This document shows positions 1-64,000 of a stretch of DNA of 64,000 nt, piece by piece. Numbering within the stretch: position 1 is the stretch's first letter; each line of letters begins with the position of its first letter. Both the position numbers and the translations under genes were made by a program. A model generated the notes under the pieces. It was not told where the DNA came from and did not search any database. It saw nothing but the letters and a program-made list of their open reading frames with translations. Location: positions 3,584,001 to 3,648,000 of the forward strand of contig OZ242320.1 of assembly GCA_965208125.1 (NCBI GenBank), read 5' to 3'. The DNA is from Candidatus Latescibacterota bacterium (GTDB lineage: Bacteria > Latescibacterota > UBA2968).

Positions 1-37
1 TGTTTGAGAACTACTATGACGAATCGCCTCTATAAAC

Positions 38-123
38 AGAGTAGGTTATGGTTTGTTGGACCATTCCTGCTGTGTATGTTGCGTCAGAAGGCCACTGGCT
101 GACTACCAATCCGACTGGGCCTT
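38..123 (+). repeat. 86-bp direct repeat, copy 1 (structured, possible ncRNA)
   Basis: Ungapped match to 7458..7543 with 9 mismatches; GGTTTGTTGGA near the start can pair with TCCGACTGGGCC at the end; abuts the stop codon of 124..3318. Confidence 0.85.
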
Positions 124-3100
124 TTAAGGGCGTTTGATCCCCAGTTTTTTCATTTTGCTATACAGGGTAGAGGGTGGTAATCCCAGCAGTGCCGCTGCTC
201 CCCTATCCCCACTTATCTGATAGTTGGTGATTTTGAGCACTTCAAGAATATAGTGTCGTTCATATTCGTCCAAAGGCACGACTTCGCGGTCCTGAGAAAC
301 TGTCACGGTGTTCCTCTTACGATCAAGATCCGGGCCTTCGATTCGGAAACCATACGGTCCCAGATCACCCACTTCGATTTGCGAACCGCGACACACGATT
401 ACGGCTCGCTGTATCGTATGTTCCAGTTCCCGCACATTGCCTGGCCAATCGCAGGTTTGCAACACCTCTATAACCTCTGGCGTCAAAGGGACTATTTGCT
501 TGCCCAGGTGTGTGGCCATGCGATTTTTGAAAAACTCGGCAAGGTGTGGGATGTCCTCTCTGCGCTCGCGTAAGGGGGGGAGATAGATTGGAAAAACCTG
601 GAAACGATAATACAGATCTTCGCGGAAAACACCTGCGCTAACCATATCCTCCAAATTGCGATTGGTCGCCGCCACAATGCGCGCCTGCACCGACAGCGTC
701 TCGCTACCCCCAACGCGCTCATAAGTGCCCTCTTCCAGCAAGCGCAACATCCTGGCCTGTGTTCTCACAGCCATATCGCTGATTTCATCCAAAAAGAGCG
801 TGCCGCCCTTAGCCAATTCTACCTTGCCCAATCTGCGAGACACTGCACTGGTAAACGCTCCTCGCTCGTGACCAAAAAGCTCACTGTCGATCAGCGTTTC
901 AGGCAACGCTCCGCAGTTGACCTGGATAAAAGGACCATCGCTATTGGGACTCTGCGCGTGTAATACTCGCGCAGCTAATCCCTTACCCACACCCGTTTCG
1001 CCTATAATCAGCACGGACAGATCAGTGGGTGCTACCTTTCTGAGCTGGAATTGAAACTGTTGCAAAACCTCGCTTTGACCGATAAACTCGTTATCCCCCT
1101 GATTATTGAGTGTCGCCGTCAGGCCCTCAATACGCGGATCTGGCTCTACCGAGAGTTGAATCTGCGCCATCTCTGAGTAATTGAGGTCGCGATCTATCGC
1201 TTTGACCTGAAACGTGTAGTCTCCCGGCGGTAGATCCTGATAATAGGCCCGCATCTCTCGGGTCGCTGGTTGCCAGTCGGGGTCGTATCCTTCAAGACGA
1301 TAGACATAGAGCAAGTCGCGGGGGTGTGTGGAAAAACTCATCCCCTTATACTCGAAAATTACCTGTTGGTCTGTCGTGGACAATACGACTTCTTCTAAAT
1401 TCTCATAGACCTGATCGGCGACGACCTGAAGCAGACGAACTCTGGGCGTAGTCTGTCGCTTGCGGTAGCGCACCAGAGTGTTTTGGGCTGTACCGAAATA
1501 GAAGGCGCCATCGCGGTCTTCGAGTATTTTGAGCACCGGTCCTATGTGAGGTGATTTGATGGTCTGGAAAAGCTGGCCATCGTAGTGAACCACGCCTCCG
1601 TCTGTGCCAAGCCAGAGGTGACCTTGAGAGTCCTCAAGCAAGCAATGGATGCGGTTGCTCGGCAAACCGTCTTCAGTCGTGAAGGTCTGGAAGGTGCTAC
1701 CATCAAAACAGGCGAGACCGCCCTGGGTAGCCACCCACAGGTTGCCAGGGCGGTCTAATAGCAAGTCACTGACCCTGTCGTCGATCAGCCCGTCTTCAAC
1801 CCCGTAAAATTTGAGGTCATCTTTGGGATGCCAGCGGGCGAAGCCTTTGTCGAGGTCAGAGAAATGTTGGTGAACAAGATGAAAATAGACCTCGCCATTG
1901 CGCCCGGCAATCACAGTACCAATGTAGCTGCGAGGATCCTGATTTTTATCTTTTACAAAAATGGTTTGAAACTCTTCGCCCTGCTGATAAGTGAGCCTCA
2001 ATGGACTGGCAAAAAGGTCTCTTTTTCTTTTGTTTTTTTTATTTTTCCAATGACCAAAAAGAAATTGCCCTTCCCGATCCTGGGCAATTGCACAAATACT
2101 GCTTGAACCTGCGATTGTTTCTATTTTTTCTATCTTCTGCCCATCGTAGCGGAATAAGCCATTGATGCCGCCAAACCACAGATACCCGTCGTGGTCTTCG
2201 TAGATGGCAAAACAGTTATTGATATCAAAATCATCCTCAGGGTCTATCAGGTCAATGACCTTTCCATCAAAGCGAAAGACGCTATTGCTTTGATATTTAA
2301 AAACAGGAGACACAGACCCCACCCATATATCACCGCGACTATCTTGCACGATCTGCGAGATCTCACTCACGCTTTCAGAGACCCTTGCACTGAAGTCGAA
2401 AATGCTGATACTATGTGCATCGTAAAGGCCGACGCCACCCCAGGTAGCGAACCAATACTGATGATCGCGATCCTGGTACACGGCTTTGACTGCGGGATGA
2501 GGCAGACCATCGGCAGGGGTAAACCTGCTGAATCCATCACCGTCTTGATAGAGCACGCCTTCTGAAGTGCTAAACCACATCCGACCTGTACCGTCACTCT
2601 GAATGTTGCGCAGTGGGCTACCCAAATTTATCTCAACAGACTGAAAGGTGCCATCGACATGACACCAGAGTTCGTTTTCGCTTTCGTGCTGACCAACCCA
2701 CATCTTGCCGGTATCATCCTGCCCGACCGCATAGCTTATATCGCTTTGCGGAAAACCGTCTTTCTCTTCATAGCGATGGAAGGATGTGCCATCAAAGCGA
2801 ATGAGGTGGTTAAAGCCAAACCACAGATGACCTTCCGAGTCCTGGGCAATACCCCGACACTGTTTGCGCAAAGGTAGCGGCTCGTAGTGCTTAAGGTAGA
2901 GCGGCATCAGGTCGTGGAACACAGTGCCGTCGTAATATCCCAGGGTCCTGTGACCACCACACCATATACGCCCTTCACGGTCTTCGTAGATGAACTGCAC
3001 AGCGCGGTCTGCTATACTCTCGTCCTCCAGATGGTGGAAATTCGTCCCGTCGTACCAACAGACTCCATTTGCTGTACCGATCCACAACCGATTCTGACTG

Positions 3101-3318
3101 TCTTTTTGAACAAAATAAATACTATCATTAACAAGACCGTCCTGTTTAGTAAAATTCTGGAACTCGTCCCCTTCGAAGCGGCTGACACCATTGCCCCAGG
3201 TGGCGAACCAGAGATAACCTTCGCTATCCTCGGCGATGTGTTCAATGCGCATCCCGGCCAGACCATCGGCTATGGAATAGATCCGCCAGGTGCCTTTGCG
3301 GTTAAGTGATTTGAGCAT
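124..3318 (-). CDS. Sigma54-dependent transcriptional activator with N-terminal two-component-regulator beta-propeller repeats and Y_Y_Y domain
   Basis: Repeated 'ED..G.LW.(A/G)T..G' blades; YRLEGYD...Y..L.PG.Y.F.V.A (Y_Y_Y); Walker [15 protein letters not shown] loop, Walker [14 protein letters not shown], Fis-type HTH ([16 protein letters not shown]). Confidence 0.92.
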
Positions 3319-3415
3319 AAAACCTCATGATACAGGTAAAAATTTTAGTTCGTAGTGGGGCTCCTTTCTAACTACTGAGAAGGTAACCGCCAAAACGGAT
3401 CAAGTCCACTAACAC

Positions 3416-3739
3416 TTACAAGTCCTCGACTCTTTCGTACTCATTACGGGCACGACGTAATAGTCCCGTCTTCTTAGTATCAACGACCGGACGAGCTTCC
3501 ACATTATTCGTAACGGACATTGCCAAAGCCACAACCCATCCAATAAACGTCCATCCAAGAAATAAATTGATTACCAGAATGGAGGCTCGGTTTCTATGGT
3601 ATCGAAAAAACGCAGTAATTGCCGGAGCGAAGTAAAGTGCCAGTAAGAGCACCAGAATAAACTGACCCATCCCGGTATTTAACAAAGTGTCCCTGAGATC
3701 TGACAACGCTAAATACAGCATTAATAAGTCATAATACAT
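3416..3739 (-). CDS. Superinfection immunity (T4 Imm-like) membrane protein
   Basis: LYFAPAITA..R.H.N...I..INLFLGWTFIGWVVAL is the Imm_superinfect signature; start uncertain (TTG 3790, ATG 3739 or later). Confidence 0.8.
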   Translation of the reverse strand: MYYDLLMLYLALSDLRDTLLNTGMGQFILVLLLALYFAPAITAFFRYHRNRASILVINLFLGWTFIGWVVALAMSVTNNVEARPVVDTKKTGLLRRARNEYERVEDL

Positions 3740-3842
3740 ATCTAATTTCTCATCGTGTAGTTTGACAAGAAATAAACCGACAAGCCTCAAAACAGTTCAA
3801 ATTTTGGGTCACAGATCCTTCTTTGCGAAAGAACTTTAACTA

Positions 3843-3858
3843 TGCAATATCCGTGCCA
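3843..3858 (-). promoter_or_regulatory. Sigma54 (-24/-12) promoter
   Basis: Minus strand TGGCACGGATATTGCA matches consensus TGGCACG-N4-TTGC(A/T) exactly and points into the imm-like gene. Confidence 0.85.
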
Positions 3859-3967
3859 ACGTGAATTTCTCACAAGATGTTTTTAATCATAAAGTATTAT
3901 TTATATTGAAGTAGTTAAAAAAGGAGATATGTAAATCAGTCCGAAATTTTATATTCCCAGTCACTGT

Positions 3968-3999
3968 ATATCGCGATATTTGACCATATATCGTGATTG
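3968..3999. promoter_or_regulatory. Putative tandem enhancer (UAS) palindromes
   Basis: Perfect palindrome ATATCGCGATAT (3968-3979) and a variant ATATCGTGATTG 20 bp away, about 110-140 bp upstream of the sigma54 promoter. Confidence 0.5.
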
Positions 4000-4027
4000 C
4001 CAATATTAAGAATATATGATGCACAAT

Positions 4028-7000
4028 TTAAGGAAGTTTGATGCCCAGTTTTCTCATTTTGCCATACAGGGTAGAAGGCGGTAATCCCAGCAGTGCCGCT
4101 GCTCCCCTATCCCCACTTATCTGATAGTTGGTGATTTTGAGCACTTCAAGAATATAGTGTCGTTCAAATTCATCCAAAGGCACGACTTCGCGGTCCTGAG
4201 AAACTGTCACGGTGTTCCTCTTACGATCAAGATCCGGGCCTTCGATTCGGAAACCATACAGTCCCAGTTCCCGCACTTTGATTTGCGAACCGTGACACAC
4301 GATTACGGCTCGCTGTATCGTATGTTCCAGTTCCCGCACATTGCCTGGCCAATCGCAGGTTTGCAACACCGCGATAACCTCTGGCGTCAAGGGAACTATT
4401 TGCTTGCCCAGATGTGTGGCCATGCGATGCTTGAAAAACTCAGCAAGGTGCGGGATATCCTCCTTGCGCTCGCGCAGGGGCGGTAGAAAAATTGGAAAAA
4501 CCTGAAAGCGATAATACAGATCTTCGCGGAAAACACCTGCGCTAACCATATCCTCCAAATTGCGATTGGTCGCAGCCACAATCCGCGCCTGCACTCTCAG
4601 CGTCTCGCTACCCCCAACGCGCTCAAATGTGCCCTCTTCCAGTAATCGCAACATCCTGGCCTGTGTTTGCGGAGCCATATCGCTGATCTCGTCCAAAAAG
4701 AGCGTGCCGCCCTTAGCCAATTCCACCTTGCCCAGCCTGCGAGACTCTGCGCCGGTAAACGCTCCTCGCTCGTGGCCAAAAAGCTCACTATCGATCAGCG
4801 TTTCAGGCAGTGCACCGCAGTTGACCTGTATAAAAGGTCCATTACAATAGTGACTCAGCGCGTGTAATACCCGCGCAGCCAATCCCTTTCCCACACCCGT
4901 TTCGCCTATAATCAGCACGGTTATATCAGTGGATGCCACCTCTATGAGTTTGTTTTGAAACTGTTGCAAAACCTCGCTCTGACCGATAAACTCGTTATCT
5001 CCCTGGTCATTGAGTGTCGCCGTCAGGCCCTCAATACGCGGATCTGGCTCTACCGAGAGTTGAATCTGCGCCATCTCTGAGTAATTGAGATCGCGATCTA
5101 TCGCCCTGACCTGAAACGTGTAGTCTCCTGGCGACAAGTTCCGGTAGTAGGCCTGCGTCTTTCGTGTCGCAGGCTGCCAGTCGGGGTCGTATCCTTCAAG
5201 ACGATAGACATAGAGCAAGTCGCGGGGATGGGTGGAAAAACTCATCCCCTTATACTCGAAAGTCACCTGTTGGTCTGTCGTAGAGGCGATGACTTCTTTC
5301 GGGTTTTCATAGACCTGATCGGCGACAACTTGAAGCAGAAGCACCCTGGGCGAGGTCTGTCGCTGGCGGTAGCGCACCAGAGAATTTTGGGCTGTGCCAA
5401 AATAGAAGTTTCCATCACGAGCTTCGAGTATTTTGAGAACCGATCCTATATGGGGTGACTTGATGGTCTGGAAAATCTGACCATCGTAGTGAGCCACACC
5501 TCCGTCTGTGCCAACCCAGAGATGGCCTCGCCGATCTTCAAGCAAGCAACGGATGCGGTTGCTCGGCAATCCGTCTTCAGTCGTGAAGCTCTGGAAGGTG
5601 CTACCATCAAAACAGGCGAGACCGCCCTGAGTAGCCACCCACAGGTTGCCATGGCGGTCTAATAGCAGGTCGTTGACATTGTGGTCTATCAGTCCATTTT
5701 CAATTCCATAAAATTTAAGACCATCTTCGGGATGCCAGCGCGCGAAGCCCTTGTCAGCGTCAGAGAAATTTTGGTGAATGAGATAAAAATAAAACTCACC
5801 GTTGTGCCCGGCAATCACCGTGCCAATGCGGCTGAAAGGATCTTTATTTTTCTTTTTCTCAAAAATGGTTTGGAACTGCTCGCCCTGCTGACAAATGAGC
5901 CTCAATGGGTGGACAAAAAGGTCTCTTCTTCTCTTTTTATTTTCGTTTTCCCAATGACCAAAAAGGAATCTCCCTTGCGAATCCTGAGCAATTGCACTGA
6001 TACTTCCCTCGCCTAAGCCTGCGGTTGGTTGCATTTTTTTCAGCTTCTTCCCATCGTAGTGGAACAAGCCATTAATGCCGCCAAACCACAGGTCCCCGTC
6101 GTGGTCCTCGTAGATAGCGAAACAGTTGTTGATATCAAAACCATCCTCTGTGCCTACAAAGGCAAAGTGCTCGCCATCAAAGCGAAAAATGCTTTTCTCC
6201 AGACGGTTGAGAAAGGGAACTGCATATCCGACCCATATATCATCCCGCCGGTCTTGCACGATATGCGAGATTTCACTCACTTCTCTGAATAATTCCGCAC
6301 TGAGGTCGAAAACGCTGATACTATGTGCATCGTAGAGCACGCCGCCGCCCCATGTGGCAAACCAATACTGATGTTCGCGATCATGGAATACAGCTTTGAC
6401 CGCGGGATGAGGCAGGCCATCGTCAGAGGTAAACCTGTTGAATCCATCACCATCCTGATAGAACACGCCTTGTGAAGTGGAAAACCACATCCGGCCTTCA
6501 CTGTCACACTGAATTTTGCGCAGTGTGCCCTCCAAATCTACCTGAACAGACTGAAAGGAGCCATCGGCATAGCACCAGAGTTTATTTTCGTATTCGCGAT
6601 AGCCGATCCACACCTTACCGGTGTGGTCCTGTCCCACAGCATAGCTCGTCAGAATGCGTGGCGGAAACCCCTCTTCCTCTTCATAGCGATGGAAGGATGT
6701 GCCATCGAAACGGATGAGGTAGTTAAAACCAAACCACATGTGGCCTTTCGGGTCCTGGGCAATTCCCCGGCACTGGTTGGGCCACTGAGGAGAAGGCGGC
6801 TGCTCGTAGTACTGAAGGTAGAGCGGAATCAGGTCGTGAAACACAGTGCCGTCGTAATACCCCAGAGTGCGATGACCACCACACCATATACGCCCCTCAC
6901 GGTCTTCGAAAATGAACTGCACAGCACGGCCTGCGATCCCCTCATCCTCCAGATGGTGGAAATCTGTTCCGTCATACCAGCAGACCCCATTTAATGTACC

Positions 7001-7240
7001 AAACCACAACCGATCACGATTGTCCTGTAAAACAAAATGAACGCAGTCATCTACAAGACCATCCTGTTTGGTAAAATTCTTAAACTCGTCTCCATCGAAG
7101 CGACTAACGCCGTTATCCCATGTGGCGAACCAGAGATAGCCTTCGCTATCCTCGGCGATGTGTTCAATACGCATCCCTGTCAGGCCATCGGCTATTGAAT
7201 ACGTCCGCCAGGTGCCCGTACGGTCAAGTGATTTGATCAT
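4028..7240 (-). CDS. Sigma54-dependent transcriptional activator with beta-propeller and Y_Y_Y domain (paralog of 124..3318)
   Basis: Same architecture with canonical GAFTGA; long near-identical DNA stretches shared with copy 1. Confidence 0.92.
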   Translation of the reverse strand: MIKSLDRTGTWRTYSIADGLTGMRIEHIAEDSEGYLWFATWDNGVSRFDGDEFKNFTKQDGLVDDCVHFVLQDNRDRLWFGTLNGVCWYDGTDFHHLEDEGIAGRAVQFIFEDREGRIWCGGHRTLGYYDGTVFHDLIPLYLQYYEQPPSPQWPNQCRGIAQDPKGHMWFGFNYLIRFDGTSFHRYEEEEGFPPRILTSYAVGQDHTGKVWIGYREYENKLWCYADGSFQSVQVDLEGTLRKIQCDSEGRMWFSTSQGVFYQDGDGFNRFTSDDGLPHPAVKAVFHDREHQYWFATWGGGVLYDAHSISVFDLSAELFREVSEISHIVQDRRDDIWVGYAVPFLNRLEKSIFRFDGEHFAFVGTEDGFDINNCFAIYEDHDGDLWFGGINGLFHYDGKKLKKMQPTAGLGEGSISAIAQDSQGRFLFGHWENENKKRRRDLFVHPLRLICQQGEQFQTIFEKKKNKDPFSRIGTVIAGHNGEFYFYLIHQNFSDADKGFARWHPEDGLKFYGIENGLIDHNVNDLLLDRHGNLWVATQGGLACFDGSTFQSFTTEDGLPSNRIRCLLEDRRGHLWVGTDGGVAHYDGQIFQTIKSPHIGSVLKILEARDGNFYFGTAQNSLVRYRQRQTSPRVLLLQVVADQVYENPKEVIASTTDQQVTFEYKGMSFSTHPRDLLYVYRLEGYDPDWQPATRKTQAYYRNLSPGDYTFQVRAIDRDLNYSEMAQIQLSVEPDPRIEGLTATLNDQGDNEFIGQSEVLQQFQNKLIEVASTDITVLIIGETGVGKGLAARVLHALSHYCNGPFIQVNCGALPETLIDSELFGHERGAFTGAESRRLGKVELAKGGTLFLDEISDMAPQTQARMLRLLEEGTFERVGGSETLRVQARIVAATNRNLEDMVSAGVFREDLYYRFQVFPIFLPPLRERKEDIPHLAEFFKHRMATHLGKQIVPLTPEVIAVLQTCDWPGNVRELEHTIQRAVIVCHGSQIKVRELGLYGFRIEGPDLDRKRNTVTVSQDREVVPLDEFERHYILEVLKITNYQISGDRGAAALLGLPPSTLYGKMRKLGIKLP

Positions 7241-7457
7241 AAAAAAAACCTCATGATACAGGTAAAAATTTTAGTTCACATCGAATAACATATCGCGAAT
7301 ATAAAACCCTTCTTAATCTGTGTATTATAACCAAATTTCAAGAAAATTGTTGCGACTCACGAGCCTCCTTACCTGAAGAGTTGAACTGAAACTATCTGGT
7401 TTTTCATCATATTATTACCTCTTGATTTTTGAATTTTAAAACTATACATTTAGCAAT

Positions 7458-7543
7458 AGAGTGGGTTATGGTTTGTTGGACCATTCCCGTTCTGTATGTT
7501 GCGGCAGGGGGCCACAGGCTGACTACCAATCCGACAGGGCCTT
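7458..7543 (+). repeat. 86-bp direct repeat, copy 2 (possible ncRNA 5' end)
   Basis: Match to 38..123; preceded by TTGATT-N17-TACATT (7422-7450), placing a predicted start site at about the first base of the repeat. Confidence 0.85.
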
Positions 7544-7649
7544 CTGCCGTTTTTGCTGCAATGAAAAAATAAATTTCTGTTTTTTTAATCTGATATTAAA
7601 TAAAGTAAAAGTCAAGATTTTCTATATTGTTACCCGTTTTTTAGGAGAA

Positions 7650-7680
7650 AAGGGCGCGTTCAAAACGCGTCCTTATTTTT
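7650..7680. terminator. Intrinsic terminator hairpin
   Basis: AAGGGCGCGTT-CAA-AACGCGTCCTT with A-run before and T-run after, just past the stop of 7692..8510. Confidence 0.6.
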
Positions 7681-7691
7681 GTACTATGGAT

Positions 7692-8510
7692 TTAAAAAAA
7701 GGGGAAAAGTTTTGGGATGTTGTCATTTGTGAGCGCGCTGCCGTATTCACAGCCTTCAAATGCTTCGGCGTATTGAATGCTCGAGCCGCGTTCTTGTCCG
7801 TAGTATTTGATCAATAGATCGCGATACCGATCTGCTACGGTGCGAAATTGATTGAGGCGATGCCGCAGCCATTCGCGGCGGTTTTGCGGCGATTCGGGTA
7901 CCTGGTCGAGGTGGCCCGCGTTAAAGGGCAACCATTCGTACATTTGCGATGTGTGGCAGTGTAGCATGTCGAGTTTTTTTTCGATGATATCGTCTATGGC
8001 TATGACGACATCGGGAGAAAATGGTTGCGGTTTTTGGAAGTTGTCGCTCAGGTACGCGATGACAGGGTTGTACGATAGGGCGGGAGTGTCTGTGCAGATG
8101 TTGGGCACGGTGACCATGTATGCCGAGTCCTGCACGAGGATAGATGTGTAGCGGTGATCGGGGTGGTAGTCGTTGGGGCGATGGGTCAGGATGAGGTCTG
8201 GCGTGTAGTTGCGAATCAGGCGGATGATTTTTTTGCGATTTTCAAGGGTGGGTTCAAGTTCGCCGTCGTGGTTGTCGATTACGTGGTATTCGATGCCAGC
8301 GACTGCACCTGCTGCCTGGGCTTCGGCGCGGCGGCGACGGGCGAGTTCAATGCCGCCGATTTCGTGATGGCCCGCGTCGCCGTTGGTGACAGAGACAAAT
8401 TTTACCTCGTGTCCGAGGTTTGCATATTTGATGGCGATGCCGCCCGCTTTGATATCGCAATCGTCAGGGTGGGCGCCAAAGACAATGATTTTCAGGGAAT
8501 GGTTGTTCAT
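7692..8510 (-). CDS. PIG-L/LmbE family deacetylase
   Basis: AHPDD and HPDH motifs, T.GDAG, C-terminal AEAF. Confidence 0.9.
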   Translation of the reverse strand: MNNHSLKIIVFGAHPDDCDIKAGGIAIKYANLGHEVKFVSVTNGDAGHHEIGGIELARRRRAEAQAAGAVAGIEYHVIDNHDGELEPTLENRKKIIRLIRNYTPDLILTHRPNDYHPDHRYTSILVQDSAYMVTVPNICTDTPALSYNPVIAYLSDNFQKPQPFSPDVVIAIDDIIEKKLDMLHCHTSQMYEWLPFNAGHLDQVPESPQNRREWLRHRLNQFRTVADRYRDLLIKYYGQERGSSIQYAEAFEGCEYGSALTNDNIPKLFPFF

Positions 8511-8519
8511 AGCAGTTCC

Positions 8520-9704
8520 TCAATTTAATGGGTTTTCATTTTTTCCATGCAGGCGATAGAGGCCCACACCGCAGGCGAGTGCGCCGAGACAAAATAAGAC
8601 GGAGAAGCCAAAGGGCCAGACGGGACCCCAGTCGATGAGTTTTCCGCCGCCGAGGCTGCCGGAGAGCATGCCCAGGCTCCAGGCGAGGTGGGCTGCGCCA
8701 ACGACGCGGCCTTTTTCGTCTTCGCGGGCGATCAATTGTATGAGGCCCGGCATGGTGGTTGAGAGAGACCAGGCCGAGGCAGTTGCGAGAATGCCAAAGG
8801 CATAAATGCCAACAAGAGTGTGCGCGGTCAGGGCAAGGCCAAGCGCGCTGATGGCGACGAGCGATGCGGATACGAGAATGGGTCGCCAGCGCCCAATGCG
8901 GTCGCAAAGCCGACCGGTGAGGACCTGAAAACAGGCCGCGATGATCAGGCTGATGGCAGTATAATTCGTGGCTTCGGTGCTGGTGCCCGCAATGCGAAAA
9001 ATGAGCAGGGGCAAGAGCAGGGTGACTGCGCCCCAATAGCTGGTGGGCAGGTAGCGGATGCCCAACAGGAGGCATACGTCGAGACGGCGGAACAGTTGTA
9101 TGAATGCGGATAAGTTGCGACCATTTTTACCAGATTTTGGCGAGGGTATCGCAGGGAGGGTCAGGATGCTCATCAGGATGAGCATTACCCCCGCAAGTGT
9201 GATGCAAAAACCGAGGGTTTGAAATCCATACGCATCGGCGATGGGGCCAGAGAGAAAATTTCCCGAAGCCGAGCCGAGGGTGTTGCCGAGAAAATAACCA
9301 GCCGATGCGATGCCGATGACAGACGATGGGGCTGCGCTGATGAGATAGCTTTGTCCTCCGGCGCTGTTAAATCCGGATGAGATGCCGATGCCGGTACACA
9401 GGGCGGTCAGGAGGAGGGGATCGCCGCTGTAAAAAATAACGCCGGCGAGAATAGGTCCCAAAGTGCCGAGGACGTAAACGGGTTTGACGCCCCAGGTATC
9501 GGCAAGGCGGCCCGCTGGTACGGCAAAGACACCGCCTAAAATGAGAAATGCTGCGCGCAGTCCTCCGGAAAAGAGGGGCGTGCCGAGCAGGTCTGCTTCG
9601 ACATATACAGGGAGGAGGGTGTTGAGGGGGGCAGAGACAAAGCTGCTAAAAAAAGAGACAATGAGCAGGGCGATGAAACGGCGATTGAGGAGTTGGGAAT
9701 ACAT
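8520..9704 (-). CDS. MFS transporter
   Basis: About 12 hydrophobic segments; motif A-like GRLADTWG and GRLCDRIGR. Confidence 0.88.
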   Translation of the reverse strand: MYSQLLNRRFIALLIVSFFSSFVSAPLNTLLPVYVEADLLGTPLFSGGLRAAFLILGGVFAVPAGRLADTWGVKPVYVLGTLGPILAGVIFYSGDPLLLTALCTGIGISSGFNSAGGQSYLISAAPSSVIGIASAGYFLGNTLGSASGNFLSGPIADAYGFQTLGFCITLAGVMLILMSILTLPAIPSPKSGKNGRNLSAFIQLFRRLDVCLLLGIRYLPTSYWGAVTLLLPLLIFRIAGTSTEATNYTAISLIIAACFQVLTGRLCDRIGRWRPILVSASLVAISALGLALTAHTLVGIYAFGILATASAWSLSTTMPGLIQLIAREDEKGRVVGAAHLAWSLGMLSGSLGGGKLIDWGPVWPFGFSVLFCLGALACGVGLYRLHGKNENPLN

Positions 9705-9730
9705 TTTTTAATTTTTTTTCATTTTCGCCC

Positions 9731-9761
9731 TTGACTCTCCAGTTACTGGAAGGTGTATATT
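9731..9761 (+). promoter_or_regulatory. MerR-type promoter/operator
   Basis: TTGACT-19 bp-TATATT with dyad TCCAGT-T-ACTGGA in the spacer, directly upstream of a MerR gene. Confidence 0.8.
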
Positions 9762-9803
9762 GTCCTTTGAAGGCCTTCAACACCCGTTACATGGAGAAAA
9801 TCC

Positions 9804-10616
9804 ATGCTCAAAATTGGAGAATTTTCCAGGCTTGTCAATGTGCCGGTTAAAACGTTGCGCTACTACGATGAGATCGGGTTGTTCAAATCCGATTGTATCG
9901 ATGAGCAAACCGGCTACCGCTTTTACTCATTCGAGCAACTCCCGCGGCTCAATCGCCTGCTGGCGCTCAAAGACCTGGGTATGTCGCTGAGCCAGATTGA
10001 TCAAATGCTGCAAGAAGACCTTTCGGCTGATCAACTTCGCGGTATGCTCTTGCTGAAACAGGTCGAACTCAAAGACCTCGCCGAAGATATCCGGGAACGC
10101 ATTGCCCGCGTGGGTGCTCGATTAAGTCTTATCGAAACGGAGGATAAAATGCCAGATTATGAAGTTGTCATCAAAACAGTGGAGCCGATCCTGGTCGCTT
10201 CCAAACAGGAGGCCATTCCCAACGTTGAAACCATCGGTTCTGTGATGGATCGCCTGTACAATGCGGTTGTCGGTCACATTGTGAAACACAAGGGACAGTT
10301 TGCAGGACCGGGCCTGACCTTGTGGCACGAATGGGGCGAAAATTTGCAAGCCGAGGCGACTTTGCCGATTAAAAAATCCATCCCAGAAGGTGATGGCGTC
10401 AAGGTCCAAGAGTTGCCAAGTGATCAAATGGCATGCCTGGTGCATCACGGAGGTTTTGAGGCGGTTCCGCGGGCCTATCAAGCGATCATTCAATGGATTG
10501 AGGCCAATGGCTATGAGATCACCGGGCCGAATCGGCAAGTGCATTTGCAATTTAGTCCCGATGGCGATCCGAAGGATTATGTGACGGAAATACAGTTCCC
10601 TATTGCAAAAGTATGA
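9804..10616 (+). CDS. MerR family regulator with GyrI-like effector domain (BmrR/BltR-type)
   Basis: LKIGEFSRL..V.VKTLRYYDEIGL..GYRFY HTH; C-terminal GyrI-like domain ending TEIQFPI. Confidence 0.92.
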   Translation: MLKIGEFSRLVNVPVKTLRYYDEIGLFKSDCIDEQTGYRFYSFEQLPRLNRLLALKDLGMSLSQIDQMLQEDLSADQLRGMLLLKQVELKDLAEDIRERIARVGARLSLIETEDKMPDYEVVIKTVEPILVASKQEAIPNVETIGSVMDRLYNAVVGHIVKHKGQFAGPGLTLWHEWGENLQAEATLPIKKSIPEGDGVKVQELPSDQMACLVHHGGFEAVPRAYQAIIQWIEANGYEITGPNRQVHLQFSPDGDPKDYVTEIQFPIAKV

Positions 10617-10755
10617 GCAGGGGCGGGTTGAACAGCTATCGCAGTTGTACGTCGCTCAAAACCCGCCCGTACATCAGCGTCCGACAAGAGAAATACCGGG
10701 ATGGTTTTGTGTCCCGGTATTTTTTGTAGGGGTGGGTTTTAAACCCGCCCGTATA
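10617..10755. repeat. REP-like palindromes
   Basis: GCAGGGGCGGGTT...AAAACCCGCCCGTAC and GTAGGGGTGGGTTTTAAACCCGCCCGTAT between convergent genes. Confidence 0.65.
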
Positions 10756-11476
10756 TGAAGTCCGATTTGAATTTTTCGATGCAGTCGTGGCGGGTGCCTT
10801 CAAAGAGGTAGATTTTGCCGCGTATAGTCGCGGTTTCTCCGGGCGCGAGGGCACCTGCGCGAATTGATTGGTGCATGCAGCGCCAGGGGTTGTGACCCTG
10901 AACGGAGAGATAGTCTGCCCAGGCTATGCCCGCCACCCATGTGCGATCTGTGGATTCGCGCATCAGAATGCCGCCTGTGGCATTGATGGGCGATGTGGGC
11001 CATTTGTCGGACCAGACGGTTTCGGTATCTATTGCGTTGCGAAATGTGTAGTTGTAGTGAATGTCGCGGTGGATGAGGGGGACCAGACCCTCTTCGGCGA
11101 GGAAATAGGTACGCTCGTGGTCGTCGTCAAAAAATGCCCGGGTTTCGGAGACTTCGGGCTGTTTGCCGGGGTTAAAGCAGGGGATGATGGCGGCAATTTC
11201 GGGCCAGGTGCGGTCGGTTTTGTTGGTGATAGAGAGCAGTAGATCCGCCCCATTTTCACGCCCCGTGACATTGAGACGCAGACCGAGGTCGGGGTGTTCG
11301 AGGACACCCGCATTGTCGTCCAGTGTTTTTTGCGGCACATGTACGCCACCCGTGTGCTGGCCCGGGTGTACGGCTTCAAACATGTTCCACTCGTAGAACC
11401 AGAGGTACATGGTTAAATCATTTCGTCCCTCGGGCGCGAATGAAAATCCGCGTCGCCATTTATTTAATGTGATCAT
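10739..11476 (-). CDS. Hypothetical protein
   Basis: 245-aa ORF filling the gap between neighbouring genes; no recognised motif. Confidence 0.7.
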   Translation of the reverse strand: MITLNKWRRGFSFAPEGRNDLTMYLWFYEWNMFEAVHPGQHTGGVHVPQKTLDDNAGVLEHPDLGLRLNVTGRENGADLLLSITNKTDRTWPEIAAIIPCFNPGKQPEVSETRAFFDDDHERTYFLAEEGLVPLIHRDIHYNYTFRNAIDTETVWSDKWPTSPINATGGILMRESTDRTWVAGIAWADYLSVQGHNPWRCMHQSIRAGALAPGETATIRGKIYLFEGTRHDCIEKFKSDFIYGRV

Positions 11477-11481
11477 TTTTT

Positions 11482-11680
11482 AGTAGTCAGTTTTCAGTAG
11501 TCAGTAGTCAGTTGGCCCACTCAACCGCCCAACCTACCAGCCCCCAGTCCCTTGCCTTTCATCCTGCCTATTTACCTATCTGCAACTTTTCCAACCGACA
11601 CAGCTTATTTTTTGCTCCAATTCTCTGCCCTACGGGTTTTATCCTGCTCATCCTTTCATCCTGCCTATCCTGATTCAGAC
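11482..11680. repeat. Short tandem repeats (AGTAGTC heptamers; ATCCT(G/T) units)
   Basis: agtagtc agttttc agtagtc agtagtc at 11482-11509; atcctgctc atcctttc atcctgcct atcctg at 11641-11672. Confidence 0.6.
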
Positions 11681-12445
11681 GATATTTTTTGCCATGCCAT
11701 TGGGCATGAAGATTTCGTGGCGTTTGGGGTCGGAGTAGCCTTCGATTTCCATGTGGGTGACGCCGGGGCTTTCGATAGCGGCTTTGACTATGTGTTTGTT
11801 AAATGTGCTAACAATTTCGCTTGAGAGATACTCCGGGACGGGCAACCAGAGGCATTCTTCGATTTCTTCAGCTTGGATAGAAATATCTTCGCTCAAGGGC
11901 GAGAGGCGGCAGACAAAGTAGATGTCCGATTTGTCATAGCGATAGCCGTGCCAGTGCCGGAAACAGACCAGTTTTTCAAATTTTGTGCGTACGCCTGTTT
12001 CTTCGAAGACTTCGCGTTGTACGCAGGTGGCAATGTGTTCGCCCGGGTGCAAAGCACCTCCGGGGAGTTTGTAATAGGGCGATTCAGAGCGGCGGTGCAA
12101 TTCGCTGACGACCAGGAGTTCTGCGCGCTCGTTGATGACGACTCCACCAGCGCCGATGTAATGCGTGGCGTATTCGGGTATGAGGGCGTTGGGTTCGAGG
12201 CGTTTGGTGAGCAAGAGGTAGTCTGTTCCCGAGTGGTGAAATGTAAATCCCGCTTGTGTTGCCACTGGAATGAGCGCGGCCCGTTCAATGGGGATGTTGA
12301 TCCAGACGACCTTAAATGCCTCGCGGTTCCATTCCCTGAGAGACGCGGAGAGGCGCGTGCGAAATTCCTCGGGATCGTGCGGCAGTGCTGCTGGGTCCAG
12401 TTCAATGCCCTGAAAGCGGTTTGGCGTGGCTTCGAGTATTTGCAT
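11675..12445 (-). CDS. Nudix hydrolase with N-terminal pre-Nudix domain (NUDT6/plant NUDX-like)
   Basis: Nudix box PGG...GE......REVFEETG; VW..IP..GF.FHH N-domain; KSDIYFVC.L. Confidence 0.88.
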   Translation of the reverse strand: MQILEATPNRFQGIELDPAALPHDPEEFRTRLSASLREWNREAFKVVWINIPIERAALIPVATQAGFTFHHSGTDYLLLTKRLEPNALIPEYATHYIGAGGVVINERAELLVVSELHRRSESPYYKLPGGALHPGEHIATCVQREVFEETGVRTKFEKLVCFRHWHGYRYDKSDIYFVCRLSPLSEDISIQAEEIEECLWLPVPEYLSSEIVSTFNKHIVKAAIESPGVTHMEIEGYSDPKRHEIFMPNGMAKNIV

Positions 12446-12639
12446 GGATTACCTCGTTCATAGGATGGTGGTGAACCGACACATGGTACGGAACATCACA
12501 AAATCGGGCAAGGGGTTTGCGGTGGGCAGTTCTACTTGACAGCGGTTATGGGGACAATCATATTGAATAAAATCAAAAAATGATGTGCGAGGTTGAAACA
12601 GTTGATGGGTTGGAGGCGTTAAATTGAGGGAGGGGTAAC

Positions 12640-13836
12640 ATGGTATCTATTTTTGAACAGTTGGGCGTACGCACCATTATCAATGCTGCCGGGCCAGTTA
12701 CGCGTTTGAGCGGGGCACGCATGGATGAGGATGTGATCGATGCGATGCGCGAGGCATCGCAGGTGTGTGTGGATATAGCAGAGCTACAGGCAGGGGCAGG
12801 GAAGTTGATTGCCGAGGTGACTGGTGCCGAAGCCGGATATGTGACATCGGGTGCGGCGGCAGGGCTGGTGCTTGCAACGGCGGCGTGTGTTACGGGTATG
12901 GATCCGGGAAAGATGAACCGATTGCCCGATACGTCGGGGATGAAAAATGAGGTGATTATGCCCCGGTCGCATCGCAATTTTTACGATCACGCGGTGCGTT
13001 CAGTGGGTGTGACGCTCATTGAGGTGGGCATTCCCGACCGATTTAGCGGCGCGGGAGTGCGCGATACAGAGGTCTGGGAAATTGCGGATGCAATAACCAA
13101 TCAGACCGCGGCGATTGTTTATGTAGCGCAGTCTTTTGCGCAGCCGCCTTTGCCACAGGTGACGGCTGTGGCGCACAAACGCGGCGTGCCCGTCGTTGTC
13201 GATGCTGCAGGGCAGTTGCCGCCAGCGGCAAATTTGAAGCGGTTTATCAGCGAGGGTGCCGATGCGGTTTGTTTTAGCGGCGGGAAAACCATTGGCGGGC
13301 CTCAAGGTGCAGGCATTTTGTGCGGGCGCCGGGATCTGATTTCCTCGGCGGCATTGCAGCATCTGGATCTGGATGTGTATTATGATTTGTGGGCCCCACC
13401 CCCTGAATTGATCGATAAATCCGCGCTGCCGGGGGCGCCGCAACATGGGATTGGGCGACCGTGCAAGGTGGGGAAAGAGCAGATTGCGGGACTGATGGTT
13501 GCACTGCAAAAATTTGTCGCAGAAAGCGATGAGGCGCGGCAGGCCCGCTGGTCTCGGTGCCTCCAGGATTTGGCAGACGCGATGGGTGATTTGCCGGGGT
13601 GCGATATTAGCATGGATGCCTACCGCACAATACCCATTTTGCGGCTCGCTCTTTCTCCGGCGGAAAGAGGCGTGGAGGTGGCGCAGCAGTTAATGGAAGG
13701 TGATCCGAGTATTCATGTTAGTACATCGGGTGTTTACGATGGCGTGTTGATTTTTAATCCCATGTGTTTGTCAGAAGATATGATCAAACCGATTGCCAGT
13801 CGGTTAAAAGCGTTAATTACGAGTTGTGGTTCATAA
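12640..13836 (+). CDS. SelA-like PLP-dependent enzyme (DgaE-type)
   Basis: IINAAG..T.L.G, VTSGAAA, VDAA, FSGGK (PLP lysine), GIGR..KVGKE. Confidence 0.82.
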   Translation: MVSIFEQLGVRTIINAAGPVTRLSGARMDEDVIDAMREASQVCVDIAELQAGAGKLIAEVTGAEAGYVTSGAAAGLVLATAACVTGMDPGKMNRLPDTSGMKNEVIMPRSHRNFYDHAVRSVGVTLIEVGIPDRFSGAGVRDTEVWEIADAITNQTAAIVYVAQSFAQPPLPQVTAVAHKRGVPVVVDAAGQLPPAANLKRFISEGADAVCFSGGKTIGGPQGAGILCGRRDLISSAALQHLDLDVYYDLWAPPPELIDKSALPGAPQHGIGRPCKVGKEQIAGLMVALQKFVAESDEARQARWSRCLQDLADAMGDLPGCDISMDAYRTIPILRLALSPAERGVEVAQQLMEGDPSIHVSTSGVYDGVLIFNPMCLSEDMIKPIASRLKALITSCGS

Positions 13837-13904
13837 GTTTCCCAACCATTGTACGCAGGCTTTGCCTGAGCACTAATTCCCCCATTTTACAAAGGAGGCG
13901 TGCC

Positions 13905-14585
13905 ATGGGTGTTATCACTATTTCAAGGGAATACGGCAGTGATGGACGTACTGTTGCCCGGAAGGTCGCCGAGACACTGTCTTATCACAATATAGACAAA
14001 GATTTGCTCGTTGAGGTGGCACAAAAAGCCCAGGTGCCCGTGTCAGAAGTTGAACGCTATGACGAGTTGCCCGAACATCCCGCTCTGAGAATTTTGCGAA
14101 AATTTCTCACGCCTGGATACGCTGATACCTTGACGGGGTTGTCGGAATACGAGTGGTGGGCAGCGGCGACTGTGCCCGAGTTGTCCGACCACAGGGATCA
14201 GGCACTGATAACCATGGATGAAGAGGTGTACGCGAAGTTGACCGCAGAGGTGGAGATGCAGATGGCCGATCAGGGCGATGTGGTTATACTGGGCAGAGGT
14301 GGGCAGGCTGTGTTGAAAGACCGCGAAGATACGTTGCATGTGCGCGTAGTGGCGACGCAAAATTTTAAGCTGGATGTGGTAAAAGAGCGCGATCAATTGA
14401 CTAACGACGAGGATGCAATAAGGCGAATGAGAGGCGTGGATGAGCGCCGCAGGACGTACATCAAACGCCATTATAAGGTGAATTGGGATAATCCACATCT
14501 ATACTCTGTCATAGTGAATACCGGCTTTCTGGGCGTTGACGGAGCCGTAGATGCGATTGTTTGTGCTGCCCATAAGGTGTTGTGA
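13905..14585 (+). CDS. Cytidylate kinase-like family protein
   Basis: VITISREYGSDG, VILGRGG, D..R..Y...W....LY; SD AAGGAGG before ATG 13905. Confidence 0.85.
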   Translation: MGVITISREYGSDGRTVARKVAETLSYHNIDKDLLVEVAQKAQVPVSEVERYDELPEHPALRILRKFLTPGYADTLTGLSEYEWWAAATVPELSDHRDQALITMDEEVYAKLTAEVEMQMADQGDVVILGRGGQAVLKDREDTLHVRVVATQNFKLDVVKERDQLTNDEDAIRRMRGVDERRRTYIKRHYKVNWDNPHLYSVIVNTGFLGVDGAVDAIVCAAHKVL

Positions 14586-14590
14586 CGCTA

Positions 14591-16003
14591 TCAAAGTCCC
14601 ATTTCTATATACGCCCGTGCGATTTTTTCTATGGCGATGACAAAAGCAGCAGTGCGTAAATCCGGCACATTGTCGCGCGAATTGCGGATTTCACTCATGG
14701 TTTGATAGGCAATGCTCATGGTGTCTTCAAGGCCAGAGCGCACGAGGTCCAGTTCATCTGAGCCGTAAGAGAGTCTTGCTTTGAGGTGGTCTGGAACGGG
14801 TTTGCCAACCATTTCTTCCAGGGCGGTGATGATTTGTGCGCCGCGATGTGCTTCGTGGCGTCTGTCCAGGCGTCCGAAGCGGATGTGTGAGAGGTTCTTG
14901 ATCCATTCAAAATAAGAAACCGTGACGCCGCCCGCATTGAGGTAGGCGTCGGGTATGATGGTTTTGCCGGCCTCGCGCAATATGTGGTCTGCCCTGTAAG
15001 TGACGGGACCATTGGCCGCTTCTGCTATTACTGGCGCTTTGATGCGTCTGGCATTTTCAAGTGTGATCTGACCTTCAACAGCGGCTGGTATGAGCACGTC
15101 ACATTCTGCTTCGAGCAGGCTTTTGCCATTTGCGACATACGTGGCTCCTGGAAAGTGTTTTAATGAACCGCATTCCGCGCGGTAAGCAGCGACTTCTTCA
15201 ATAGAGAATCCCTTCTCCGACAGGATTACCCCTTCGCGTTCAATAATGCCGATGATGCGCGCGCCACCTTCTTCTTCGAGAAATTTGGTCGCGTGAAAGC
15301 CCACGTTGCCCAATCCCTGTACGATTATGCGTTTGCCTTCCAAATTGCCTTTCAAGCCCGCATTTTTGACGTCTTCTGCGTTATTAAAAAATTCTTTGAT
15401 GCCGTAAAATACCCCGCGTCCGGTTGCTTCGACGCGCCCCTGAATACCGCCCTGAGAAAAGGGTTTGCCCGTTGTGCAGGCAATGGCGTTGATGTCTTCC
15501 GGGTGCAGGCTGCGATATGTGTCTGCGATCCAGGCCATTTCTCGTTCTCCAGTTCCCATGTCGGGTGCTGGGACGTTGAGGGCTGGATTGATATATCCCT
15601 TTTTGATCAATTCCTGTGCAAAACGTCGGGTAATGAGTTCGAGTTCCTGGTCGTCGTATTCTCGGGGATCAATGCACAGGCCCCCTTTGGCACCCCCAAA
15701 GGGCACATCCACGATCGCGCATTTGTACGTCATGAGTGCGGCGAGTGCTTCTACGTCATCTTGACTGACTGTAGGCGCGTAACGGATGCCTCCTTTGACG
15801 GGCAAGCGATGCTCGCTGTGAACAGAGCGCCATCCCGTGAAGATGCGATAGCTGTCGCGGAGTTTGACAAAGAAGCGCACCATGTAAATGTTGTTGTTGA
15901 TTTTGATCTGGTCGGCGAGTCCAGGGGGCAAATCGAGTGTTGCCACTGCGCGGTCAAACATGAGGTCAACGCTTTCTTTGAAGCTGGGTTCATGTGAGGC
16001 CAT
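14591..16003 (-). CDS. gdhA: Glutamate dehydrogenase (Glu/Leu/Phe/Val dehydrogenase)
   Basis: KGGIRY, VPFGGAKGG, PAPD, GR.EATG, GLGNVG, EAANGP, NAGGVTVSYFEW. Confidence 0.9.
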   Translation of the reverse strand: MASHEPSFKESVDLMFDRAVATLDLPPGLADQIKINNNIYMVRFFVKLRDSYRIFTGWRSVHSEHRLPVKGGIRYAPTVSQDDVEALAALMTYKCAIVDVPFGGAKGGLCIDPREYDDQELELITRRFAQELIKKGYINPALNVPAPDMGTGEREMAWIADTYRSLHPEDINAIACTTGKPFSQGGIQGRVEATGRGVFYGIKEFFNNAEDVKNAGLKGNLEGKRIIVQGLGNVGFHATKFLEEEGGARIIGIIEREGVILSEKGFSIEEVAAYRAECGSLKHFPGATYVANGKSLLEAECDVLIPAAVEGQITLENARRIKAPVIAEAANGPVTYRADHILREAGKTIIPDAYLNAGGVTVSYFEWIKNLSHIRFGRLDRRHEAHRGAQIITALEEMVGKPVPDHLKARLSYGSDELDLVRSGLEDTMSIAYQTMSEIRNSRDNVPDLRTAAFVIAIEKIARAYIEMGL

Positions 16004-16020
16004 AAGTATTTCTCCTGAAG

Positions 16021-16087
16021 GTGAAATGTGAGACGAAAGACGTGAGACCAGGCATCCCCTCTTACCTCTTTCGTCTCACCTCTTACC
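16021..16087. repeat. Inverted heptamer arrays
   Basis: gtgaaat gtgagac gaaagac gtgagac facing tcttacc tctttcg tctcacc tcttacc. Confidence 0.55.
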
Positions 16088-16981
16088 CGCTTTCAACAGA
16101 TAGCGCAGAGCAGGCTCAAGGTGGGGATGGGCAAAGGAGAAGCTGGTGTTTTCGAGGCGTGAGGAGATAACGCGGGTGCTTGCGATCAGGAGGGCATCGG
16201 CCATTTCGCCCAGCGCGAGTTTGGCTGCAAAGGCGGGTAGCGGGAAAATTGTGGGGCGAGATAAGACGCGACCGAGGGTTTTGGTAAATTCGCGATTGGT
16301 GACAGGTGTTGGGGATACGGCGTTGATTGCGCCGCTGATGGATTCGTGATCTATTGCAAAGAGGAATAGAGATACCAGGTCGTCAAGGGTGATCCAACTC
16401 ATGTACTGGTTGCCCGATCCGATGATGCCGCCCAATCCCAATTTGAAGGGCAAGAGCATTTTAGAGAGTGCGCCACCTTCGGGGGATAGGACAATGCCAA
16501 TGCGCGGGTGAACGGTTCGTATGCTGGCTGCTGTGGCGGATTTGGCGGCGTTTTCCCAGGCGATGGATACGTCCGGGAGAAAGCCTTCTCCCGGTTGGCT
16601 GTCTTCGGTGAGGATTTCGTCGTGGCGATTGCCGTAATAACCGATGGCAGAAGCGGAAATGAAGACTTTTGGCGGCGGAGATATAGATGCGAGTGTTTGG
16701 GCGAGCAATGTGGTGCCCTGTACGCGGCTGTCGCGGATGCGTGCCTTTTGCGCCGCGCTCCAGCGTCGGGAGGCGATGTTTTCTCCTGCGAGGTGTATGA
16801 CCCCATCTATGTTGGTGAGGCGCGAGGGATCGAGGGTATTAGAAGATGGGTCCCAGGTGATTTCATCGTCGTTGTGGGTATTGCGTCGGGTGAGAGACAA
16901 GACGCGGTCACCGCGCTCTCTCAGTGCGGTTTTGAGTGCTGAGCCGATGAGGCCAGAAGCACCGGATATCAGAATTTTCAT
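16076..16981 (-). CDS. TIGR01777 family NAD-dependent epimerase/oxidoreductase
   Basis: ILISGASGLIG, HLAGENI...RW, SASAIGYYG, G.G.Q.MSWI. Confidence 0.9.
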   Translation of the reverse strand: MKILISGASGLIGSALKTALRERGDRVLSLTRRNTHNDDEITWDPSSNTLDPSRLTNIDGVIHLAGENIASRRWSAAQKARIRDSRVQGTTLLAQTLASISPPPKVFISASAIGYYGNRHDEILTEDSQPGEGFLPDVSIAWENAAKSATAASIRTVHPRIGIVLSPEGGALSKMLLPFKLGLGGIIGSGNQYMSWITLDDLVSLFLFAIDHESISGAINAVSPTPVTNREFTKTLGRVLSRPTIFPLPAFAAKLALGEMADALLIASTRVISSRLENTSFSFAHPHLEPALRYLLKAGKR

Positions 16982-16994
16982 GATTTTCAACTTT

Positions 16995-17064
16995 CGGGAC
17001 GGCACAGGGGCCGTCCCCTACGGTGATATTGTGGTTTGTAGGGGCGACCCCCTGTGGTCGCCCG
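16995..17064. repeat. Pair of GTAG-type REP elements in opposite orientation
   Basis: Minus strand GTAGGGGACGGCCCCTGTGCCGTCCCG (16995-17021) and plus strand GTAGGGGCGACCCCCTGTGGTCGCCCG (17038-17064). Confidence 0.75.
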
Positions 17065-17068
17065 CTGA

Positions 17069-17482
17069 TTACTGTTTATAGAGCATCAGGTAGATGATGA
17101 CGCCGGTAATTGAGACAAATATCCAACTGGGCCAAACCCACCGGGCCAGGCGGCGGTGGCGATCAAATTCGCCTTTGTAGGCTCGCCAGACAAGCGCAAT
17201 GATAAAAGGCACGTTGACAGCGGCGAGGATGATGTGCGGGATGAGTATGGCAAAGTAGATCGGGCGCGTCCAATCGCGGTGAGGATAGGGCACAGAGCCG
17301 ACCTGACTGTGATAGATGAGGTACGAGATTAGAAAGAGAGCCGATAAGATCAACGCTGTGGCCATGCATTTCTGGTGTGTTTTGATGTCGCCGCGTTTGA
17401 TATAGATGAATCCCAACAGAAGAAATATGGTGCAAAGTCCGTTGAGAAAGGCGTTTGTCGCGGGCAAGTCTGTGATGGACAT
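17069..17482 (-). CDS. DUF420 family membrane protein
   Basis: LP..NA.LN, H...M..A, FL..YL.YH, HR.LAR...P.W.FVS.TGV..Y. Confidence 0.88.
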   Translation of the reverse strand: MSITDLPATNAFLNGLCTIFLLLGFIYIKRGDIKTHQKCMATALILSALFLISYLIYHSQVGSVPYPHRDWTRPIYFAILIPHIILAAVNVPFIIALVWRAYKGEFDRHRRLARWVWPSWIFVSITGVIIYLMLYKQ

Positions 17483-17489
17483 ATTTGGT

Positions 17490-20063
17490 CTAACGTTTAT
17501 CCAGTGCCTGTTCAATCATGTGGAGGATATAGCCGGTGTGAGCTTCGGTGCTTGCATCGGTTGTTTTTTTCATTTTGAGCATGTTTTGAATGGTTTTGAG
17601 GTTGTGTAGTGCGATGGCGCGAGATGCATAGATCCGCTTGCTTTCGGGATCGATGATGTTGATGAGTCGATTGACGTATTCAGCCTGCAAATTCTGGCGG
17701 AAAGAATTGACAGTGCCTTCGGCGTCTGCGGCAAAGACGGCATCGGTCAAGTCGGCCATCATATCGGACAGTGCGTATTCGTTGCCATAGAGCGCGGTGT
17801 CGAGCAGGCGAGCCTGTACTGTGGGGTGTAAGAGATGGCTGAAGACGCGTTGTTGAATGCCGATTACGCGGTCGTGGATTTTTGGGTCTTCTGGGGCGCG
17901 GGAGAAGCCGAATCCACGTCTTTGTTCCTGCAAATGGTTATAGAGCCCGGGCGGCATATCAAATGCATTGGGCGATAGGACGTATTTGGCAAGTGCGTCT
18001 ATCGCGCGTTTCTGGTCGGCGAGAGCAACCGGTGTGAATGGTCGGGTTGCGCCGGGTTGGGCGATAACTGCGCGATCGACGTAAATGCCACCGATATAAC
18101 GGGAGAGAACGGTTGCGGCATTGCGATGCTGCGCCGTGAGAATGAGGTAGGCCGTTTTCAGTTCGTGATAGGTGTTGCCCGGGGTGTTGTATTTTGCGAG
18201 GATTTTGTTTTTGACGTCGTTTACCAGTTCAATCCGACCTGTGGCGTAGGCAATGGCATCGCTGCTGAGGTCATAGACCATCACGCGCGGGTCAATGCCG
18301 CTATTTGACGAGCGCATGTCGTCGGCGTCATTGCCAAACATGAGTTCGGGCTCTGTAGAGCGTGCGAGAATTTTTTCGAGGCGTTTTTGTTCGTCTTTGA
18401 CATTGTCCCGTCCTGGTGAATACCCAAATTCAATGGCCCAAATGTCATAGGGACCAGGGCGTGTGGTGTAGTAATGCCCCTGTTTTTGCCCGGGCAATGC
18501 GAGGTTGACGCCTGGATAGTCCATGACCGAACCCGTGAGGCCCATTTTGCCGGTTCGATTTTTGTCGTGGAGTTGTGCTGGGGTGTGCAGTTGACTGGAT
18601 TTCATGTTGTGGTTGAGACCGAGCGTGTGGCCGATTTCGTGGAGGATAAGAAAGTAGATGCTTTCTTTGAGTAGCGCGTCAACTTCAATTTTGGACGCGC
18701 CAGAAACGCGCAGGGCCTGGGTGCCAAAGAGGTTGGATATGTGTAACTCGTGCCCCAGGGAACAGTATTGCGGCCTGTCTGGGTCGGCATTGGGTATCGC
18801 GTTGTCAAAGAGCTTGTCATAGCGCAGGCTGCTCGTGAGAAATGCAAATTCGAGCATGATGTCAGCACCCAATATTTGCCCGGTTCGCGGGTTGACAAAG
18901 CTGGGCCCATATCCGCCAAATGGCGGATTGGGCGATGAGGTCCAGCGCAGGACATTGTATCGGATATCGCCGGCTTCCCAATCGGCATCATCGGGTTGTT
19001 CTTTGACATGTACGGCATTTTTGAAGCCAGCGGCTTCAAAGGCGATATTCCAGGCGAGAGCCGCTTTTTTGATGGTTGAACGCAATTCTTTCGGGGTGGT
19101 GTTTTCGATCCAATAGGTGATTGGCACGATTGGTTCAGAGCGTTTGGCTTTGGGATCCCTTTTTTTGAGGTGCCAGCGGTGAATCAAATCGCGATAAGGC
19201 GTCGCGCTCCTGGAGGTCAGGTCGGTCACTTGTGTGCTGAAGTAGCCGACGCGCGGGTCGTCAAATCGCGGTTGATAATCGTTTTTCGGCATTTCGATCA
19301 GGGTGTGTTGCAGGGTAATTGTCACATTGCGGGCATCGGTTATGCCGTCGCCACCGCCTTTGGGATTGGGATTTTCATAGGTGTAGGCGATGATGAAATC
19401 CGTGTTTTTGGGATAATTTTTGATGGATAGACATTTGGTTTTGGTTTTGCTGAGTCTGCCCAGTGAAAAGTTTTTGCGGTTCTGCGTTCGGTTGACGCGA
19501 TGGAGTGCTTCTGTGAGGAAAATAGCGTCGGCTTTGATGAGGATGTTGCCCGTGGAGTCATTGCGCGCCGCGATTTTTTCCGATACGAGAATAGAAGGGC
19601 TGATGTTGGCTTTGGCTGCGCGACTCAAGGCGTTTTTGGGATCGAAATAGTACGCGGTGTTTTCAGAGATGATTTCGATTTTGTCAAAGTGCTTCTGAAT
19701 AGAGAGCACGCGGCTACCGCGATAGTTGCCCCTGTATGTTCCCGCTGATACGGGTGCATTAACGGTGTGGGTGAAGTAGATGTATTCTTTGCCGATTTGA
19801 GATTCGCGGATTTGCAATTGCAACGCACCTGTGGTCGTGTCTTCATAAACGGTGAAGAGACCGGGATACTTGCGACTGGATTTGGTGAGGTCGGCTATGG
19901 TTTTCTTCGGTGTGTCCTTTTTTTGAGTTTCCCTTTTTTGAGTTTTTGCGGGATCTCGTTTGGCGACCTTTGTCGAATCCGCAGGTTGTTTTTCCTGCGC
20001 TTGAACGGAAAATGCGATTCCAAAGACGAGTGCGATTAATAGACGTTGAGCATTCACGGTCAT
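17490..20063 (-). CDS. Secreted zinc-dependent metalloprotease (EcxA/DUF5117-DUF4953 type)
   Basis: Signal peptide, D.RVGYF, P.TG.IL.ADI, HEIGHTLGLNHN zinc motif, SVMDY, GPYD.WAI.FGY; SD AGGAG before ATG 20063. Confidence 0.88.
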   Translation of the reverse strand: MTVNAQRLLIALVFGIAFSVQAQEKQPADSTKVAKRDPAKTQKRETQKKDTPKKTIADLTKSSRKYPGLFTVYEDTTTGALQLQIRESQIGKEYIYFTHTVNAPVSAGTYRGNYRGSRVLSIQKHFDKIEIISENTAYYFDPKNALSRAAKANISPSILVSEKIAARNDSTGNILIKADAIFLTEALHRVNRTQNRKNFSLGRLSKTKTKCLSIKNYPKNTDFIIAYTYENPNPKGGGDGITDARNVTITLQHTLIEMPKNDYQPRFDDPRVGYFSTQVTDLTSRSATPYRDLIHRWHLKKRDPKAKRSEPIVPITYWIENTTPKELRSTIKKAALAWNIAFEAAGFKNAVHVKEQPDDADWEAGDIRYNVLRWTSSPNPPFGGYGPSFVNPRTGQILGADIMLEFAFLTSSLRYDKLFDNAIPNADPDRPQYCSLGHELHISNLFGTQALRVSGASKIEVDALLKESIYFLILHEIGHTLGLNHNMKSSQLHTPAQLHDKNRTGKMGLTGSVMDYPGVNLALPGQKQGHYYTTRPGPYDIWAIEFGYSPGRDNVKDEQKRLEKILARSTEPELMFGNDADDMRSSNSGIDPRVMVYDLSSDAIAYATGRIELVNDVKNKILAKYNTPGNTYHELKTAYLILTAQHRNAATVLSRYIGGIYVDRAVIAQPGATRPFTPVALADQKRAIDALAKYVLSPNAFDMPPGLYNHLQEQRRGFGFSRAPEDPKIHDRVIGIQQRVFSHLLHPTVQARLLDTALYGNEYALSDMMADLTDAVFAADAEGTVNSFRQNLQAEYVNRLINIIDPESKRIYASRAIALHNLKTIQNMLKMKKTTDASTEAHTGYILHMIEQALDKR

Positions 20064-20071
20064 ATCTCCTA

Positions 20072-21536
20072 AAAAATGTCGCAGGAGACCCCCGGCTTTA
20101 GACGGGGGAGGAATGCGACGTGAGTGAATGTTATGTTGCATGTAGATGTTGACATCCACATCATTTGTAAGTATATTAGAATATGATTAAATTAATAAAA
20201 ACAATAGGTTGTGTCTATAAATCCGCATTACAGAGGGTTAGTTTTAGATGCCATACCTGACAATAAAAGCCCATCTTCGTGGCGCACCTGAACGCTTTGC
20301 CATTCTTCGTGATGCGATGTTGTCTGCGACCAAAGTCTATAATGGCTTGATCTTTCATCTGCGTCAAGAATACGAGCAACAGGGAAAAGCCTGTTATGCG
20401 GCCAGCTATCTCAACCGTATCGCCCGTGGGTTGCCACGCCACAAGGAATTGTATTCCGATGTGGTAGATACCACGCGGCAGGCGGTGGGATGGGCTTTTG
20501 GGTCGTTCTTTCAAAAGCACAAGTGCGACAAGAAGGCACGACCTCCAGGATTCAGGAAGAAGACGCGACTCTCTCCGCTGCGCTATTCCCATCCCAACAA
20601 TGGCTCCATCAAGGTAATCCACAAGCGCGGAATGACATATCTTCGCATCTCGCTTGGCACCACCCGCAAGGACGGTGTGCGCCATCTCGTCTTTCGTCTC
20701 CACACCCGCCCAAATGTTGTCCTTTCCCAGTTGAAGAACGTCCAGATCATCTACGATACGCACACACGGGATTTCCAAGCCCGTCTGGTGGTCGAAGTGG
20801 ATGTTGTTCAAAAGCCGGGAGAGGCCACCGTTGGTGTAGATATAGGCGAAGACTGGCTCATTGCCGCAGATTTCTGTGATGGCTCCCAGTATCTGATCTG
20901 TGGACGTGAACTTAAGGCCACACGCCGATATTGGCAGAAGGTCAGAGCAAAGGTCAAGCCGCCCAGCCAGGACCACCCCAAGATGTCGAGACGCTATCGC
21001 CAGATCGCCCGAAAAGAAGCCCGCCAGATCACGCATGCCCTCCATATCGCCAGCAGACGGTTTGTGGATGTGTGTGCCGATAAGGGTGTAGGACTTATTA
21101 TTTTGGGAGACCTCACCGGCATTCGATCTGGCATCGCCTATGGCAAAAGGATGAATCAACGCCTGCACGCTTGGCCATACGCCAAGCTCAGGGCGATGAT
21201 TGAATACAAGGCTGCACTGTGTGGCATAAAGGTCAAAGTCGTCTCGGAAAAATATACCTCGCAGACTTGTCCGCAATGTAATATAAGAAAGAAATCCAAT
21301 CGCAAGCATCGTGGTTGGTACTCCTGCCTATGTGGCTTTGAAGGTCAAGCGGACCTTGTGGGTGCGTTCAATATCCACCGGCAAGTATCTGGGGTTCCCA
21401 GTAGTGGGCGTTCGGCGCGCCCTGTGGTCTTGGTGTTTGATCACCATACGGTCCACGAAGCTGCAAGTTCTCGGGAGGCCGCCTGATAAAGGGTGACCCC
21501 CGGAATCCCTTGACTGAAGTCAAGGGAGCACGTCGA
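20072..21536 (+). mobile_element. IS200/IS605-family element, tnpB-only (IS1341-like, non-autonomous)
   Basis: Left hairpin CCCCCGGCTTTAGACGGGGG; right-end hairpin TCCCTTGACTGAAGTCAAGGGA followed by GCACGTC; internal promoter TTGACA-N17-TATATT (20149-20177); no tnpA; ends approximate. Confidence 0.8.
20248..21486 (+). CDS. tnpB: RNA-guided endonuclease TnpB
   Basis: PPGF.K, RuvC-I GVDIG, YKA...GI, YTSQTCPQC...CLCG zinc ribbon, RuvC-III ADLVGAFNI. Confidence 0.92.
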   Translation: MPYLTIKAHLRGAPERFAILRDAMLSATKVYNGLIFHLRQEYEQQGKACYAASYLNRIARGLPRHKELYSDVVDTTRQAVGWAFGSFFQKHKCDKKARPPGFRKKTRLSPLRYSHPNNGSIKVIHKRGMTYLRISLGTTRKDGVRHLVFRLHTRPNVVLSQLKNVQIIYDTHTRDFQARLVVEVDVVQKPGEATVGVDIGEDWLIAADFCDGSQYLICGRELKATRRYWQKVRAKVKPPSQDHPKMSRRYRQIARKEARQITHALHIASRRFVDVCADKGVGLIILGDLTGIRSGIAYGKRMNQRLHAWPYAKLRAMIEYKAALCGIKVKVVSEKYTSQTCPQCNIRKKSNRKHRGWYSCLCGFEGQADLVGAFNIHRQVSGVPSSGRSARPVVLVFDHHTVHEAASSREAA

Positions 21537-21751
21537 TTAGGTTCTGTTCATTTTTTTAATGAGATCAGCTTAATTTCTTCGCGGTGTTGGCATTTATCAC
21601 GGGCAAGTCTCTGATGGACAGAAGTTTAGAATATTTCGCTTGAATTGATAGCGCATTTGTACACCTTTGTAAGACGCCGGGCGTTTTTTAAACAAAATTC
21701 GGCAGATTTTCCCCCTTGCTTGCCAAATATTTGGCATGTAGATATGAGATC

Positions 21752-23422
21752 CTAATCTGCCCACTCTTGTACCGCCCACTTGAGCAATTTTTCCTCCCGT
21801 TTTTGAACTTCTGCCTTCCCCCATTTGCCAGAACACTGCTTTGCAACATCCTGGGCAATCAAAAGTCCCGTTTTAGTATATTCACTGGCTTTATCCTTTG
21901 GACGTTTGTTTCCCAACTGGGAGTTTAGTTTAGGGGGTAGCATCATCAGATTACCTAGCCTATGGACATAGGAATATTCAGTGCTTTTGGGTTGGATATG
22001 TTCAATGGAGTCAGTAGCGCTAGATTCCCAAATACGATTCCATTGTTCGTTATCGAATTTCTGTCCGGCTTCCTTCGCCAAGTGTTCTTCATACCGAAAA
22101 AAAATGTAGCGCAATTCTTCTGTTCGGTCTGGGTACAAGTCTGTCTCTCGAAGTTCCTCAACAGCCTTATCGCATGGATACCTTTTCCCAATCTTCGCTA
22201 GGTTATCCATAATTCCATCCCTGGACAGTTTTTCTTTTATAATTCGCCGTGCAAGCCTCACATAGTCTCCCACTGCTGTCCTGGAATCCTTTGCATACAT
22301 GCCATAAATGCGAAACGTCACGTTCTCCCAACGACGAAGTATCTGCGCCTTTTCACTTTTTGTCAGGTCATAACGAAGATTCACTGCGACAGCAGCCAAC
22401 CTTGCCTGTACAATTTTCGTAACTGCATTTCTCCGGCGGTCTACTACTAACGTATCTAATGCCTCAGTCACGGACTTTATCCATTTCGTAGTCTCAATTA
22501 CACTAATCGGGTTCTGGGACTGTTCGAATAGAAGTTGGACAGCATCTTCCTCACTCATCGGACGGCTCTGAGGATGGTCACTGCGTAAAGTGGCAGCGAA
22601 GCGAAGCGATTCAGTACTCAGCCCCAAGCGCAATCCTATGATCCTGTATATTTCAGCCCAAAGACCATGGACTTCTTCAATTAAAGCTTGACTTTTATCG
22701 GTCTTTGCTTCAAATACAACGGCCATTAACATACTCTTGAGTCGATCAAACCAAGAAACTTCTAAACCTCTGCTGTTAAGTACTTCGAAAACGGTGTATA
22801 CGAGTCCTTCATCGCCAATTGCATAAAAAATGAAGAACAGTTGGTTTTTGAGATGTCCATAGAGTTTTGTGAGAGAATCAACCTTGGCTTGCCAGTCTAT
22901 CACAAAATCCTCACATTCTTTCATAGCCAAGAGAAGTTGGTAGTCAGCTAATGTATCTGCCGAATTAGGGTCCGGAGAAGTTCCGTTTCTAATGTAGTCA
23001 GCAAAGTATCCCTTTCTATCATGATTGGTTTGTAGAAGCAAAAGTGACGCTTCGTCCGGCTTTACCAGAATTTCGTCAATCTCATGGCCAATTCTTTTTT
23101 CAATCGTATCGGAACGGTTTAGCGCCTTTGCAATAGCCTTAAAAAGCAATACCAATGTTGTGATTCTCTGCTGTCCATCTACAATATCAACCTCTTGATA
23201 TTCGTCGGTAATAATGTGTACCTTTTCTTGACGTAGCCCCACGATGGTAGCCATGAAATGATCTTTAGCTGTTTCTGCCAAATAGCTTTTTTTTATATCA
23301 TCGAACAAGTTTTCTCGCTGTTTTGACTGCCAACTGTAGGACCTCTGATACGGCGGTATTTTGAATAGGCGTTTGTTGAGTAGTTCTGCAAGGCTAAAAA
23401 GCTTAGGTTCCATCATGTTCAT
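21752..23422 (-). CDS. GmrSD-type restriction endonuclease (DUF262 + DUF1524 HNH)
   Basis: IPPYQRSYSW, DGQQR, FEVLNSRG (DUF262); SIEHIQP...RLGNL.ML...N (DUF1524). Confidence 0.88.
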   Translation of the reverse strand: MNMMEPKLFSLAELLNKRLFKIPPYQRSYSWQSKQRENLFDDIKKSYLAETAKDHFMATIVGLRQEKVHIITDEYQEVDIVDGQQRITTLVLLFKAIAKALNRSDTIEKRIGHEIDEILVKPDEASLLLLQTNHDRKGYFADYIRNGTSPDPNSADTLADYQLLLAMKECEDFVIDWQAKVDSLTKLYGHLKNQLFFIFYAIGDEGLVYTVFEVLNSRGLEVSWFDRLKSMLMAVVFEAKTDKSQALIEEVHGLWAEIYRIIGLRLGLSTESLRFAATLRSDHPQSRPMSEEDAVQLLFEQSQNPISVIETTKWIKSVTEALDTLVVDRRRNAVTKIVQARLAAVAVNLRYDLTKSEKAQILRRWENVTFRIYGMYAKDSRTAVGDYVRLARRIIKEKLSRDGIMDNLAKIGKRYPCDKAVEELRETDLYPDRTEELRYIFFRYEEHLAKEAGQKFDNEQWNRIWESSATDSIEHIQPKSTEYSYVHRLGNLMMLPPKLNSQLGNKRPKDKASEYTKTGLLIAQDVAKQCSGKWGKAEVQKREEKLLKWAVQEWAD

Positions 23423-23616
23423 GCTAAAATCCTTTCTGTCTGTCTTATGTTGGTTAATGTATCTTCGGTGTTTGAACTTACTTAATTATCTCAAAATTTT
23501 CAAGTGTGTATTGTATATCGACTATATGAGCTATCAATTGACTTTATGTTTTTTTTTCTTATCTTTTGCGTTCCATTTTTTGAAGGGTTTAGACCTATTT
23601 AGCGCGAGGTTTGAAA

Positions 23617-23811
23617 ATGGCAGAGGCGGGAAGCGCGTGGTTGACGCCTAAGGAGATCGCGGATCGGTTGAGTAGTCGAAAGGCGAGAGAAGTACAGGAA
23701 GATTTGCTCTATGGGCGCCGAACACGGCGTGAGATATTGGATCTGGTGATGGAAGCTGTGGGTTGCAATGAATATTCGGCGGAAGACTTTTTGCGTGAAA
23801 TTGTAAAATAA
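23617..23811 (+). CDS. Small hypothetical protein (64 aa, helical)
   Basis: GAGG SD before ATG 23617; compact charged/amphipathic sequence. Confidence 0.6.
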   Translation: MAEAGSAWLTPKEIADRLSSRKAREVQEDLLYGRRTRREILDLVMEAVGCNEYSAEDFLREIVK

Positions 23812-23976
23812 AAAAAGCAATCAGCGATTAGCTGTCAGCGATCAGCCCACCCATCTCCTCCGAAGTCAAAATCGCCGTTTGTTTTGCTGGCTGCTGAAAG
23901 CTGACCGCTATTTATGTTTGCCGCGTATGGGATTTCCAATACGCGGCTCGATATTTTTTGACCTGTAGGGTACGCC

Positions 23977-25665
23977 ATGTCTGAAGTTTCTAAGTCTGAT
24001 TATCTGGTCATTGGCAGTGGTATTGCGGGCCTCTCATTTGCGCTTAAAGCAGCAGAGACCGGGTCTGTCACCCTGATTACGAAAAAAGAGTTTCAGGAAT
24101 CCAATACCAATTACGCACAGGGCGGTATTGCTTCTGTTTTACATCCCGACGATTCGTTTGCGCTTCACAGGGAAGATACCATTCAGGCTGGCGCGGGTTT
24201 GTGCCGCGAAGATGTGGTGGATCTGGTGGTGAGAGCAGGTCCCGATATGGTTAAGGCGCTCATAGCCTGGGGAGCTGAGTTTACGCGAGCGAGTGAGGGG
24301 GGTACAAATGGTGATTTGCAACTGCCATTATATTCCAATTCAGAAGTCCAAAATCTCGCGCTCGGGCGCGAGGGGGGGCATTCAAAGAATCGCATTGTGT
24401 ATGCCGCTGATCTGACCGGGCGAGAGATTGAGCGGGCATTGACCGAAGCAGCGGCAAGACATCCCAATATCGCGTTGTACGAGCACCACATGGCGATTGA
24501 TTTGATCACGGAACACCATGTGTATGGTTCGAAAATTTCAACGCCGGGGAAGATTCAGTGTTGGGGTGTTTACGCATTGGATGTCGTACACGGACAGGTG
24601 AAGACTTTTTTGGCAAAATTTACGCTGTTGTGTAGTGGTGGATGTGGTCAGATTTATTTGCATTCGACCAATCCGGCTATTGCAACGGGCGATGGTATTG
24701 CCATGGCGTATCGCGCGGGCGCAAGTGTGGGCAATTTGGAGTTTATGCAGTTTCATCCCACGACGCTTTATCACCGGGATGCCGATTCATTTTTGATTTC
24801 CGAAGCGGTGCGCGGGCATGGTGGCATTCTGGTGGATCGGGCGGGGCGGGCGTTTATGGCTGATTATCACGAGATGGGGCCGCTTGCGCCTCGGGATGTG
24901 GTCGCGCGGGCGATTGATAGCGAGTTGAAAAAGAGCGGTGATCCCTGTGTGTTTCTCGATATCACGCATTGTCCAGGCGCAGAGCTTCAGGAGAGGTTTC
25001 CCACGATTTATGAGCGGTGCTTGCATTTTGGTATTGATATAACACAGGAGCCCATTCCGGTTGTGCCCGCGGCGCACTATATGTGCGGTGGGGTGTTCAC
25101 AGATACGCAGGGGCGCACGGATATCGAAAGGCTTTACGCTTCGGGTGAGGTCGCTTGTACAGGGCTACACGGCGCGAATCGCCTGGCGAGCAATTCGCTG
25201 TTGGAGGCTCTGGTTTTTTCCGATCGCGCGTTTTCCGATATCCGACAGCACATCGATGCGCGGCTCGATTTTCCCGATGTGCCGGCATGGCAAGACGATG
25301 ATGTGTTTAATACAGAAGAATGGGTGTTGCTATCACACGACCGGCAAGAAGTACAGCGTTTGATGTGGGATTATGTGGGGATTGTGCGGTCGGATTTTCG
25401 ATTGAAGCGCGCGGCCCGTCGCATTGGCGTGATTGTGCAGGAGGTCGAAGAATTTTATAAGCGCACACAAGTTACCGAGGCATTGCTGGAGTTGCGCAAT
25501 ATGACGACTGTTGCCGCGCTGACTGTACGGTGTGCATTGTCCCGGCGCGAAAGCCGGGGGTTGCATTATACGCTCGATTGTCCTGCGTCGTTCAAGTCTG
25601 CAAACGATACGGTAGTGTCTGCCTGGGAGACGTGGGGCGCGGGGTTGCCGGTTATTGAAGTGTGA
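23977..25665 (+). CDS. nadB: L-aspartate oxidase
   Basis: GSGIAG, YAQGGIA, EGGHS..RI, QFHPT, LISEAVRG, AAHYMCGG, GLHGANRLASNSLLE, ESRGLHY. Confidence 0.95.
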   Translation: MSEVSKSDYLVIGSGIAGLSFALKAAETGSVTLITKKEFQESNTNYAQGGIASVLHPDDSFALHREDTIQAGAGLCREDVVDLVVRAGPDMVKALIAWGAEFTRASEGGTNGDLQLPLYSNSEVQNLALGREGGHSKNRIVYAADLTGREIERALTEAAARHPNIALYEHHMAIDLITEHHVYGSKISTPGKIQCWGVYALDVVHGQVKTFLAKFTLLCSGGCGQIYLHSTNPAIATGDGIAMAYRAGASVGNLEFMQFHPTTLYHRDADSFLISEAVRGHGGILVDRAGRAFMADYHEMGPLAPRDVVARAIDSELKKSGDPCVFLDITHCPGAELQERFPTIYERCLHFGIDITQEPIPVVPAAHYMCGGVFTDTQGRTDIERLYASGEVACTGLHGANRLASNSLLEALVFSDRAFSDIRQHIDARLDFPDVPAWQDDDVFNTEEWVLLSHDRQEVQRLMWDYVGIVRSDFRLKRAARRIGVIVQEVEEFYKRTQVTEALLELRNMTTVAALTVRCALSRRESRGLHYTLDCPASFKSANDTVVSAWETWGAGLPVIEV

Positions 25666-25676
25666 AGGGAGTTTTT

Positions 25677-27491
25677 ATGCGCAACGGCATTGCCGTGATT
25701 GATTTTGGCGGGCAATATGCCCATTTGATTGCCAATCGGATTCGCAGGTTGCGGGTTTATTCCGAAATTTTTCCGCCGGATGTTGATCCTGCGGCATTGC
25801 AGGGCGTGTCGGGCATGGTTTTTTCGGGTGGTCCGTCCAGTGTATATGATCCCGATCCGCCTGCATTTAACCCCAGATTGTTGGATGCGGATTTGCCTGT
25901 GCTCGGGCTGTGTTATGGACATCAGTTGTTGTGCATGCATTTGGGGGGTGAGGTTGTTGCTGGTGAGGTGCGAGAATACGGTTCTGCCAGGTTGAATATT
26001 GCAGGTGGGTCGGATTTGTTTGCCGGGCTTGGCGATTCCCAGGTGGTGTGGATGAGCCACGGCGATGTGGTCGCAACGCTGCCAGAGGGTTTTGAAATTT
26101 TGGGGGCGACAGTGGATTGTCCTTCGGCTGCGGTGGGCGATGTCAAACGCAGAATTTATGGCTTGCAATTTCATCCCGAGGTGGCACACACGCCGCGCGG
26201 ATTGGATATTATCGATAATTTTCTGACGATATGCGATGCGCCTCGAACCTGGACTATGGGCAATTATGCCGAGGTGGTTATGGAGGAGATGCGGGAGAAG
26301 GTGGGGGATCGCAATGTGTTTTTGCTGGTGTCGGGTGGGGTCGATTCTTCGGTGGCTTTTGTGCTGTTTAATAGGGCGCTGGGGGCAGACCGGGTGTTGG
26401 GATTGCATATTGACAATGGTTTTATGCGAAAGGGCGAGACGGCTGCGGTGGAGGTTTTTTTGAAAAAGGAGGGGTTTGACAATTTGATTGTCGAGGATGC
26501 CAGTGACGATTTTTTGTTGGGTGTGGAGGGTCTGGTCGATCCAGAAGCAAAGCGCGAGGCGATTGGACAAACATTTCTACAGGTGAAGGACGAGGTGATG
26601 GCGCACTTGCATCTGGATGCAGATCAATGGGTTTTGGGGCAGGGGACGCTTTATCCCGATACCATAGAATCGGGAGGGACAGAGCACGCGGCGTTGATTA
26701 AGACGCACCACAATCGCATTGATTTGATCGATGAGTTGATTGCCCAGGGCAAGGTTGTCGAGCCTTTGGCACAGTTGTACAAGGATGAGGTGCGCGAGTT
26801 GGGGAGCGAGTTGGGGTTGCCCGATCATCTGGTGTGGCGACATCCGTTTCCCGGTCCCGGTCTGGCTGTGCGCTGTTTGTGCTCAGATGGTGCGGTGGAT
26901 GGGGTTGATATTGCAGCATCAGAGAGGGCTGCTGCTGAGATCGCCTCTGAGGCGGGTTTGCAATTGCAGGTTTTGCCCGTTAAGAGTGTGGGGGTTCAGG
27001 GCGATTTTCGCACGTATTCGCATCCTGCAATTGTTTCGGGTTTCACAGCCGAGCGCAATGGCGATTGGCGCGTGCTCGAAGATATGTCAACGCGGATTAC
27101 CAATAGCGTGTCGGGTATTAATCGCGTGGTTTGTCTTGTTGCGCCAGATATGTTGCCCGGGTTGCGTCTCAAACGCGCTTTTTTGACCTATCAGAGGCTC
27201 GATGTTTTGCGGGAGGCAGATGCTATTGCCATGCGCGTGCTCGACCGCGCGGGTCTTATGTCCTCTGTGTCTCAGATGCCGACTGTTCTGGTGCCGTTGA
27301 CGACAGATGGACAAGATGAGATTGTGATTTTGCGTCCGATTACGACCCCGGATTTTATGACTGCGCGATTTGCCGAATTGCCCCACAATCTGGTGCGCGA
27401 TATAGCGGGCGAGATACTGGATCTGCCCGGTGTCGCTGCCGTGGGGTACGACATAACCCACAAACCGCCAGGGACTGTGGAATGGGAATGA
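25677..27491 (+). CDS. guaA: GMP synthase (glutamine-hydrolysing), long form
   Basis: DFGGQY, SGGP, G.CYG.Q, QFHPE, SGGVDS, IKTHHN, HPFPGPGL, KPPGTVEWE. Confidence 0.95.
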   Translation: MRNGIAVIDFGGQYAHLIANRIRRLRVYSEIFPPDVDPAALQGVSGMVFSGGPSSVYDPDPPAFNPRLLDADLPVLGLCYGHQLLCMHLGGEVVAGEVREYGSARLNIAGGSDLFAGLGDSQVVWMSHGDVVATLPEGFEILGATVDCPSAAVGDVKRRIYGLQFHPEVAHTPRGLDIIDNFLTICDAPRTWTMGNYAEVVMEEMREKVGDRNVFLLVSGGVDSSVAFVLFNRALGADRVLGLHIDNGFMRKGETAAVEVFLKKEGFDNLIVEDASDDFLLGVEGLVDPEAKREAIGQTFLQVKDEVMAHLHLDADQWVLGQGTLYPDTIESGGTEHAALIKTHHNRIDLIDELIAQGKVVEPLAQLYKDEVRELGSELGLPDHLVWRHPFPGPGLAVRCLCSDGAVDGVDIAASERAAAEIASEAGLQLQVLPVKSVGVQGDFRTYSHPAIVSGFTAERNGDWRVLEDMSTRITNSVSGINRVVCLVAPDMLPGLRLKRAFLTYQRLDVLREADAIAMRVLDRAGLMSSVSQMPTVLVPLTTDGQDEIVILRPITTPDFMTARFAELPHNLVRDIAGEILDLPGVAAVGYDITHKPPGTVEWE

Positions 27492-27533
27492 GGGTGATCT
27501 GAGCAAACACCTGCCATCTCAACAGAGGTTACA

Positions 27534-28376
27534 ATGAATTTCAAACCCACTTCTGACCATACGTGGAACGGACTAATTTGCGGTGTTGTATTATATATGC
27601 TCTTTGTCGTAGCTCCCGTAATTATAATCCTGAGATATTTTTTGAATATCGATTATGGTTCCCTGATGATTGGCTTGATTGTGTTTCTTATCTACTTTGT
27701 AATAAAAAGAAAAATGTATTGGGCTCAGGGGGATAGAGCGATAGTGTTGACGTTGAGTTTCTTTAGGTCCAATGCGAAAAATAAAAATAATATAAAGGAG
27801 TTCAATTACGACAAGGATCAGGATATTCTTAAAGTAGATTTAGATAAAGATGGTATTTTTCATATGCTTATGTTTTATTTTGCATTTGGTATCGCCATTG
27901 CTGTTCAATTTTTATTTTTTGGGGAGATCGAATTGCGTTTTTCGGGCATTGATATATGGAAGTTATTGGGATGTATTTGCCTCGTTATAATTCTTCACGA
28001 AGCGCTCCATGGTTTTGCCGCGCTACTGTGGGGGAGGATCCCTGGGCGTTCAATACATTTCGGAGTCAACTGGCGACAGTTCATGTTTTATTGTCATTGC
28101 GATAAACCCATGAAGGTGAATACTTGGCGAATTTTTGTCCTTTTACCTCTCCTTATCACCACACCTATTGCGGGGCTTATTTGGTGGTTAGATCCATCTA
28201 TTTGGTCGCTATTGTTCTTCAGCATAACAGTAGCTTTTTGTTCTAGAGATGTCTTGTTATTTTTCCAGACCCGCCAGGTTGAAAATGACAAATGGATTCA
28301 AGCCCACGAATCAGAACCTGGTTTCTATATCCTGCCAGACGCTATCGCCACATCCTCTGAAGAACACCACAGATAA
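27534..28376 (+). CDS. DUF3267-like putative membrane metalloprotease
   Basis: Multiple TM segments, LHEALHG, FG......YCH, late conserved D. Confidence 0.7.
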   Translation: MNFKPTSDHTWNGLICGVVLYMLFVVAPVIIILRYFLNIDYGSLMIGLIVFLIYFVIKRKMYWAQGDRAIVLTLSFFRSNAKNKNNIKEFNYDKDQDILKVDLDKDGIFHMLMFYFAFGIAIAVQFLFFGEIELRFSGIDIWKLLGCICLVIILHEALHGFAALLWGRIPGRSIHFGVNWRQFMFYCHCDKPMKVNTWRIFVLLPLLITTPIAGLIWWLDPSIWSLLFFSITVAFCSRDVLLFFQTRQVENDKWIQAHESEPGFYILPDAIATSSEEHHR

Positions 28377-28427
28377 TCTAAAATTCACACTAAAAAGTTG
28401 TTCTAAAACTCACATTGGGAGATTGAG

Positions 28428-29285
28428 ATGACATATCCAAATTTGAAGCAGTCTATTTGGTTGCTGATATTATTGATTCTCATTACAATTGGCTTGACTG
28501 TATTGATAGTCATTATAGGTGCCATTATTGACGAGCCTTTGTATGAGTATGATTACTATTCTGGGCTTTTGCCGCTGGCAAGTTTTATTCTCATTTTGTA
28601 CTATGTTTCGCATCGGACAGGTCGAACATGGGCAGATATGTTGCCTCTTGCGATTAGAAATATAGACTATGACTGGCGCATGTGGCTTTCCGTTGGGTTC
28701 TCTATCCTTGGACTGGGGATTGTTCTGACTGAATTGTCCAATGCGGTGATATCTGTGTTGCCCATGCCCGAAGTGTTTCAGGACATCTTTCATCAATCCT
28801 TCGGAAAAGAAACATCTTATCTGTCAGCCTTATTTGTCGCAGTTGTAATAGCACCTCTTACTGAAGAGATCGTTTTTAGAGGCATTATCTTGAAAGGTTT
28901 ATTGGCACATTGTACTCAAAATCGGGCGGTTATTTGGTCGGCGATTCTGTTTGGTCTATTTCATCTGAATCCGTGGCAATTTCCAGTGGCTTTTATATTG
29001 GGACTTATCTTTGCCTATTGGGTTATTCAAACGGGATCTTTGTGGCCTGCAATTTTGGGGCACGCACTGAACAATTTGATATCTGTGACATCGCTGCATT
29101 TCGATGTACCAGGGTTTCCAGTTTCAGAAGATTTTAATGTTGTGGTTCACAATCCGTGGTGGTTGAATGTGTGCGGACCGATATTGGCTGTTCTTGGGTT
29201 GTGGTGGTTTTATCAGGTGGCGAAGCGCAACAAAACAGATCAGCTTGAGGCGAGAGTTGAACCCGAAGGAACTCAGGAGATGTGA
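28428..29285 (+). CDS. CPBP (Abi/CAAX) intramembrane protease
   Basis: APLTEEIVFRG, FGLFH, H.LNN motifs. Confidence 0.9.
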   Translation: MTYPNLKQSIWLLILLILITIGLTVLIVIIGAIIDEPLYEYDYYSGLLPLASFILILYYVSHRTGRTWADMLPLAIRNIDYDWRMWLSVGFSILGLGIVLTELSNAVISVLPMPEVFQDIFHQSFGKETSYLSALFVAVVIAPLTEEIVFRGIILKGLLAHCTQNRAVIWSAILFGLFHLNPWQFPVAFILGLIFAYWVIQTGSLWPAILGHALNNLISVTSLHFDVPGFPVSEDFNVVVHNPWWLNVCGPILAVLGLWWFYQVAKRNKTDQLEARVEPEGTQEM

Positions 29286-29469
29286 TAATTGAAAACAAAT
29301 ATAGCCTATTATGAGACCGTATGAAATTGTGATTTTGCGTCCGATAGAGTTGTTTCTTTTCACTTTTTTGAATTGCAATGGAACAAAATGTACCCCTTTT
29401 CTTAAATAGCGACTCCCCTGATTAGCAAGCGTGATCTGCTAACATCAATTATATATCCTTGTTTTATCG

Positions 29470-29499
29470 TGCCTTAGAATATTCTAAGGCATTTTTTTT
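29470..29499. terminator. Perfect 22-bp palindrome plus T-tract (terminator or operator)
   Basis: TGCCTTAGAATATTCTAAGGCA followed by T8. Confidence 0.55.
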
Positions 29500-29515
29500 G
29501 TGCTTTTTCAAAAAT

Positions 29516-29531
29516 GGGCACGGTATTTGCA
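29516..29531 (+). promoter_or_regulatory. Sigma54 (-24/-12) promoter of the glycosyltransferase/peptide operon
   Basis: GGGCACGGTATTTGCA, i.e. GG-N10-GC with GGCACG and TTGCA, 75 bp before ATG 29606. Confidence 0.72.
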
Positions 29532-29605
29532 GAATATGTCGTGTGCAAATCGCGTGAACGGGATTGATGCGGACGGAATGTCCGCGATGTTGGAGGGTTC
29601 AAGAG

Positions 29606-32149
29606 ATGAAGATTTTACATATTCTGGATGTTTCGCTGCCACACCGACAAAGCGGCTACAGTTTGCGAAGCCAATATATTATCAACACGCAGAAAGCACT
29701 TGGCTTTGATCCTGTGGTGCTCACGCGATGGGGGAGGTCTGAACAACTCGTGGATGGTGTCGAATATATCGATGACGTGCCTTATTTGAGAAATACTTCT
29801 GAAGCATACGCGATACGTGTGGGTGAACGTCTGGGCAAGTTTCAATTGCGGGATACGCCACAAATTTATCACGCGGGGCAGGAGCAACACTTTCGCAAGC
29901 GCGTTGCGCGGGCTGTTGAGGCAGAAAAACCCGATGTGTTGCACGCTGCTTCGCCAGGCAGAAACGCGCAGTTTGCGATTGATGTAGGGCATTATTACGG
30001 CTTGCCCGTAGTGTATGAGGTGCGGGGTTTGTGGCACGATAGCGGTGTGGCGCAAGGTATGCTGGTTCCCGATTCAGAAGCGTATCGCCAGCAACACGCA
30101 GAACATGTCAATGCGATGCGACAAGCTGATGCTGTGGTGACGCTGTCCGAGGTGTTGAAAATAGAGTGCATACGCGAAGGGGTTGACGAAGACAAAATAG
30201 GCGTGGTGCCCAATGGTGTGGCAATAGAGCAATATGCACCCAAAACTCGGTTGAGCGAACTTGCCAAGCGCCTGGGGATTGAATCGGGAGATGTGGTGTT
30301 GGGCTATATCGGTCTCGTGCGGTCGCTGGAGGGATTGCGGTTGTTGTTGCAGGCGTGTGAGGTTCTTCGCGGGCGGTATGCCAAGCTCAAAGTGTTGATT
30401 GTGGGTGGTGGACGAGATTTACCGGCGTTGCAGCGCGAAGCGCGTGAACGCGGTCTCTCGGATATGGTGATTTTTACGGGTGAAATACCGCACGACCAGA
30501 TTGCTGCGTATTACGCGATGTTAGATGTTTTTGTGATTCCTCGCACACGTAGCCGCGTTACCGAACTGGTCACGCCGATGAAGCCCTATGAGGCGATGGC
30601 GATGGAAAAAGCCGTTGTTGTTAGTGATGTGGCTGCACTTACAGAGGTGGTTACAGATGGTGAAACCGGGCGGGTTTTTGTGGCAGATAATGTCGAGAGT
30701 CTTACTCAGACATGCGCCGAGCTCATTGAGAATCCCGCACTGCGGATGCACTTGGGAAAAAAGGGTAGCGAATGGGTGCGGTCAGAGCGCACATGGACGC
30801 GGATTGTGGAAGGCTATCGCGGGATATATGAGACCACTGTAGAATCATTACGGGATGTGTCTAATCCACATTTTGGGACTCAAATTCGACACAAGCGCAT
30901 TGCGTTTTATAGCCAGCATCTGATTGGCGTAGGACACCATTTTCGCAATCGACAGATTGTCAATGAACTGGTCAAAACAGGTGATATGTTTTTTATCGAT
31001 GGTGGCCGTCCCATTCCCGAGGCTGATCTCGATGAACGAGTGAAGCGTATTCCCCTGCCGCCCCTTCGCACGGGACCACAGGGCATTGAGCCTGTTGATA
31101 CAGGGCGAGATTTGCAGGCTGTGATGCGCGAGCGTCTGGTCAGACTTGCCGAAGCGATGGAACAGATTCGTCCCGATGTGTTGTGCATTGAGTTTTTCCC
31201 TTTTTCCAGATGGTCGCTCAAGAGCGAAATCCTCCATACTATTGTCAGGCTCAATCAGGTCAATCCCGGTGCGAAGGTGTTGTGTTCGCTGCGCGATGTT
31301 CCAACGCGAGCAAAGAGCGATGCGTTGCAACCGACTGTCGCGCTTGCTCAGAGACGCGATGGAGATGCGATGCGGTTTTATTCGGTGCCTTTTGGCGGGA
31401 TACATCACGAGTATTTGTCTTTTAATCGGCGGTATTACGAGGAGGTTGTGCCTGTGTTGAATCTGTATTTCGATGCGGTCTTAGTGCATGGTGATTCCAA
31501 ACTATCGCGGTTGGAAGATCACTTTCCCTGGGCTGCTGATATCGGTATTCCCATCATTTATACGGGGTTTGTTTCTGAGAAACTCAAAGACGTATCTCGG
31601 CCTGATGGTGCGCCGAATCGGTATGTCCTGGTCAGCGCTGGCGGTGGGAGTGGAGGGCTTGCGCTTGTTGCACCGTGTATTGAAGCGTGGAAACAATTGG
31701 ACCAGAACAATGCGCTTGATGGGCGCAAGATGGTGATTTTTGCAGGTGCGTTTATCAATGAAACGCATTTTGAGGCTTTGCGAGAATTGTGCGGTGATGG
31801 TCCGTTTCGCATTGAGCGTTTTACGTCCAATTTTTTGGCGTGGATGAAATACGCGGATTTGTCGATTAGTCGTGCGGGCTATAATACGTGTATGAATGTG
31901 CTTGAGGCACAAGTGCCATCGATTCTGGTGCCGAGCATTGCGATGGATGATCAGGTATTTCGCGCACAGCAGTTGATGGGGTTGGGTATTGCACAGGTGA
32001 TACATCCCGATCAAATAGGTGCGGGAAAGATGGCAAAAGCTATTGCCGAAATGCTCGAACGTTCTGTGTCCGAACACGATCTATCCATAGATGGTGCCGA
32101 GCAAACGCGAAAGTTCATAGAGCAGCAGTTAGCAAAACAGAAAAAATGA
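29606..32149 (+). CDS. Two-domain glycosyltransferase (GT4 + COG4671/GT28-C-like)
   Basis: N-half MKILHILD.SLP..SGY..R, VYEVRG.W, ELVTP.KP.EAMA; C-half FYSQHL.G.GH, VSAGGG, SRAGYNT.. Confidence 0.88.
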   Translation: MKILHILDVSLPHRQSGYSLRSQYIINTQKALGFDPVVLTRWGRSEQLVDGVEYIDDVPYLRNTSEAYAIRVGERLGKFQLRDTPQIYHAGQEQHFRKRVARAVEAEKPDVLHAASPGRNAQFAIDVGHYYGLPVVYEVRGLWHDSGVAQGMLVPDSEAYRQQHAEHVNAMRQADAVVTLSEVLKIECIREGVDEDKIGVVPNGVAIEQYAPKTRLSELAKRLGIESGDVVLGYIGLVRSLEGLRLLLQACEVLRGRYAKLKVLIVGGGRDLPALQREARERGLSDMVIFTGEIPHDQIAAYYAMLDVFVIPRTRSRVTELVTPMKPYEAMAMEKAVVVSDVAALTEVVTDGETGRVFVADNVESLTQTCAELIENPALRMHLGKKGSEWVRSERTWTRIVEGYRGIYETTVESLRDVSNPHFGTQIRHKRIAFYSQHLIGVGHHFRNRQIVNELVKTGDMFFIDGGRPIPEADLDERVKRIPLPPLRTGPQGIEPVDTGRDLQAVMRERLVRLAEAMEQIRPDVLCIEFFPFSRWSLKSEILHTIVRLNQVNPGAKVLCSLRDVPTRAKSDALQPTVALAQRRDGDAMRFYSVPFGGIHHEYLSFNRRYYEEVVPVLNLYFDAVLVHGDSKLSRLEDHFPWAADIGIPIIYTGFVSEKLKDVSRPDGAPNRYVLVSAGGGSGGLALVAPCIEAWKQLDQNNALDGRKMVIFAGAFINETHFEALRELCGDGPFRIERFTSNFLAWMKYADLSISRAGYNTCMNVLEAQVPSILVPSIAMDDQVFRAQQLMGLGIAQVIHPDQIGAGKMAKAIAEMLERSVSEHDLSIDGAEQTRKFIEQQLAKQKK

Positions 32150-32157
32150 GGTAAAAA

Positions 32158-33561
32158 ATGAAAATTTACGTGCCACACCCATATTGCGACCGCGAGAAAG
32201 TGATAGCGTCAAATAGTGGGGCGTCTCTATCAGGTTTTAACCATGTGCTGGCGTTATCGAAGTATTGCGAGGTGTATATGCCAGCGTCTGAAGCGGTGGA
32301 TTATGGTCCGAATTTGCACGGTATTCGACTCGCATTTGAGACGATTGATTCGTCTCGCCAGTGGTTTGCGCGGCAGGGATTTGACGGGGTGCTGATGTTT
32401 GAACCCAAAGCAGATGACCTGGCATTTTTTCGCCATGTGTGTCCCGCACCCATTGTGATTCGGCTGTCGTGTTCTTTTGGGCGCAATCGCGATTTTGTCG
32501 ATAAAGTGCTTCAATGTTATTCGCTGTTGCGGCCTTATGATGCCTTGTCGCCCAAGTCGGCGTATGTCGCTGACGAAGTGGGCAAGTTGGTGTTTGACAA
32601 GTCGTATTTGCGTCCGATTACCAATGGGGTAGATGCCGAGGTGTTCAAACCGATGGATAAGTTGCAAGCGCGCAAAGAGGTCGTGGATAAGACAGGTGAT
32701 CAACGCTTTTTGGAGATGCCTGTGGTGGGTTTTTGCGGGCGGTTTGAACCGGGCAAGGGCGCGTATTCATTTTTGCGAATGGCCGATCTGAATCCCAATG
32801 TGTTGTTTACAGTGATTGGCAAGCAGTTCGCTCCCGTGACGCATCCTCCCAATGTGATCTTTTTGGGCGCGCAACCCTATACGGATATGCCGCTGTATTA
32901 CAATATGCTGGATGTGTTGTGCGCGTTGTCGGTGTATTCGTATGAGTCGTGTCCCTCAACTGTGATAGAGGGCATGGCGTGTGGTCTTCCGGTTGTGGCG
33001 ACAAATTTTGCGGGTGCGCCAGAGTTGTTGGGCAGTTGTGGGCAGTTGATAGAGATTGAGCGATTTGAAGATGAGCCATTGAATGTGACGGGTTATATCG
33101 ATCCTGAGGTGATTTCAGATGCTGTGCGCGGTTTGTTGAATAGCAAAACGGAGCGGGAGAAATTGGGTGAGTGTGCTCGCAAACGCGCACTCGAATTTTC
33201 CTGGGATTGTATGGCACAGCAGCACCTGGCATTGTTTGAAGATCTGCTGACCAAACGCGATACACCCGCGTGTCCGATTCCACTAACCGTGAGTTTTACA
33301 CAGGGTTGTGATATATCTGGTGTGCCGAAGAGTGTGTCTAAGGGGTTTAACTATTTGGGCAGCAGGCAAGGCCCATTGCCGCGTATCCCGTTTTTGGGGC
33401 AGGATATGTCCCTTATTGAGGGTCTGGGCCTTCACTTGATGCAACATTTACATCCAAACGAAGTCGAAGCCGTCCTGTTGGGATTATGTGAAACGCGCGC
33501 TACAGCCTACAAAACGCTTCGCAAAATCCGACGCTTCAGCGATATGCTCACTGCTCCCTGA
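32158..33561 (+). CDS. GT4 glycosyltransferase with ~100-aa C-terminal extension
   Basis: NGVD...F.P, GRFEPGKG, E-x7-E motif ESCPSTVIEGMACGLPVV, FSW; extra C-terminal domain. Confidence 0.85.
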   Translation: MKIYVPHPYCDREKVIASNSGASLSGFNHVLALSKYCEVYMPASEAVDYGPNLHGIRLAFETIDSSRQWFARQGFDGVLMFEPKADDLAFFRHVCPAPIVIRLSCSFGRNRDFVDKVLQCYSLLRPYDALSPKSAYVADEVGKLVFDKSYLRPITNGVDAEVFKPMDKLQARKEVVDKTGDQRFLEMPVVGFCGRFEPGKGAYSFLRMADLNPNVLFTVIGKQFAPVTHPPNVIFLGAQPYTDMPLYYNMLDVLCALSVYSYESCPSTVIEGMACGLPVVATNFAGAPELLGSCGQLIEIERFEDEPLNVTGYIDPEVISDAVRGLLNSKTEREKLGECARKRALEFSWDCMAQQHLALFEDLLTKRDTPACPIPLTVSFTQGCDISGVPKSVSKGFNYLGSRQGPLPRIPFLGQDMSLIEGLGLHLMQHLHPNEVEAVLLGLCETRATAYKTLRKIRRFSDMLTAP

Positions 33562-33614
33562 TGGATAGAAGGATACAGCTTGCGCTGAGGTAGTGAAGAA
33601 AGGAGGTGATAGAG

Positions 33615-33812
33615 ATGAAGAGACGAGTTATATCAAATCCCGAGCAATCGGTCGCTGATGTGACCCCTCTACCGATTAAAACGAGTGATCTGGACGCGTA
33701 TCAAATTGCTCATATATCTGGTGGATCTATATTGGATGTCATCGGTGATTATATCAGTGAGGAATTGGGTATAGACGTACCAGATTTAGATGTTCATCCA
33801 TGGTCCTGGTAA
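33615..33812 (+). CDS. Precursor peptide 1 (double-glycine leader)
   Basis: SD AGGAGG; leader ...LDAYQIAHISGG, then core SILDVIGDYISEELGIDVPDLDVHPWSW. Confidence 0.85.
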   Translation: MKRRVISNPEQSVADVTPLPIKTSDLDAYQIAHISGGSILDVIGDYISEELGIDVPDLDVHPWSW

Positions 33813-33966
33813 GTTTTTGGTAGAGTGAATATTGGGCTTCCTGATAGTAATCGCGCTACACCTGCAAAAATCGACACTTCAGCGACACGCTCACGGCTTC
33901 TTGCGTCCCCAACAAGGGATGCTATTTGCACTGCGCTGAGGTGGTAAAGAAAGGAGGTGAGGAAGA

Positions 33967-34182
33967 ATGGCGAGACGAATCATATCAAATCCTGAGCAAT
34001 CGGCTTCCTGTGTGACCGATCTACCGCTTGAAACGACGGATCTGAACGTGCATAAATTTTCTCAGGTCTCTGGTGGATGTTACCCGACCCCGGAGGAAGA
34101 GTTCAGTGAAGAATATGACCCAACACTGGAAGGTATTTTGGATGATGTTGACCCCTTTTACCCCTGGTCCTGGCCAATGTAA
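33967..34182 (+). CDS. Precursor peptide 2 (double-glycine leader)
   Basis: SD AGGAGG; leader ...LNVHKFSQVSGG, then core CYPTPEEEFSEEYDPTLEGILDDVDPFYPWSWPM. Confidence 0.85.
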   Translation: MARRIISNPEQSASCVTDLPLETTDLNVHKFSQVSGGCYPTPEEEFSEEYDPTLEGILDDVDPFYPWSWPM

Positions 34183-34328
34183 TTCAGAACCCGGTAAGTA
34201 TTTGGCTCAGTGGAACCTGTTGGTCATTTGTTGTAAATCTCTAATTTTTATTTTTCAAGTACTAAAAAACCAGCTTTATTCTACAAAGTACTTGATAAAT
34301 TTTACAATTCATTTATTCGGAGGATATC

Positions 34329-34637
34329 ATGTCTGCTGTCGCATTAAATAATCGCGTGACTTCAGATTCAGACGCTATTTTTGCGTCTTGCACATCACTG
34401 CCCATCCAGCAAACAACGCTCAATTGTGAAAAAATGGCAGGTATTGATGGTTTATGCCTGTGGGGGACAGTTTTTGGTGAAGTGCACGAGCTTATTTCTG
34501 AATGGGAAGATCAGTTGGAAGATGTTAATACTGTAGCTTCGCTATATTATTATGGCGGTGTTGTTGTTTTGTCTGCCGACCCTCCTGAGCCTGGGGTTGA
34601 GTATCCCCTAATAATACCTAATAAGAAGCTGTTTTGA
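34329..34637 (+). CDS. Precursor peptide 3 (GL-type leader variant)
   Basis: SD GGAGG; leader aligns without gaps to peptides 1/2 and ends LNCEKMAGIDGL, then C. Confidence 0.8.
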   Translation: MSAVALNNRVTSDSDAIFASCTSLPIQQTTLNCEKMAGIDGLCLWGTVFGEVHELISEWEDQLEDVNTVASLYYYGGVVVLSADPPEPGVEYPLIIPNKKLF

Positions 34638-34747
34638 AATTATTGGGACCTATCCCTTTACTCCTATCCGCGTCAATTTAAGGGGTAAATCACTGTCACT
34701 CCTGCACATGTGGTATCACAATTCCTTTCATTTACCCGGAGGCTATC

Positions 34748-35011
34748 ATGTCCCCTATTGCATCAAATAATCGCTTGACTACGTATTCAGATGCCGCTTT
34801 CGCCTCTTGCACGGCACTATCTATCCATCAAACAACGCTCGACATTGAAGAAATGGCAGGTATTAATGGATTGTGTCATTCTGAGCAAGAAGAAGAAGAG
34901 AATTCTGCAATCCCGACACCACCCAGTCAAGCGGTCATTATGTATTACATATTGAAAGCTAAGAGGCGAATGGAAACCCCCGTGATTTACTGTTCCTATT
35001 CTATTTGGTAA
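34748..35011 (+). CDS. Precursor peptide 4 (GL-type leader variant)
   Basis: SD GGAGG; leader paralogous to peptide 3 and ends LDIEEMAGINGL, then C. Confidence 0.8.
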   Translation: MSPIASNNRLTTYSDAAFASCTALSIHQTTLDIEEMAGINGLCHSEQEEEENSAIPTPPSQAVIMYYILKAKRRMETPVIYCSYSIW

Positions 35012-35032
35012 GGTGCATCAACCCGTTATTTC

Positions 35033-35064
35033 TGTGGCTACGCCGTGGGCATGGCGTAGCCACA
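35033..35064. promoter_or_regulatory. GC-rich stem-loop between precursor genes and exporter
   Basis: TGTGGCTACGCC-N8-GGCGTAGCCACA, perfect 12-bp stem, no T-tract. Confidence 0.65.
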
Positions 35065-35083
35065 CCACATAATGGATTGAAAA

Positions 35084-38000
35084 ATGAATCTTTCCCACTT
35101 TTTCTTAAAAAACTCGGTGTGGACGCAGTCTGTTCATTTTCCCTTTGGAGGTGTTGTTTTTCAACAGGGGCAAGCGGGTGAGGCGTTTTATATTGTGGAG
35201 TCTGGACGGTTGCGGGTGATTAAGCAGGATGCGAATGGTACTTCGACAACTGTGGGATATTTGTATGCGGGCGATCATTTTGGTGAAGGGGCACTGTTGA
35301 CCAGGCAGGGGCATCGGGCAACGGTGCGAGCGGTTGAGGATGCGGAGGTGTTGCAGGTGCCCAAGGATGAGTTTTTTAAGGCTGTGAGAAAAAGTTCTGA
35401 TGTACGAGCCTACCTCGAAGAGCAGGTTGCCTGTATTGCATATCGGGATTTTACGCGATTTTTGAAAGGAGATGTTCCGGGCGAGGCGATGCGGGTGTTG
35501 TTCGCGCGGTTGAAGCGCGAGGCAGCTGAGGAGGGTGTGACCGTTGTTGAGCGAGGTCAGTTGGGTCAGCGATTTTATTTGCTTGGTAGCGGTCAGTTGG
35601 AGGCTGTGTTAGAAAATGGTGATACGGTGATTCTACGCCCGGGTGATTATTTTGGCGATGGTAGAGATGATGAAACGATCATTCGCAGTCGGCGTGATGG
35701 TGTACTCTTTTATATAGATAAAAGCAATTTTAATAAGCTAAAAGCTATGATGCCGGGATTCGAGGAGGCGTTGGATAAAGGCTGCATATTGCGTGGAGAA
35801 GAGGGATCAAGAGGGGAATTGCGACCTGTGCTTGAGCCGCCTGTTGTGCGATCTGTTACCCAAAAAGATACAGAGCCTAATACAGCATCCAATGTGGTTA
35901 ATATCAGAATAGACGGTGAAAAACCACAAGTACCTACATTGTTGCGTTTTCCGTTTTTGAAGCAACACGATCAATCAGATTGCGGCGCGGCGTGTTTAGG
36001 CATGATCTGTAAGTATTACAAGATGCCTATTGGATTAAACAGGTTGCGCGATATGTCCAATGTGTCGCGGTATGGCACGTCAATGGCGGCATTGGCCGAG
36101 GCTGCGGAGACACTGGGCTTTGTCACGCGCGGTGTGCGAACGGGTTATGAAGCTCTGATGCGAACAGAATTGCCAGCTATTCTCCACTGGGAAGGCAATC
36201 ATTTTGTGGTCCTGTATCAGATGAATAAAAAGGAAGTGAACATAGCGGATCCAGGTGTGGGTATTCGCAAGCTGTCGCGGGCAGAGTTTGAAAAGGGTTG
36301 GACAAACATGGCGCTTTTGTTGGAATACACGGATCAGGTGGCAGAGAATGAACCCTCTCGGTCTTCTTTTAAGCGGTTTTTTCCATTAATCAGACCCTAT
36401 ACAAGCATTTTGATTGAGGTATTGTTGGCGTCTTTGGTACTCAGTTTGTTTGGTCTGGCATCACCCATTTTTATGCAGACGATTGTCGATCAGGTCTTAG
36501 TGCATCACGATGAGGATTTATTGAATTTGATGCTGGTGGGTATGGTCGTTGTCGCATTGTTCCAGATGGGTACATCGACGTTGCGTGTCTATTTAATCGG
36601 GTATGTGAGTGCGCGATTGAGCATTGCGATGTTGTCGCGTTTTTATCGGCATTTATTGGCACTATCCATGCGGTTTTTTGCCCTCAGGCGCACGGGCGAT
36701 TTGACCACGCGGTTTCGGGAGAATGCAACGATTCAGCGTTTGTTGACGGATACGACGGTTTCTGCGGTTCTGGATTTTATCATGCTTTTTGTCTATCTGG
36801 GTCTGATGTTTTATTACAATGCGGAACTGACGCTGGTCATGTTGATTTTTGTGCCGCTATCTGTGGGTCTCACGCTGATTTACACACCCATTTTGAAGTC
36901 TTTTAGCCAGCGTGCTTTTCTGGCGCGTGCCGAACAATCCTCGGTTTTAATTGATGCGCTGCACGGTATTGATGTGGTTAAAGCCGAGGCGGTGGAGCGC
37001 GCGACACGGTGGCATTGGGAAGGTAAGTTCACAAGGGAAATTCAGATTGGCTTTCAACGGTTAAAAATGCAGATGTTGTTTGGGGGGATGGGAAGGGTAA
37101 TTAATTTGCTGAGCAGTACGGTGATTTTGTGGTATGGTGCCTCATTAGTGATTGCGGGGGACCTGTCGGTTGGGCAGTTGATGGCGTTTAATGCGCTGAT
37201 TGGCAATGTGATGGGTCCCATTATGGGCTTGATCGGAATATGGCCTCAGGTGCAAGAAGCGCGTATTGCCCTGGATCGGCTGAATGATGTGTATGACACG
37301 CAGATGGAAGATGCGCGGCAGCAAGGTCAGGGTTTGATCTTAAAGCATTTGGTAGGGCGCGTGGTTTTTGATGCGGTGTTTTTTAGATATGGTGTTGGTT
37401 CTGATGAACCTTATGTGTTGAATAATATAGACCTGACGCTTGAGCCAGGTCAAAAGGTTGCAGTTGTGGGACGCAGTGGTGCGGGTAAGACGACGTTGGT
37501 CAAGCTGTTGCCCCGTTTGTTTGATCCGTCAGAAGGTCGGGTGATGATAGATGGTATGGATGTGCGAGATCTGGATCCCCATTGGTTACGGCGACAGGTG
37601 GGTATGGTGATGCAGGAGCCGTTTTTGTTTTCTGGCACGATTGCAGAAAATATCGCTATAGGTCAGTCAGATGCGGATATGGATCGCATTTTGGAAGTGG
37701 CGAAACTATCGTGTGTCCACGATTTCGTAAGTGATATGCCTTTGGGGTATGAGACAAAGGTGGGTGAGCAGGGCGTGGGGCTGTCTGGCGGACAGCGACA
37801 GCGGATTGCCATTGCCCGAGCACTTTACCATGATCCGAAAATTTTGATTTTTGACGAGGCGACCAATGCGTTGGATACAGATTCAGAACAGGCGATACAG
37901 GCGAATTTAGATCTGTTTTTGGATGATCGCACGGCGTTGATTATCGCGCATCGGTTGAGTACGGTGCGCGATGCGGATGCGATTGTGGTCTTAGATAAGG

Positions 38001-38092
38001 GTCATATTGTAGAGATGGGCACGCACGATGAGTTGATGGTGCAACAGGGTTTGTATTATCACATGTGTAGTCAACAGTTGCAGGTGGTGTGA
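35084..38092 (+). CDS. Peptidase-containing ABC transporter (cNMP-binding domains + C39 peptidase + ABC TMD/NBD)
   Basis: Two cNMP-like domains (FYIVESG...GDHFGE; FYLLGSG...GDYFG); C39 Q.....DCGAACL, HFVV, IADP; GRSGAGKTT, LSGGQRQR, DEAT, IAHRL. Confidence 0.93.
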   Translation: MNLSHFFLKNSVWTQSVHFPFGGVVFQQGQAGEAFYIVESGRLRVIKQDANGTSTTVGYLYAGDHFGEGALLTRQGHRATVRAVEDAEVLQVPKDEFFKAVRKSSDVRAYLEEQVACIAYRDFTRFLKGDVPGEAMRVLFARLKREAAEEGVTVVERGQLGQRFYLLGSGQLEAVLENGDTVILRPGDYFGDGRDDETIIRSRRDGVLFYIDKSNFNKLKAMMPGFEEALDKGCILRGEEGSRGELRPVLEPPVVRSVTQKDTEPNTASNVVNIRIDGEKPQVPTLLRFPFLKQHDQSDCGAACLGMICKYYKMPIGLNRLRDMSNVSRYGTSMAALAEAAETLGFVTRGVRTGYEALMRTELPAILHWEGNHFVVLYQMNKKEVNIADPGVGIRKLSRAEFEKGWTNMALLLEYTDQVAENEPSRSSFKRFFPLIRPYTSILIEVLLASLVLSLFGLASPIFMQTIVDQVLVHHDEDLLNLMLVGMVVVALFQMGTSTLRVYLIGYVSARLSIAMLSRFYRHLLALSMRFFALRRTGDLTTRFRENATIQRLLTDTTVSAVLDFIMLFVYLGLMFYYNAELTLVMLIFVPLSVGLTLIYTPILKSFSQRAFLARAEQSSVLIDALHGIDVVKAEAVERATRWHWEGKFTREIQIGFQRLKMQMLFGGMGRVINLLSSTVILWYGASLVIAGDLSVGQLMAFNALIGNVMGPIMGLIGIWPQVQEARIALDRLNDVYDTQMEDARQQGQGLILKHLVGRVVFDAVFFRYGVGSDEPYVLNNIDLTLEPGQKVAVVGRSGAGKTTLVKLLPRLFDPSEGRVMIDGMDVRDLDPHWLRRQVGMVMQEPFLFSGTIAENIAIGQSDADMDRILEVAKLSCVHDFVSDMPLGYETKVGEQGVGLSGGQRQRIAIARALYHDPKILIFDEATNALDTDSEQAIQANLDLFLDDRTALIIAHRLSTVRDADAIVVLDKGHIVEMGTHDELMVQQGLYYHMCSQQLQVV

Positions 38093-39475
38093 ATGGCAGA
38101 ATCGCTTTTAGAGACACCAGCAGAGACAATGTCTCCAGGTATAATCCAGGGACAAGATGACGCGGCAGAAGAGGTGCATGCGTTTATGGGATCCTTGCGG
38201 CCCTTTTGGGGTCGTGCATTGCTCTATATTGTCCTGCTATTTGTAATTATTGCCATTATCTGGGCATGGTGGGGCAAGGTGGATGTGGTGGCATCAGCGC
38301 CTTTTCGGCTGGTGCCCCTCGGACAGGTGAAGACGATGCAGGCGCGGCGAGGTGGTGAGATTGAGTTGATTGGTGTGAAAGAGGGAGATCAAGTCGAGAA
38401 AGGGCAGGTATTGTTCAAGCTCAAATCGTGGGAGACCTGGGGAGAGTTGCGGGAATGGGAACAGGCAAAGATGGCTTTTCAAAAGGCAGAGTATGATCTC
38501 AAGACGGTGTTGTCTCAAAGGGCGAGGTTAAATCGAGAGACGATAGAGGCATTGGAGCAACGTCTTTCTGTTTTGCAGCAGTTTATGGAGGCACATCAGG
38601 ATGCGTTGGAAGATTATCAAAGCGATGTGGCCGGTGTTGAGGGATCGAAAAGCAAAGTATCTGACGTGGGGTTGCAAGCGCAGATCGGGTTTCGTCAGGC
38701 TGAAATTGATCATTTGAAGGGGGAGTTTTTGCAGCAAAAGACGCTGTTTGAGCGCGAGTTGATCAGCCGGGCGGATATGAATCGCGCGCGCGTGCAGTAT
38801 TTAAGTGCTCTGTCTGCGCTTCCCTCGCGTATGTCGGAGATATACAAGAATGAAATGGCTGTACAGGATCTCAAGCGTCAAATCACAGAGGCGCGCATTG
38901 CACATGGTCGCGAGACTTCGCAGATGCAATACGCTTATGAGACTGCACAATTGCGATTGGAACAGGCGCGCAAACGCATTGATCGGACCCTCGAAGCCGA
39001 GTCGGATTTGATTCTGGCACCTGAGTCGGGCGTTGTAACACAGGTGATAGTGAATGCGATTGGACAGGTGATCAACAAGGGGCAGGCTCTCATTGCACTG
39101 GCACCTGCTTCAGCACCGATGGTTGCAGAGGTGAGGGTTTTAAATAAAGATGTGGGCTTGCTCAAACTCGGGCAATTGGTCAAGCTGAAATACGATGCGT
39201 ATGCCTTTCAGGATTTTGGTATCAAACGCGGGTGGCTTACATCCATCTCGCCCGATGCGGTGATCGATGAACGTATTGGACCGATATTTAAGTGCGTTGT
39301 TGAATTGGAAGAAAATACCATGCGCGTGAAAGGATATGACAAACCTCTGATGTTTGGTATGAAGGGCACGGCGGAGATGATGACAGATCGGCAATCGGTT
39401 TTGCTGATATTACTTTCTCCTTTGCGACAGCTTTACGAGTCGGCGAGGTACGATGTTGAGGAGGGTGCGTTGTGA
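38093..39475 (+). CDS. HlyD family membrane fusion protein
   Basis: N-terminal TM, VKEGD.V.KGQ.L, long coiled coil, AP.SG, DA..FQ.FG, GM.G.A. Confidence 0.9.
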   Translation: MAESLLETPAETMSPGIIQGQDDAAEEVHAFMGSLRPFWGRALLYIVLLFVIIAIIWAWWGKVDVVASAPFRLVPLGQVKTMQARRGGEIELIGVKEGDQVEKGQVLFKLKSWETWGELREWEQAKMAFQKAEYDLKTVLSQRARLNRETIEALEQRLSVLQQFMEAHQDALEDYQSDVAGVEGSKSKVSDVGLQAQIGFRQAEIDHLKGEFLQQKTLFERELISRADMNRARVQYLSALSALPSRMSEIYKNEMAVQDLKRQITEARIAHGRETSQMQYAYETAQLRLEQARKRIDRTLEAESDLILAPESGVVTQVIVNAIGQVINKGQALIALAPASAPMVAEVRVLNKDVGLLKLGQLVKLKYDAYAFQDFGIKRGWLTSISPDAVIDERIGPIFKCVVELEENTMRVKGYDKPLMFGMKGTAEMMTDRQSVLLILLSPLRQLYESARYDVEEGAL

Positions 39476-40251
39476 TGGTGGAGGATGCTATGTTGATTCA
39501 GGTCAATAGTATCGCAGTATCATTGCACCATATTGTGCGACAATTAGGAGTTGCCGATAATCTACGTTTTTTTGATGAATTTGCGCGTAGAGAATTGATC
39601 CGGCAACTCGCGCTACGTGAGGGTGTTTGTGCAGCGCGTGAAGATATTCAGCGTAAGGTGAATGAATGGCGGTATCAACATCGCCTCGAACGGGTGGAAG
39701 ATACAGAGGCTTATCTTGCAAAGCGGGGTATTACGCTTCAGGATGTGGCAGAAGATGCCGAGGTGAGGCGGCTGGAGTTTTTGCTGTCTGAGAAGATTGC
39801 CGAGGGACAGGTCGAACCCTATTTTGCACAACACACATTGGAATTTGATGAGGCGGAGATTTGCTGGATTTTTCACACGGATGAGGGTGTGATCGACGAG
39901 GTTGATTTGCAGATACGAGAAGATGGTGCAGATTTTTACGCGATGGCGCGTCGGTTTTCTCAAGATGCACACACGCGGCCAGGTAGTGGCTTTTTGGGTC
40001 GTGTGAGGCGCAAGCAGTTGCCAAAGGGGATTGCTGCACGCGTGTTTGCCGCTTCACCGGGTGAAATTTTGGGTCCAGAAAAAGTATCGAAAGGCTTTGC
40101 GCTGTATTTGTTGCAGGAACGCTATCCGGCAATGCTGGACGAGCGGATTAAAAAAGAAATTCGCAAGCACCTGTTTAATCAGTGGTTGCAACGAGAGATG
40201 CAGCGGGCAGATATACGATATCCGATTTGGCAGGCGAAAGTCTCTAAATAG
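39472..40251 (+). CDS. Parvulin/PpiC-type peptidylprolyl isomerase-like protein
   Basis: F..MAR.FS.D......G.LG, VFAA.PGE..GP; same layout as PPIases of C39-ABC/HlyD loci. Confidence 0.8.
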   Translation: MMVEDAMLIQVNSIAVSLHHIVRQLGVADNLRFFDEFARRELIRQLALREGVCAAREDIQRKVNEWRYQHRLERVEDTEAYLAKRGITLQDVAEDAEVRRLEFLLSEKIAEGQVEPYFAQHTLEFDEAEICWIFHTDEGVIDEVDLQIREDGADFYAMARRFSQDAHTRPGSGFLGRVRRKQLPKGIAARVFAASPGEILGPEKVSKGFALYLLQERYPAMLDERIKKEIRKHLFNQWLQREMQRADIRYPIWQAKVSK

Positions 40252-40264
40252 AAGGAGAATATGG

Positions 40265-41344
40265 GTGAAAATTATTCTTGTTGCGGGTGCGCGGCCCAAT
40301 TTTATGAAAGTTGCCCCGCTGTGGAATAGACTGATCAAGATGCCCGATGTGTTTGATCCGATTTTGGTGCATACGGGACAACACTATGACGATTTTATGT
40401 CCGAGATTTTTTTTCGAGACTTAAATCTTCCCAGGCCACATTATGAATTAAATGTGGGGTCGGGCAGTCACGCGTACCAGACAGCGCAGATCATGATGGG
40501 ATTTGAGGATGTTTTACTTCAAGAAAGGCCGGATTGGGTTCTTGTCGTTGGCGATGTAAATTCCACTCTGGCATGTGCGATGGATGCAGCAAAATTGCAA
40601 ATCCCCGTTGGACACATAGAGGCAGGGTTGAGAAGCAGGGATAGGTCAATGCCCGAAGAGATCAATCGGCTCGTTGTGGATGCCATATCCGATCTTTTGT
40701 TTGCACCTTCGATGCAGGCGTGTGAAAATCTGAGGCGCGAAGGCATAGAAGAGAGCCGCATTCATTTTGTGGGCAATGTGATGATAGATTCCCTTGTGTT
40801 GCTATCTCCCAAAGCCGATGAATCCCGCATTCTGGATATACACGGTTTATCAGTTCAAGAGTACGTTTTTCTGACTCTCCATCGAGCCTCAAATGTCGAT
40901 TGCCCAGATACGTTGGCTGGCATTGTATCCGCGTTGCAAACCTTCAAATGTCCAATCGCCTGGCCTTTACATCCGAGAACCCGCAATCGCCTATCCCAAT
41001 TTGGTTTTTTGCAAAGGCTTGAGATGATGGACAATATCAAACTTATGGATCCGGTGGGCTATCTCGATTCTTTAAAACTTCAGAAGAATGCAAAATGTGT
41101 GATGACAGATTCTGGAGGATTGCAAGAAGAGACGACGGCTTTGGGTGTGCCGTGTTTGACGCTTAGAGAGCATACAGAACGCCCAGAGACTATAGATATT
41201 GGGACGAATACACTTGTGGGTGTTTGTCCCGAACGCATTGTTGCAGAGGCTGAATCTGTTTTGAAAGGGCACTATAAATCCGGTCGCTTGCCCGAGTTGT
41301 GGGATGGCAATACCGCAGAGCGAATTGTTGCTTTGCTTTGTTGA
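40265..41344 (+). CDS. wecB: UDP-N-acetylglucosamine 2-epimerase (non-hydrolysing)
   Basis: GARPNFMK, HTGQHYD, H.EAGLRS, PEEINR, TLHR..N, TDSGGLQEE, TERPE; GTG start after GAAGGAG. Confidence 0.92.
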   Translation: MKIILVAGARPNFMKVAPLWNRLIKMPDVFDPILVHTGQHYDDFMSEIFFRDLNLPRPHYELNVGSGSHAYQTAQIMMGFEDVLLQERPDWVLVVGDVNSTLACAMDAAKLQIPVGHIEAGLRSRDRSMPEEINRLVVDAISDLLFAPSMQACENLRREGIEESRIHFVGNVMIDSLVLLSPKADESRILDIHGLSVQEYVFLTLHRASNVDCPDTLAGIVSALQTFKCPIAWPLHPRTRNRLSQFGFLQRLEMMDNIKLMDPVGYLDSLKLQKNAKCVMTDSGGLQEETTALGVPCLTLREHTERPETIDIGTNTLVGVCPERIVAEAESVLKGHYKSGRLPELWDGNTAERIVALLC

Positions 41345-41440
41345 CGTATGGCGTACGCCAAGTTCTCAATTGTGTCAGAAATGTAATTTCTCTATAATTG
41401 TATGAAGAGGAAGTATATTAAAAAAAGAGGCTGTAACAGG

Positions 41441-41854
41441 ATGGCAGAAAAAACAGACGAAGAAAGGGTGTCTATTTGGAGCACAGGAGATAAAGAAAGA
41501 ATATGGTTTATATCCTTAGCCTCGGCATTCTTTTATACTTCACTTATACTGATTCTTTGGCACAAAATTATTGAAGTTGATTACAATGCGATTGTTGAAG
41601 TAATCAATGTCATAGGATCTGCAAGTCTTGCTGCCATAGCATTAGCATTCTTCATTATAGAGGGGGTAAATCTTATGATTATTCCAGTTGAAAAATATCG
41701 CCAAAAACAACGACAGAAAGGTCGACAGGAGGGTCGGCGAGAAGAGCGGCAAAAGATTTTTAAAGCAATAGAGTTGGCCTGTCCGGAGGTTGATATAGAG
41801 GCCATCCGTGCTGCATTAGAAGACCAGAATAGGAGTGCAGAAAACAGTAAATGA
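41441..41854 (+). CDS. Hypothetical membrane protein with GRQEGRREER-type tail
   Basis: Two TM segments followed by a charged EGR.E stretch. Confidence 0.7.
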   Translation: MAEKTDEERVSIWSTGDKERIWFISLASAFFYTSLILILWHKIIEVDYNAIVEVINVIGSASLAAIALAFFIIEGVNLMIIPVEKYRQKQRQKGRQEGRREERQKIFKAIELACPEVDIEAIRAALEDQNRSAENSK

Positions 41855-41886
41855 TTGCGCCAGAAGACGAAAGATATCTGTAAAAT

Positions 41887-41925
41887 AAAATAGCCCGTGT
41901 TAAATACATCAACGCGGGCTATTTT
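41887..41925. terminator. Bidirectional intrinsic terminator
   Basis: AAAATAGCCCGTGTT...AACGCGGGCTATTTT between convergent genes. Confidence 0.75.
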
Positions 41926-41967
41926 GTTTGATATTTTACCATTAACGGGATAAGCACATGGGGCATG

Positions 41968-42819
41968 TCAAGGCATCACAGCTTCTTTCCCCTGATATTC
42001 TCGGATCCAGCCTTTTAATGGCACGTCCTCTTCTGTTGGGGATGTGTAGCCGTGAATGCCCGATGGAGAATGCCGGCACATTTGCTTTCGGATTGGACTT
42101 AGTTCATCCCAGAAATTTTCCACATTGCATTCGCCGCGGGCTTGAAGCCAGCGATAAGCGTAGCCGTAGAAGAGCACCTTGCGGGGTTGTGTCCAGTAAT
42201 TTGCACTTGCCGAATGCCACAATCGACGGTCAAAAATAACGGCTGTACCCCGGGGGGCGAGGATGGGTACGGCGCGTTTTACCATCTGATTGCGATTTCC
42301 GTTCGGCCAATTCATTTTATTTTTTAACTGGCTTCCCGGAATGACGTGAAAATTGCCGCGTCCCGGTTCACTTGTATCCGATAGGAAGTAGGCCACTTTG
42401 ACCGATAAGCGAGGCCTCGGGTTTGTCTCCATCTCTTGATTCACGCGCCCGGTATCTTGATGCCAGCCGATCCCCAAACCGCGTTTGCTATCTGGTGGTT
42501 CGGGAGGTGTCACGTTCAGGTGTGCCAGATAGATTTGAATATTCCATCCCAAAATTCCCCAAACTTTTGGGAATGTGGTGTAGTGATCTATCAGGTCAAT
42601 AAACACTTGATCCCGCCCCAGAAAGTCGCGTTCGTGAACACGCTTATGGGGTTCGATTTTTTGCTTTTCGCGTTCTTCGGCATTGACGCGATCAACTGCT
42701 TTGGTCAGTTGTCTTCTCTTGGCGTCGCTCAGCGCGTTTTCAATGATGAGATAACCCCGATCGTCAAATTCGAGCCGTTCGTCTTCTGTCAGGCAATGGT
42801 GTAGCCAGCGTCTGTTCAT
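41968..42819 (-). CDS. Phytanoyl-CoA dioxygenase (PhyH) family protein
   Basis: F...GYL.I.NAL, WHQD, .IPGS, G.A..FD.RLWH, R. Confidence 0.85.
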   Translation of the reverse strand: MNRRWLHHCLTEDERLEFDDRGYLIIENALSDAKRRQLTKAVDRVNAEEREKQKIEPHKRVHERDFLGRDQVFIDLIDHYTTFPKVWGILGWNIQIYLAHLNVTPPEPPDSKRGLGIGWHQDTGRVNQEMETNPRPRLSVKVAYFLSDTSEPGRGNFHVIPGSQLKNKMNWPNGNRNQMVKRAVPILAPRGTAVIFDRRLWHSASANYWTQPRKVLFYGYAYRWLQARGECNVENFWDELSPIRKQMCRHSPSGIHGYTSPTEEDVPLKGWIREYQGKEAVMP

Positions 42820-42832
42820 AGCGTATCTCCTT

Positions 42833-43300
42833 TCAAGAAAAGAGGTTGGCCTTCCTTTTTTTTCGATCCAGAATATAAAATTTGATAAGCCCTATCCCGC
42901 CGATCAGACCACAGGGGATTACAATGAAGCGGTACATTGATACTTCATCATATCGAAGCGATGCACCGGTCGCGCCCATTGTCGCTACGACAAATGACAG
43001 GTGAATGAGTTTTTGAGATAGGTTTTTATTTACAAAGGTTGAGATCAGAATCAACGCGAGTGCGGTGTGGAAAATGACAAATCCCGCATAACCGTTTCGC
43101 ACGGCGAGATCGAATTGCCAATCATAGCGATAAATCCATACCATGAGCACATGTACCAGAATGATGAGTGCTATAGCGCGCCACAGCGTGGTCGGATGTT
43201 GTCCTCGCAGGGTGAGTACGACCACAGTGGTTAAGCCCACATATCCTGTGATAGCCAATAAAAAAGTGATGAAAATTTCCGTTGTTCCTGTCCCTACCAT
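42833..43300 (-). CDS. Hypothetical membrane protein
   Basis: Four to five hydrophobic segments; start uncertain. Confidence 0.65.
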   Translation of the reverse strand: MVGTGTTEIFITFLLAITGYVGLTTVVVLTLRGQHPTTLWRAIALIILVHVLMVWIYRYDWQFDLAVRNGYAGFVIFHTALALILISTFVNKNLSQKLIHLSFVVATMGATGASLRYDEVSMYRFIVIPCGLIGGIGLIKFYILDRKKRKANLFS

Positions 43301-43410
43301 CAAACGATTCTCCCATCCCATAGCTCTGTGTCGCGTTTGATATGCAATATATGGCATGATATTCTGAGGACAAGAGCGTTTCACAGGGCAAGCCGAGGAG
43401 TATAATACAA

Positions 43411-43441
43411 AACGGGTTATGACGTATTGTCATAACCCGTT
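43411..43441 (-). terminator. Terminator downstream of tRNA-Thr
   Basis: AACGGGTTATGAC-GTATT-GTCATAACCCGTT, 13-bp stem. Confidence 0.75.
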
Positions 43442-43449
43442 GTTTTTTG

Positions 43450-43525
43450 TGGAGCCGCCCAGCGGACTCGAACCGCTGACCGCCTGATTACAAATCAGGT
43501 GCTCTACCAGCTGAGCTAGGGCGGC
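43450..43525 (-). tRNA. tRNA-Thr(TGT)
   Basis: GCCGCCCTAGCTCAGCTGGTAGAGCACCTGATTTGTAATCAGGCGGTCAGCGGTTCGAGTCCGCTGGGCGGCTCCA: cloverleaf, anticodon TGT, encoded CCA. Confidence 0.97.
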
Positions 43526-43572
43526 TGGTCGTCAAAGATATACAAGCGGACTATTTTTGGCAACTCTTACCT

Positions 43573-44655
43573 TTAAAAAAAAGAGGTTTTGTGTTTTTGT
43601 TCGCGTTCGTAGCGTTCAATGCCCAGTTGGATGAGGCGATCAATCAATTCCGAATAAGAAATGCCACTGGCTTCCCACAGCTTGGGATACATGCTGATCC
43701 GCGTAAAGCCCGGAATGGTATTGATTTCGTTTACCACAAAGGTGCCATCGTTTTTTAAAAAGAAATCCGCGCGTGCCATGCCCTCACAGCACAGGACTTG
43801 AAATGTGCGAATGGCAAGGGCCTGTACTCGTTTTACCGCTTCTTCGGATAAATTAGCGGGGATGTGCAATACGGCGCCTTTTTCATCCAGATATTTTGCT
43901 TCGTAAGAATAAAACTCGTGCTGAGGCAAGATTTCGCCAGGGATTGAGACAATGGGCGTTTCGTTGCCCAATACCGAACATTCGATTTCTCGACCCTCGA
44001 CAAAAGCCTCAATCAGTACCTTCTTGTCGTATCGAAATGCTTCTTTTAACGCGGGGATTAGCGCGCTTTTGTCGTGTACTTTACTCACGCCGACTGATGA
44101 GCCTAAATTTGCCGGCTTTACAAATAGGGGTAAACCAAGTTCTGAAATGATATCACTTACATCCAGATTGTCCAATTGGAATTGAAGTACTGTTCGCCAC
44201 GCGGCAACGGGAATACTGGCATCGCGCAACAAGCGTTTCATGACGTCCTTGTCCATTCCCACAGCTGAGCCGAGTACATCGGCACCTACATAGGGGACAT
44301 CGGCCAATCTCAAAAATCCCTGTACTGTGCCGTCTTCTCCCAGTGGCCCGTGCAAGACGGGAAAAACCACATCGACCGAGTCGGATGCAGACTTCCCTAC
44401 GAGTTCACCGCGCCCTTCTGGCATCAATGTAATCAGCGCGTTTTGATCTGCGCCAGAGAGGCCCTCTGTATTGGCTTCTGGCAATAGTTGTTCGGCCTCG
44501 TTTAAGAACCATTGACCCGATTTGTCGATTCCTATTGGCACGACTTCGTATTTGGTTTTGTCAATGGCGTCAATGATGTTGCGCGCAGATTGCAGTGATA
44601 CTTCGTGCTCTGCTGATTTCCCGCCAAATAATATTCCCACGCGGATCTTTTTCAT
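43573..44655 (-). CDS. ddl: D-alanine--D-alanine ligase
   Basis: GGKSAEHEVSL, LHGP.GEDG..QG, KPANLGSSVG, GREIEC, NEINTIPGFT..SMYP. Confidence 0.95.
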   Translation of the reverse strand: MKKIRVGILFGGKSAEHEVSLQSARNIIDAIDKTKYEVVPIGIDKSGQWFLNEAEQLLPEANTEGLSGADQNALITLMPEGRGELVGKSASDSVDVVFPVLHGPLGEDGTVQGFLRLADVPYVGADVLGSAVGMDKDVMKRLLRDASIPVAAWRTVLQFQLDNLDVSDIISELGLPLFVKPANLGSSVGVSKVHDKSALIPALKEAFRYDKKVLIEAFVEGREIECSVLGNETPIVSIPGEILPQHEFYSYEAKYLDEKGAVLHIPANLSEEAVKRVQALAIRTFQVLCCEGMARADFFLKNDGTFVVNEINTIPGFTRISMYPKLWEASGISYSELIDRLIQLGIERYEREQKHKTSFF

Positions 44656-45311
44656 TTTTCTCTTTGCTTTTTTTTTCGTCGCCACCACCAGAACCCGATT
44701 ATGCCTATAGCCATTAATATTGCCAGTATGCGATTATAAGTTTTCAGTACAGCGACTACGATTTGCCAGTTTTCACCGACCGTAAAGCCGAAGTAGATCA
44801 GCAGACTATTCCACAATAATGTGCCAAATAACACGTAAAGCGTCATGCGCAGGGGGTGCATCTGGCTGATGCCAGCCACAATGCCGACAAATATCCGCAC
44901 GGCGGGCAAAAATCGGTTGAAAATGACGATTTTGTCGCCATAGCGATTGAACCATGTTTCGGTGCGGTGCAGGTTTTCTTCATTTAAGAACTTTATATTC
45001 AACCGCAAGAAGAACGATCGCCCTTTTACAAATGCGATGGCGTAAAGAAGCAAACAGCCCACTGCGCTGCCTATCCACATTGCGAAATACGCAGGCCAGA
45101 CGGCGATTATCCCAATGCCAGCCAAATACGCGCCGAATACAATCAGGGTATCACCAGGAATGATAGGTACTATGTTCTCTAAAAAAGCACCCAGACATAA
45201 AAAAAAGTAAATCCACTCTGGCGGTTGGTCTCTCAAATAGGTGAGAAAAGAATTCCAGAGTTCGGTAAAGTAGGTGAGGAAAGAACCCCAGAGTTCAGTA
45301 AAGTACTCCAA
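44652..45311 (-). CDS. DedA family membrane protein
   Basis: E.....PGD, F.RYG......RFLP.VR....AG; N-terminal 11-aa tandem repeat. Confidence 0.88.
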   Translation of the reverse strand: MEYFTELWGSFLTYFTELWNSFLTYLRDQPPEWIYFFLCLGAFLENIVPIIPGDTLIVFGAYLAGIGIIAVWPAYFAMWIGSAVGCLLLYAIAFVKGRSFFLRLNIKFLNEENLHRTETWFNRYGDKIVIFNRFLPAVRIFVGIVAGISQMHPLRMTLYVLFGTLLWNSLLIYFGFTVGENWQIVVAVLKTYNRILAILMAIGIIGFWWWRRKKKQREK

Positions 45312-45373
45312 TTGCGTATCCTTTGGATGTGATACCCGAGGCGATTACATTTTTGAATAAACTGCGCAAGAAG

Positions 45374-46540
45374 TCAATAACTTTTTATTAACGCTACCGC
45401 CTGTGATGCTATGCCTTCTTCGCGTCCGACAAAACCCAGATGTTCGGTTGTTGTTGCTTTTACCGATATAAGATCAACCGACACTTCCAATGCGCGTGCC
45501 ATGTTTTCGCGCATTTGTTCAATATACGGCGATAGCTTTGGCCGTTGCGCCATCACAGTTGCATCCACATTGAGTACCTGCGCGTGCGATTCTTTCAGGA
45601 TGTGGGCCACGCGTGCCAGCAATGTGAGACTCGAGATATCTTTGTACGCGGCGTCTGTATCGGGAAAGATCTGACCTATGTCGCCAGCACCCAGTGCGCC
45701 CAATAGGGCATCGATGACGACATGGGTCAATACATCTGCATCTGAGTGGCCCAGCAATCCTTTTTCGTGGGGAATGTGTACGCCACCCAAAATTAGTGCA
45801 CGGTCTTCTATGAGTTGATGTGCGTCATAGCCCTGGCCAATTCGCAATGTCGGTGTCACGTCACCTCGTTTTTCTAAAATGTACAACCCCATGTCGAGGT
45901 CTTCTGGCGATGTAATTTTAATATTGTCCGCTCGTCCGGGCACAATGGTTACTGCTTCGCCCAGACGCTCTACCAGAGCCGTGTCATCTGTACCCAGGTA
46001 TCCCGATTCGCGTGCAGCACGATGGGCGCGGAAGATCACATCGCGGCGAAATGCCTGGGGTGTTTGTACGGCTCGCAATGTCGATCTGTCCAGAGTTTTT
46101 GCGACTTGATCGCCCTGCACGCGTTTTATCGTGTCTGTTACTGGTGTGCCTAAAACAGCAGCACCGCGTTCTGCCGCTGCCAGAACCACGGCATTGATAT
46201 CTTCGGGTGTTACATAAGCCCGCGCGCCATCGTGGATAGCAACTATGTCGGCATCTTGCGGTATCGCCTGTAGTCCGCAGGCCACAGAATCCTGTCGTTC
46301 TGCACCGCCAGCGACCACATCGACGACTTTGGAAAATTTTTTCTTTTCGAATTGTTCTCGACAAGTATCGATGTCTTCACGCCCCACGACCAGCACAACG
46401 CGATCAATGCGGTCTGCGCGTTCAAACGCGGTCAATGCCCAGGCCAATACGGGACGTCCGGCAAGATCGAGAAATTGCTTTGGGATATGCGTGCCCATTC
46501 GCTTTCCCGACCCGGCAGCGAGAATGATGGCGTAGTTCAT
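45374..46540 (-). CDS. ispDF: Bifunctional IspD/IspF
   Basis: AAGSGKRM...PKQF, HDGAR, QTPQ, KIT..EDL, followed by RIGQGYD.H, GHSDADV, KATTTE.LG. Confidence 0.93.
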   Translation of the reverse strand: MNYAIILAAGSGKRMGTHIPKQFLDLAGRPVLAWALTAFERADRIDRVVLVVGREDIDTCREQFEKKKFSKVVDVVAGGAERQDSVACGLQAIPQDADIVAIHDGARAYVTPEDINAVVLAAAERGAAVLGTPVTDTIKRVQGDQVAKTLDRSTLRAVQTPQAFRRDVIFRAHRAARESGYLGTDDTALVERLGEAVTIVPGRADNIKITSPEDLDMGLYILEKRGDVTPTLRIGQGYDAHQLIEDRALILGGVHIPHEKGLLGHSDADVLTHVVIDALLGALGAGDIGQIFPDTDAAYKDISSLTLLARVAHILKESHAQVLNVDATVMAQRPKLSPYIEQMRENMARALEVSVDLISVKATTTEHLGFVGREEGIASQAVALIKSY

Positions 46541-46563
46541 GGTAAGTTTTCAGCTTTTTGCTC

Positions 46564-47745
46564 TTATGCGTTATACTGATCCTGTTCCCGTTTGGCCCAG
46601 TCGGCGTTGACAAACATGTTCAGGCCCGGATCGGCGTATATGCCGTCTATTTTGTCGCCATCGTGTTGTCGCAAGAAATCGATGTCGATCTCTACGCCCC
46701 AGCCCGGACCACCGGGCAACTCGAAATGACCATCTACGACTTCGGGGTACGGCGTTCCCGCGCGTTTGACGTGCTCATCTGCAAAGTCATTAAAATGTTC
46801 GAGCACTTTGCCATTGCGGAGGGTTGCCATCAGGTGAAGGGTCGCAACGGTGGTAATAATTCCGCCGACATTGTGCGGCGCGACCATCACATTGTAGGTT
46901 TCAGCCGTTGAGGCGATTTTCTTGGTTTCCAGCAGGCCGCCACACTGGTTCAAGTCTGGCTGGATGATATCCACGACCCGCATGGGAAACAGGTCTCTAA
47001 ATTCTGCGGCTTTGTAAAGCCGTTCTCCGGTCGCAATTGGAATGGATGTATGTTGCGCCACTTTGGTCAATGCGCCCAAATCTTCCGGACGCGTCGGTTC
47101 TTCAATCCATCCCGGGCGCAGGTGTTCAATTGCTTTGGCGATTTCGATGGCCTGATGCGCTGCAAACCGACCGTGCATTTCCACAAAAATTTGTACGCGA
47201 TCACCCACGACGGAATGCACGGCTTCGATCAATTCAATGGATTTGAAAAATTCGTCGCGCGTCAGTTCCAGATTGCCATTGCCAAACGGATCGAATTTTA
47301 GACCGATATATCCGCGGTCAATCACTTTTTGAGCTGCTCTGGCATATTCTTCTGGCGAACGTTCCACTGTGTACCAGCCATTTGCATACGCGGGCACGCG
47401 TTCAATGGTTTTGCCGCCGATCAGATTGTACACAGGCTGATTGGTCAATTTGCCAATGCAATCCCAGCACGCCATCTCTACGAGTGCCAGTCCCGTCATC
47501 ACAACTTCGCCCGGTACACCGAAATCGTGGAGTGTAAATCGGCAATAGAGATCTTCAATATCGTACACACTGTGCCCGATAAAATGACGTCTGGTGTCTT
47601 TCAGAAATTCCAGCACAGTATGTGTTTTACCCAGTACGCGCGCTTCGCCAACTCCGCGCGTGCCGTCTTCCAATTCGATAAATACATAAGTCAAATTGCG
47701 CCAGGGCGTTCCCAGCACATAAGTTTCGTAATTTTTGATTTTCAA
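46564..47745 (-). CDS. Mandelate racemase/enolase superfamily dehydratase (galactonate dehydratase-like)
   Basis: AYANGWY, KFDPF, EMHGRF, WIEEP, ATGER, QPD...GG, APHN; TTG start after AAGGAG. Confidence 0.85.
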   Translation of the reverse strand: MKIKNYETYVLGTPWRNLTYVFIELEDGTRGVGEARVLGKTHTVLEFLKDTRRHFIGHSVYDIEDLYCRFTLHDFGVPGEVVMTGLALVEMACWDCIGKLTNQPVYNLIGGKTIERVPAYANGWYTVERSPEEYARAAQKVIDRGYIGLKFDPFGNGNLELTRDEFFKSIELIEAVHSVVGDRVQIFVEMHGRFAAHQAIEIAKAIEHLRPGWIEEPTRPEDLGALTKVAQHTSIPIATGERLYKAAEFRDLFPMRVVDIIQPDLNQCGGLLETKKIASTAETYNVMVAPHNVGGIITTVATLHLMATLRNGKVLEHFNDFADEHVKRAGTPYPEVVDGHFELPGGPGWGVEIDIDFLRQHDGDKIDGIYADPGLNMFVNADWAKREQDQYNA

Positions 47746-47762
47746 GGGGTGCTCCTTTTTCG

Positions 47763-48800
47763 CTATAATATCATCATTGCATCGCCGTAGCTGTAAAACC
47801 GATAGGCTTCGCGCACGGCTTCCCCATATGCCCGCATCGCAAAATCGCGCCCCATGAATGCGGCGATGAGCATGAGCAAAGTGGATTCTGGCAGATGGAA
47901 ATTTGTGATTAGACCATCTACCAATCGAAAATTGTAGGGCGGATAGATAAAGATATGCGTCCAGTCCGAGCCGGATTTTAGTTGCCAATTCGATCCGATT
48001 TTCACTGCTGCAGACTCAAGTGTTCGCACCGATGTCGTTCCCACTGCTATGACGCGTCCGCCATTTGCCCGGCATCGGTTGATGGTTTCTGCTGCGCTTT
48101 CATCGATTTTCCAAAATTCCGCAGCCATGTTGTGATCGCGCACATCGTCTGCTTTCACGGGTTTGAATGTACCGGGTCCTACATGTAGCAGGATTCGCGC
48201 TAAACTTATGCCCAATGCTTCAATTTTGGCCAATAGGTCGGGAGTAAAATGAAGTCCTGCAGTGGGGGCGGCGACCGATCCGCGCACGCGCGCATAGACC
48301 GTCTGATACCGCTCTTTGTCAGAGGCGCGATCTTCCCGCCGAATATAGGGCGGCAATGGCACATGGCCATGCGTTTTTAGGAGTTCGTCAAGCGACCCTT
48401 TGCCCTCAAACCGAACGCGGCGGTTGCCCGAATCCAGTACATCTACGACAATGGCGATCAGATCAGATCCTTCAAAAGCAATTTCAGCCCCAACTCGCAA
48501 TCGCCGTCCGGGTCGCGCCATTGCTTCCCAGCTATCGCCATTGGGATGCAGGAGCAAAAGTTCTACCGCGCCTCTGGTGATTGGTCGGTATCCTTTTAAT
48601 CGTGCGGGAAATACCCGCGTTTCGTTCAATACCAGACAGTCACCTGCGCGCAAATAGTTCGGTAATTCTCGAAATGTTCGATGTGCAATCTCGCGATGCG
48701 TGCGATTTGCCACCATCAAGCGCGATCCATCGCGCTCAGCGGTTGGGTATTGTGCGATCAGGTGATTGGGCAATTCGTAATAAAATTCAGAACGCTTCAC
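47763..48800 (-). CDS. queA: S-adenosylmethionine:tRNA ribosyltransferase-isomerase
   Basis: PLPPYI, YQTVYA, AAPTAGLHF, LHVG.GTF, VGTTSVR.LE, TNFHLP.STL, YRFYSYGDAM. Confidence 0.95.
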   Translation of the reverse strand: MKRSEFYYELPNHLIAQYPTAERDGSRLMVANRTHREIAHRTFRELPNYLRAGDCLVLNETRVFPARLKGYRPITRGAVELLLLHPNGDSWEAMARPGRRLRVGAEIAFEGSDLIAIVVDVLDSGNRRVRFEGKGSLDELLKTHGHVPLPPYIRREDRASDKERYQTVYARVRGSVAAPTAGLHFTPDLLAKIEALGISLARILLHVGPGTFKPVKADDVRDHNMAAEFWKIDESAAETINRCRANGGRVIAVGTTSVRTLESAAVKIGSNWQLKSGSDWTHIFIYPPYNFRLVDGLITNFHLPESTLLMLIAAFMGRDFAMRAYGEAVREAYRFYSYGDAMMIL

Positions 48801-48846
48801 TGGACGAGTTTTTGAAAAAGTGAGAATATGGCAGTACGGCGTCATT

Positions 48847-49626
48847 TCATTCAAAGAGCGATGGGAAGTGACGAAGGGGTTCTGCTGGCTCTCTGAAGAG
48901 TATCTGCTGACGCGGTGTCAGTTCTGTGTTGGTTGGCGGTTGTACGCGATTGGGTCTCCAGGCTGTATGCGCTACGCAATATTTGTAGAGGAGAGAGCGG
49001 CGTTCGTGCTTGCCGTACCAGGCCGATGTCCCGTGTGTTAGAGCTTCGGTAAATAAAATAGCGGAGCCAGCGGGTGCCTGTGGAATGATTATAAGGGGCG
49101 ATTTTTCAGGGGCATCGAATATCTTTTGGGGCAATCGGTAGTTGCTTTTGTGACTGCCGGGAATGCAGCAGAATCCCCCGTGGTCTGGCCCTGCGTCTGT
49201 GAGGCTCCACGCTACAACCAGGAATCCGTCGGTTATCTCGTGTTTGGGAAAATTAAAGTATTTGCCCGGCATTGATCCCGAAATGGGTGACATGGCACCG
49301 TAGTCGGCGTGCAGACGCCCTCTTCCCATGCCCGCTTTCATGTACATGCCATAGAGGCGGTCAAGACGAAAGCAGTCGCCCAATCGGAAGCGCAATATGG
49401 GCATAATTTGAGGGTGGTCGAGGAGTTCGCAAAAGGGTTTTCCCCATTGCAGAAAGCCCGGCCCGTCAGGTGCGCTGCCAAATCGCTGCGTTTTGCCCGG
49501 TGGGGGCAGTTTTTGTTGGTCAAATAGTTCATTGAGTGTTGCTACTTCGTCTGCGTTTAAGACATTTTCAACGACGAGGTAGCCCTGCAAGTCGAGCAAA
49601 TACTGTTGTATTTCAAGGTCTTCCAT
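48847..49626 (-). CDS. PhyH family dioxygenase
   Basis: DLQGYLVVENVL, LHAD, GGF.CIPGSHK, FTEALTHG, RR. Confidence 0.85.
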   Translation of the reverse strand: MEDLEIQQYLLDLQGYLVVENVLNADEVATLNELFDQQKLPPPGKTQRFGSAPDGPGFLQWGKPFCELLDHPQIMPILRFRLGDCFRLDRLYGMYMKAGMGRGRLHADYGAMSPISGSMPGKYFNFPKHEITDGFLVVAWSLTDAGPDHGGFCCIPGSHKSNYRLPQKIFDAPEKSPLIIIPQAPAGSAILFTEALTHGTSAWYGKHERRSLLYKYCVAHTAWRPNRVQPPTNTELTPRQQILFREPAEPLRHFPSLFE

Positions 49627-49871
49627 AATGTTCTCCTGTTTTTTTAGATGATGTGGTGTATTAAAATTCCGGTTGATCCTCAGCGTGTCTTGGAATATCA
49701 TTTTGATTGGACTATATTAGATTTCGACTTTGGACGCAAGGAGAAAGACCAGCAAATGGTCAGTTGCAAAATCAGGTAGGTGGTATTATATTTTTTCGTG
49801 CCTTATTATTTTATGTAAAGAAACGGTGTGTATCACGCCGTTTCTTTTTTTCCGAATAACAGGAGTGAGCT

Positions 49872-50912
49872 ATGGCAGTTAAAACGTGTCTTATGGTGGG
49901 CGGCGGTGGTATGGCAGGGGGCTGGATCAATCGCATGACGCAAAAATTTGGAGATCGCATCAAAATTATCGGTCTCGTCGATGTCAATCGGGATGTGCTG
50001 GACCATCAGGCTCAGGCACTCGGTCTGTCTAATGATCAACTTTTTACCTCACACGAAGATGCTGTGTCCGCTGTCAAAGCCGATTTTTGTGGTGTGGCAA
50101 CGCCGCCGCCGTTTCACGCGCCGGCAACGGTTGCCGCGCTTGAGGCGGGCATGCCTGTGATATCTGAGAAGCCGATTGCGGATACTTTCGATGCGGCCAA
50201 AGACATGGTTCTCGCTGCCCAAAAGACGGGCTTGCCCTGCGCTATTATTCAAAATTATCGCTATGCCCGAAATAAGCAGGAACTCGTTCGCATTCGCAAT
50301 GAGGGACGCCTCGGTCGCCTCCAGCATATTGTTGGACGATATGCTTGCGATTACCGGGAATTTGAATCCTGGGGCAAAGCCTGGCGACATACGATGGAAT
50401 TTGGCCTTCTCTTTGAAGGCTCAGTGCATCATTTTGACATGCTGCGGTTTCTTTCGGGTGGCGATCCCGATACGCTTATGGGATTTGGCTGGAATCCCGA
50501 ATGGTCGAGTTTTGATCACCATTCGAGCGGGATGTATCTCGTAAATATGGACAATGGCACACATGCGTTTTATGAGGGCAACAGCTCGGCGGCGGGTATT
50601 ACCAACTGCTGGCATCGAGAACACTATCGCGCTGAATTTGAAGAGGGTACGGTCGAAATAGCCGAAGGCGCTACCGTGACGATTCACCGCGTTGGGCAAG
50701 AGTCCGAAGTTTATGAAGCACCTGAAATAGAGTGGGAAGGTCACGATCATCTCTTTGATGAGTTTCTCAATTGGCTCGACGGAGGACCGCCTTCTGAGAC
50801 GCGTATTGAAAAGAATATTATCTCGTATGCGATGGTCATCGCCGCTATGGAGACGACGCTGGATGGGCAGCCGAAGAAAATCGCAGATTATGTTTCGGAC
50901 CTTGGATTGTAG
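49872..50912 (+). CDS. Gfo/Idh/MocA family oxidoreductase
   Basis: VGGGGMA, TPP..H, EKP, H..D. Confidence 0.88.
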   Translation: MAVKTCLMVGGGGMAGGWINRMTQKFGDRIKIIGLVDVNRDVLDHQAQALGLSNDQLFTSHEDAVSAVKADFCGVATPPPFHAPATVAALEAGMPVISEKPIADTFDAAKDMVLAAQKTGLPCAIIQNYRYARNKQELVRIRNEGRLGRLQHIVGRYACDYREFESWGKAWRHTMEFGLLFEGSVHHFDMLRFLSGGDPDTLMGFGWNPEWSSFDHHSSGMYLVNMDNGTHAFYEGNSSAAGITNCWHREHYRAEFEEGTVEIAEGATVTIHRVGQESEVYEAPEIEWEGHDHLFDEFLNWLDGGPPSETRIEKNIISYAMVIAAMETTLDGQPKKIADYVSDLGL

Positions 50913-50927
50913 TCATAGAACAATTGG

Positions 50928-51731
50928 TTATATGCCCGACAATATTCCCTTGATATATCCCAGTGTGAACGCGAGGTCGCGGTCGATACCCTCAAGCGTT
51001 TTAGAGCCGACGCATTCTACGTAGAGAGGACCTGTGAATCCCCCGCCGGTTAGTCCGGATAAGATGCGGTGAAAATCGACTTCGCCATCGCCTGCTGTAG
51101 TCTGTACATTGGGGTTGTTGTCGGAGTCCAATGCACAATCTTTGATGATCGCTGTTGAGGTGTATTTTGCAATATCATCCACTTCCTGCTCTGGGCGCAC
51201 TTCGCCGCGCGTGTAGTGAATGATGTTGCCCGGGTCGTAGCTTACTGCAAATGCGGGGTGATTGACCTGGTGATACAGGTCGATCAATTCTTTTGCTGTC
51301 AGGCTGATGCCCCCGTGAGGCTTGAGGGAAATTCCCAGGTCTAAGGTTTCCGCGTGTTCAGAGGCACGGCGCATGACTTCGGGATAGATGCCGTAATATT
51401 CTTTTTTGCCCGTTCCCAATTCCAATATCCACTTTGCGCCGAGTTCGGCGGCGTTATCCAATAATTGTTTATACGCATCTGCTGCACCATCCACTCCGCG
51501 CTCCAACAGCGCTCTGCCGAGCAACATGGATGGATTGACGCCTGCCTGGGCAGCAGCTTTTTTGGTGTCTGCGATTTTCGCGGCACTGCTTTCATTATTT
51601 ACGGGTATAACCCCATCATGTGCAAATACAGCTACATCTGTGTATCCCGCGCTTGCGATGTGTTCACACGCCTCTGCAAATGACAGGGCGTTGAGAGGCC
51701 GCGTTGTGCTGCCAATGACCAGTTCCATCAT
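50928..51731 (-). CDS. Sugar phosphate isomerase/epimerase (xylose isomerase-like TIM barrel)
   Basis: KPHGG, YDPGN, IKD, G.G.VDF, F.GP..VE. Confidence 0.8.
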   Translation of the reverse strand: MMELVIGSTTRPLNALSFAEACEHIASAGYTDVAVFAHDGVIPVNNESSAAKIADTKKAAAQAGVNPSMLLGRALLERGVDGAADAYKQLLDNAAELGAKWILELGTGKKEYYGIYPEVMRRASEHAETLDLGISLKPHGGISLTAKELIDLYHQVNHPAFAVSYDPGNIIHYTRGEVRPEQEVDDIAKYTSTAIIKDCALDSDNNPNVQTTAGDGEVDFHRILSGLTGGGFTGPLYVECVGSKTLEGIDRDLAFTLGYIKGILSGI

Positions 51732-51760
51732 TTACTCCTTCCTTATTTTATCCGGATTGT

Positions 51761-52558
51761 TTACCCGTGGTTGTTAAGGTCTTTCCCGCAATGTGGGCAT
51801 TTATTTTCGCGAGATTCCTGCATGGCTTCGACAAAGCCAGAACTCAAGATGCCGGCGGGTAAGGCAAACATCCCAACGCCCAGTACGGCAATTATTGCCC
51901 CCAGGAATTTGCCCAATGGCGTTATGGGAAAGACATCGCCATAGCCCACGGTTGTCAGGGTTACTATTCCCCACCACATGGTTGTTGGAATACTCGAAAA
52001 TGCTTCGGGTTGTGCATGGTGTTCGACAAAATACATCAAGCTGGATACAATGACCAATAAAAGTATTAGTGCAAATGCCACGATATAGAGTTCCCGGCGT
52101 TTTTGCCATATTACCCGGCCAAACATTTGCATCGAATGCGAATATCGACCCACTTTGAGCAGGCGAAATAATCGCAACAAGCGCAGGGGGAGCGTGTAAT
52201 CGGGTGGTATTGTTACAAGCAAGAAGATGTAATAGGGAAATATGGCGATGAAATCAATGAGCGCCAGAGGCGTCAGCATAAATGCCAACCGCCCGATCAG
52301 GGGACGCGCGAATTTTGTATCTGCCGTGCAACACCAGATGCGCAGCAGGTATTCAACGGTGAAGATCAGCACGCATACAGTTTCAAAAAGCTCGATAAAC
52401 TCGCCATAAGTCTCATTAATTCCCTCAACGGTTTCGAGTATGACCATTGTCACATTCAGGACGATGAGGGTGATTATAAAAAGATCAACTACGCGGCTCA
52501 GCAGATCACCTTCTTCGGCTTTTTCCAGGATTGCGTACAAGTGTGTTTTTGCGGTCAT
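51761..52558 (-). CDS. 6-TM potassium channel (voltage-gated-type ion transporter)
   Basis: TTVGYGD selectivity filter, S4 LRLLRLFRLLK, C-terminal CPHC. Confidence 0.9.
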   Translation of the reverse strand: MTAKTHLYAILEKAEEGDLLSRVVDLFIITLIVLNVTMVILETVEGINETYGEFIELFETVCVLIFTVEYLLRIWCCTADTKFARPLIGRLAFMLTPLALIDFIAIFPYYIFLLVTIPPDYTLPLRLLRLFRLLKVGRYSHSMQMFGRVIWQKRRELYIVAFALILLLVIVSSLMYFVEHHAQPEAFSSIPTTMWWGIVTLTTVGYGDVFPITPLGKFLGAIIAVLGVGMFALPAGILSSGFVEAMQESRENKCPHCGKDLNNHG

Positions 52559-52702
52559 CGCGTTTACCTCCCGCTCCAAAATAGAATTGTTTTGTACTCT
52601 TTACAAGTGAATATTAAGCGGTGAGATGTAAGAGGCGAGAGTCCGCAGTCCCCAGTCCCTTGTAATGGGTTGCGGGACGGGGTTCATCAAAGGAGATTTT
52701 AT

Positions 52703-54670
52703 TTGTCCGATCTTTTAAAAAATCCAATTGTCCGGGTTATTTTTGCACTTATTCTTGCAATGGTTCTGGTGAGCATTTTGCCGGGGAACCGGGAGCGCGT
52801 TTTACACGAGCAACTGTTGACTGCGATTCCCAAATTGGCGGAACAGTTTGGCGATTATCCATGGATGCTATCGCCAGATGCAGACCGCGTGTTGCAGAAG
52901 GCTTTTGCCGAAGCACAAGGTCGTCGGCCTGATGCGTCTGATGAGGGTGCAGAGATTGTATTTCGCAGCGCGGCAATCTCCGAGGGTTATCACCTCGTTG
53001 CTGTGCGCGGTTCTGATGAACGAGGAGAAGTTTTGTCGCCGGTTACTGCGTGGAGTCTTTTTCCGCCCGTTGCTGCGATTCTGGTGGCTATTATCAGCGG
53101 GCGTCTTATTCTGGGGCTTTCGCTTTCTATTCTCGCGGGGGGATTTCTCGCGTCGCTGGGTGAACCTCTTTATTATTTGCCGATTATTGCGCTGCAAAAA
53201 TCCCTGATTGGCTATGTTTGGACGCCTTTGGAAAGTTCGTTTCAGCTCTATATTCTCGCGTTTACTGCAGGGCTTATTGGTATGGTGCGCGTTACCACGC
53301 TTTCGGGTGGCAATCGCGGTATTGCCAATGTGCTCGCCCGACGTGCCGAGGGCGCGCGCTCAACGCGGTTGGCGGCATTTTTTATGGGTCTTGCCATTTT
53401 TTTTGACGACTATGCCAATTCTATTGTGGTTGGCTCTACGTTGCGCCCGATAGCCGATCGGTTCAGGGTGTCGCGCGAAAAACTCGCGTATATTGTCGAT
53501 TCAACAGCAGCCCCTATCGCAGGTATTGCGATTATCAGTACGTGGATTGGATACGAAGTCAGCCTTTTTCAGGATTTGATGACGGATCTCAAGACTGGAC
53601 TGTCGGGATACCAGCTTTTTTTTAATGCTCTCCCTTTGCGTTTCTATTGTTTGCTCACGCTCACTTTTGTTCTGCTTTCGGCTTATCTTCGCCGCGATTA
53701 CGGGCCTATGCTCGCCGCCGAACGCCGCGCACAAACAACGGGTCAGGTGATGCGCCCCGGTGCGACGCCAATGACCGGGCGTGCACAGGATGAAATTGGT
53801 CCTGTTGAGGGCGTCCATCCCGTGTGGTGGGCGGCTGTTTTGCCTGTGATTCTCGTTATTATATGCGTCATTGGGGGGATGGCTTTTGATACTTGGGATC
53901 ACGAGAGGGTGCTGGCAGCACGGCGGGATTATGGCTTGATGAGCAGCGCGTTTTGGAGTGCGTGTTTTTCAAATGCCAATACGGCACAGGTTCTTTTTGT
54001 GGCGGCAATGCTCGGTTCCGCACTCGCGATTGTGATAGCTATTACGCGCAGGCATGGTGAAACAGGTGCGCGGATTATTTCTGTGGGGAATGCTATCTCG
54101 ACATGGGCGCGCGGTATTGTCGGCGTGTGGTATGCGATTGTTATTCTGATTCTCGCATGGGCGATCAAAGAGGTCTGTGCAGATGCGGGTACGTCAACTT
54201 ATCTCACCGCAGCACTTTCTCCGCTTATATCTCCAGGGCTGCTGCCTTTGCTGATTTTTCTGCTCGCTGCTCTTGTTGCATTTTCAATTGGCACGTCCTG
54301 GACGACTATGGCGATTCTCATTCCTACGGTTGTTCCGCTCGCACATGCGTTGGGGGGACTACCGCTGACGATCCTGGCAGCAGCGGCTGTGCTCGATGGG
54401 GCGATTTTTGGCGACCATTGCTCGCCTATTAGCGATACTACAGTGATGGCGAGTATCGCGTCGTCGTGTGACCACATGGATCACGTTAAAACACAGCTCC
54501 CCTACGCGCTGACGACGATGAGTGTCGCGGGCATTTTTGGCTATCTGGGGACGGCGCTGATTTATCCGGGCTGGGTTGGGCTTATTTTTGGACTGATCAC
54601 TATTCCAATAATTCTTCTCGCCATAGGTAAAAATCCGGATGAGCCCATCCAGTCTTCCAATCGGCTTTAG
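52703..54670 (+). CDS. Na+/H+ antiporter NhaC family protein
   Basis: IFFDDYAN, VDSTAAP, GTSW.T, FGDHCSPISDTT, HVKTQLPYA. Confidence 0.88.
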   Translation: MSDLLKNPIVRVIFALILAMVLVSILPGNRERVLHEQLLTAIPKLAEQFGDYPWMLSPDADRVLQKAFAEAQGRRPDASDEGAEIVFRSAAISEGYHLVAVRGSDERGEVLSPVTAWSLFPPVAAILVAIISGRLILGLSLSILAGGFLASLGEPLYYLPIIALQKSLIGYVWTPLESSFQLYILAFTAGLIGMVRVTTLSGGNRGIANVLARRAEGARSTRLAAFFMGLAIFFDDYANSIVVGSTLRPIADRFRVSREKLAYIVDSTAAPIAGIAIISTWIGYEVSLFQDLMTDLKTGLSGYQLFFNALPLRFYCLLTLTFVLLSAYLRRDYGPMLAAERRAQTTGQVMRPGATPMTGRAQDEIGPVEGVHPVWWAAVLPVILVIICVIGGMAFDTWDHERVLAARRDYGLMSSAFWSACFSNANTAQVLFVAAMLGSALAIVIAITRRHGETGARIISVGNAISTWARGIVGVWYAIVILILAWAIKEVCADAGTSTYLTAALSPLISPGLLPLLIFLLAALVAFSIGTSWTTMAILIPTVVPLAHALGGLPLTILAAAAVLDGAIFGDHCSPISDTTVMASIASSCDHMDHVKTQLPYALTTMSVAGIFGYLGTALIYPGWVGLIFGLITIPIILLAIGKNPDEPIQSSNRL

Positions 54671-54764
54671 TGTCTGCGCTCTATTGTTTTCTTGACTTCT
54701 ATTTTAGAGTGATTCATGCATGTCCTGTAACGTTTTTTTAGTTTGAGATTCGAAGGAGGTCGCT

Positions 54765-55706
54765 ATGACCATTCAGGAGCAGTTGCACTACGAGCAGGTG
54801 AATGATGAGTCGCTGAGTTTTCTCAAAGCGATTGGCGTTGACTATCTGACGATCAATCCGTCGATGGATATGCGCGATGGCAAAGATCGCCGCGCGTACT
54901 GGGAAGAGACGCGGGATAGGGCTGCTGATCACGGCCTGATTTTGCGGAATGCCGCCAGCTATGGTTGGGATGAGTTTACTCTGGATTTGGAAGATCGAGA
55001 TGAAAAAATAGATGCCTGGTGTATGTTCATCCGCAATTTAGGAGAAGCGGGCATACCTACTTTGGGATACAATTTTAAGCCGATTGGCAATTTTCGCACA
55101 GAATCGGCGACGGGACGCGGTGGCGTCAAATACAGCACGTTTGATTACGACGAATGGGCGCGCGAGCGCGTGTATGTGCCCGACAAAGTAATTTCAGAAG
55201 CTGGCATGTGGGAAAATATCGAATATTTTTTGAAGCGCGTGATACCCGTGGCCGAGGAATACGGCGTGAGGATGGCATTGCATCCGGATGATCCGCCCAT
55301 TCCCGAACCGATGGGTGGGGCCGCTCGTATTGTATCGACATTGGAGCAATATCATCGCATCTTTGACCTTGCTCCCAGCCCGTGTAATGCCATGCTATTT
55401 TGTCAGGGTTGCGTGGCGGAAATGGGCGAAGATGTTTGCGAAGCGATCCGCGATATTGGTAGTCGGGATAAAATTGTGTATGTGCATTTTCGAGATATTC
55501 AGGGTACGCCGAAAAGTTTTCGAGAGGTGTTTATCGATGAGGGACAAAATGATATGCACAAAGCGATGCAAACCTACAAAGACGTGGGGTTTAATGGCCC
55601 GTTTATGATGGACCACACTCCCAGGTTCTGGCAATCGGGTACTGAGTGGGCAGGACGCGCGTTTGCCGTGGGGTACATGCGCGCGTTGATTCAGGCGGTT
55701 TATTAA
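54765..55706 (+). CDS. uxuA: Mannonate dehydratase family protein
   Basis: YNF, FL..VIPVAEE.GV..ALHPDDPP, FC.G, VHFRD, F.E.F.DEG, DH.P. Confidence 0.8.
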   Translation: MTIQEQLHYEQVNDESLSFLKAIGVDYLTINPSMDMRDGKDRRAYWEETRDRAADHGLILRNAASYGWDEFTLDLEDRDEKIDAWCMFIRNLGEAGIPTLGYNFKPIGNFRTESATGRGGVKYSTFDYDEWARERVYVPDKVISEAGMWENIEYFLKRVIPVAEEYGVRMALHPDDPPIPEPMGGAARIVSTLEQYHRIFDLAPSPCNAMLFCQGCVAEMGEDVCEAIRDIGSRDKIVYVHFRDIQGTPKSFREVFIDEGQNDMHKAMQTYKDVGFNGPFMMDHTPRFWQSGTEWAGRAFAVGYMRALIQAVY

Positions 55707-55718
55707 AAGGAGAGCAAT

Positions 55719-56711
55719 ATGGGAAAGAAGACGGCAAGTTCTCAGAAGGTCGTCAAGGTTGCCATGATCGGTGCGGGGGGGCGGTCGCGCAGTGTACACT
55801 ATCCCTCGCTGAACGATATGGACGATGTCAAAATGGTGGCCGTATGCGAGTTGAATGAAGTGCGTATGATCGAGGTGGCGGGGGAGTACGATATTCCCGC
55901 GCGATACACCAATTATGTGACGATGATCGAACGGGAAAAACCCGATGTGGTGTATGCGATTATGCCACCGCATCACATATACGATCTGGCGGCGAATATT
56001 ATGGATATGGGCGTTAATATCATTATTGAAAAACCACCTTCAGTAACGACCGAGCAGGCCAAACAGATGGCATTGTTGGCAAAAAAGAACAATGTGATTA
56101 CGGGCGTGACATTCCAGAGGCGGTTTGCGCCGGTGATTCGCACGGGAAAAGAAATATGCGAGAAAAATGGGCCGGTGCACAGCGCGGCGTCGTATTTTTA
56201 TAAAAACGAAGTGGGTGGGCGGCCCATTTACAAGGGCGCAATGGAAAAACTGACCTGCGATGGCATTCACGCGGTGGATACGCTGCGATATTTGTGTGGT
56301 GGAGAAGTAGAAGCCGTGGCGAGCGATGTGCGGCGATTGGATGCTACGTTTAGAAATATGCACACAGCCCTGGTGAAGTTTTCGTCTGGCGCGACAGGTG
56401 TGCTACAAAATTGTTATATGATGGGACGTCGGATGTTCACGGTGGAAGTACATTCGACGGGTATTTCGATGTTTGGTGATCCCGAAGAGGGCGGGCAGGT
56501 ATTTGCCGATGGCAAAGTCGAACCCGTGCGCTCGCTCGATCCATGGATACTGGGCGAAAGCGAGCAGCCGCATGTCGCTTTTGGGGCTTATGCTATCAAC
56601 CGCCATTTTATCGATTGCGTAAAAACGGGGCAACAACCTGAAACAAATTTTGAAGATGCGGCAAAATCCATGGAATTGGTCGATGCGATTTACGATTCGC
56701 AAATCGGATGA
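55719..56711 (+). CDS. Gfo/Idh/MocA family oxidoreductase
   Basis: IGAGG, EKP, FQRRF, IH.VD. Confidence 0.88.
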   Translation: MGKKTASSQKVVKVAMIGAGGRSRSVHYPSLNDMDDVKMVAVCELNEVRMIEVAGEYDIPARYTNYVTMIEREKPDVVYAIMPPHHIYDLAANIMDMGVNIIIEKPPSVTTEQAKQMALLAKKNNVITGVTFQRRFAPVIRTGKEICEKNGPVHSAASYFYKNEVGGRPIYKGAMEKLTCDGIHAVDTLRYLCGGEVEAVASDVRRLDATFRNMHTALVKFSSGATGVLQNCYMMGRRMFTVEVHSTGISMFGDPEEGGQVFADGKVEPVRSLDPWILGESEQPHVAFGAYAINRHFIDCVKTGQQPETNFEDAAKSMELVDAIYDSQIG

Positions 56712-56731
56712 GATGTAATTATTAAGAAAAG

Positions 56732-56765
56732 AAAAGGGCGGGATATATCGCATTCCGCCCTTTTT
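56732..56765. terminator. Bidirectional terminator
   Basis: AAAAGGGCGGGA...TTCCGCCCTTTTT between convergent genes. Confidence 0.75.
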
Positions 56766-56781
56766 GTTATTAGAATACCGA

Positions 56782-57339
56782 TTAAAGCCCTAAGTCATCG
56801 GAAATATTATGCATCGCATCGCGTACAAAAGCAATATGGTCGTCTAATTCTATACCGAGTTCTTCGGCGCCAATTAGAATGTCTTCTCTCGAGACATTTC
56901 GGGCAAAGCTTTTTTGTTTTATTTTTTTTTGCACTGAAGAGACTTTGAGGTCTGCGAGTTTTTTGGTGGGTTGCATTAGAGTTACAGCCACGATAAATCC
57001 AGTCAGTTCATCTACTGCAAAGAGGGCTTTATCGAGCAGGCTTTCTCTGGGCACTCCCAAATAGGGCGCGTGTGCTTTAATCGCATGGATCATTGCTTCT
57101 GGATATCCCTTTTCTTCGAGTATTGCCACGCCAAACATGGGGTGTTCGTCTGGCGTAGGATGTTTTTCATAGTCAAAATCGTGTAGCAATCCGGTAATGC
57201 CCCACAAGTTCTCATCTCGACCAAATTTTCGCGCATAGGCACGCATTGCAGCTTCTACTGCGAGCATGTGTTTGATGAGATTGATGTTTTCTGTGTGCTC
57301 GGTCAGCAATGCAAAGGCATCATTGCGGTTGAGTGACAT
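56782..57339 (-). CDS. HD domain protein
   Basis: H..AVE..M, GLLHDFDYE, HP, AH, DELTG. Confidence 0.88.
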   Translation of the reverse strand: MSLNRNDAFALLTEHTENINLIKHMLAVEAAMRAYARKFGRDENLWGITGLLHDFDYEKHPTPDEHPMFGVAILEEKGYPEAMIHAIKAHAPYLGVPRESLLDKALFAVDELTGFIVAVTLMQPTKKLADLKVSSVQKKIKQKSFARNVSREDILIGAEELGIELDDHIAFVRDAMHNISDDLGL

Positions 57340-57354
57340 GAGAATTCCTCGGGT

Positions 57355-57954
57355 TTATAACAGGTGTCCATTTCCACGTGTCCGGTGCTTTACTTCGCGC
57401 AGGGTGACGAGTGACTTTTCGAGTGCATTGGACACGGTTTCAAGGCGTTTGTTGGGTGAGGTATTTTCCAGAAGTGCTTGCTGTTCGTCGAGGGATAAGC
57501 TGAGATTTGCTGCGAGGATGTATGAGAGCACACCCAGTTCCAGGGCGGGTATTTGGGGCGATATCCAGCCCGATGAGAGCTTCAGGGCTTCGGAATAGAG
57601 TTTTTTGGCGCGGTTCCCCAAAGCGATGTCAAAGGCTTCGTCGTCGTCTTCTACGTCTTCCACAAAGCCCGATATATACGGATGGATATCGTATTGCTGA
57701 ATAACGCGAAAGCGTCGCGTTCCTTCAATCATGATGTTCATGCGGCCGTCGGGAAAACGATTGATCAGGCCGACAACACGCGCTGCGCATCCGATGTCGC
57801 TAAAATCGTCGTCCGTACCCCATACAAGACCAAATTCGGTATCGTTGTCAAGACACTCACCGATCATTTGCTTGTATCGCTCTTCGAAGATGTGCAGGGG
57901 AACACGTCGGTGTGGCATCAGCACCAGGTCGAGAGGGAAGAGGGGAAGTTCCAT
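57355..57954 (-). CDS. LON peptidase substrate-binding domain protein
   Basis: LPLFPL..VL.P....LHIFE.RY, DGR..I...G..RF. Confidence 0.88.
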   Translation of the reverse strand: MELPLFPLDLVLMPHRRVPLHIFEERYKQMIGECLDNDTEFGLVWGTDDDFSDIGCAARVVGLINRFPDGRMNIMIEGTRRFRVIQQYDIHPYISGFVEDVEDDDEAFDIALGNRAKKLYSEALKLSSGWISPQIPALELGVLSYILAANLSLSLDEQQALLENTSPNKRLETVSNALEKSLVTLREVKHRTRGNGHLL

Positions 57955-57958
57955 TGGG

Positions 57959-58858
57959 TCAGGGAGCGGGTTTTTGATCGCTGTTTAAAAGAATATCGAG
58001 CAATTTTTGAGTGGCGATTGACAAACTGCGTCCTTTGCGAAAGAGGATGCCCAATGGCCGATCAAAATCTCGATCTACAAAGTGCAGATATGCAAGGGTT
58101 TTGCGAGCGAGTTCTTGCTCAATGGAATTGAGTGGCAAAATAGAGATGCCAATATCGACTTCTACAGCGTGTTTGATAGGGGCTATGTGGTCGAGTTCCA
58201 TGACGATATTGGGAAGTATTTTGTATTTTTTTAGGAACTGATCAATGGCACGCCGCGTTGGGGTTTCGGGAGTAAAAAGAACCAGAGGAAATTTGTTGAG
58301 TTCTTGTGGTAAGAATGCGTTGCGAGAGGCCAATGCATGCTCAGGATGCATGGCTACGACCATTTTGTCTTGTGTAAAAGGCATTATATCTACATTGCGT
58401 TGGGTGCGGGGATACGGCACAATGCCCAAATCGACTTCGCCATTGGCAACATCGTCATAAATTTTGTTTACTTGATCGTATTGGAGACGGAAATTAACCC
58501 GGGGATAGGCTTTGAGATAGGTTTTGAGAAAGGGGGTGAGTTCGAGCATACCCACACTGTAAATAGATGCCAGACGAACAGTTCCCGAAACCACCCCACT
58601 CAGAGCCTGGATACGGTGTTCCATTTCTTCGTAGCGCCGGACAATGTCTCGGGCATAAGAGTAAAAAATTTCGCCTTCTGCAGTGAGTGTCAGGCGTCTT
58701 TTTTCAACGCGTTCGATGAGTTGTTTTCCCTGGCGTTTTTCAATGCTTTTGAGTTGCTGGCTTACCGCGGATTGAGTAACGGAATTAAGGACAGCTGTTT
58801 TGGAAAAACTCTGCGTTTCAATCAGGTCACAAAAGACTTTCAGGCTCGTAATCAGCAA
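57959..58858 (-). CDS. LysR family transcriptional regulator
   Basis: SFSKTA....TQSAVSQQ...IE, LT.EG, substrate-binding domain. Confidence 0.9.
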   Translation of the reverse strand: MLITSLKVFCDLIETQSFSKTAVLNSVTQSAVSQQLKSIEKRQGKQLIERVEKRRLTLTAEGEIFYSYARDIVRRYEEMEHRIQALSGVVSGTVRLASIYSVGMLELTPFLKTYLKAYPRVNFRLQYDQVNKIYDDVANGEVDLGIVPYPRTQRNVDIMPFTQDKMVVAMHPEHALASRNAFLPQELNKFPLVLFTPETPTRRAIDQFLKKYKILPNIVMELDHIAPIKHAVEVDIGISILPLNSIEQELARKTLAYLHFVDRDFDRPLGILFRKGRSLSIATQKLLDILLNSDQKPAP

Positions 58859-59112
58859 GGGGCTTTCTCCATCGTTAAAATTATAAGAGGATATGAAATT
58901 GTGAGGGGGTGTAAAGTAGAGTGACGAATCTATAAGAAAATTGAAACTATGTCAATAGAAAAACTGGATTTTAAAAAATAGTGCCCATTTTGAGCAACTC
59001 GTGGAAACAATGAATAGGGACTACTGATAGAACATCAATTTTGGATTTGCCCTTGTAAAAAACGCCAGAACATCTTATACTTCAATTTGTTATCGCTATG
59101 TGGAGATCACTT

Positions 59113-59982
59113 ATGAACTGGTTTAACAAGCTCAAATCTGGTATTCGGACGCTTGTGCGAAAGCGTATGCCCGAAAATATTTGGATTAAATGCGAGCGAT
59201 GTGAGCAAATAGTTTATCGAAAGAAACTCGAGCAAAATACAGGTATTTGCCCGCATTGCAAACATCACTTTCGCATATCCAGTGCCGATTATATAGTCGC
59301 TGTGCTCGATGAAGAATCGTTTGAAGAAATAGGCCAGGAGGTCAAATCGGCCGATCCGCTCGTATTTGTCGATCTACAGCCCTACCCCGATCGGATCAAA
59401 GAATATCGCAAACGCACCAATATGGATGCCGCTGTGCTGGCTGGCGTGGGGAAGATCGATGGTGCGCCTGTGGGTATTGCCGTACATGAATTTGGTTTTA
59501 TGGGGGGGTCGCTCGGTTCGGCTGAAGGCGAGCGAATTTGTCGGGTGATTGATCGATGTATGCGCGATCAATTGCCGCTGATTATTGTGTGTCGGTCCGG
59601 CGGTGCACGCATGCAAGAGAGCATTTTTTCGCTGATGCAAATGGCGAAAGTCAATGCCAAGTTGTCCCAATTTGCAGATGCGGGACTGCTGTTTATTTCT
59701 ATTCTTATAGATCCCACAACAGCCGGTGTAAACGCCAGTTACGCTTCAATTGGCGATATCAATATCGCCGAGCCAAATGCGCTGATCGGGTTTACGGGAT
59801 CGCGTATTACAGGGTCTTCTGTGAGTGCCTCCGAGATGGAAGCCCTGCGCCAGGCACAACGCGCGGAGCAAGTGCTCGAACACGGTTTTGTCGATATGAT
59901 TGTTTCTCGAGATAAAATGAAAGCTACTCTGTCTCAGTTGATTGAGATGTTAAGCAAAAAGTCCCCCGAGGTTACTTCATGA
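59113..59982 (+). CDS. accD: Acetyl-CoA carboxylase carboxyltransferase beta subunit
   Basis: W.KC..C...CP.C zinc finger, F.GGS.G, SGGARMQE, LMQMAK, PT.AGV.AS, AEP.ALIGF. Confidence 0.93.
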   Translation: MNWFNKLKSGIRTLVRKRMPENIWIKCERCEQIVYRKKLEQNTGICPHCKHHFRISSADYIVAVLDEESFEEIGQEVKSADPLVFVDLQPYPDRIKEYRKRTNMDAAVLAGVGKIDGAPVGIAVHEFGFMGGSLGSAEGERICRVIDRCMRDQLPLIIVCRSGGARMQESIFSLMQMAKVNAKLSQFADAGLLFISILIDPTTAGVNASYASIGDINIAEPNALIGFTGSRITGSSVSASEMEALRQAQRAEQVLEHGFVDMIVSRDKMKATLSQLIEMLSKKSPEVTS

Positions 59983-60428
59983 AGATTCTCGTTTTACAAG
60001 GTCCCAATATTAACATGCTGGGACGGCGCAAAGCCGAGCACTACGGTACTGTGACAATGGACGAGATTCACATGCATCTCGAACAAAAGGCGGATGAACT
60101 GGGGTGCGAAATTGTGTGTTTTCAGTCGAATCACGAGGGGGCACTCGTCTCAAAAGTGCAGGAACTGCGCGATTCTGTAAATGGTATTCTTGTAAATCCC
60201 GCAGGGCTGACTACAACAAGTGTATCGCTGCGGGACGCATTTGAAGATGCGGGTTTACCACTGGTTGAAATTCACCTGTCCAATATCCACGCGCGAGAAG
60301 CATGGCGGCGACATTCTCTGTTTTCTGAAATTGCCGTGGGTATTATTGCCGGATTCAGGTGGCGCGGCTATGTGTCGGCACTTGATATGCTGGTGGGCAT
60401 GTTGAGAGAAGTAAGAAGTGAGAAGTGA
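59979..60428 (+). CDS. aroQ: Type II 3-dehydroquinate dehydratase
   Basis: GPN.N.LGRR....YG, QSNHEG, NPA..T, E.HLSNI.ARE..R. Confidence 0.95.
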   Translation: MKILVLQGPNINMLGRRKAEHYGTVTMDEIHMHLEQKADELGCEIVCFQSNHEGALVSKVQELRDSVNGILVNPAGLTTTSVSLRDAFEDAGLPLVEIHLSNIHAREAWRRHSLFSEIAVGIIAGFRWRGYVSALDMLVGMLREVRSEK

Positions 60429-60543
60429 GAAGTCCACCCCGCTCCACCCAAAAACTGGTATATCATCCTACCTTTTGCTTCATCTTCACCCTTCCTACTT
60501 CACCGTGAACTGGTCTGCGACCAGTTGTACCCCGTTTCCTACT

Positions 60544-61269
60544 TCATTTGTAAAGGTCGAATGTCTCAATAAATTGGGCAATAGATTCTGGCACGAGATC
60601 TGTGATAGGATCTCCTGCTCGGATGCGTTTGCGTACTTCGGTAGAGGAAATATTGCCAAAGGAAGGGGGTAGTTGAAGAGGGTGTACGCGGTTCGCAAAA
60701 GGCGCGCATTCAGGGCGTGACATAAATCTGTGAAAGACTTCCCGCGAAGGATTTTCGCGGTTGGCAGATACAATGTGGCACAGTGAAAATAGCACTTTGA
60801 GTTCGGCGGGCATGTCGGTGTAATAGCGCGGGTCAAAGATGCGTATCAGGGTGTCGTGTCCGACGAGAAAGTAGATTTGGGCGTTGGATGAAAAATGTGC
60901 TCTGAGTGCGTGTGCTTTGTCGATAAAGCGGGCATGGCTACATCCCGCAATTGACAGGCAGGTGTCCAATTGGGTATCAGAATTCGCGTAATTGACCATC
61001 ATGGCGAGGCGTTGGCTCAGGTCTGCACCAAAGAGGGCTTTATCGACATTGGTTTTGGCGAGGAGGAGGACGATTTCGTCAAAGTTAAAAGCATTTTGTG
61101 CATGGCGTACAAGTGCCTTATGGGCAAGGGTAAGCGGATTGAAGGATGCGTCGAGTACCCCGATATGCTTGGGTTGCCGAGGTGCGACTCGATGTACAAA
61201 TCGCACCACAGGGGGACTTTGGGGATCAAGGCTATCCATGAGGATGCGGTAGTTTTCAAGGGTGTTCAT
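60544..61269 (-). CDS. Nicotinamide/nicotinate-nucleotide adenylyltransferase-like protein (Pof1-type)
   Basis: LDASFNPLTLAH, N.DK, F.DK, VG.DTLIRIFD.RYY, ISSTEVR. Confidence 0.8.
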   Translation of the reverse strand: MNTLENYRILMDSLDPQSPPVVRFVHRVAPRQPKHIGVLDASFNPLTLAHKALVRHAQNAFNFDEIVLLLAKTNVDKALFGADLSQRLAMMVNYANSDTQLDTCLSIAGCSHARFIDKAHALRAHFSSNAQIYFLVGHDTLIRIFDPRYYTDMPAELKVLFSLCHIVSANRENPSREVFHRFMSRPECAPFANRVHPLQLPPSFGNISSTEVRKRIRAGDPITDLVPESIAQFIETFDLYK

Positions 61270-61364
61270 GATGAGGAAAATTTATGTTAGAGGCAGGTGG
61301 GGGGCAAGTATAAATAGCGATTAGTCCAGATAACCTATCGCCGAAATGCATGAGGATATCATAA

Positions 61365-62117
61365 ATGATTTACCGATTGTTTTTAATGGTTCTTGTCATT
61401 CTGTTTGCCAATCCCGTTGTGCCGTTGGCATCTGAGCAAGATGTGGAATCTATTGTGAGAAAAATTGACGCGCTCTACCGCAGCAAAACCAGCGTGGCGG
61501 ATATGGAGATGCAGATTGTTACGCCACACTGGGAACGCACGTTGTTGATGAGGGTGTGGACAAAGGGAATGGATAAGACTTTCATCCGCATTGACGCACC
61601 CAAAAAGGAAAAGGGCGTTACAACGCTGCGCATCGGCAACGAGATGTGGAATTATCTTCCAAAGACCAACAAGGTGATAAAGGTGCCGCCATCGATGATG
61701 ATGGGGTCGTGGATGGGGTCGGATTTTACGAATGATGACCTCGTCAAAGAGTCGTCAATGCTCAACGATTATATCTACGATTTGATTGTGCCGGATGACG
61801 CGGAACCGGGTCATCTTTACATTCGGTTCATTCCGAAGGAAGATTCTCCGATTGTTTGGGGCAGGCTCATCACGGCTGTGCGGGTAGATGATCTGATTCC
61901 GGTGTGGCAACATTTCTATGATGAGAAGGGCAATTTGATGCGGGTCTTGAATTTCAAAGAGATTGTGTCGTTCGGCGGCAAGACGATTCCAACTTTGATG
62001 GAGATGATCCCCCAGAACAAGGACAGGCACAAAACCGTTATGCGTTATCTCAAGGCCGAATTTGATGTGCAGATAGATGACGATGTATTCACGCGGCGCA
62101 ATCTTCAGAGAAAATGA
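61365..62117 (+). CDS. Outer membrane lipoprotein-sorting (LolA-like) protein
   Basis: Signal peptide, W.YLP.....I, SWMGSDFT.DD, FT.RNL. Confidence 0.85.
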   Translation: MIYRLFLMVLVILFANPVVPLASEQDVESIVRKIDALYRSKTSVADMEMQIVTPHWERTLLMRVWTKGMDKTFIRIDAPKKEKGVTTLRIGNEMWNYLPKTNKVIKVPPSMMMGSWMGSDFTNDDLVKESSMLNDYIYDLIVPDDAEPGHLYIRFIPKEDSPIVWGRLITAVRVDDLIPVWQHFYDEKGNLMRVLNFKEIVSFGGKTIPTLMEMIPQNKDRHKTVMRYLKAEFDVQIDDDVFTRRNLQRK

Positions 62118-63331
62118 CGATGCTCAAAATGGCATTTCGCAATATCTTTCGTCAAAGACGGCGCACTGTGTTGACTGCGCTTGCAATGATCGTGGGGTTC
62201 ACGCTTTCGTCGGTCTTTATCGGCTGGTCAGATGGCGCGTATTCAGATATTATTTCGATGTTCACGCGGAATCGCATCGGGCATATTCAGGTGCATCGAG
62301 CGGGCTACCTCGACAAGCCGTCGCTTTACGATGTGATCGACAGTTATGAATCCATTGGAGAAAAGATTGCCGGTGTTGCTGGCGTTGAGGCGTGGACGCC
62401 GCGCATCTATTCGGCGGGGCTCGGTTCGGTGGGCGATAAGACGATGGGGGTGCAAATCATCGGCGTAGATGTGGAGCGCGAGGTGAAAGCCACGCGGTTT
62501 GATCGGAAGATCACCAGTGGGGCGATATTTTCAGAGACTGCCACGGGCGAAGCGGTTCTCGGTGTTGGGCTGGCGCGCATCCTGAAGACGGATGTTGGTC
62601 GCGAAATTGTGCTCGTCACACAGGGCACGGATGGTGCTATTGCCAATGATTTGTACACAATTATCGGTATAGCAGAAAGCGGCGACAAAGCGACTGATCG
62701 GATGGCGTGCTATCTTCATATCGATGACGCGCAGGATTTGCTCGTACTCAATGGGCGGGTTCATGAAATCGCTGTGATCGTCGAGGCGTTGGATCGCGTC
62801 CCCAAAATTACCGCGGAGATTGAGGTGCGGCTCAACGACACAACGCTCGAGGTGTCGCCGTGGCAGGTCGTCGCCAAATCATTTTATCGCGCGATGCAGG
62901 CCGATAGACAGGGCGATCTTATTGGACGCATGATTATTATGCTGATTGTCGCCATTGGCGTGCTGAACACGGTTCTGATGTCGGTGCTGGAGCGCACGCG
63001 AGAGTACGGTGTGTTGAAAGCGATGGGAACAAAACCGAGTCAGATCTTCGGAGTGGTGGTGGCTGAGGTGACGTTTATCGCGCTTGGTAGCATTTTTATT
63101 GGTGCATTGTTCGGTGCGGGTCTCAACTATTGGCTGTCTATCTATGGCATCTCACTGCCGCAAGAGTTTTCCTATGGCGGTATTGTGTTTCAGACGATGT
63201 ACGCTGCGGTCACTGTGCGAAGTCTTGTAATTCCCGCAGTTACGGTCCTTGTCTCGGCAATTTTGGTCAGCCTGTTTCCCGCGCTGAGAGCAGCGCGAAT
63301 TGCCCCGGCCAACGCGATGAGAACGCATTAG
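62114..63331 (+). CDS. ABC transporter permease (LolC/E, FtsX-like)
   Basis: A.RNI.RQRRRT, NT.LMSV.ERTREYG.LKA.G, PA.RAA. Confidence 0.9.
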   Translation: MTMLKMAFRNIFRQRRRTVLTALAMIVGFTLSSVFIGWSDGAYSDIISMFTRNRIGHIQVHRAGYLDKPSLYDVIDSYESIGEKIAGVAGVEAWTPRIYSAGLGSVGDKTMGVQIIGVDVEREVKATRFDRKITSGAIFSETATGEAVLGVGLARILKTDVGREIVLVTQGTDGAIANDLYTIIGIAESGDKATDRMACYLHIDDAQDLLVLNGRVHEIAVIVEALDRVPKITAEIEVRLNDTTLEVSPWQVVAKSFYRAMQADRQGDLIGRMIIMLIVAIGVLNTVLMSVLERTREYGVLKAMGTKPSQIFGVVVAEVTFIALGSIFIGALFGAGLNYWLSIYGISLPQEFSYGGIVFQTMYAAVTVRSLVIPAVTVLVSAILVSLFPALRAARIAPANAMRTH

Positions 63332-63336
63332 GAACT

Positions 63337-64000
63337 ATGTCCTGGATACTGATAAAGCTCGCGTGGAAGAATCTCTTTCGACATAAACGCCGCTCCGTCA
63401 TAGCTGCAACAGCTATGGGAATTGGACTTGCTGCACTTATCTTTGCCGATGCACTCTGGTTGGGGATGGAGCAGAACATGGTCAAAACGGCGACGGCGTC
63501 ATTTCTGGGAGATGGCCAGATTCATCGGGAGGGGTTTTCCGACGAGCAAGCAGTTGAGTTGACGATTAACCATCTCGATGCGGTGGTAGCCAATCTTCGG
63601 CGGGAAGGTATCGTGGCGCACTTCACCTTGCGGACGTTCGCCTTTGGTATGATAACTTCACCTGCAACTGTTGCGGCGGTCAATCTCGTGGGCGTCGAAC
63701 CATCTACCGAGCAGTATCTGTCTCAAATTGACGATGCGATTGTTGAAGGCGCGTTTTTTGAGGGGGCAAATCCGCGGGACATTGTCATCGGTGAGGAACT
63801 CGTGGAACGCCTTGAGGTGGGGTTAAACGATAGGGTTGTCGTGACGATGGCGCAAGCCGGGAGCGGCGATCTCTCGCAGGAGATGTTCCGCGTTTCTGGA
63901 ATTTATCGTTTTGCCGACGAGGGGATGAACAGCGGCATGGCGTTTATTCGATTGGAGAAGGCGCAGCAGATGCTCGCTCTCGGCGCAGGAGCGCACGAGA
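63337..64000 (+). CDS. ABC transporter permease (LolC/E-like), truncated by window end
   Basis: Read by hand: MSWILIKLAWKNLFRHKRRS..., paralogous to the upstream permease. Confidence 0.85.
   Translation, partial: MSWILIKLAWKNLFRHKRRSVIAATAMGIGLAALIFADALWLGMEQNMVKTATASFLGDGQIHREGFSDEQAVELTINHLDAVVANLRREGIVAHFTLRTFAFGMITSPATVAAVNLVGVEPSTEQYLSQIDDAIVEGAFFEGANPRDIVIGEELVERLEVGLNDRVVVTMAQAGSGDLSQEMFRVSGIYRFADEGMNSGMAFIRLEKAQQMLALGAGAHE

Follow-up and report, generated by a model that had tools for sequence, protein, structure and literature searches.

The window analyzed here, a stretch of 64,000 nucleotides from an uncultured marine bacterium, contains a cluster of genes that are all encoded on the forward strand. 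The cluster opens with the genes for a putative zincin membrane protein of the DUF3267 family, an immunity-like accessory (27534–28376; Pfam PF11667, E = 3e-16), and for an Rce1-like CPBP/Abi intramembrane protease, also immunity-like (28428–29285; Pfam PF02517, E = 4e-23). Between the CPBP gene and GT_A, which encodes a two-domain glycosyltransferase (GT; 29606–32149), a consensus scan matched the pattern of a terminator-like hairpin with a T run on the same strand (29469–29492; 10 pairs, then 8 T). GT_B, the gene for a second GT (32158–33561), follows GT_A and precedes pep1 across tight gaps of 8 nt and 45–54 nt, respectively, pep1 being the first of four small precursor genes. These are followed by the genes for a long-type PCAT (35084–38092), an HlyD-family type I secretion adaptor (38093–39475; TIGR01843, 216.5 bits for a cut-off of 208.65), a PPIC-type rotamase-like protein (39472–40251), whose gene shares its first 4 nt with the end of the HlyD gene, and the non-hydrolyzing UDP-GlcNAc 2-epimerase WecB (40265–41344; TIGR00236, 335 bits for a cut-off of 210). 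All the genes listed in a first-pass annotation of this DNA were thus found on the plus strand. The cluster extends beyond the boundaries given there, because relatives have both a DUF3267 and a CPBP gene between the peptide and PCAT genes, which makes the two upstream genes part of the system: the clusters of relatives contain 1–5 CPBP copies each, often at that position, and DUF3267 homologs sit within their peptide/PCAT clusters. A promoter scan returned 20 sites for a mean of 24 in shuffled sequence, that is, no excess. Scans of the 15 cluster proteins and the 36 other ORFs of the window agreed with the first reading that no lanthipeptide, YcaO, radical-SAM, ATP-grasp, or thiol-disulfide family is represented, and no Wzx, Wzy, or priming-transferase family either. 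More generally, family scans of the window revealed no polysaccharide export, polymerase, priming, flippase, ligase, or ABC-2 gene.

GT_A consists of an N-terminal GT4 domain (residues ~1–420; Glycos_transf_1, E = 8e-31) and a C-terminal MurG/GT1-like domain (residues ~424–847; Glyco_tran_28_C, E = 7e-12). The three GT domains announced for the locus are therefore present and belong to GT-B enzymes, but the third is MurG/GT1-like and not of the GT4 type. The N-terminal domain matched TIGR04063, the model for the PEP-CTERM/XrtA-system GT stp3, over profile positions 1–395 of 397 with 332 bits, below the curated cut-off of 442. This domain is absent from nine related loci, in which GT_A has a C-domain-only form, and public sequencing runs include contigs that skip positions 29591–30900. 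Nucleotide-sugar motifs are invariant in both GT_A and GT_B, and the best PDB matches of the GT domains were MshA-type GT4 enzymes, MurG, and OleD. No GT domain matched the GT2 family, all matches being to Glycos_transf_1/GT4 and Glyco_tran_28_C. In the wider family of the GT_A C-domain we found fusions to GT4, to GT9, and to a kinase, which suggest work on glycans or glycolipids.

GT_B is a GT4 enzyme of 467 residues (GT4 C-domain, E = 1e-18) with an invariant E263-x7-E271 motif and a family-specific C-terminal domain (residues ~365–467). A profile of this last domain gave no match among PDB sequences at E-values up to 10, Pfam has no family for it or for the N-terminal 185 residues, and a protein atlas returned generic GT4 clusters only. 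The GT_B family is narrow: it comprises 45 clusters of at least 47% identity, 41 of them full-length, the next matches being partial and 33% identical. Relatives with 47–60% identity lie on contigs of 7–8 Mb, and within the phylum GT_B and the GT_A C-domain occur in one and the same set of three genera. Three diverged classes can be recognized (82–91%, 69%, and 52% identity), each of which precedes leader peptides and a PCAT cassette. A prediction of the complex between the GT_A C-domain, GT_B, and pep2, run with alignments and without controls, gave a score of 0.01 for a mark of 0.32, and speaks neither for nor against binding.

The four small ORFs reported earlier as leader-sharing precursors are all present, although their leaders fall into two subfamilies. 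Those of pep1 (33606–33812, with a probable ATG start at 33615 preceded by AGGAGG) and pep2 (33967–34182) are double-glycine leaders: they terminate in S-G-G and carry Leu at −12 and Ile at −7 and −4. The leaders of pep3 (34329–34637) and pep4 (34748–35011), which end in G-I-D-G-L and G-I-N-G-L, respectively, lack the canonical GG. The acidic core of pep1 ends in P-W-S-W and that of pep2, in which Cys is the first core residue, in P-W-S-W-P-M; an ortholog of pep2 with 90% identity occurs in a related locus (L019). The possibility that G-G-C was a lipoprotein site was rejected, as the hydrophobic signal segment is absent. Across the window, the cores contain 0, 1, 1, and 2 Cys, have net charges of −2 to −10, which makes them atypical for cationic bacteriocins, and are not Ser/Thr-rich (8–16% of residues).

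The PCAT contains two cNMP-binding stretches, a C39 peptidase domain (Peptidase_C39, E = 3e-40, profile positions 2–130 of 133), an ABC membrane domain, and an ABC ATPase domain, and scores above the cut-off of TIGR01193 (530 vs. 524 bits). Its translation includes the C39 Cys, His, and Asp, which we take to be catalytic as in other PCATs. Double-glycine leaders occur together with a C39 exporter. The rotamase-like protein (Pfam Rotamase, E = 2e-12) is a distant relative of TIGR04500, a PpiC-related putative peptide maturation protein (86.2 bits over profile positions 87–336 of 340, below the cut-off of 180). The exporter cassette itself, with its double-glycine peptides and CPBP/DUF3267 genes, belongs to a described type that was first catalogued in cyanobacteria, and the definition given in that study, a C39-ABC protein with an N-terminal extension, an HlyD adaptor, and a rotamase-domain protein clustered with GG-leader precursors, applies to the window (Wang et al. 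2011, PMC3140520). Cyanobacterial clusters of groups I, II, and VI (PMC3140520) combine the same long cNMP C39-ABC protein with HlyD, a SurA-like rotamase, and double-glycine precursors, and some sister cassettes also have the pair of M16 peptidases known from group II. The HetC-type cNMP-PCAT as presented in PMC10986499 is likewise a long C39-ABC protein with N-terminal cNMP-binding domains. The window differs from the cyanobacterial groups in host phylum, in leader family, and in the added GT pair and WecB; the term "glycosyl" is absent from the main text of PMC3140520. As in class II bacteriocin loci, a CPBP gene (28428–29285) lies beside the peptides. The CPBP and DUF3267 genes point to toxin-and-immunity biology instead of the signaling role proposed at first.

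The tight and repeated linkage of the GTs to the peptide and PCAT genes is supported by related genomes. The succession of GT_A (or its C-domain), leader ORFs, PCAT, HlyD, and rotamase on the same strand recurs in 18 of the 20 loci fetched from relatives, as well as in further loci, so that the arrangement is not due to chance, and GT_B is present in 17 of these 18. Among 35 GT_B matches in 41 related genomes, 29 lie within 16 kb of a match to the rotamase gene on the same contig, five are on contigs that have no such match (four of them in assemblies of at least 100 contigs), and for one the rotamase gene is 45.5 kb away. Metagenome contigs added three short loci that display the adjacency of GT_A and GT_B only, and contigs from one RNA-library run and three other runs, which cannot show transcription, are 85–99% alike over the GT_A, GT_B, and PCAT regions. 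The idea that GT_B and the PCAT had diverged together was given up, since the 69% and 52% GT_B classes adjoin nearly identical PCATs. The host MAGs are labeled Latescibacterota/Poribacteria. The proposed tie of WecB to the GT system also stands, in that this optional module goes together with a single GT domain, the equally optional GT4 N-domain of GT_A. Of 13 loci with full-length GT_A, 11 have wecB within 5 kb of the rotamase gene, compared with none of nine C-domain-only loci, and wecB adjoins the cluster only where GT_A has its N-terminal domain.

A sister genus (g6) provides a natural comparison, with the same leader family and exporter and a different core chemistry. All 13 of its genomes encode the PpiC-like protein and none encodes GT_B or the GT_A C-domain. 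The occurrence of precursors and exporters without the GTs, which had been named in advance as evidence against glycosylation, is thus partly observed, as g6 has orthologous precursors, PCAT, HlyD, and rotamase and neither GT; it follows that glycosylation is not required for cleavage or export. In a quick PCAT tree the GT-free cassettes of g6 nest within GT-bearing ones, which indicates GT loss. The accompanying differences go back to this one loss event in one genus and are thus confounded with phylogeny: a leader Arg is found in 47 of 47 GT-linked leaders and is aligned in six of 17 unique g6 leaders, a Ser or Thr three residues further on in 46/47 versus 10/17, a Cys as first core residue in 17 of 22 short acidic GT-linked peptides versus none of 12 GT-free ones, and the net charge of the cores ranges from −6 to −13 in the former and from −5 to +2 in the latter. 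Leu, Pro, and Gly columns close to the GG are conserved in GT-linked and g6 leaders alike, and a Gly/Ala-rich peptide class is similar with and without GTs.

In glycocins, such as sublancin and glycocin F, a cytoplasmic GT acts on the precursor before export, often on Cys; they have the same double-glycine leader and C39 PCAT, and many of the GT-linked cores described here start with Cys. Their two or more nested disulfides (at least four Cys) have no counterpart in window cores with 0–2 Cys, and no thioredoxin, DsbA-type, or thiol-disulfide oxidoreductase family was found among the cluster proteins. GtfA/GtfB and SdgA/SdgB are GT4 protein O-glycosyltransferases of Ser-rich or Ser-Asp-repeat adhesins, that is, paired GT-B/GT4 proteins that act on a polypeptide in the cytoplasm, a role similar to the one proposed for the window pair, and their acidic or Ser-rich acceptors resemble the cores found here and in sister cassettes. 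However, their substrates are large cell-wall adhesins that follow the Sec or accessory Sec route rather than peptides that lose a leader and leave through a PCAT, and these enzymes share no significant sequence relationship with the window GTs beyond the GT4 fold family. As the first-pass annotation had held, the GTs of the window are GT-B enzymes unlike the SunS-like GT2 enzymes of glycocins; we place them in GT4 and among MurG/GT1-like enzymes. A 2025 source (PMC11912497) assigns the glycocin enzymes to GT2 and presents glycocins as the sole RiPP class that glycosylation defines.

Leader-guided cytoplasmic glycosylation of the peptides ahead of PCAT export is our preferred explanation, and we consider it an even call. 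On this view, an island that makes and exports double-glycine peptides by means of a long PCAT, HlyD, and a rotamase, and that includes immunity-like CPBP/DUF3267 genes, would have acquired a cytoplasmic module dedicated to glycosylation. Two enzymes, GT_A with its MurG/GT1-like domain and the GT4 enzyme GT_B, would recognize a motif near the N-terminus of the precursor leaders (Arg, a hydrophobic residue, any residue, and Ser or Thr) and attach a sugar to the precursors. In loci whose GT_A includes the GT4 N-domain, this domain would lengthen the glycan by a ManNAc-type sugar that WecB provides, after which the PCAT would cleave at the double-glycine site and the product would leave through HlyD. 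In this scheme we infer the peptides as acceptor, the modified residue, the identity of the sugar, and the function of the peptides; the first-core-residue Cys or a Ser in acidic context are candidate modified residues, and bacteriocin-like activity is our best guess for the function. What sets these loci apart is the conserved GT pair directly upstream of the peptide genes.

MurG-type and GT4 enzymes mostly use lipid or sugar acceptors, which counts against glycosylated peptides. The GT pair, joined by WecB in those loci that have it, might make a glycolipid or envelope glycan. Such a product could shield the producer from its own membrane-active peptides, adding a layer of immunity, or have an unrelated surface function, and the peptides would be exported unmodified as class II-type double-glycine peptides. 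A GT28/MurG-like enzyme and a GT4 are the classic pair for glycolipids and lipid-linked glycans, the N-domain of GT_A weakly matches NCBIfam models of glycolipid synthases, the g6 cassettes demonstrate that the peptides can do without a GT, and these clusters are already rich in immunity-type genes. Moreover, a GT_A paralog with 45% identity lies in locus L025 together with a WecB about 90–91% identical to that of the window, a UDP-sugar dehydrogenase, another GT4, an ABC-2 transporter, and an ATPase. The clustering of the GTs with LPS/EPS enzymes in unrelated contexts, likewise named in advance as evidence against glycosylation, is therefore partly observed. L025, an ABC-transporter-type polysaccharide locus, shares the fused GT4–GT28C enzyme, WecB, and a further GT4 with the window, but has the ABC-2 transporter, ATPase, and dehydrogenase and lacks GT_B, peptides, and PCAT, whereas the window is the reverse. 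Polysaccharide loci are usually marked by GTs that adjoin a priming transferase together with Wzx/Wzy or an ABC-2 exporter. L025 shows this mark and the window does not, and among the window genes there is none for a flippase, a ligase, an ABC-2 transporter, or a priming transferase to serve a glycolipid. Nor does glycolipid synthesis predict that the N-terminal leader motif should decay in a GT-free lineage while the GG-proximal part is kept; GT_B is almost never seen away from a PCAT cassette, and the GT genes stand directly upstream of the peptide genes, apart from CPBP/DUF3267. We regard glycolipid or envelope glycan synthesis as rather unlikely.

It is quite improbable, in our view, that the GTs modify another protein of the system, either a transport or immunity component or the larger Ser/Thr/Gly-rich exported proteins of sister cassettes. 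Cassettes of the 52% and 69% classes do encode leader-bearing substrates of 136–156 residues with Ser/Thr/Gly-rich stretches past the cleavage site (19–29% Ser+Thr), GT4 O-glycosylation of Ser-rich or Ser-Asp-repeat proteins is known from GtfA and SdgA/SdgB, and the GT4 part of one relative weakly matches NCBIfam models of SdgA/SdgB. The window, however, contains no long Ser-rich substrate, its leaders being found on four short peptides only, and since the larger proteins share the leader family of the short ones, in sister cassettes this alternative merges with leader-guided glycosylation. Finally, an ordinary unmodified bacteriocin locus might lie beside glycan genes by inherited synteny without functional coupling, as most evidence comes from the closely related genomes of one genus, WecB and the GT_A N-domain are dispensable, and the different GT_B proteins of the 69% and 52% classes next to nearly identical PCAT modules imply that modules shuffle. 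Yet the pairing occurs at different chromosomal sites, in several copies per genome (for example, three in G017), and across three genera and as many diverged classes; its survival through module shuffling argues for selection on the pairing. We consider mere synteny improbable.

These loci may represent a new glycopeptide class, a tentative proposal that falls just short of an even call: a GT-B pair (MurG/GT1-like plus GT4 with a novel C-terminal domain) would read a leader motif apart from the PCAT cleavage signal, with an optional WecB-linked ManNAc extension, and yield strongly acidic, possibly S- or O-linked glycopeptides in sponge-associated symbionts of the Latescibacterota/Poribacteria type, in contrast to glycocins, which GT2 enzymes make. 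Should the GTs instead make a protective glycolipid, this would be an unusual immunity strategy tied to bacteriocin-type loci. Leader-guided glycosylation, if true, would establish a second, unrelated enzymology for ribosomal glycopeptides, based on a GT-B pair acting on PCAT-exported peptides. It would provide a new leader recognition motif and enzymes for peptide glyco-engineering, and a chemical handle on the secretions of abundant uncultured sponge symbionts.

Between guaA (25662-27491) and a convergent PhyH-family gene, the + strand carries thirteen genes that all read in the same direction. Genes for a DUF3267 membrane protein (27534-28376) and a CPBP/Abi protease (28428-29285) are followed by two glycosyltransferase (GT) genes, GT_A (29606-32149) and GT_B (32158-33561); by four small leader-bearing ORFs, pep1 (33606/33615-33812), pep2 (33967-34182), pep3 (34329-34637) and pep4 (34748-35011); by a C39-peptidase ABC exporter (PCAT; 35084-38092) containing two cNMP-binding stretches, a C39 domain and ABC domains; and by HlyD (38093-39475), a PPIC-type rotamase protein (39472-40251) and the UDP-GlcNAc 2-epimerase WecB (40265-41344), all on the + strand. 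Spacing is tight: 8 nt between GT_A and GT_B, 45-54 nt between GT_B and pep1, PCAT directly abutting HlyD, and a 4-nt overlap of HlyD with the rotamase gene; a GGAGG-type site precedes every peptide ORF. A terminator-like hairpin, a pattern match only, separates CPBP from GT_A (29469-29492). Because this gene content is as the first-pass annotation described it, and because the other 36 window ORFs scanned include neither polysaccharide export, polymerase or priming families nor known RiPP maturase families, that observation holds. The four peptides, described there as sharing a double-glycine leader, form two leader subfamilies, one with the canonical double-glycine end (pep1 and pep2) and one ending in G-I-(D/N)-G-L (pep3 and pep4). 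A 150-aa ORF without family match (41402-41854, +) lies downstream of WecB; it may travel with the cluster, since in a related locus (L029) the rotamase gene is followed by a copy of it at 88% identity.

Elsewhere in the window, an IS605 OrfB/TnpB-like gene with a Cas12f1-like TNB domain (20248-21486, +) adjoins a GmrSD-type restriction endonuclease gene (21752-23422, -) where the GC content is lower (0.43). A small superinfection-immunity-family gene (3416-3790, -) has on either side one of two paralogous sigma-54 activators (124-3318 and 4028-7240, both -), each of ~1070 aa and carrying Reg_prop/Y_Y_Y sensor domains; sigma-54 activators also adjoin the GT and PCAT cluster in L024, a locus of a relative.

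The second domain of GT_A, previously taken to be GT4-type like the first, is instead MurG/GT1-like, its best PDB sequence matches being MurG (E 7e-4) and the oleandomycin GT. The MurG-like family of this domain is large (3173 representatives at E up to 1e-3) and uncharacterised, and includes some fusions with GT4, GT9 or kinase domains; the domain's glycine loops and a G-Y-N-T stretch are invariant in 27 sequences. GT_B, a 467-aa GT4 enzyme, represents a narrow family of 45 clusters with at least 47% identity, 41 of them full-length, beyond which there are partial matches at 33%. E263-x7-E271 is invariant, and the C-terminal ~100 residues are highly conserved, with no match in Pfam or PDB sequences.

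The linkage of these enzymes to peptides and exporter extends well beyond the window. Twenty loci around GT_A homologs were retrieved as 20-kb stretches. In 18 of them the same-strand order runs from GT_A or its C-domain to leader-bearing ORFs and PCAT and, where the 20 kb extend far enough, on to HlyD and the rotamase gene; all of these 18 except L020 also have GT_B. The other two loci (L025 and L026) contain a GT_A paralog (45% identical), another GT4, an ABC-type ATPase and a WecB 90-91% identical to that of the window, and no PCAT. A Pfam scan of L025, the one of the pair scanned, also revealed a UDP-sugar dehydrogenase and an ABC-2 transporter protein; the GT_A-paralog locus is polysaccharide-type. 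The 41 related genomes gave 35 GT_B matches, of which 29 share a contig with a rotamase-gene match no more than 16 kb away. Another five are on contigs without any rotamase-gene match (four of these in assemblies of at least 100 contigs), and the last, in genome G009, lies beside selA/selB, 45.5 kb from the rotamase gene. This orphan (L045, 10001-11401) is single-copy and 90% identical. Since the G009 cluster has GT_A directly before the peptides and no GT_B, the arrangement looks like a rearrangement. A single genome may contain as many as three or four copies, each at its own site. Two runs labelled sponge metagenome include contigs that are 85-95% alike. Two diverged classes, one with GT_B at 69% and a GT_A of reversed domain order, the other with GT_B at 52% and a stand-alone MurG-like GT, each lie upstream of a leader-bearing ORF and a PCAT/HlyD/rotamase cassette; in L057, of the 69% class, DegT-type aminotransferase, GNAT and nucleotidyltransferase genes are found upstream.

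WecB is part of an optional module. Of the 13 loci whose GT_A has the GT4 N-domain, 11 have WecB at most 5 kb from the rotamase gene, and none of the nine having the MurG-like domain alone has it beside the cluster, which ties it to the N-domain; the two exceptions with a full GT_A are G009, without a WecB match, and G001, with WecB 0.9 Mb away. The same pairing recurs in the polysaccharide-type paralog locus. A ManNAc-type sugar is thus probably tied, via WecB, to the GT4 N-domain. Public contigs skipping 29591-30900 match a short form of GT_A and are natural variants without this domain; contigs joining 29591 or 29903 to 30900 come from one RNA-library run and one sponge-metagenome run.

The exporter part of the cluster is of a known type. 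Cyanobacterial clusters of groups I, II and VI likewise combine a long C39-ABC transporter with HlyD and a SurA-like protein that has a rotamase domain (Wang et al. 2011; PMC3140520); those of group II have additional M16 peptidases, as do sister cassettes in the window's genus. These are further PCAT/HlyD/rotamase cassettes (L070, L072, L074 and L081) that each encode a response regulator and paired M16 (insulinase-like) peptidases; in L070, L072 and L074, PCAT identity is about 56% and no ORF matches the leader profile. Nostoc HetC is a PCAT of this long type, whose cNMP-type domain binds ppGpp (PMC10986499).

Related clusters contain one to five copies of the CPBP and DUF3267 genes. Such genes typically mark immunity to membrane-active peptides. 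They are numerous in five loci of the sister-family genus g6, which also have a PCAT 72-76% identical and peptides with leaders of the same family, but no GT match within 20 kb. All 13 g6 genomes have the rotamase gene (64-73% identity), and none has GT_B (0/13 at E up to 1e-30; 0/15 by profile) or the GT_A C-domain (0/13 at E up to 1e-8). The GTs are dispensable. In a PCAT tree (quick method, SH-aLRT support only, midpoint root) the g6 clade is nested among GT-bearing cassettes, which fits a loss of the GTs in g6. All three g6 loci examined (L065, 17056-19251, +; L069, 16665-19004, +; L067, 6815-8863, -) encode a membrane protein of 680-780 aa whose domain resembles a TMEM260-like protein O-mannosyltransferase (GT-C); its gene is divergently oriented from the peptide genes and roughly at the GT_A/GT_B position of the window's genus; this could be mere synteny or a periplasmic alternative route of glycosylation.

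The first-pass annotation proposed that the GTs act on the peptides, and named homologous precursors and exporters without GTs as evidence that would refute this. Such a set does occur in g6, but tailoring enzymes are often optional, and the leaders point the other way, which makes the loss informative. An N-terminal leader Arg is present in 47/47 unique leaders of GT-linked loci and aligned in 6/17 unique g6 leaders (9 by eye), where Leu, Gln, His or Pro replaces it according to peptide class, and Ser/Thr follows three positions later in 46/47 versus 10/17. Nearer the GG, the Leu, Pro, Leu and Gly columns show equal conservation in both sets, and the motif persists in g8, a GT-bearing genus from the family of g6. 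Constraint on a leader element only in the presence of the GTs is what would be expected of a GT recognition sequence; the rotamase protein and PCAT, being retained in g6, are poor candidates for reading it. The cores differ as well, although leader and core contrasts alike rest on a single loss event and are confounded with phylogeny: Cys is the first core residue in 17 of 22 short acidic GT-linked peptides (preceded in four by an extra (D/G)-G) versus none of 12 homologous g6 peptides, net charge is -6 to -13 versus -5 to +2, and W-x-S-W or P-W-S-W C-termini occur in the GT-linked set only. A Gly/Ala-rich class is similar in both sets. Another class, found in both genera (L022 and L023, GT-linked; L065, L067 and L069, GT-free), ends with 4-7 consecutive Cys and then D-D or K-R; metal binding or acylation are guesses.

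The GT pair might also make a glycolipid or envelope glycan aiding self-protection, an unlikely reading for which the immunity-like genes and the polysaccharide-type paralog speak, and against which the leader contrast speaks. That the acceptor is another protein seems very unlikely to us, and synteny without coupling appears quite improbable. A full-text literature search of main article texts returned no description of this GT-plus-PCAT arrangement. Glycocins, described as the only RiPP class defined by glycosylation, use GT2 enzymes (PMC11912497); their maturation is the closest functional analogy to the pathway proposed here, although the window enzymes are unrelated to theirs. Glycosylation of the leader-bearing peptides by the two core GTs is the most likely explanation, at about even odds; both enzymes would act in the cytoplasm, and PCAT would then cleave and export the glycosylated products.

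Follow-up and report, generated by a model that had tools for sequence, protein, structure and literature searches.

Precursor peptides with a shared double-glycine-type leader beside a peptidase transporter and a GT4 glycosyltransferase in Candidatus Latescibacterota

Four small genes in a stretch of 64,000 nucleotides from a Candidatus Latescibacterota genome (contig OZ242320.1, positions 3,584,001 to 3,648,000; referred to below as the window) encode peptides that share a leader of a lineage-restricted family, and the gene that follows them encodes a C39 peptidase-containing ABC transporter by which their cores would be exported. A gene for a glycosyltransferase of 467 residues (GT467) lies directly upstream of the first precursor gene. 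The combination of leader-family precursors, C39 export and a modification linked to GT467 is the explanation to which we incline, if only somewhat more than to its negation. All features lie on the forward strand and are given in window positions.

The four precursors and their leader family

The precursors P1 (33615-33812; 65 aa) and P2 (33967-34182; 71 aa) belong to subfamily A. Their leaders occupy 33615-33725 and 33967-34077 and are followed by predicted cores of 28 aa (SILDV...HPWSW) and 34 aa (CYPTPEEE...PWSWPM). P3 (34329-34637; 102 aa) and P4 (34748-35011; 87 aa) represent a second subfamily, B, with leaders at 34329-34454 and 34748-34873 that end in GIDGL and GINGL and with cores of 60 and 45 aa. 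The A cores are short and acidic, the B cores longer. Each ATG is preceded at 4-9 nt by a GGAGG-type ribosome-binding site, and judged by their sequences the four are genuine small precursor genes. In an alignment of the leaders (MAFFT) the only gap is due to a 5-residue N-terminal extension of P3 and P4; the other 38 columns are ungapped. This confirmed the shared ungapped leader reported in the initial annotation, and the core lengths given there were reproduced as well.

The leaders had also been described as carrying the C39 recognition code, in which hydrophobic residues at -4, -7 and -12 are recognized on a known structural basis (PMC6363468). From P1 to P4, position -4 is I, V, I and I, position -7 is I, F, M and M, and position -12 is L in all four, with Gly at -2 throughout, exactly as stated. 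With a C39-ABC transporter encoded by the next gene, the assignment is supported. The boundaries between leader and core (slash) read ISGG/S, VSGG/C, IDGL/C and INGL/C. Hence position -1, where double-glycine leaders usually have one of the small residues Gly, Ala and Ser, is Gly in P1 and P2 and the non-canonical Leu in P3 and P4.

Profiles for A leaders only and B leaders only were built from the sequences of relatives, leaving out those of the window. The two matched each other over 36 columns (hhalign probability 99.1%, E 1.3e-18), and the B-only profile scored 45/45 A-type leaders at 10.9-73.6 bits, the maximum among 900 shuffles being 7.4. This mutual recognition indicates that the similarity of the leaders is far above chance. 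The leader pN/pS was 0.38. In its own genome the leader occurs in just these four copies (E 1e-22 to 1e-24; next match E 2.2). It was found in 35 of 61 relatives and in 41 of 168 Candidatus Latescibacterota genomes, confined to two families of one order (22/30 and 18/22 genomes). The search for overlooked small open reading frames that had been suggested earlier was carried out with the leader profile on 1.84e9 proteins and did uncover a family: 96 proteins matched, 88 of them small. None of P1-P4 matched Pfam at E <= 0.01, and in NCBIfam no leader family, NHLP and Nif11 included, was matched at E <= 1; two unrelated enzyme models, at E 0.16 and 0.25, were the only matches. On these comparisons the family is lineage-restricted and has no Pfam or NCBIfam model. 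Searches of titles and abstracts returned no published description of Latescibacteria bacteriocins, nor of GT-B enzymes in the literature on RiPPs, glycocins or leader peptides.

The 152 members considered (148 from outside the window and the four peptides in it) have leaders of 37-44 aa. L-19 and G-2 are invariant (each 152/152). In the C-terminal part L-12 (141/152), M-7 (108/152) and I or V at -4 (95/152) prevail, and in the N-terminal half R-34 (145/152), Ser or Thr at -31 (148/152), C-22 (120/152) and P-18 (125/152). At -1 the family has G in 99, L in 33, A in 9, E in 6 and Q in 2 members, and T, K and M once each. Homology aligns the Leu at -1 with the second Gly of double-glycine leaders; no direct published precedent for Leu at this position was found. 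The strong conservation of the N-terminal half is in agreement with the proposal that it is a docking site for a modifying enzyme. However, this half is equally conserved in the sister genus g7, which has no GT467, and it can therefore not serve GT467 alone.

Predicted export, immunity-like genes and cassette-like cores

The transporter (35084..38092; 1002 aa) consists of two cNMP-binding stretches (PF00027, E 9.5e-31), a C39 peptidase (PF03412, E 2.8e-40, covering 2-130 of 133 positions), an ABC membrane domain (PF00664) and an ATPase (PF00005). Residues 289-997 match PCAT1 (4ry2, E 2.6e-133), ComA and HlyB. As the catalytic Cys and His motifs are present (QSDCGAAC and NHFVV), the C39 domain is by its sequence of the active type. 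It is followed by genes for an HlyD-family periplasmic adaptor (38093..39475; TIGR01843, 216.5 bits with a cut-off of 208.65) and a PpiC-type rotamase-like protein (39472..40251; PF00639), which scored 86 bits against TIGR04500, 'putative peptide maturation system protein', below the cut-off of 180. Relatives keep the order precursors-ABC-HlyD-PpiC. These arrangements support export of the cores by the neighbouring transporter, which would cut the leaders after Gly-Gly or Gly-Leu. Cleavage at a non-canonical Gly-Lys by another C39 domain is mentioned for a glycocin system (PMC12457901). Genus g7 retains the precursors, the transporter, HlyD, the rotamase and two membrane proteins described below, all without GT467, which implies that export needs no GT467.

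Between P4 and the transporter gene a 14-bp perfect hairpin is located (35033..35062; dG -35.1 kcal/mol, z -5.7), and 0/200 shuffles folded as well. Comparable hairpins (z < -3) were present in 7/28 spacers of relatives. A scan of 29300-35300 for promoters and terminators gave counts at the level of shuffled sequence (12 vs 8.2 +/- 2.4 and 6 vs 6.4 +/- 2.8). Contigs of the RNA-library run X23 match the GT467 gene and portions of the regions around P2 and P4 with 80-95% likeness; they come from relatives, and contigs of an RNA library are no proof of transcription.

The two membrane proteins are encoded upstream: a putative zincin with a DUF3267 domain (27534..28376; PF11667, E 2.8e-16) and a protein of the CPBP/CAAX (Abi-type) intramembrane protease family (28428..29285; PF02517, E 4.1e-23). 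Both genes recur beside precursors in relatives. Abi/CPBP proteins have a role in bacteriocin immunity. The two are the likely candidates for providing immunity to a bacteriocin-like A+B pair; the DUF3267 protein may act in immunity or in processing. At the other end of the cluster a UDP-N-acetylglucosamine 2-epimerase (40247..41344, start approximate; PF02350, E 9.8e-108, from residue 107 of the 40031 ORF) could supply a sugar donor. It is a variable neighbour, following the rotamase gene only in the window and at four loci of relatives (L036, L040, L041, L050).

Precursors occur in a fixed order. At 25 of the 27 loci with at least two precursors A is followed by B (AB 16, AAB 3, AABB 2, ABB 2, ABAB 1, ABABAB 1); the other two are AA, and B never stands ahead of the first A. 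Locus L054 contains the unit A precursor - B precursor - CPBP three times. In the window, the terminal 3' part of the GT467 gene recurs as a remnant upstream of P2 (33864..33903; 80% identical to 33521-33560), and 33932-33960 repeats 33581-33609 at 93%. As far as the sequence tells, the remnant goes back to a duplication of the unit in tandem. The DNA repeats between precursors (33615-33726 and 33967-34078, 77%; 34308-34456 and 34727-34875, 79%) stop at the ends of the leaders. Similarly, one X23 contig departs from the window at 34450 and goes on into a different type of core. We infer that cores can be swapped as cassettes while the leader in front of them is conserved.

Glycosyltransferases and a candidate acceptor

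GT467 (32158..33561; Pfam PF00534) is a GT4 glycosyltransferase with an intact E-x7-E motif, of which E263 and E271 are invariant in its family. Members of this family, 47-94% identical, are uniformly about 467 aa long; below this range similarity drops to generic GT4 enzymes. The AF2 model (pLDDT 90) shows a GT-B fold with three additional strands and three additional helices. Among its structural matches are GT-B enzymes, for example MshA (E 1.7e-19), and the solved structures nearest in fold are GT4 enzymes that act on small molecules or lipids (MshA, BshA, PimA). A precursor is located directly downstream of GT467 at 32 of 33 loci. The linkage extends to paralogues that are 52% and 69% identical and are accompanied by distinct leader subtypes, and at L094, L098, L100 and L102 GT467 adjoins a precursor with no transporter gene within 4 kb. 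Upstream of GT467 lies the gene for a double glycosyltransferase (29564..32149; 861 aa; PF00534, PF13579, PF04101), composed of a GT4 part and a Glyco_tran_28_C/MurG-like part; a homologue occupies this place at 31 of 33 loci. It resembles glycosyltransferases of PEP-CTERM/XrtA systems (TIGR04063, 332 bits, below cut-off).

The additional strands (377-384, 390-397, 415-417) and helices (419-427, 433-443, 447-465) of the full-length model form a C-terminal domain private to the family (residues about 365-467; nt 33250-33558). It was found in 25 of 61 relatives, all 25 of which have the leader, and in none of the 15 genomes of g7. RiPP recognition elements (PqqD-like leader binders) have a winged-helix unit of three helices behind a three-stranded sheet; for comparison with them the domain was modelled alone, which gave a weak model (pLDDT 68.6). 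With this model a structure search returned generic three-helix units only (best Z 7.7), and Foldseek gave nothing at E <= 1e-3, the leader binder of a lasso peptide (5v1u_B) appearing at E = 4. A profile of the domain had 0 matches at E <= 10 among PDB sequences, nothing meaningful in Pfam and no usable match in the ESM Atlas. A significant structural or sequence match to a leader-binding domain was thus absent from the PDB, Pfam, ESM Atlas and Foldseek searches. Shorter proteins with the domain numbered 14. About half are on contigs shorter than 5 kb and resemble fragments cut off at a contig end; the remainder could be truncated or remnant copies. At locus L061 a 109-codon open frame without ATG, similar to the domain, lies upstream of a precursor and is either a gene or a remnant.

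The cores themselves co-vary with GT467. A Ser-Glu dipeptide is present in 4/4 cores of the window and in 53/74 cores of GT467-bearing genomes, and in 0/49 of g7. For hydrophobic-S-[EQ] the counts are 50/74 (shuffled mean 9.3, max 19) vs 0/49, and for hydrophobic-A-E 5/74 vs 33/49. When all 400 dipeptides were ranked, SE was the most enriched in the GT467-bearing group and AE in g7, where Ala-Glu or other residues take the positions homologous to Ser-Glu. In the aligned column of two core classes Ser was found in 5/5 cores vs, in g7, 1/15 (Ser-Asp) and 0/6. The correlation comes mainly from a single genus-level contrast (g1 vs g7) that recurs in about three core classes, and it is therefore inflated by relatedness. 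Of the cores from GT467-bearing genomes 24/74 have no hydrophobic-S-[EQ], many having Ser-Asp instead; single precursors of genus g9 have no Ser-Glu in the presence of GT467 (L095, L104); and one g4 genome in which GT467 was not detected (82% complete) has a core with DRISEG. Trp within the last 6 residues was seen in 32/39 A-labelled cores from GT467 loci vs 0/8 elsewhere (labels based on length), or about 31/32 if the seven B cores with short leaders among them are left out. The Trp-rich tail was dropped as a candidate target of GT467, being a single genus contrast with no mechanism.

That GT467, possibly followed by the 861-aa enzyme, glycosylates the precursors in the cytoplasm before export, with the private C-terminal domain recruiting them, is a proposal on which we are evenly divided. 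As to the acceptor, we suggest only tentatively the Ser of the internal hydrophobic-Ser-Glu motif, which is S11 in P1 (codon 33756-33758), S10 in P2 (34105-34107), S15 in P3 (34497-34499) and S3 in P4 (34880-34882). The glycosylation proposed in the initial annotation is retained in part: GT467 is obligately linked to precursors, but as a GT4/GT-B enzyme it is not of the glycocin type, and the best candidate site is internal.

Other explanations and comparison with known systems

In the initial annotation the residue at +1, Ser or Cys, was regarded as the only constrained position of the cores and as the site of O-/S-glycosylation or another modification, which would make the system glycocin-like. 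The observation itself, S, C, C and C in the window, is correct. Cys is moreover the commonest single +1 residue in 74 unique precursors from relatives (C24 G15 W11 D10 Y3 N2 T2 S1 and six singletons), it starts 17 of 18 class 1 cores (GG/CILPGED) from GT467-bearing genomes, and glycosyltransferases do adjoin the precursors. However, when conservation was followed across homologues the +1 residue turned out to be largely random. Only 34 of the 148 members from outside the window have Cys or Ser, the rest including G, W, D, N and L, and the 81 family representatives drawn from 1.84 billion proteins begin with G14 N12 L10 W9 C8 T5 D5 and others, among which S2. A Cys near the start characterizes certain core classes, and its position can shift: in the class of P2 it moves to +3 where the leader ends in Gly-Ala (GG/CYP.P vs GA/DGCFP.P). 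The class of P1 has C, S or Y at +1, and precursors beside the 52%, 69% and g9 enzyme clades start with N, K, G or M-type residues. With 0, 1, 1 and 2 Cys in the cores of P1-P4, a nested-disulfide scaffold is absent. Sequence comparison indicates that S/C/C/C is a coincidence of core classes and not a constraint of the family, and a modification at +1 is accordingly regarded as very improbable.

The peptides could also remain unmodified, as two-peptide bacteriocins (class II-like) or as secreted peptides of another kind, while both glycosyltransferases and the epimerase act on polysaccharide, glycolipid or envelope, for instance in self-protection. The persistence of the g7 clusters without GT467, the resemblance of the 861-aa protein to PEP-CTERM/XrtA enzymes and the small-molecule or lipid substrates of the folds nearest to GT467 all favour this, and it is a possibility of some weight, though we doubt it on balance. 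Against it speak the position of GT467 beside precursors and its occurrence solely in leader-bearing genomes, the fact that it stayed beside a precursor when copies had diverged to 52% identity after duplication, even with no transporter nearby, its conserved extra domain that is found nowhere else, and the co-variation of Ser-Glu with its presence. A further reading leaves leader cleavage and export unchanged and takes the products as signalling peptides or surface or matrix proteins instead of antimicrobials, a role that has been proposed in the case of other peptidase transporters of the Gram-negative type. It agrees with the cNMP-binding domains of the transporter, which are like those of HetC (PMC10986499), with a report that small GG-motif proteins of Synechococcus enable biofilm formation (PMC4997328) and with the composition of the cores: some B cores are Gly/Ala-rich, and in relatives the majority of cores carry a strong negative charge (median net charge -8). 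Bacteriocins that act on membranes are not usually so acidic, and the charge counts against a bacteriocin model. Yet loci for bacteriocins and their immunity are typically recognized by hypervariable cassette cores, A/B pairs and repeated modules of precursor and CPBP genes, as are found here, and we consider this reading unlikely.

In its fullest form, the preferred explanation of GT467-linked modification would mean that ribosomal peptides of a new class are seen here for the first time, in a phylum that is uncultured. An enzyme of the GT4 type with a GT-B fold and a peptide-recruiting C-terminal domain of its own would, guided by the long dedicated leader, O-glycosylate the Ser of an acidic hydrophobic-Ser-Glu motif common to A and B cores that are otherwise unrelated; the 861-aa enzyme would extend the sugar, and a cNMP-regulated peptidase transporter that cuts at Gly-Gly or Gly-Leu would export the pair. 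This form is possible rather than probable. If the link with GT467 is true, a further glycosyltransferase family and fold and a new recruiting domain would join a very small set of peptide-glycosylating systems, in a phylum represented here by metagenome-assembled genomes alone. The natural contrast of Ser-Glu and Ala-Glu between genera provides a directly testable hypothesis on the site. Whether or not the link holds, the leader profile offers a handle for mining about 150 small proteins that are unannotated or 'hypothetical'. The peptidase transporter apparently accepts Leu, Glu and others at -1, which affects the prediction of mature products, and it is a cNMP-domain transporter with obvious neighbouring substrates.

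The system resembles double-glycine peptides and their transporters (PCAT1, ComA/ComC, LahT; class II bacteriocins) in G-2, the hydrophobic residues at -4, -7 and -12, Glu/Gln at -8, the adjacent C39-ABC protein with its catalytic motifs, the several precursors per locus and the immunity-like membrane proteins. It is unlike them in that the leader is twice as long, with its most conserved residues N-terminal of the C39 helix, in the frequency of Leu at -1 (33/152) and the use of Glu, Gln, Thr, Lys and Met by others, and in the two cNMP-binding stretches and the rotamase-like protein. The close neighbourhood of two unlike precursor genes and an immunity-like gene, in the constant A-then-B order and in the triplicated unit of L054, recalls two-peptide (class IIb-like) bacteriocins. 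The long C39-ABC protein, HlyD and a SurA/rotamase protein are likewise reported for cyanobacterial group I/II bacteriocin clusters (Wang, Fewer, Sivonen 2011; PMC3140520). Those of group I are given 0.35 precursors on average in that report, whereas here the substrates adjoin the transporter, two glycosyltransferases are attached and the host is a member of Candidatus Latescibacterota. HetC, too, combines C39 and ABC parts with a cNMP domain at its N-terminus; it is described as binding ppGpp and as a presumed exporter of a signalling peptide, its substrate not being known (PMC10986499).

Glycocins (sublancin, glycocin F, thurandacin, pallidocin, thermoglycocin) are also ribosomal peptides with a C39-removed leader and a glycosyltransferase in the cluster. 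Glycocin enzymes are SunS-like GT2 proteins (GT-A), whereas GT467 and the 861-aa enzyme match GT4/GT1-type Pfam models and GT467 has a GT-B fold. The glycocin scaffold is described as a helix-loop-helix core with two nested disulfides (PMC12457901), for which the present cores, acidic, of many unrelated classes and with 0-2 Cys each in the window, offer no counterpart. The nearest working analogy for the proposed action of GT467 is GtfA/GtfB, reported to O-glycosylate Ser/Thr of serine-rich-repeat adhesins in the cytoplasm by means of an added substrate-binding domain, the sugar being extended by further glycosyltransferases before export by a dedicated transporter (PMC6291802). The sequence relation is that of a generic fold only. 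The extra domain of GT467 lies at the C-terminus and shows no relation to DUF1975 (no Pfam match), and its presumed substrates would be short leader-bearing peptides instead of large repeat proteins.

The leader family and its conservation

Four open reading frames on the forward strand encode the precursors P1 (33615-33812, 65 aa, ISGG/SILDV at the junction of leader and core, core of 28 aa), P2 (33967-34182, 71 aa, VSGG/CYPTP, core of 34 aa), P3 (34329-34637, 102 aa, IDGL/CLWGT, core of 60 aa) and P4 (34748-35011, 87 aa, INGL/CHSEQ, core of 45 aa), each with a GGAGG-type ribosome-binding site 4-9 nt before its ATG. Their leaders align with a single gap, the five-residue N-terminal extension of P3 and P4, and carry hydrophobic residues at -4, -7 and -12 and Gly at -2. 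Because the reading frames, the alignment and this pattern were all found, the observation of the initial annotation, four precursors with a shared leader and with S, C, C and C at the first core residue (+1), is correct as written. Two subfamilies were distinguished, A (P1/P2) and B (P3/P4); identity is 51% inside the A pair and drops to about 30% from one pair to the other. To compare them, an A-only and a B-only leader profile were made from relatives' leaders, window sequences excluded. The two profiles matched over 36 columns (hhalign probability 99.1%, E 1.3e-18), and all 45 A-type leaders scored 10.9-73.6 bits on the B-only profile, on which 900 shuffled leaders peaked at 7.4 bits. The likeness among A and B leaders is beyond chance, and the genes are real. 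Leader pairs gave a pN/pS of 0.38.

A search with a leader profile, as called for by the initial annotation, was made. With a four-sequence profile the leader was present in 35 of 61 relatives, and a 78-sequence profile detected it in 41 of the phylum's 168 genomes. The leader-bearing genomes are confined to two families (22/30 genomes of f1 and 18/22 of f2) and to 6 of 49 genera. The 78-sequence profile matched 96 of 1.84 billion representative proteins at E <= 1e-3; 88 of these had at most 200 residues, mostly with the leader at or near the N-terminus, and the eight longer ones were repeat proteins. Some homologues are named Gemmatimonadetes in protein records, while genome records with the same locus type are Latescibacterota; the phylum labels are inconsistent. 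The genome itself (one 5.75-Mb contig) holds four leader copies (E 1e-22 to 1e-24), the next match having an E of 2.2. Public collections already contained gene calls for all four proteins, and the sole name given to named family members is 'hypothetical protein'. No Pfam model was matched by any of them at E <= 0.01, and NCBIfam at E <= 1 gave no leader-family match and two unrelated enzyme models (E 0.16 and 0.25).

Among 152 unique family members, Leu at -19 and Gly at -2 were invariant. Arg at -34 (145), Ser or Thr at -31 (148), Cys at -22 (120), Pro at -18 (125), Leu at -12 (141), and Met at -7 and Ala at -6 (108 each) were strongly represented. Position -1 was occupied by G in 99 members, L in 33, A in 9, E in 6, Q in 2, and T, K and M in one each.

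Predicted transport and cleavage, and cassette structure

The 1002-aa transporter (35084-38092) contains two cNMP-binding stretches, a C39 peptidase, of a type that cuts double-glycine-type leaders, and ABC parts. Its residues 289-997 match PCAT1, ComA and HlyB, and its QSDCG and NHFVV motifs are those expected for an active C39 domain. The genes for HlyD (38093-39475), a PpiC-type rotamase-like protein (39472-40251) and a UDP-GlcNAc 2-epimerase follow. Reading the -4/-7/-12 pattern with Gly at -2 as the C39 recognition code proved sound: the structural basis of the code is established (PMC6363468) and the pattern is kept across the family. In P3 and P4, Leu (34452-34454 and 34871-34873) stands where a double-glycine site has its second Gly, and one transporter encoded in the window would be required to cleave G-G as well as G-L sites. 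Cleavage of the latter is plausible by analogy, because PMC12457901 demonstrates cleavage after Gly-Lys by a C39 domain. The spacer between P4 and the transporter gene contains a perfect 14-bp hairpin (35033-35062, dG -35.1 kcal/mol, z -5.7), and comparably strong hairpins were found in 7 of 28 relatives' spacers; it may decouple the mRNA levels of precursors and transporter.

Upstream of P1 come genes for a DUF3267 protein (27534-28376) and for a membrane protease of the CPBP/CAAX type (28428-29285), then two glycosyltransferase genes, one for an 861-aa double enzyme (29564-32149) and one for GT467, a 467-aa GT4 enzyme (32158-33561). The restriction endonuclease of GmrSD type encoded about 10 kb upstream (21752-23422, reverse strand; PF03235 and PF07510) is unrelated to the locus.

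P1 and P2 are similar at the DNA level (77%, 33615-33726 versus 33967-34078), as are P3 and P4 (79%, 34308-34456 versus 34727-34875), and both similarities end at the leader end. A contig from one RNA-library run (X23) tracks the window to 34450 and then continues into a different core type. Degenerate copies of the final 40 nt of the gene for GT467 (33864-33903) and of the ribosome-binding region downstream of it (33932-33960) precede P2, and the unit was therefore duplicated in tandem. A partial GT467 copy of this kind is also present in a relative's locus (L056, 4648-4794). In 37 loci including the window, the order of leader types was AB in 16, B in 6, A in 4, AAB in 3, AABB (one being the window), ABB and AA in 2 each, and ABAB and ABABAB in one each, without a B ahead of the first A in any of them; in one locus the unit A-B-CPBP occurs three times over. 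This order and the repeated unit correspond to the arrangement of paired peptides accompanied by an immunity gene. However, the median net charge of the cores, -8, counts against a classical bacteriocin. Many B-type cores of relatives have Cys-rich ends (e.g. CTCSCN, CKCDCACCN, CCCCCCCDD, SCCSCCCCKR; in L040, L054, L057, L060 and L108 among others).

A glycosyltransferase linked to the precursors and its candidate site

GT467 belongs to a family of 45 protein clusters at 47-94% identity, nearly all of 466-468 aa, beyond which similarity falls off sharply to generic GT4 enzymes at E 1e-9. Its E-x7-E pair (E263, E271) is invariant, and its AF2 model (pLDDT 90) shows a GT-B fold whose nearest matches are MshA, GlgM and BshA. 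The conserved C-terminal addition (residues 377-465) is modelled as three strands followed by three helices, an order that resembles a leader-binding element; no structure or sequence search gave a significant match to this domain. A scan of one genome per species returned 33 GT467 loci, of which 32 had a precursor with this leader directly downstream and 31 an 861-aa-type enzyme upstream. Where the enzyme is a paralogue (69% and 52% identity), the arrangement is the same and each has its own leader subtype beside it, in some cases with no transporter gene within 4 kb. The C-terminal domain was detected in 25 of 61 relatives (20/20 in genus g1, 1/1 in g5, 2/2 in g9, 1/1 in g11), all 25 of which have the leader. 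It was not found in the 15 genomes of genus g7 (92-100% complete), which nevertheless have leader, transporter, HlyD and rotamase. GT467 is thus an accessory that does not occur apart from the precursors, and for this reason there is good genomic evidence, not proof, that it acts on them.

One of the 33 enzyme loci (L078, same genus) has neither an adjoining precursor nor the 861-aa enzyme; that genome carries two precursor loci without adjoining GT467 (L043, L044) and a pseudogenised domain copy, and its enzyme may act in trans. In another genome, in which the full enzyme was not found, a 109-codon frame without ATG (L061:10407-10733, reverse strand) directly upstream of a precursor encodes the C-terminal domain only (62% identity), and may be either a free-standing domain or a relic.

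The initial annotation had taken Ser/Cys at +1 as the sole constrained core position and the likely site of glycosylation or other modification, which a random +1 in homologues would refute. The tight linkage of a glycosyltransferase to the precursors favours glycosylation as such; the proposed site did not hold. The +1 residue was C in 24, G in 15, W in 11, D in 10, Y in 3, N and T in 2 each and S in one of 74 unique precursors of relatives, with six singletons. Among 81 representatives, one spurious match excluded, it was G in 14, N in 12, L in 10, W in 9, C in 8, T and D in 5 each and S in 2. In the combined set, whose two sources overlap in lineage so that counts are descriptive, C or S occurred in 34 of 148 non-window members. 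Nearly all cores of the GG|CILPGED class begin with Cys; in the P2 class it shifts to +3 where the site reads G-A (GA|DGCFPVP versus GG|CYPTP), and in the P1 class it alternates with S or Y at +1. Cys near the core start is a trait of the core class, and S/C/C/C in the window a coincidence of the classes carried by this strain.

A different motif, hydrophobic-Ser-Glu, often preceded by Asp-x, is common to the four cores: DYISEE in P1 (S11), EFSEEY in P2 (S10), ELISEW in P3 (S15) and CHSEQ in P4 (S3). The pattern [AVILMFCTY]-S-[EQ] occurred in 50 of 74 cores from enzyme-bearing genomes (shuffled mean 9.3, maximum 19) versus 0 of 49 in g7, whereas hydrophobic-Ala-Glu occurred in 5/74 versus 33/49. 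The dipeptides gave 53/74 versus 0/49 for SE and 13/74 versus 33/49 for AE, and in a ranking of all 400 dipeptides, a guard against cherry-picking, they were the most enriched in the enzyme-bearing group and in g7, respectively. Class-by-class alignments lend support to the association: DYISEEFGIDL (Ser 5/5) aligns with LVAEIFGVTL or ILRDLFGIDL of g7 (Ser 1/15, a Ser-Asp), DR[VIA]SEG (Ser 5/5) with DRA[RNK]DA or DRIMDG (Ser 0/6), and a third class has an extra tail, D-x-V-S-E-W-W-x-S-W, in g1 that is absent from g7. In essence, a single contrast between genera recurs here in three core classes. Against it count g9, with the enzyme and single precursors without Ser-Glu, and one g4 genome (82% complete) with DRISEG in which the enzyme was not detected. 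Ser-Asp is present in many cores without Ser-Glu, and also in g7.

Trp was found in the last 6 residues of 32 of 39 A-labelled cores at enzyme loci versus 0 of 8 without enzyme (length-based count), or in about 31/32 by reading of tails with seven short-leader B cores set aside; the contrast between genera is the one already met with Ser-Glu. Examples of such tails are EWWxSW, HPWSW and PWPWPM (window 33798-33809 and 34162-34179; e.g. L037, L039, L049 in relatives).

Proposed pathway and related systems

The sequences themselves establish the leader family with its C39 code, the transporter set, the cassette organisation, the ordering of A before B and the obligate linkage of enzyme and precursors. 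On the pathway proposed here, GT467 would glycosylate the precursors and the 861-aa enzyme extend the sugar, for which the chance is about even; the Ser of Ser-Glu is a tentative candidate for the acceptor. Cleavage after G-[G/L] and export via the transporter-HlyD system would follow, with the CPBP and DUF3267 proteins as putative immunity partners. GtfA is presumably itself a GT4 enzyme. The working analogy for GT467 is the priming of serine-rich-repeat adhesins by GtfA/GtfB ahead of dedicated export, as described in PMC6291802.

The literature searched, which did not cover the supplementary data of PMC3140520, described neither the leader family nor any peptide system linked to a GT4 enzyme; that they represent a truly new class of ribosomal peptides modified by glycosylation is possible, though less likely than not. 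A glycocin was ruled out, since both its enzyme family and its disulfide scaffold are absent here. A cyanobacterial group I/II bacteriocin cluster, suggested by the transporter-HlyD-rotamase cassette, was dropped because 32 of 33 related loci carry the label Latescibacterota or Latescibacteria, the last being labelled 'bacterium'. The transporter architecture is the same as in those clusters (PMC3140520) and in HetC, but here the phylum is another and the substrates are in plain view. A close parallel is the double-glycine peptide/PCAT locus: the present system would work alike and shares most of its defining features, with the -1 position of P3 and P4 as the exception.
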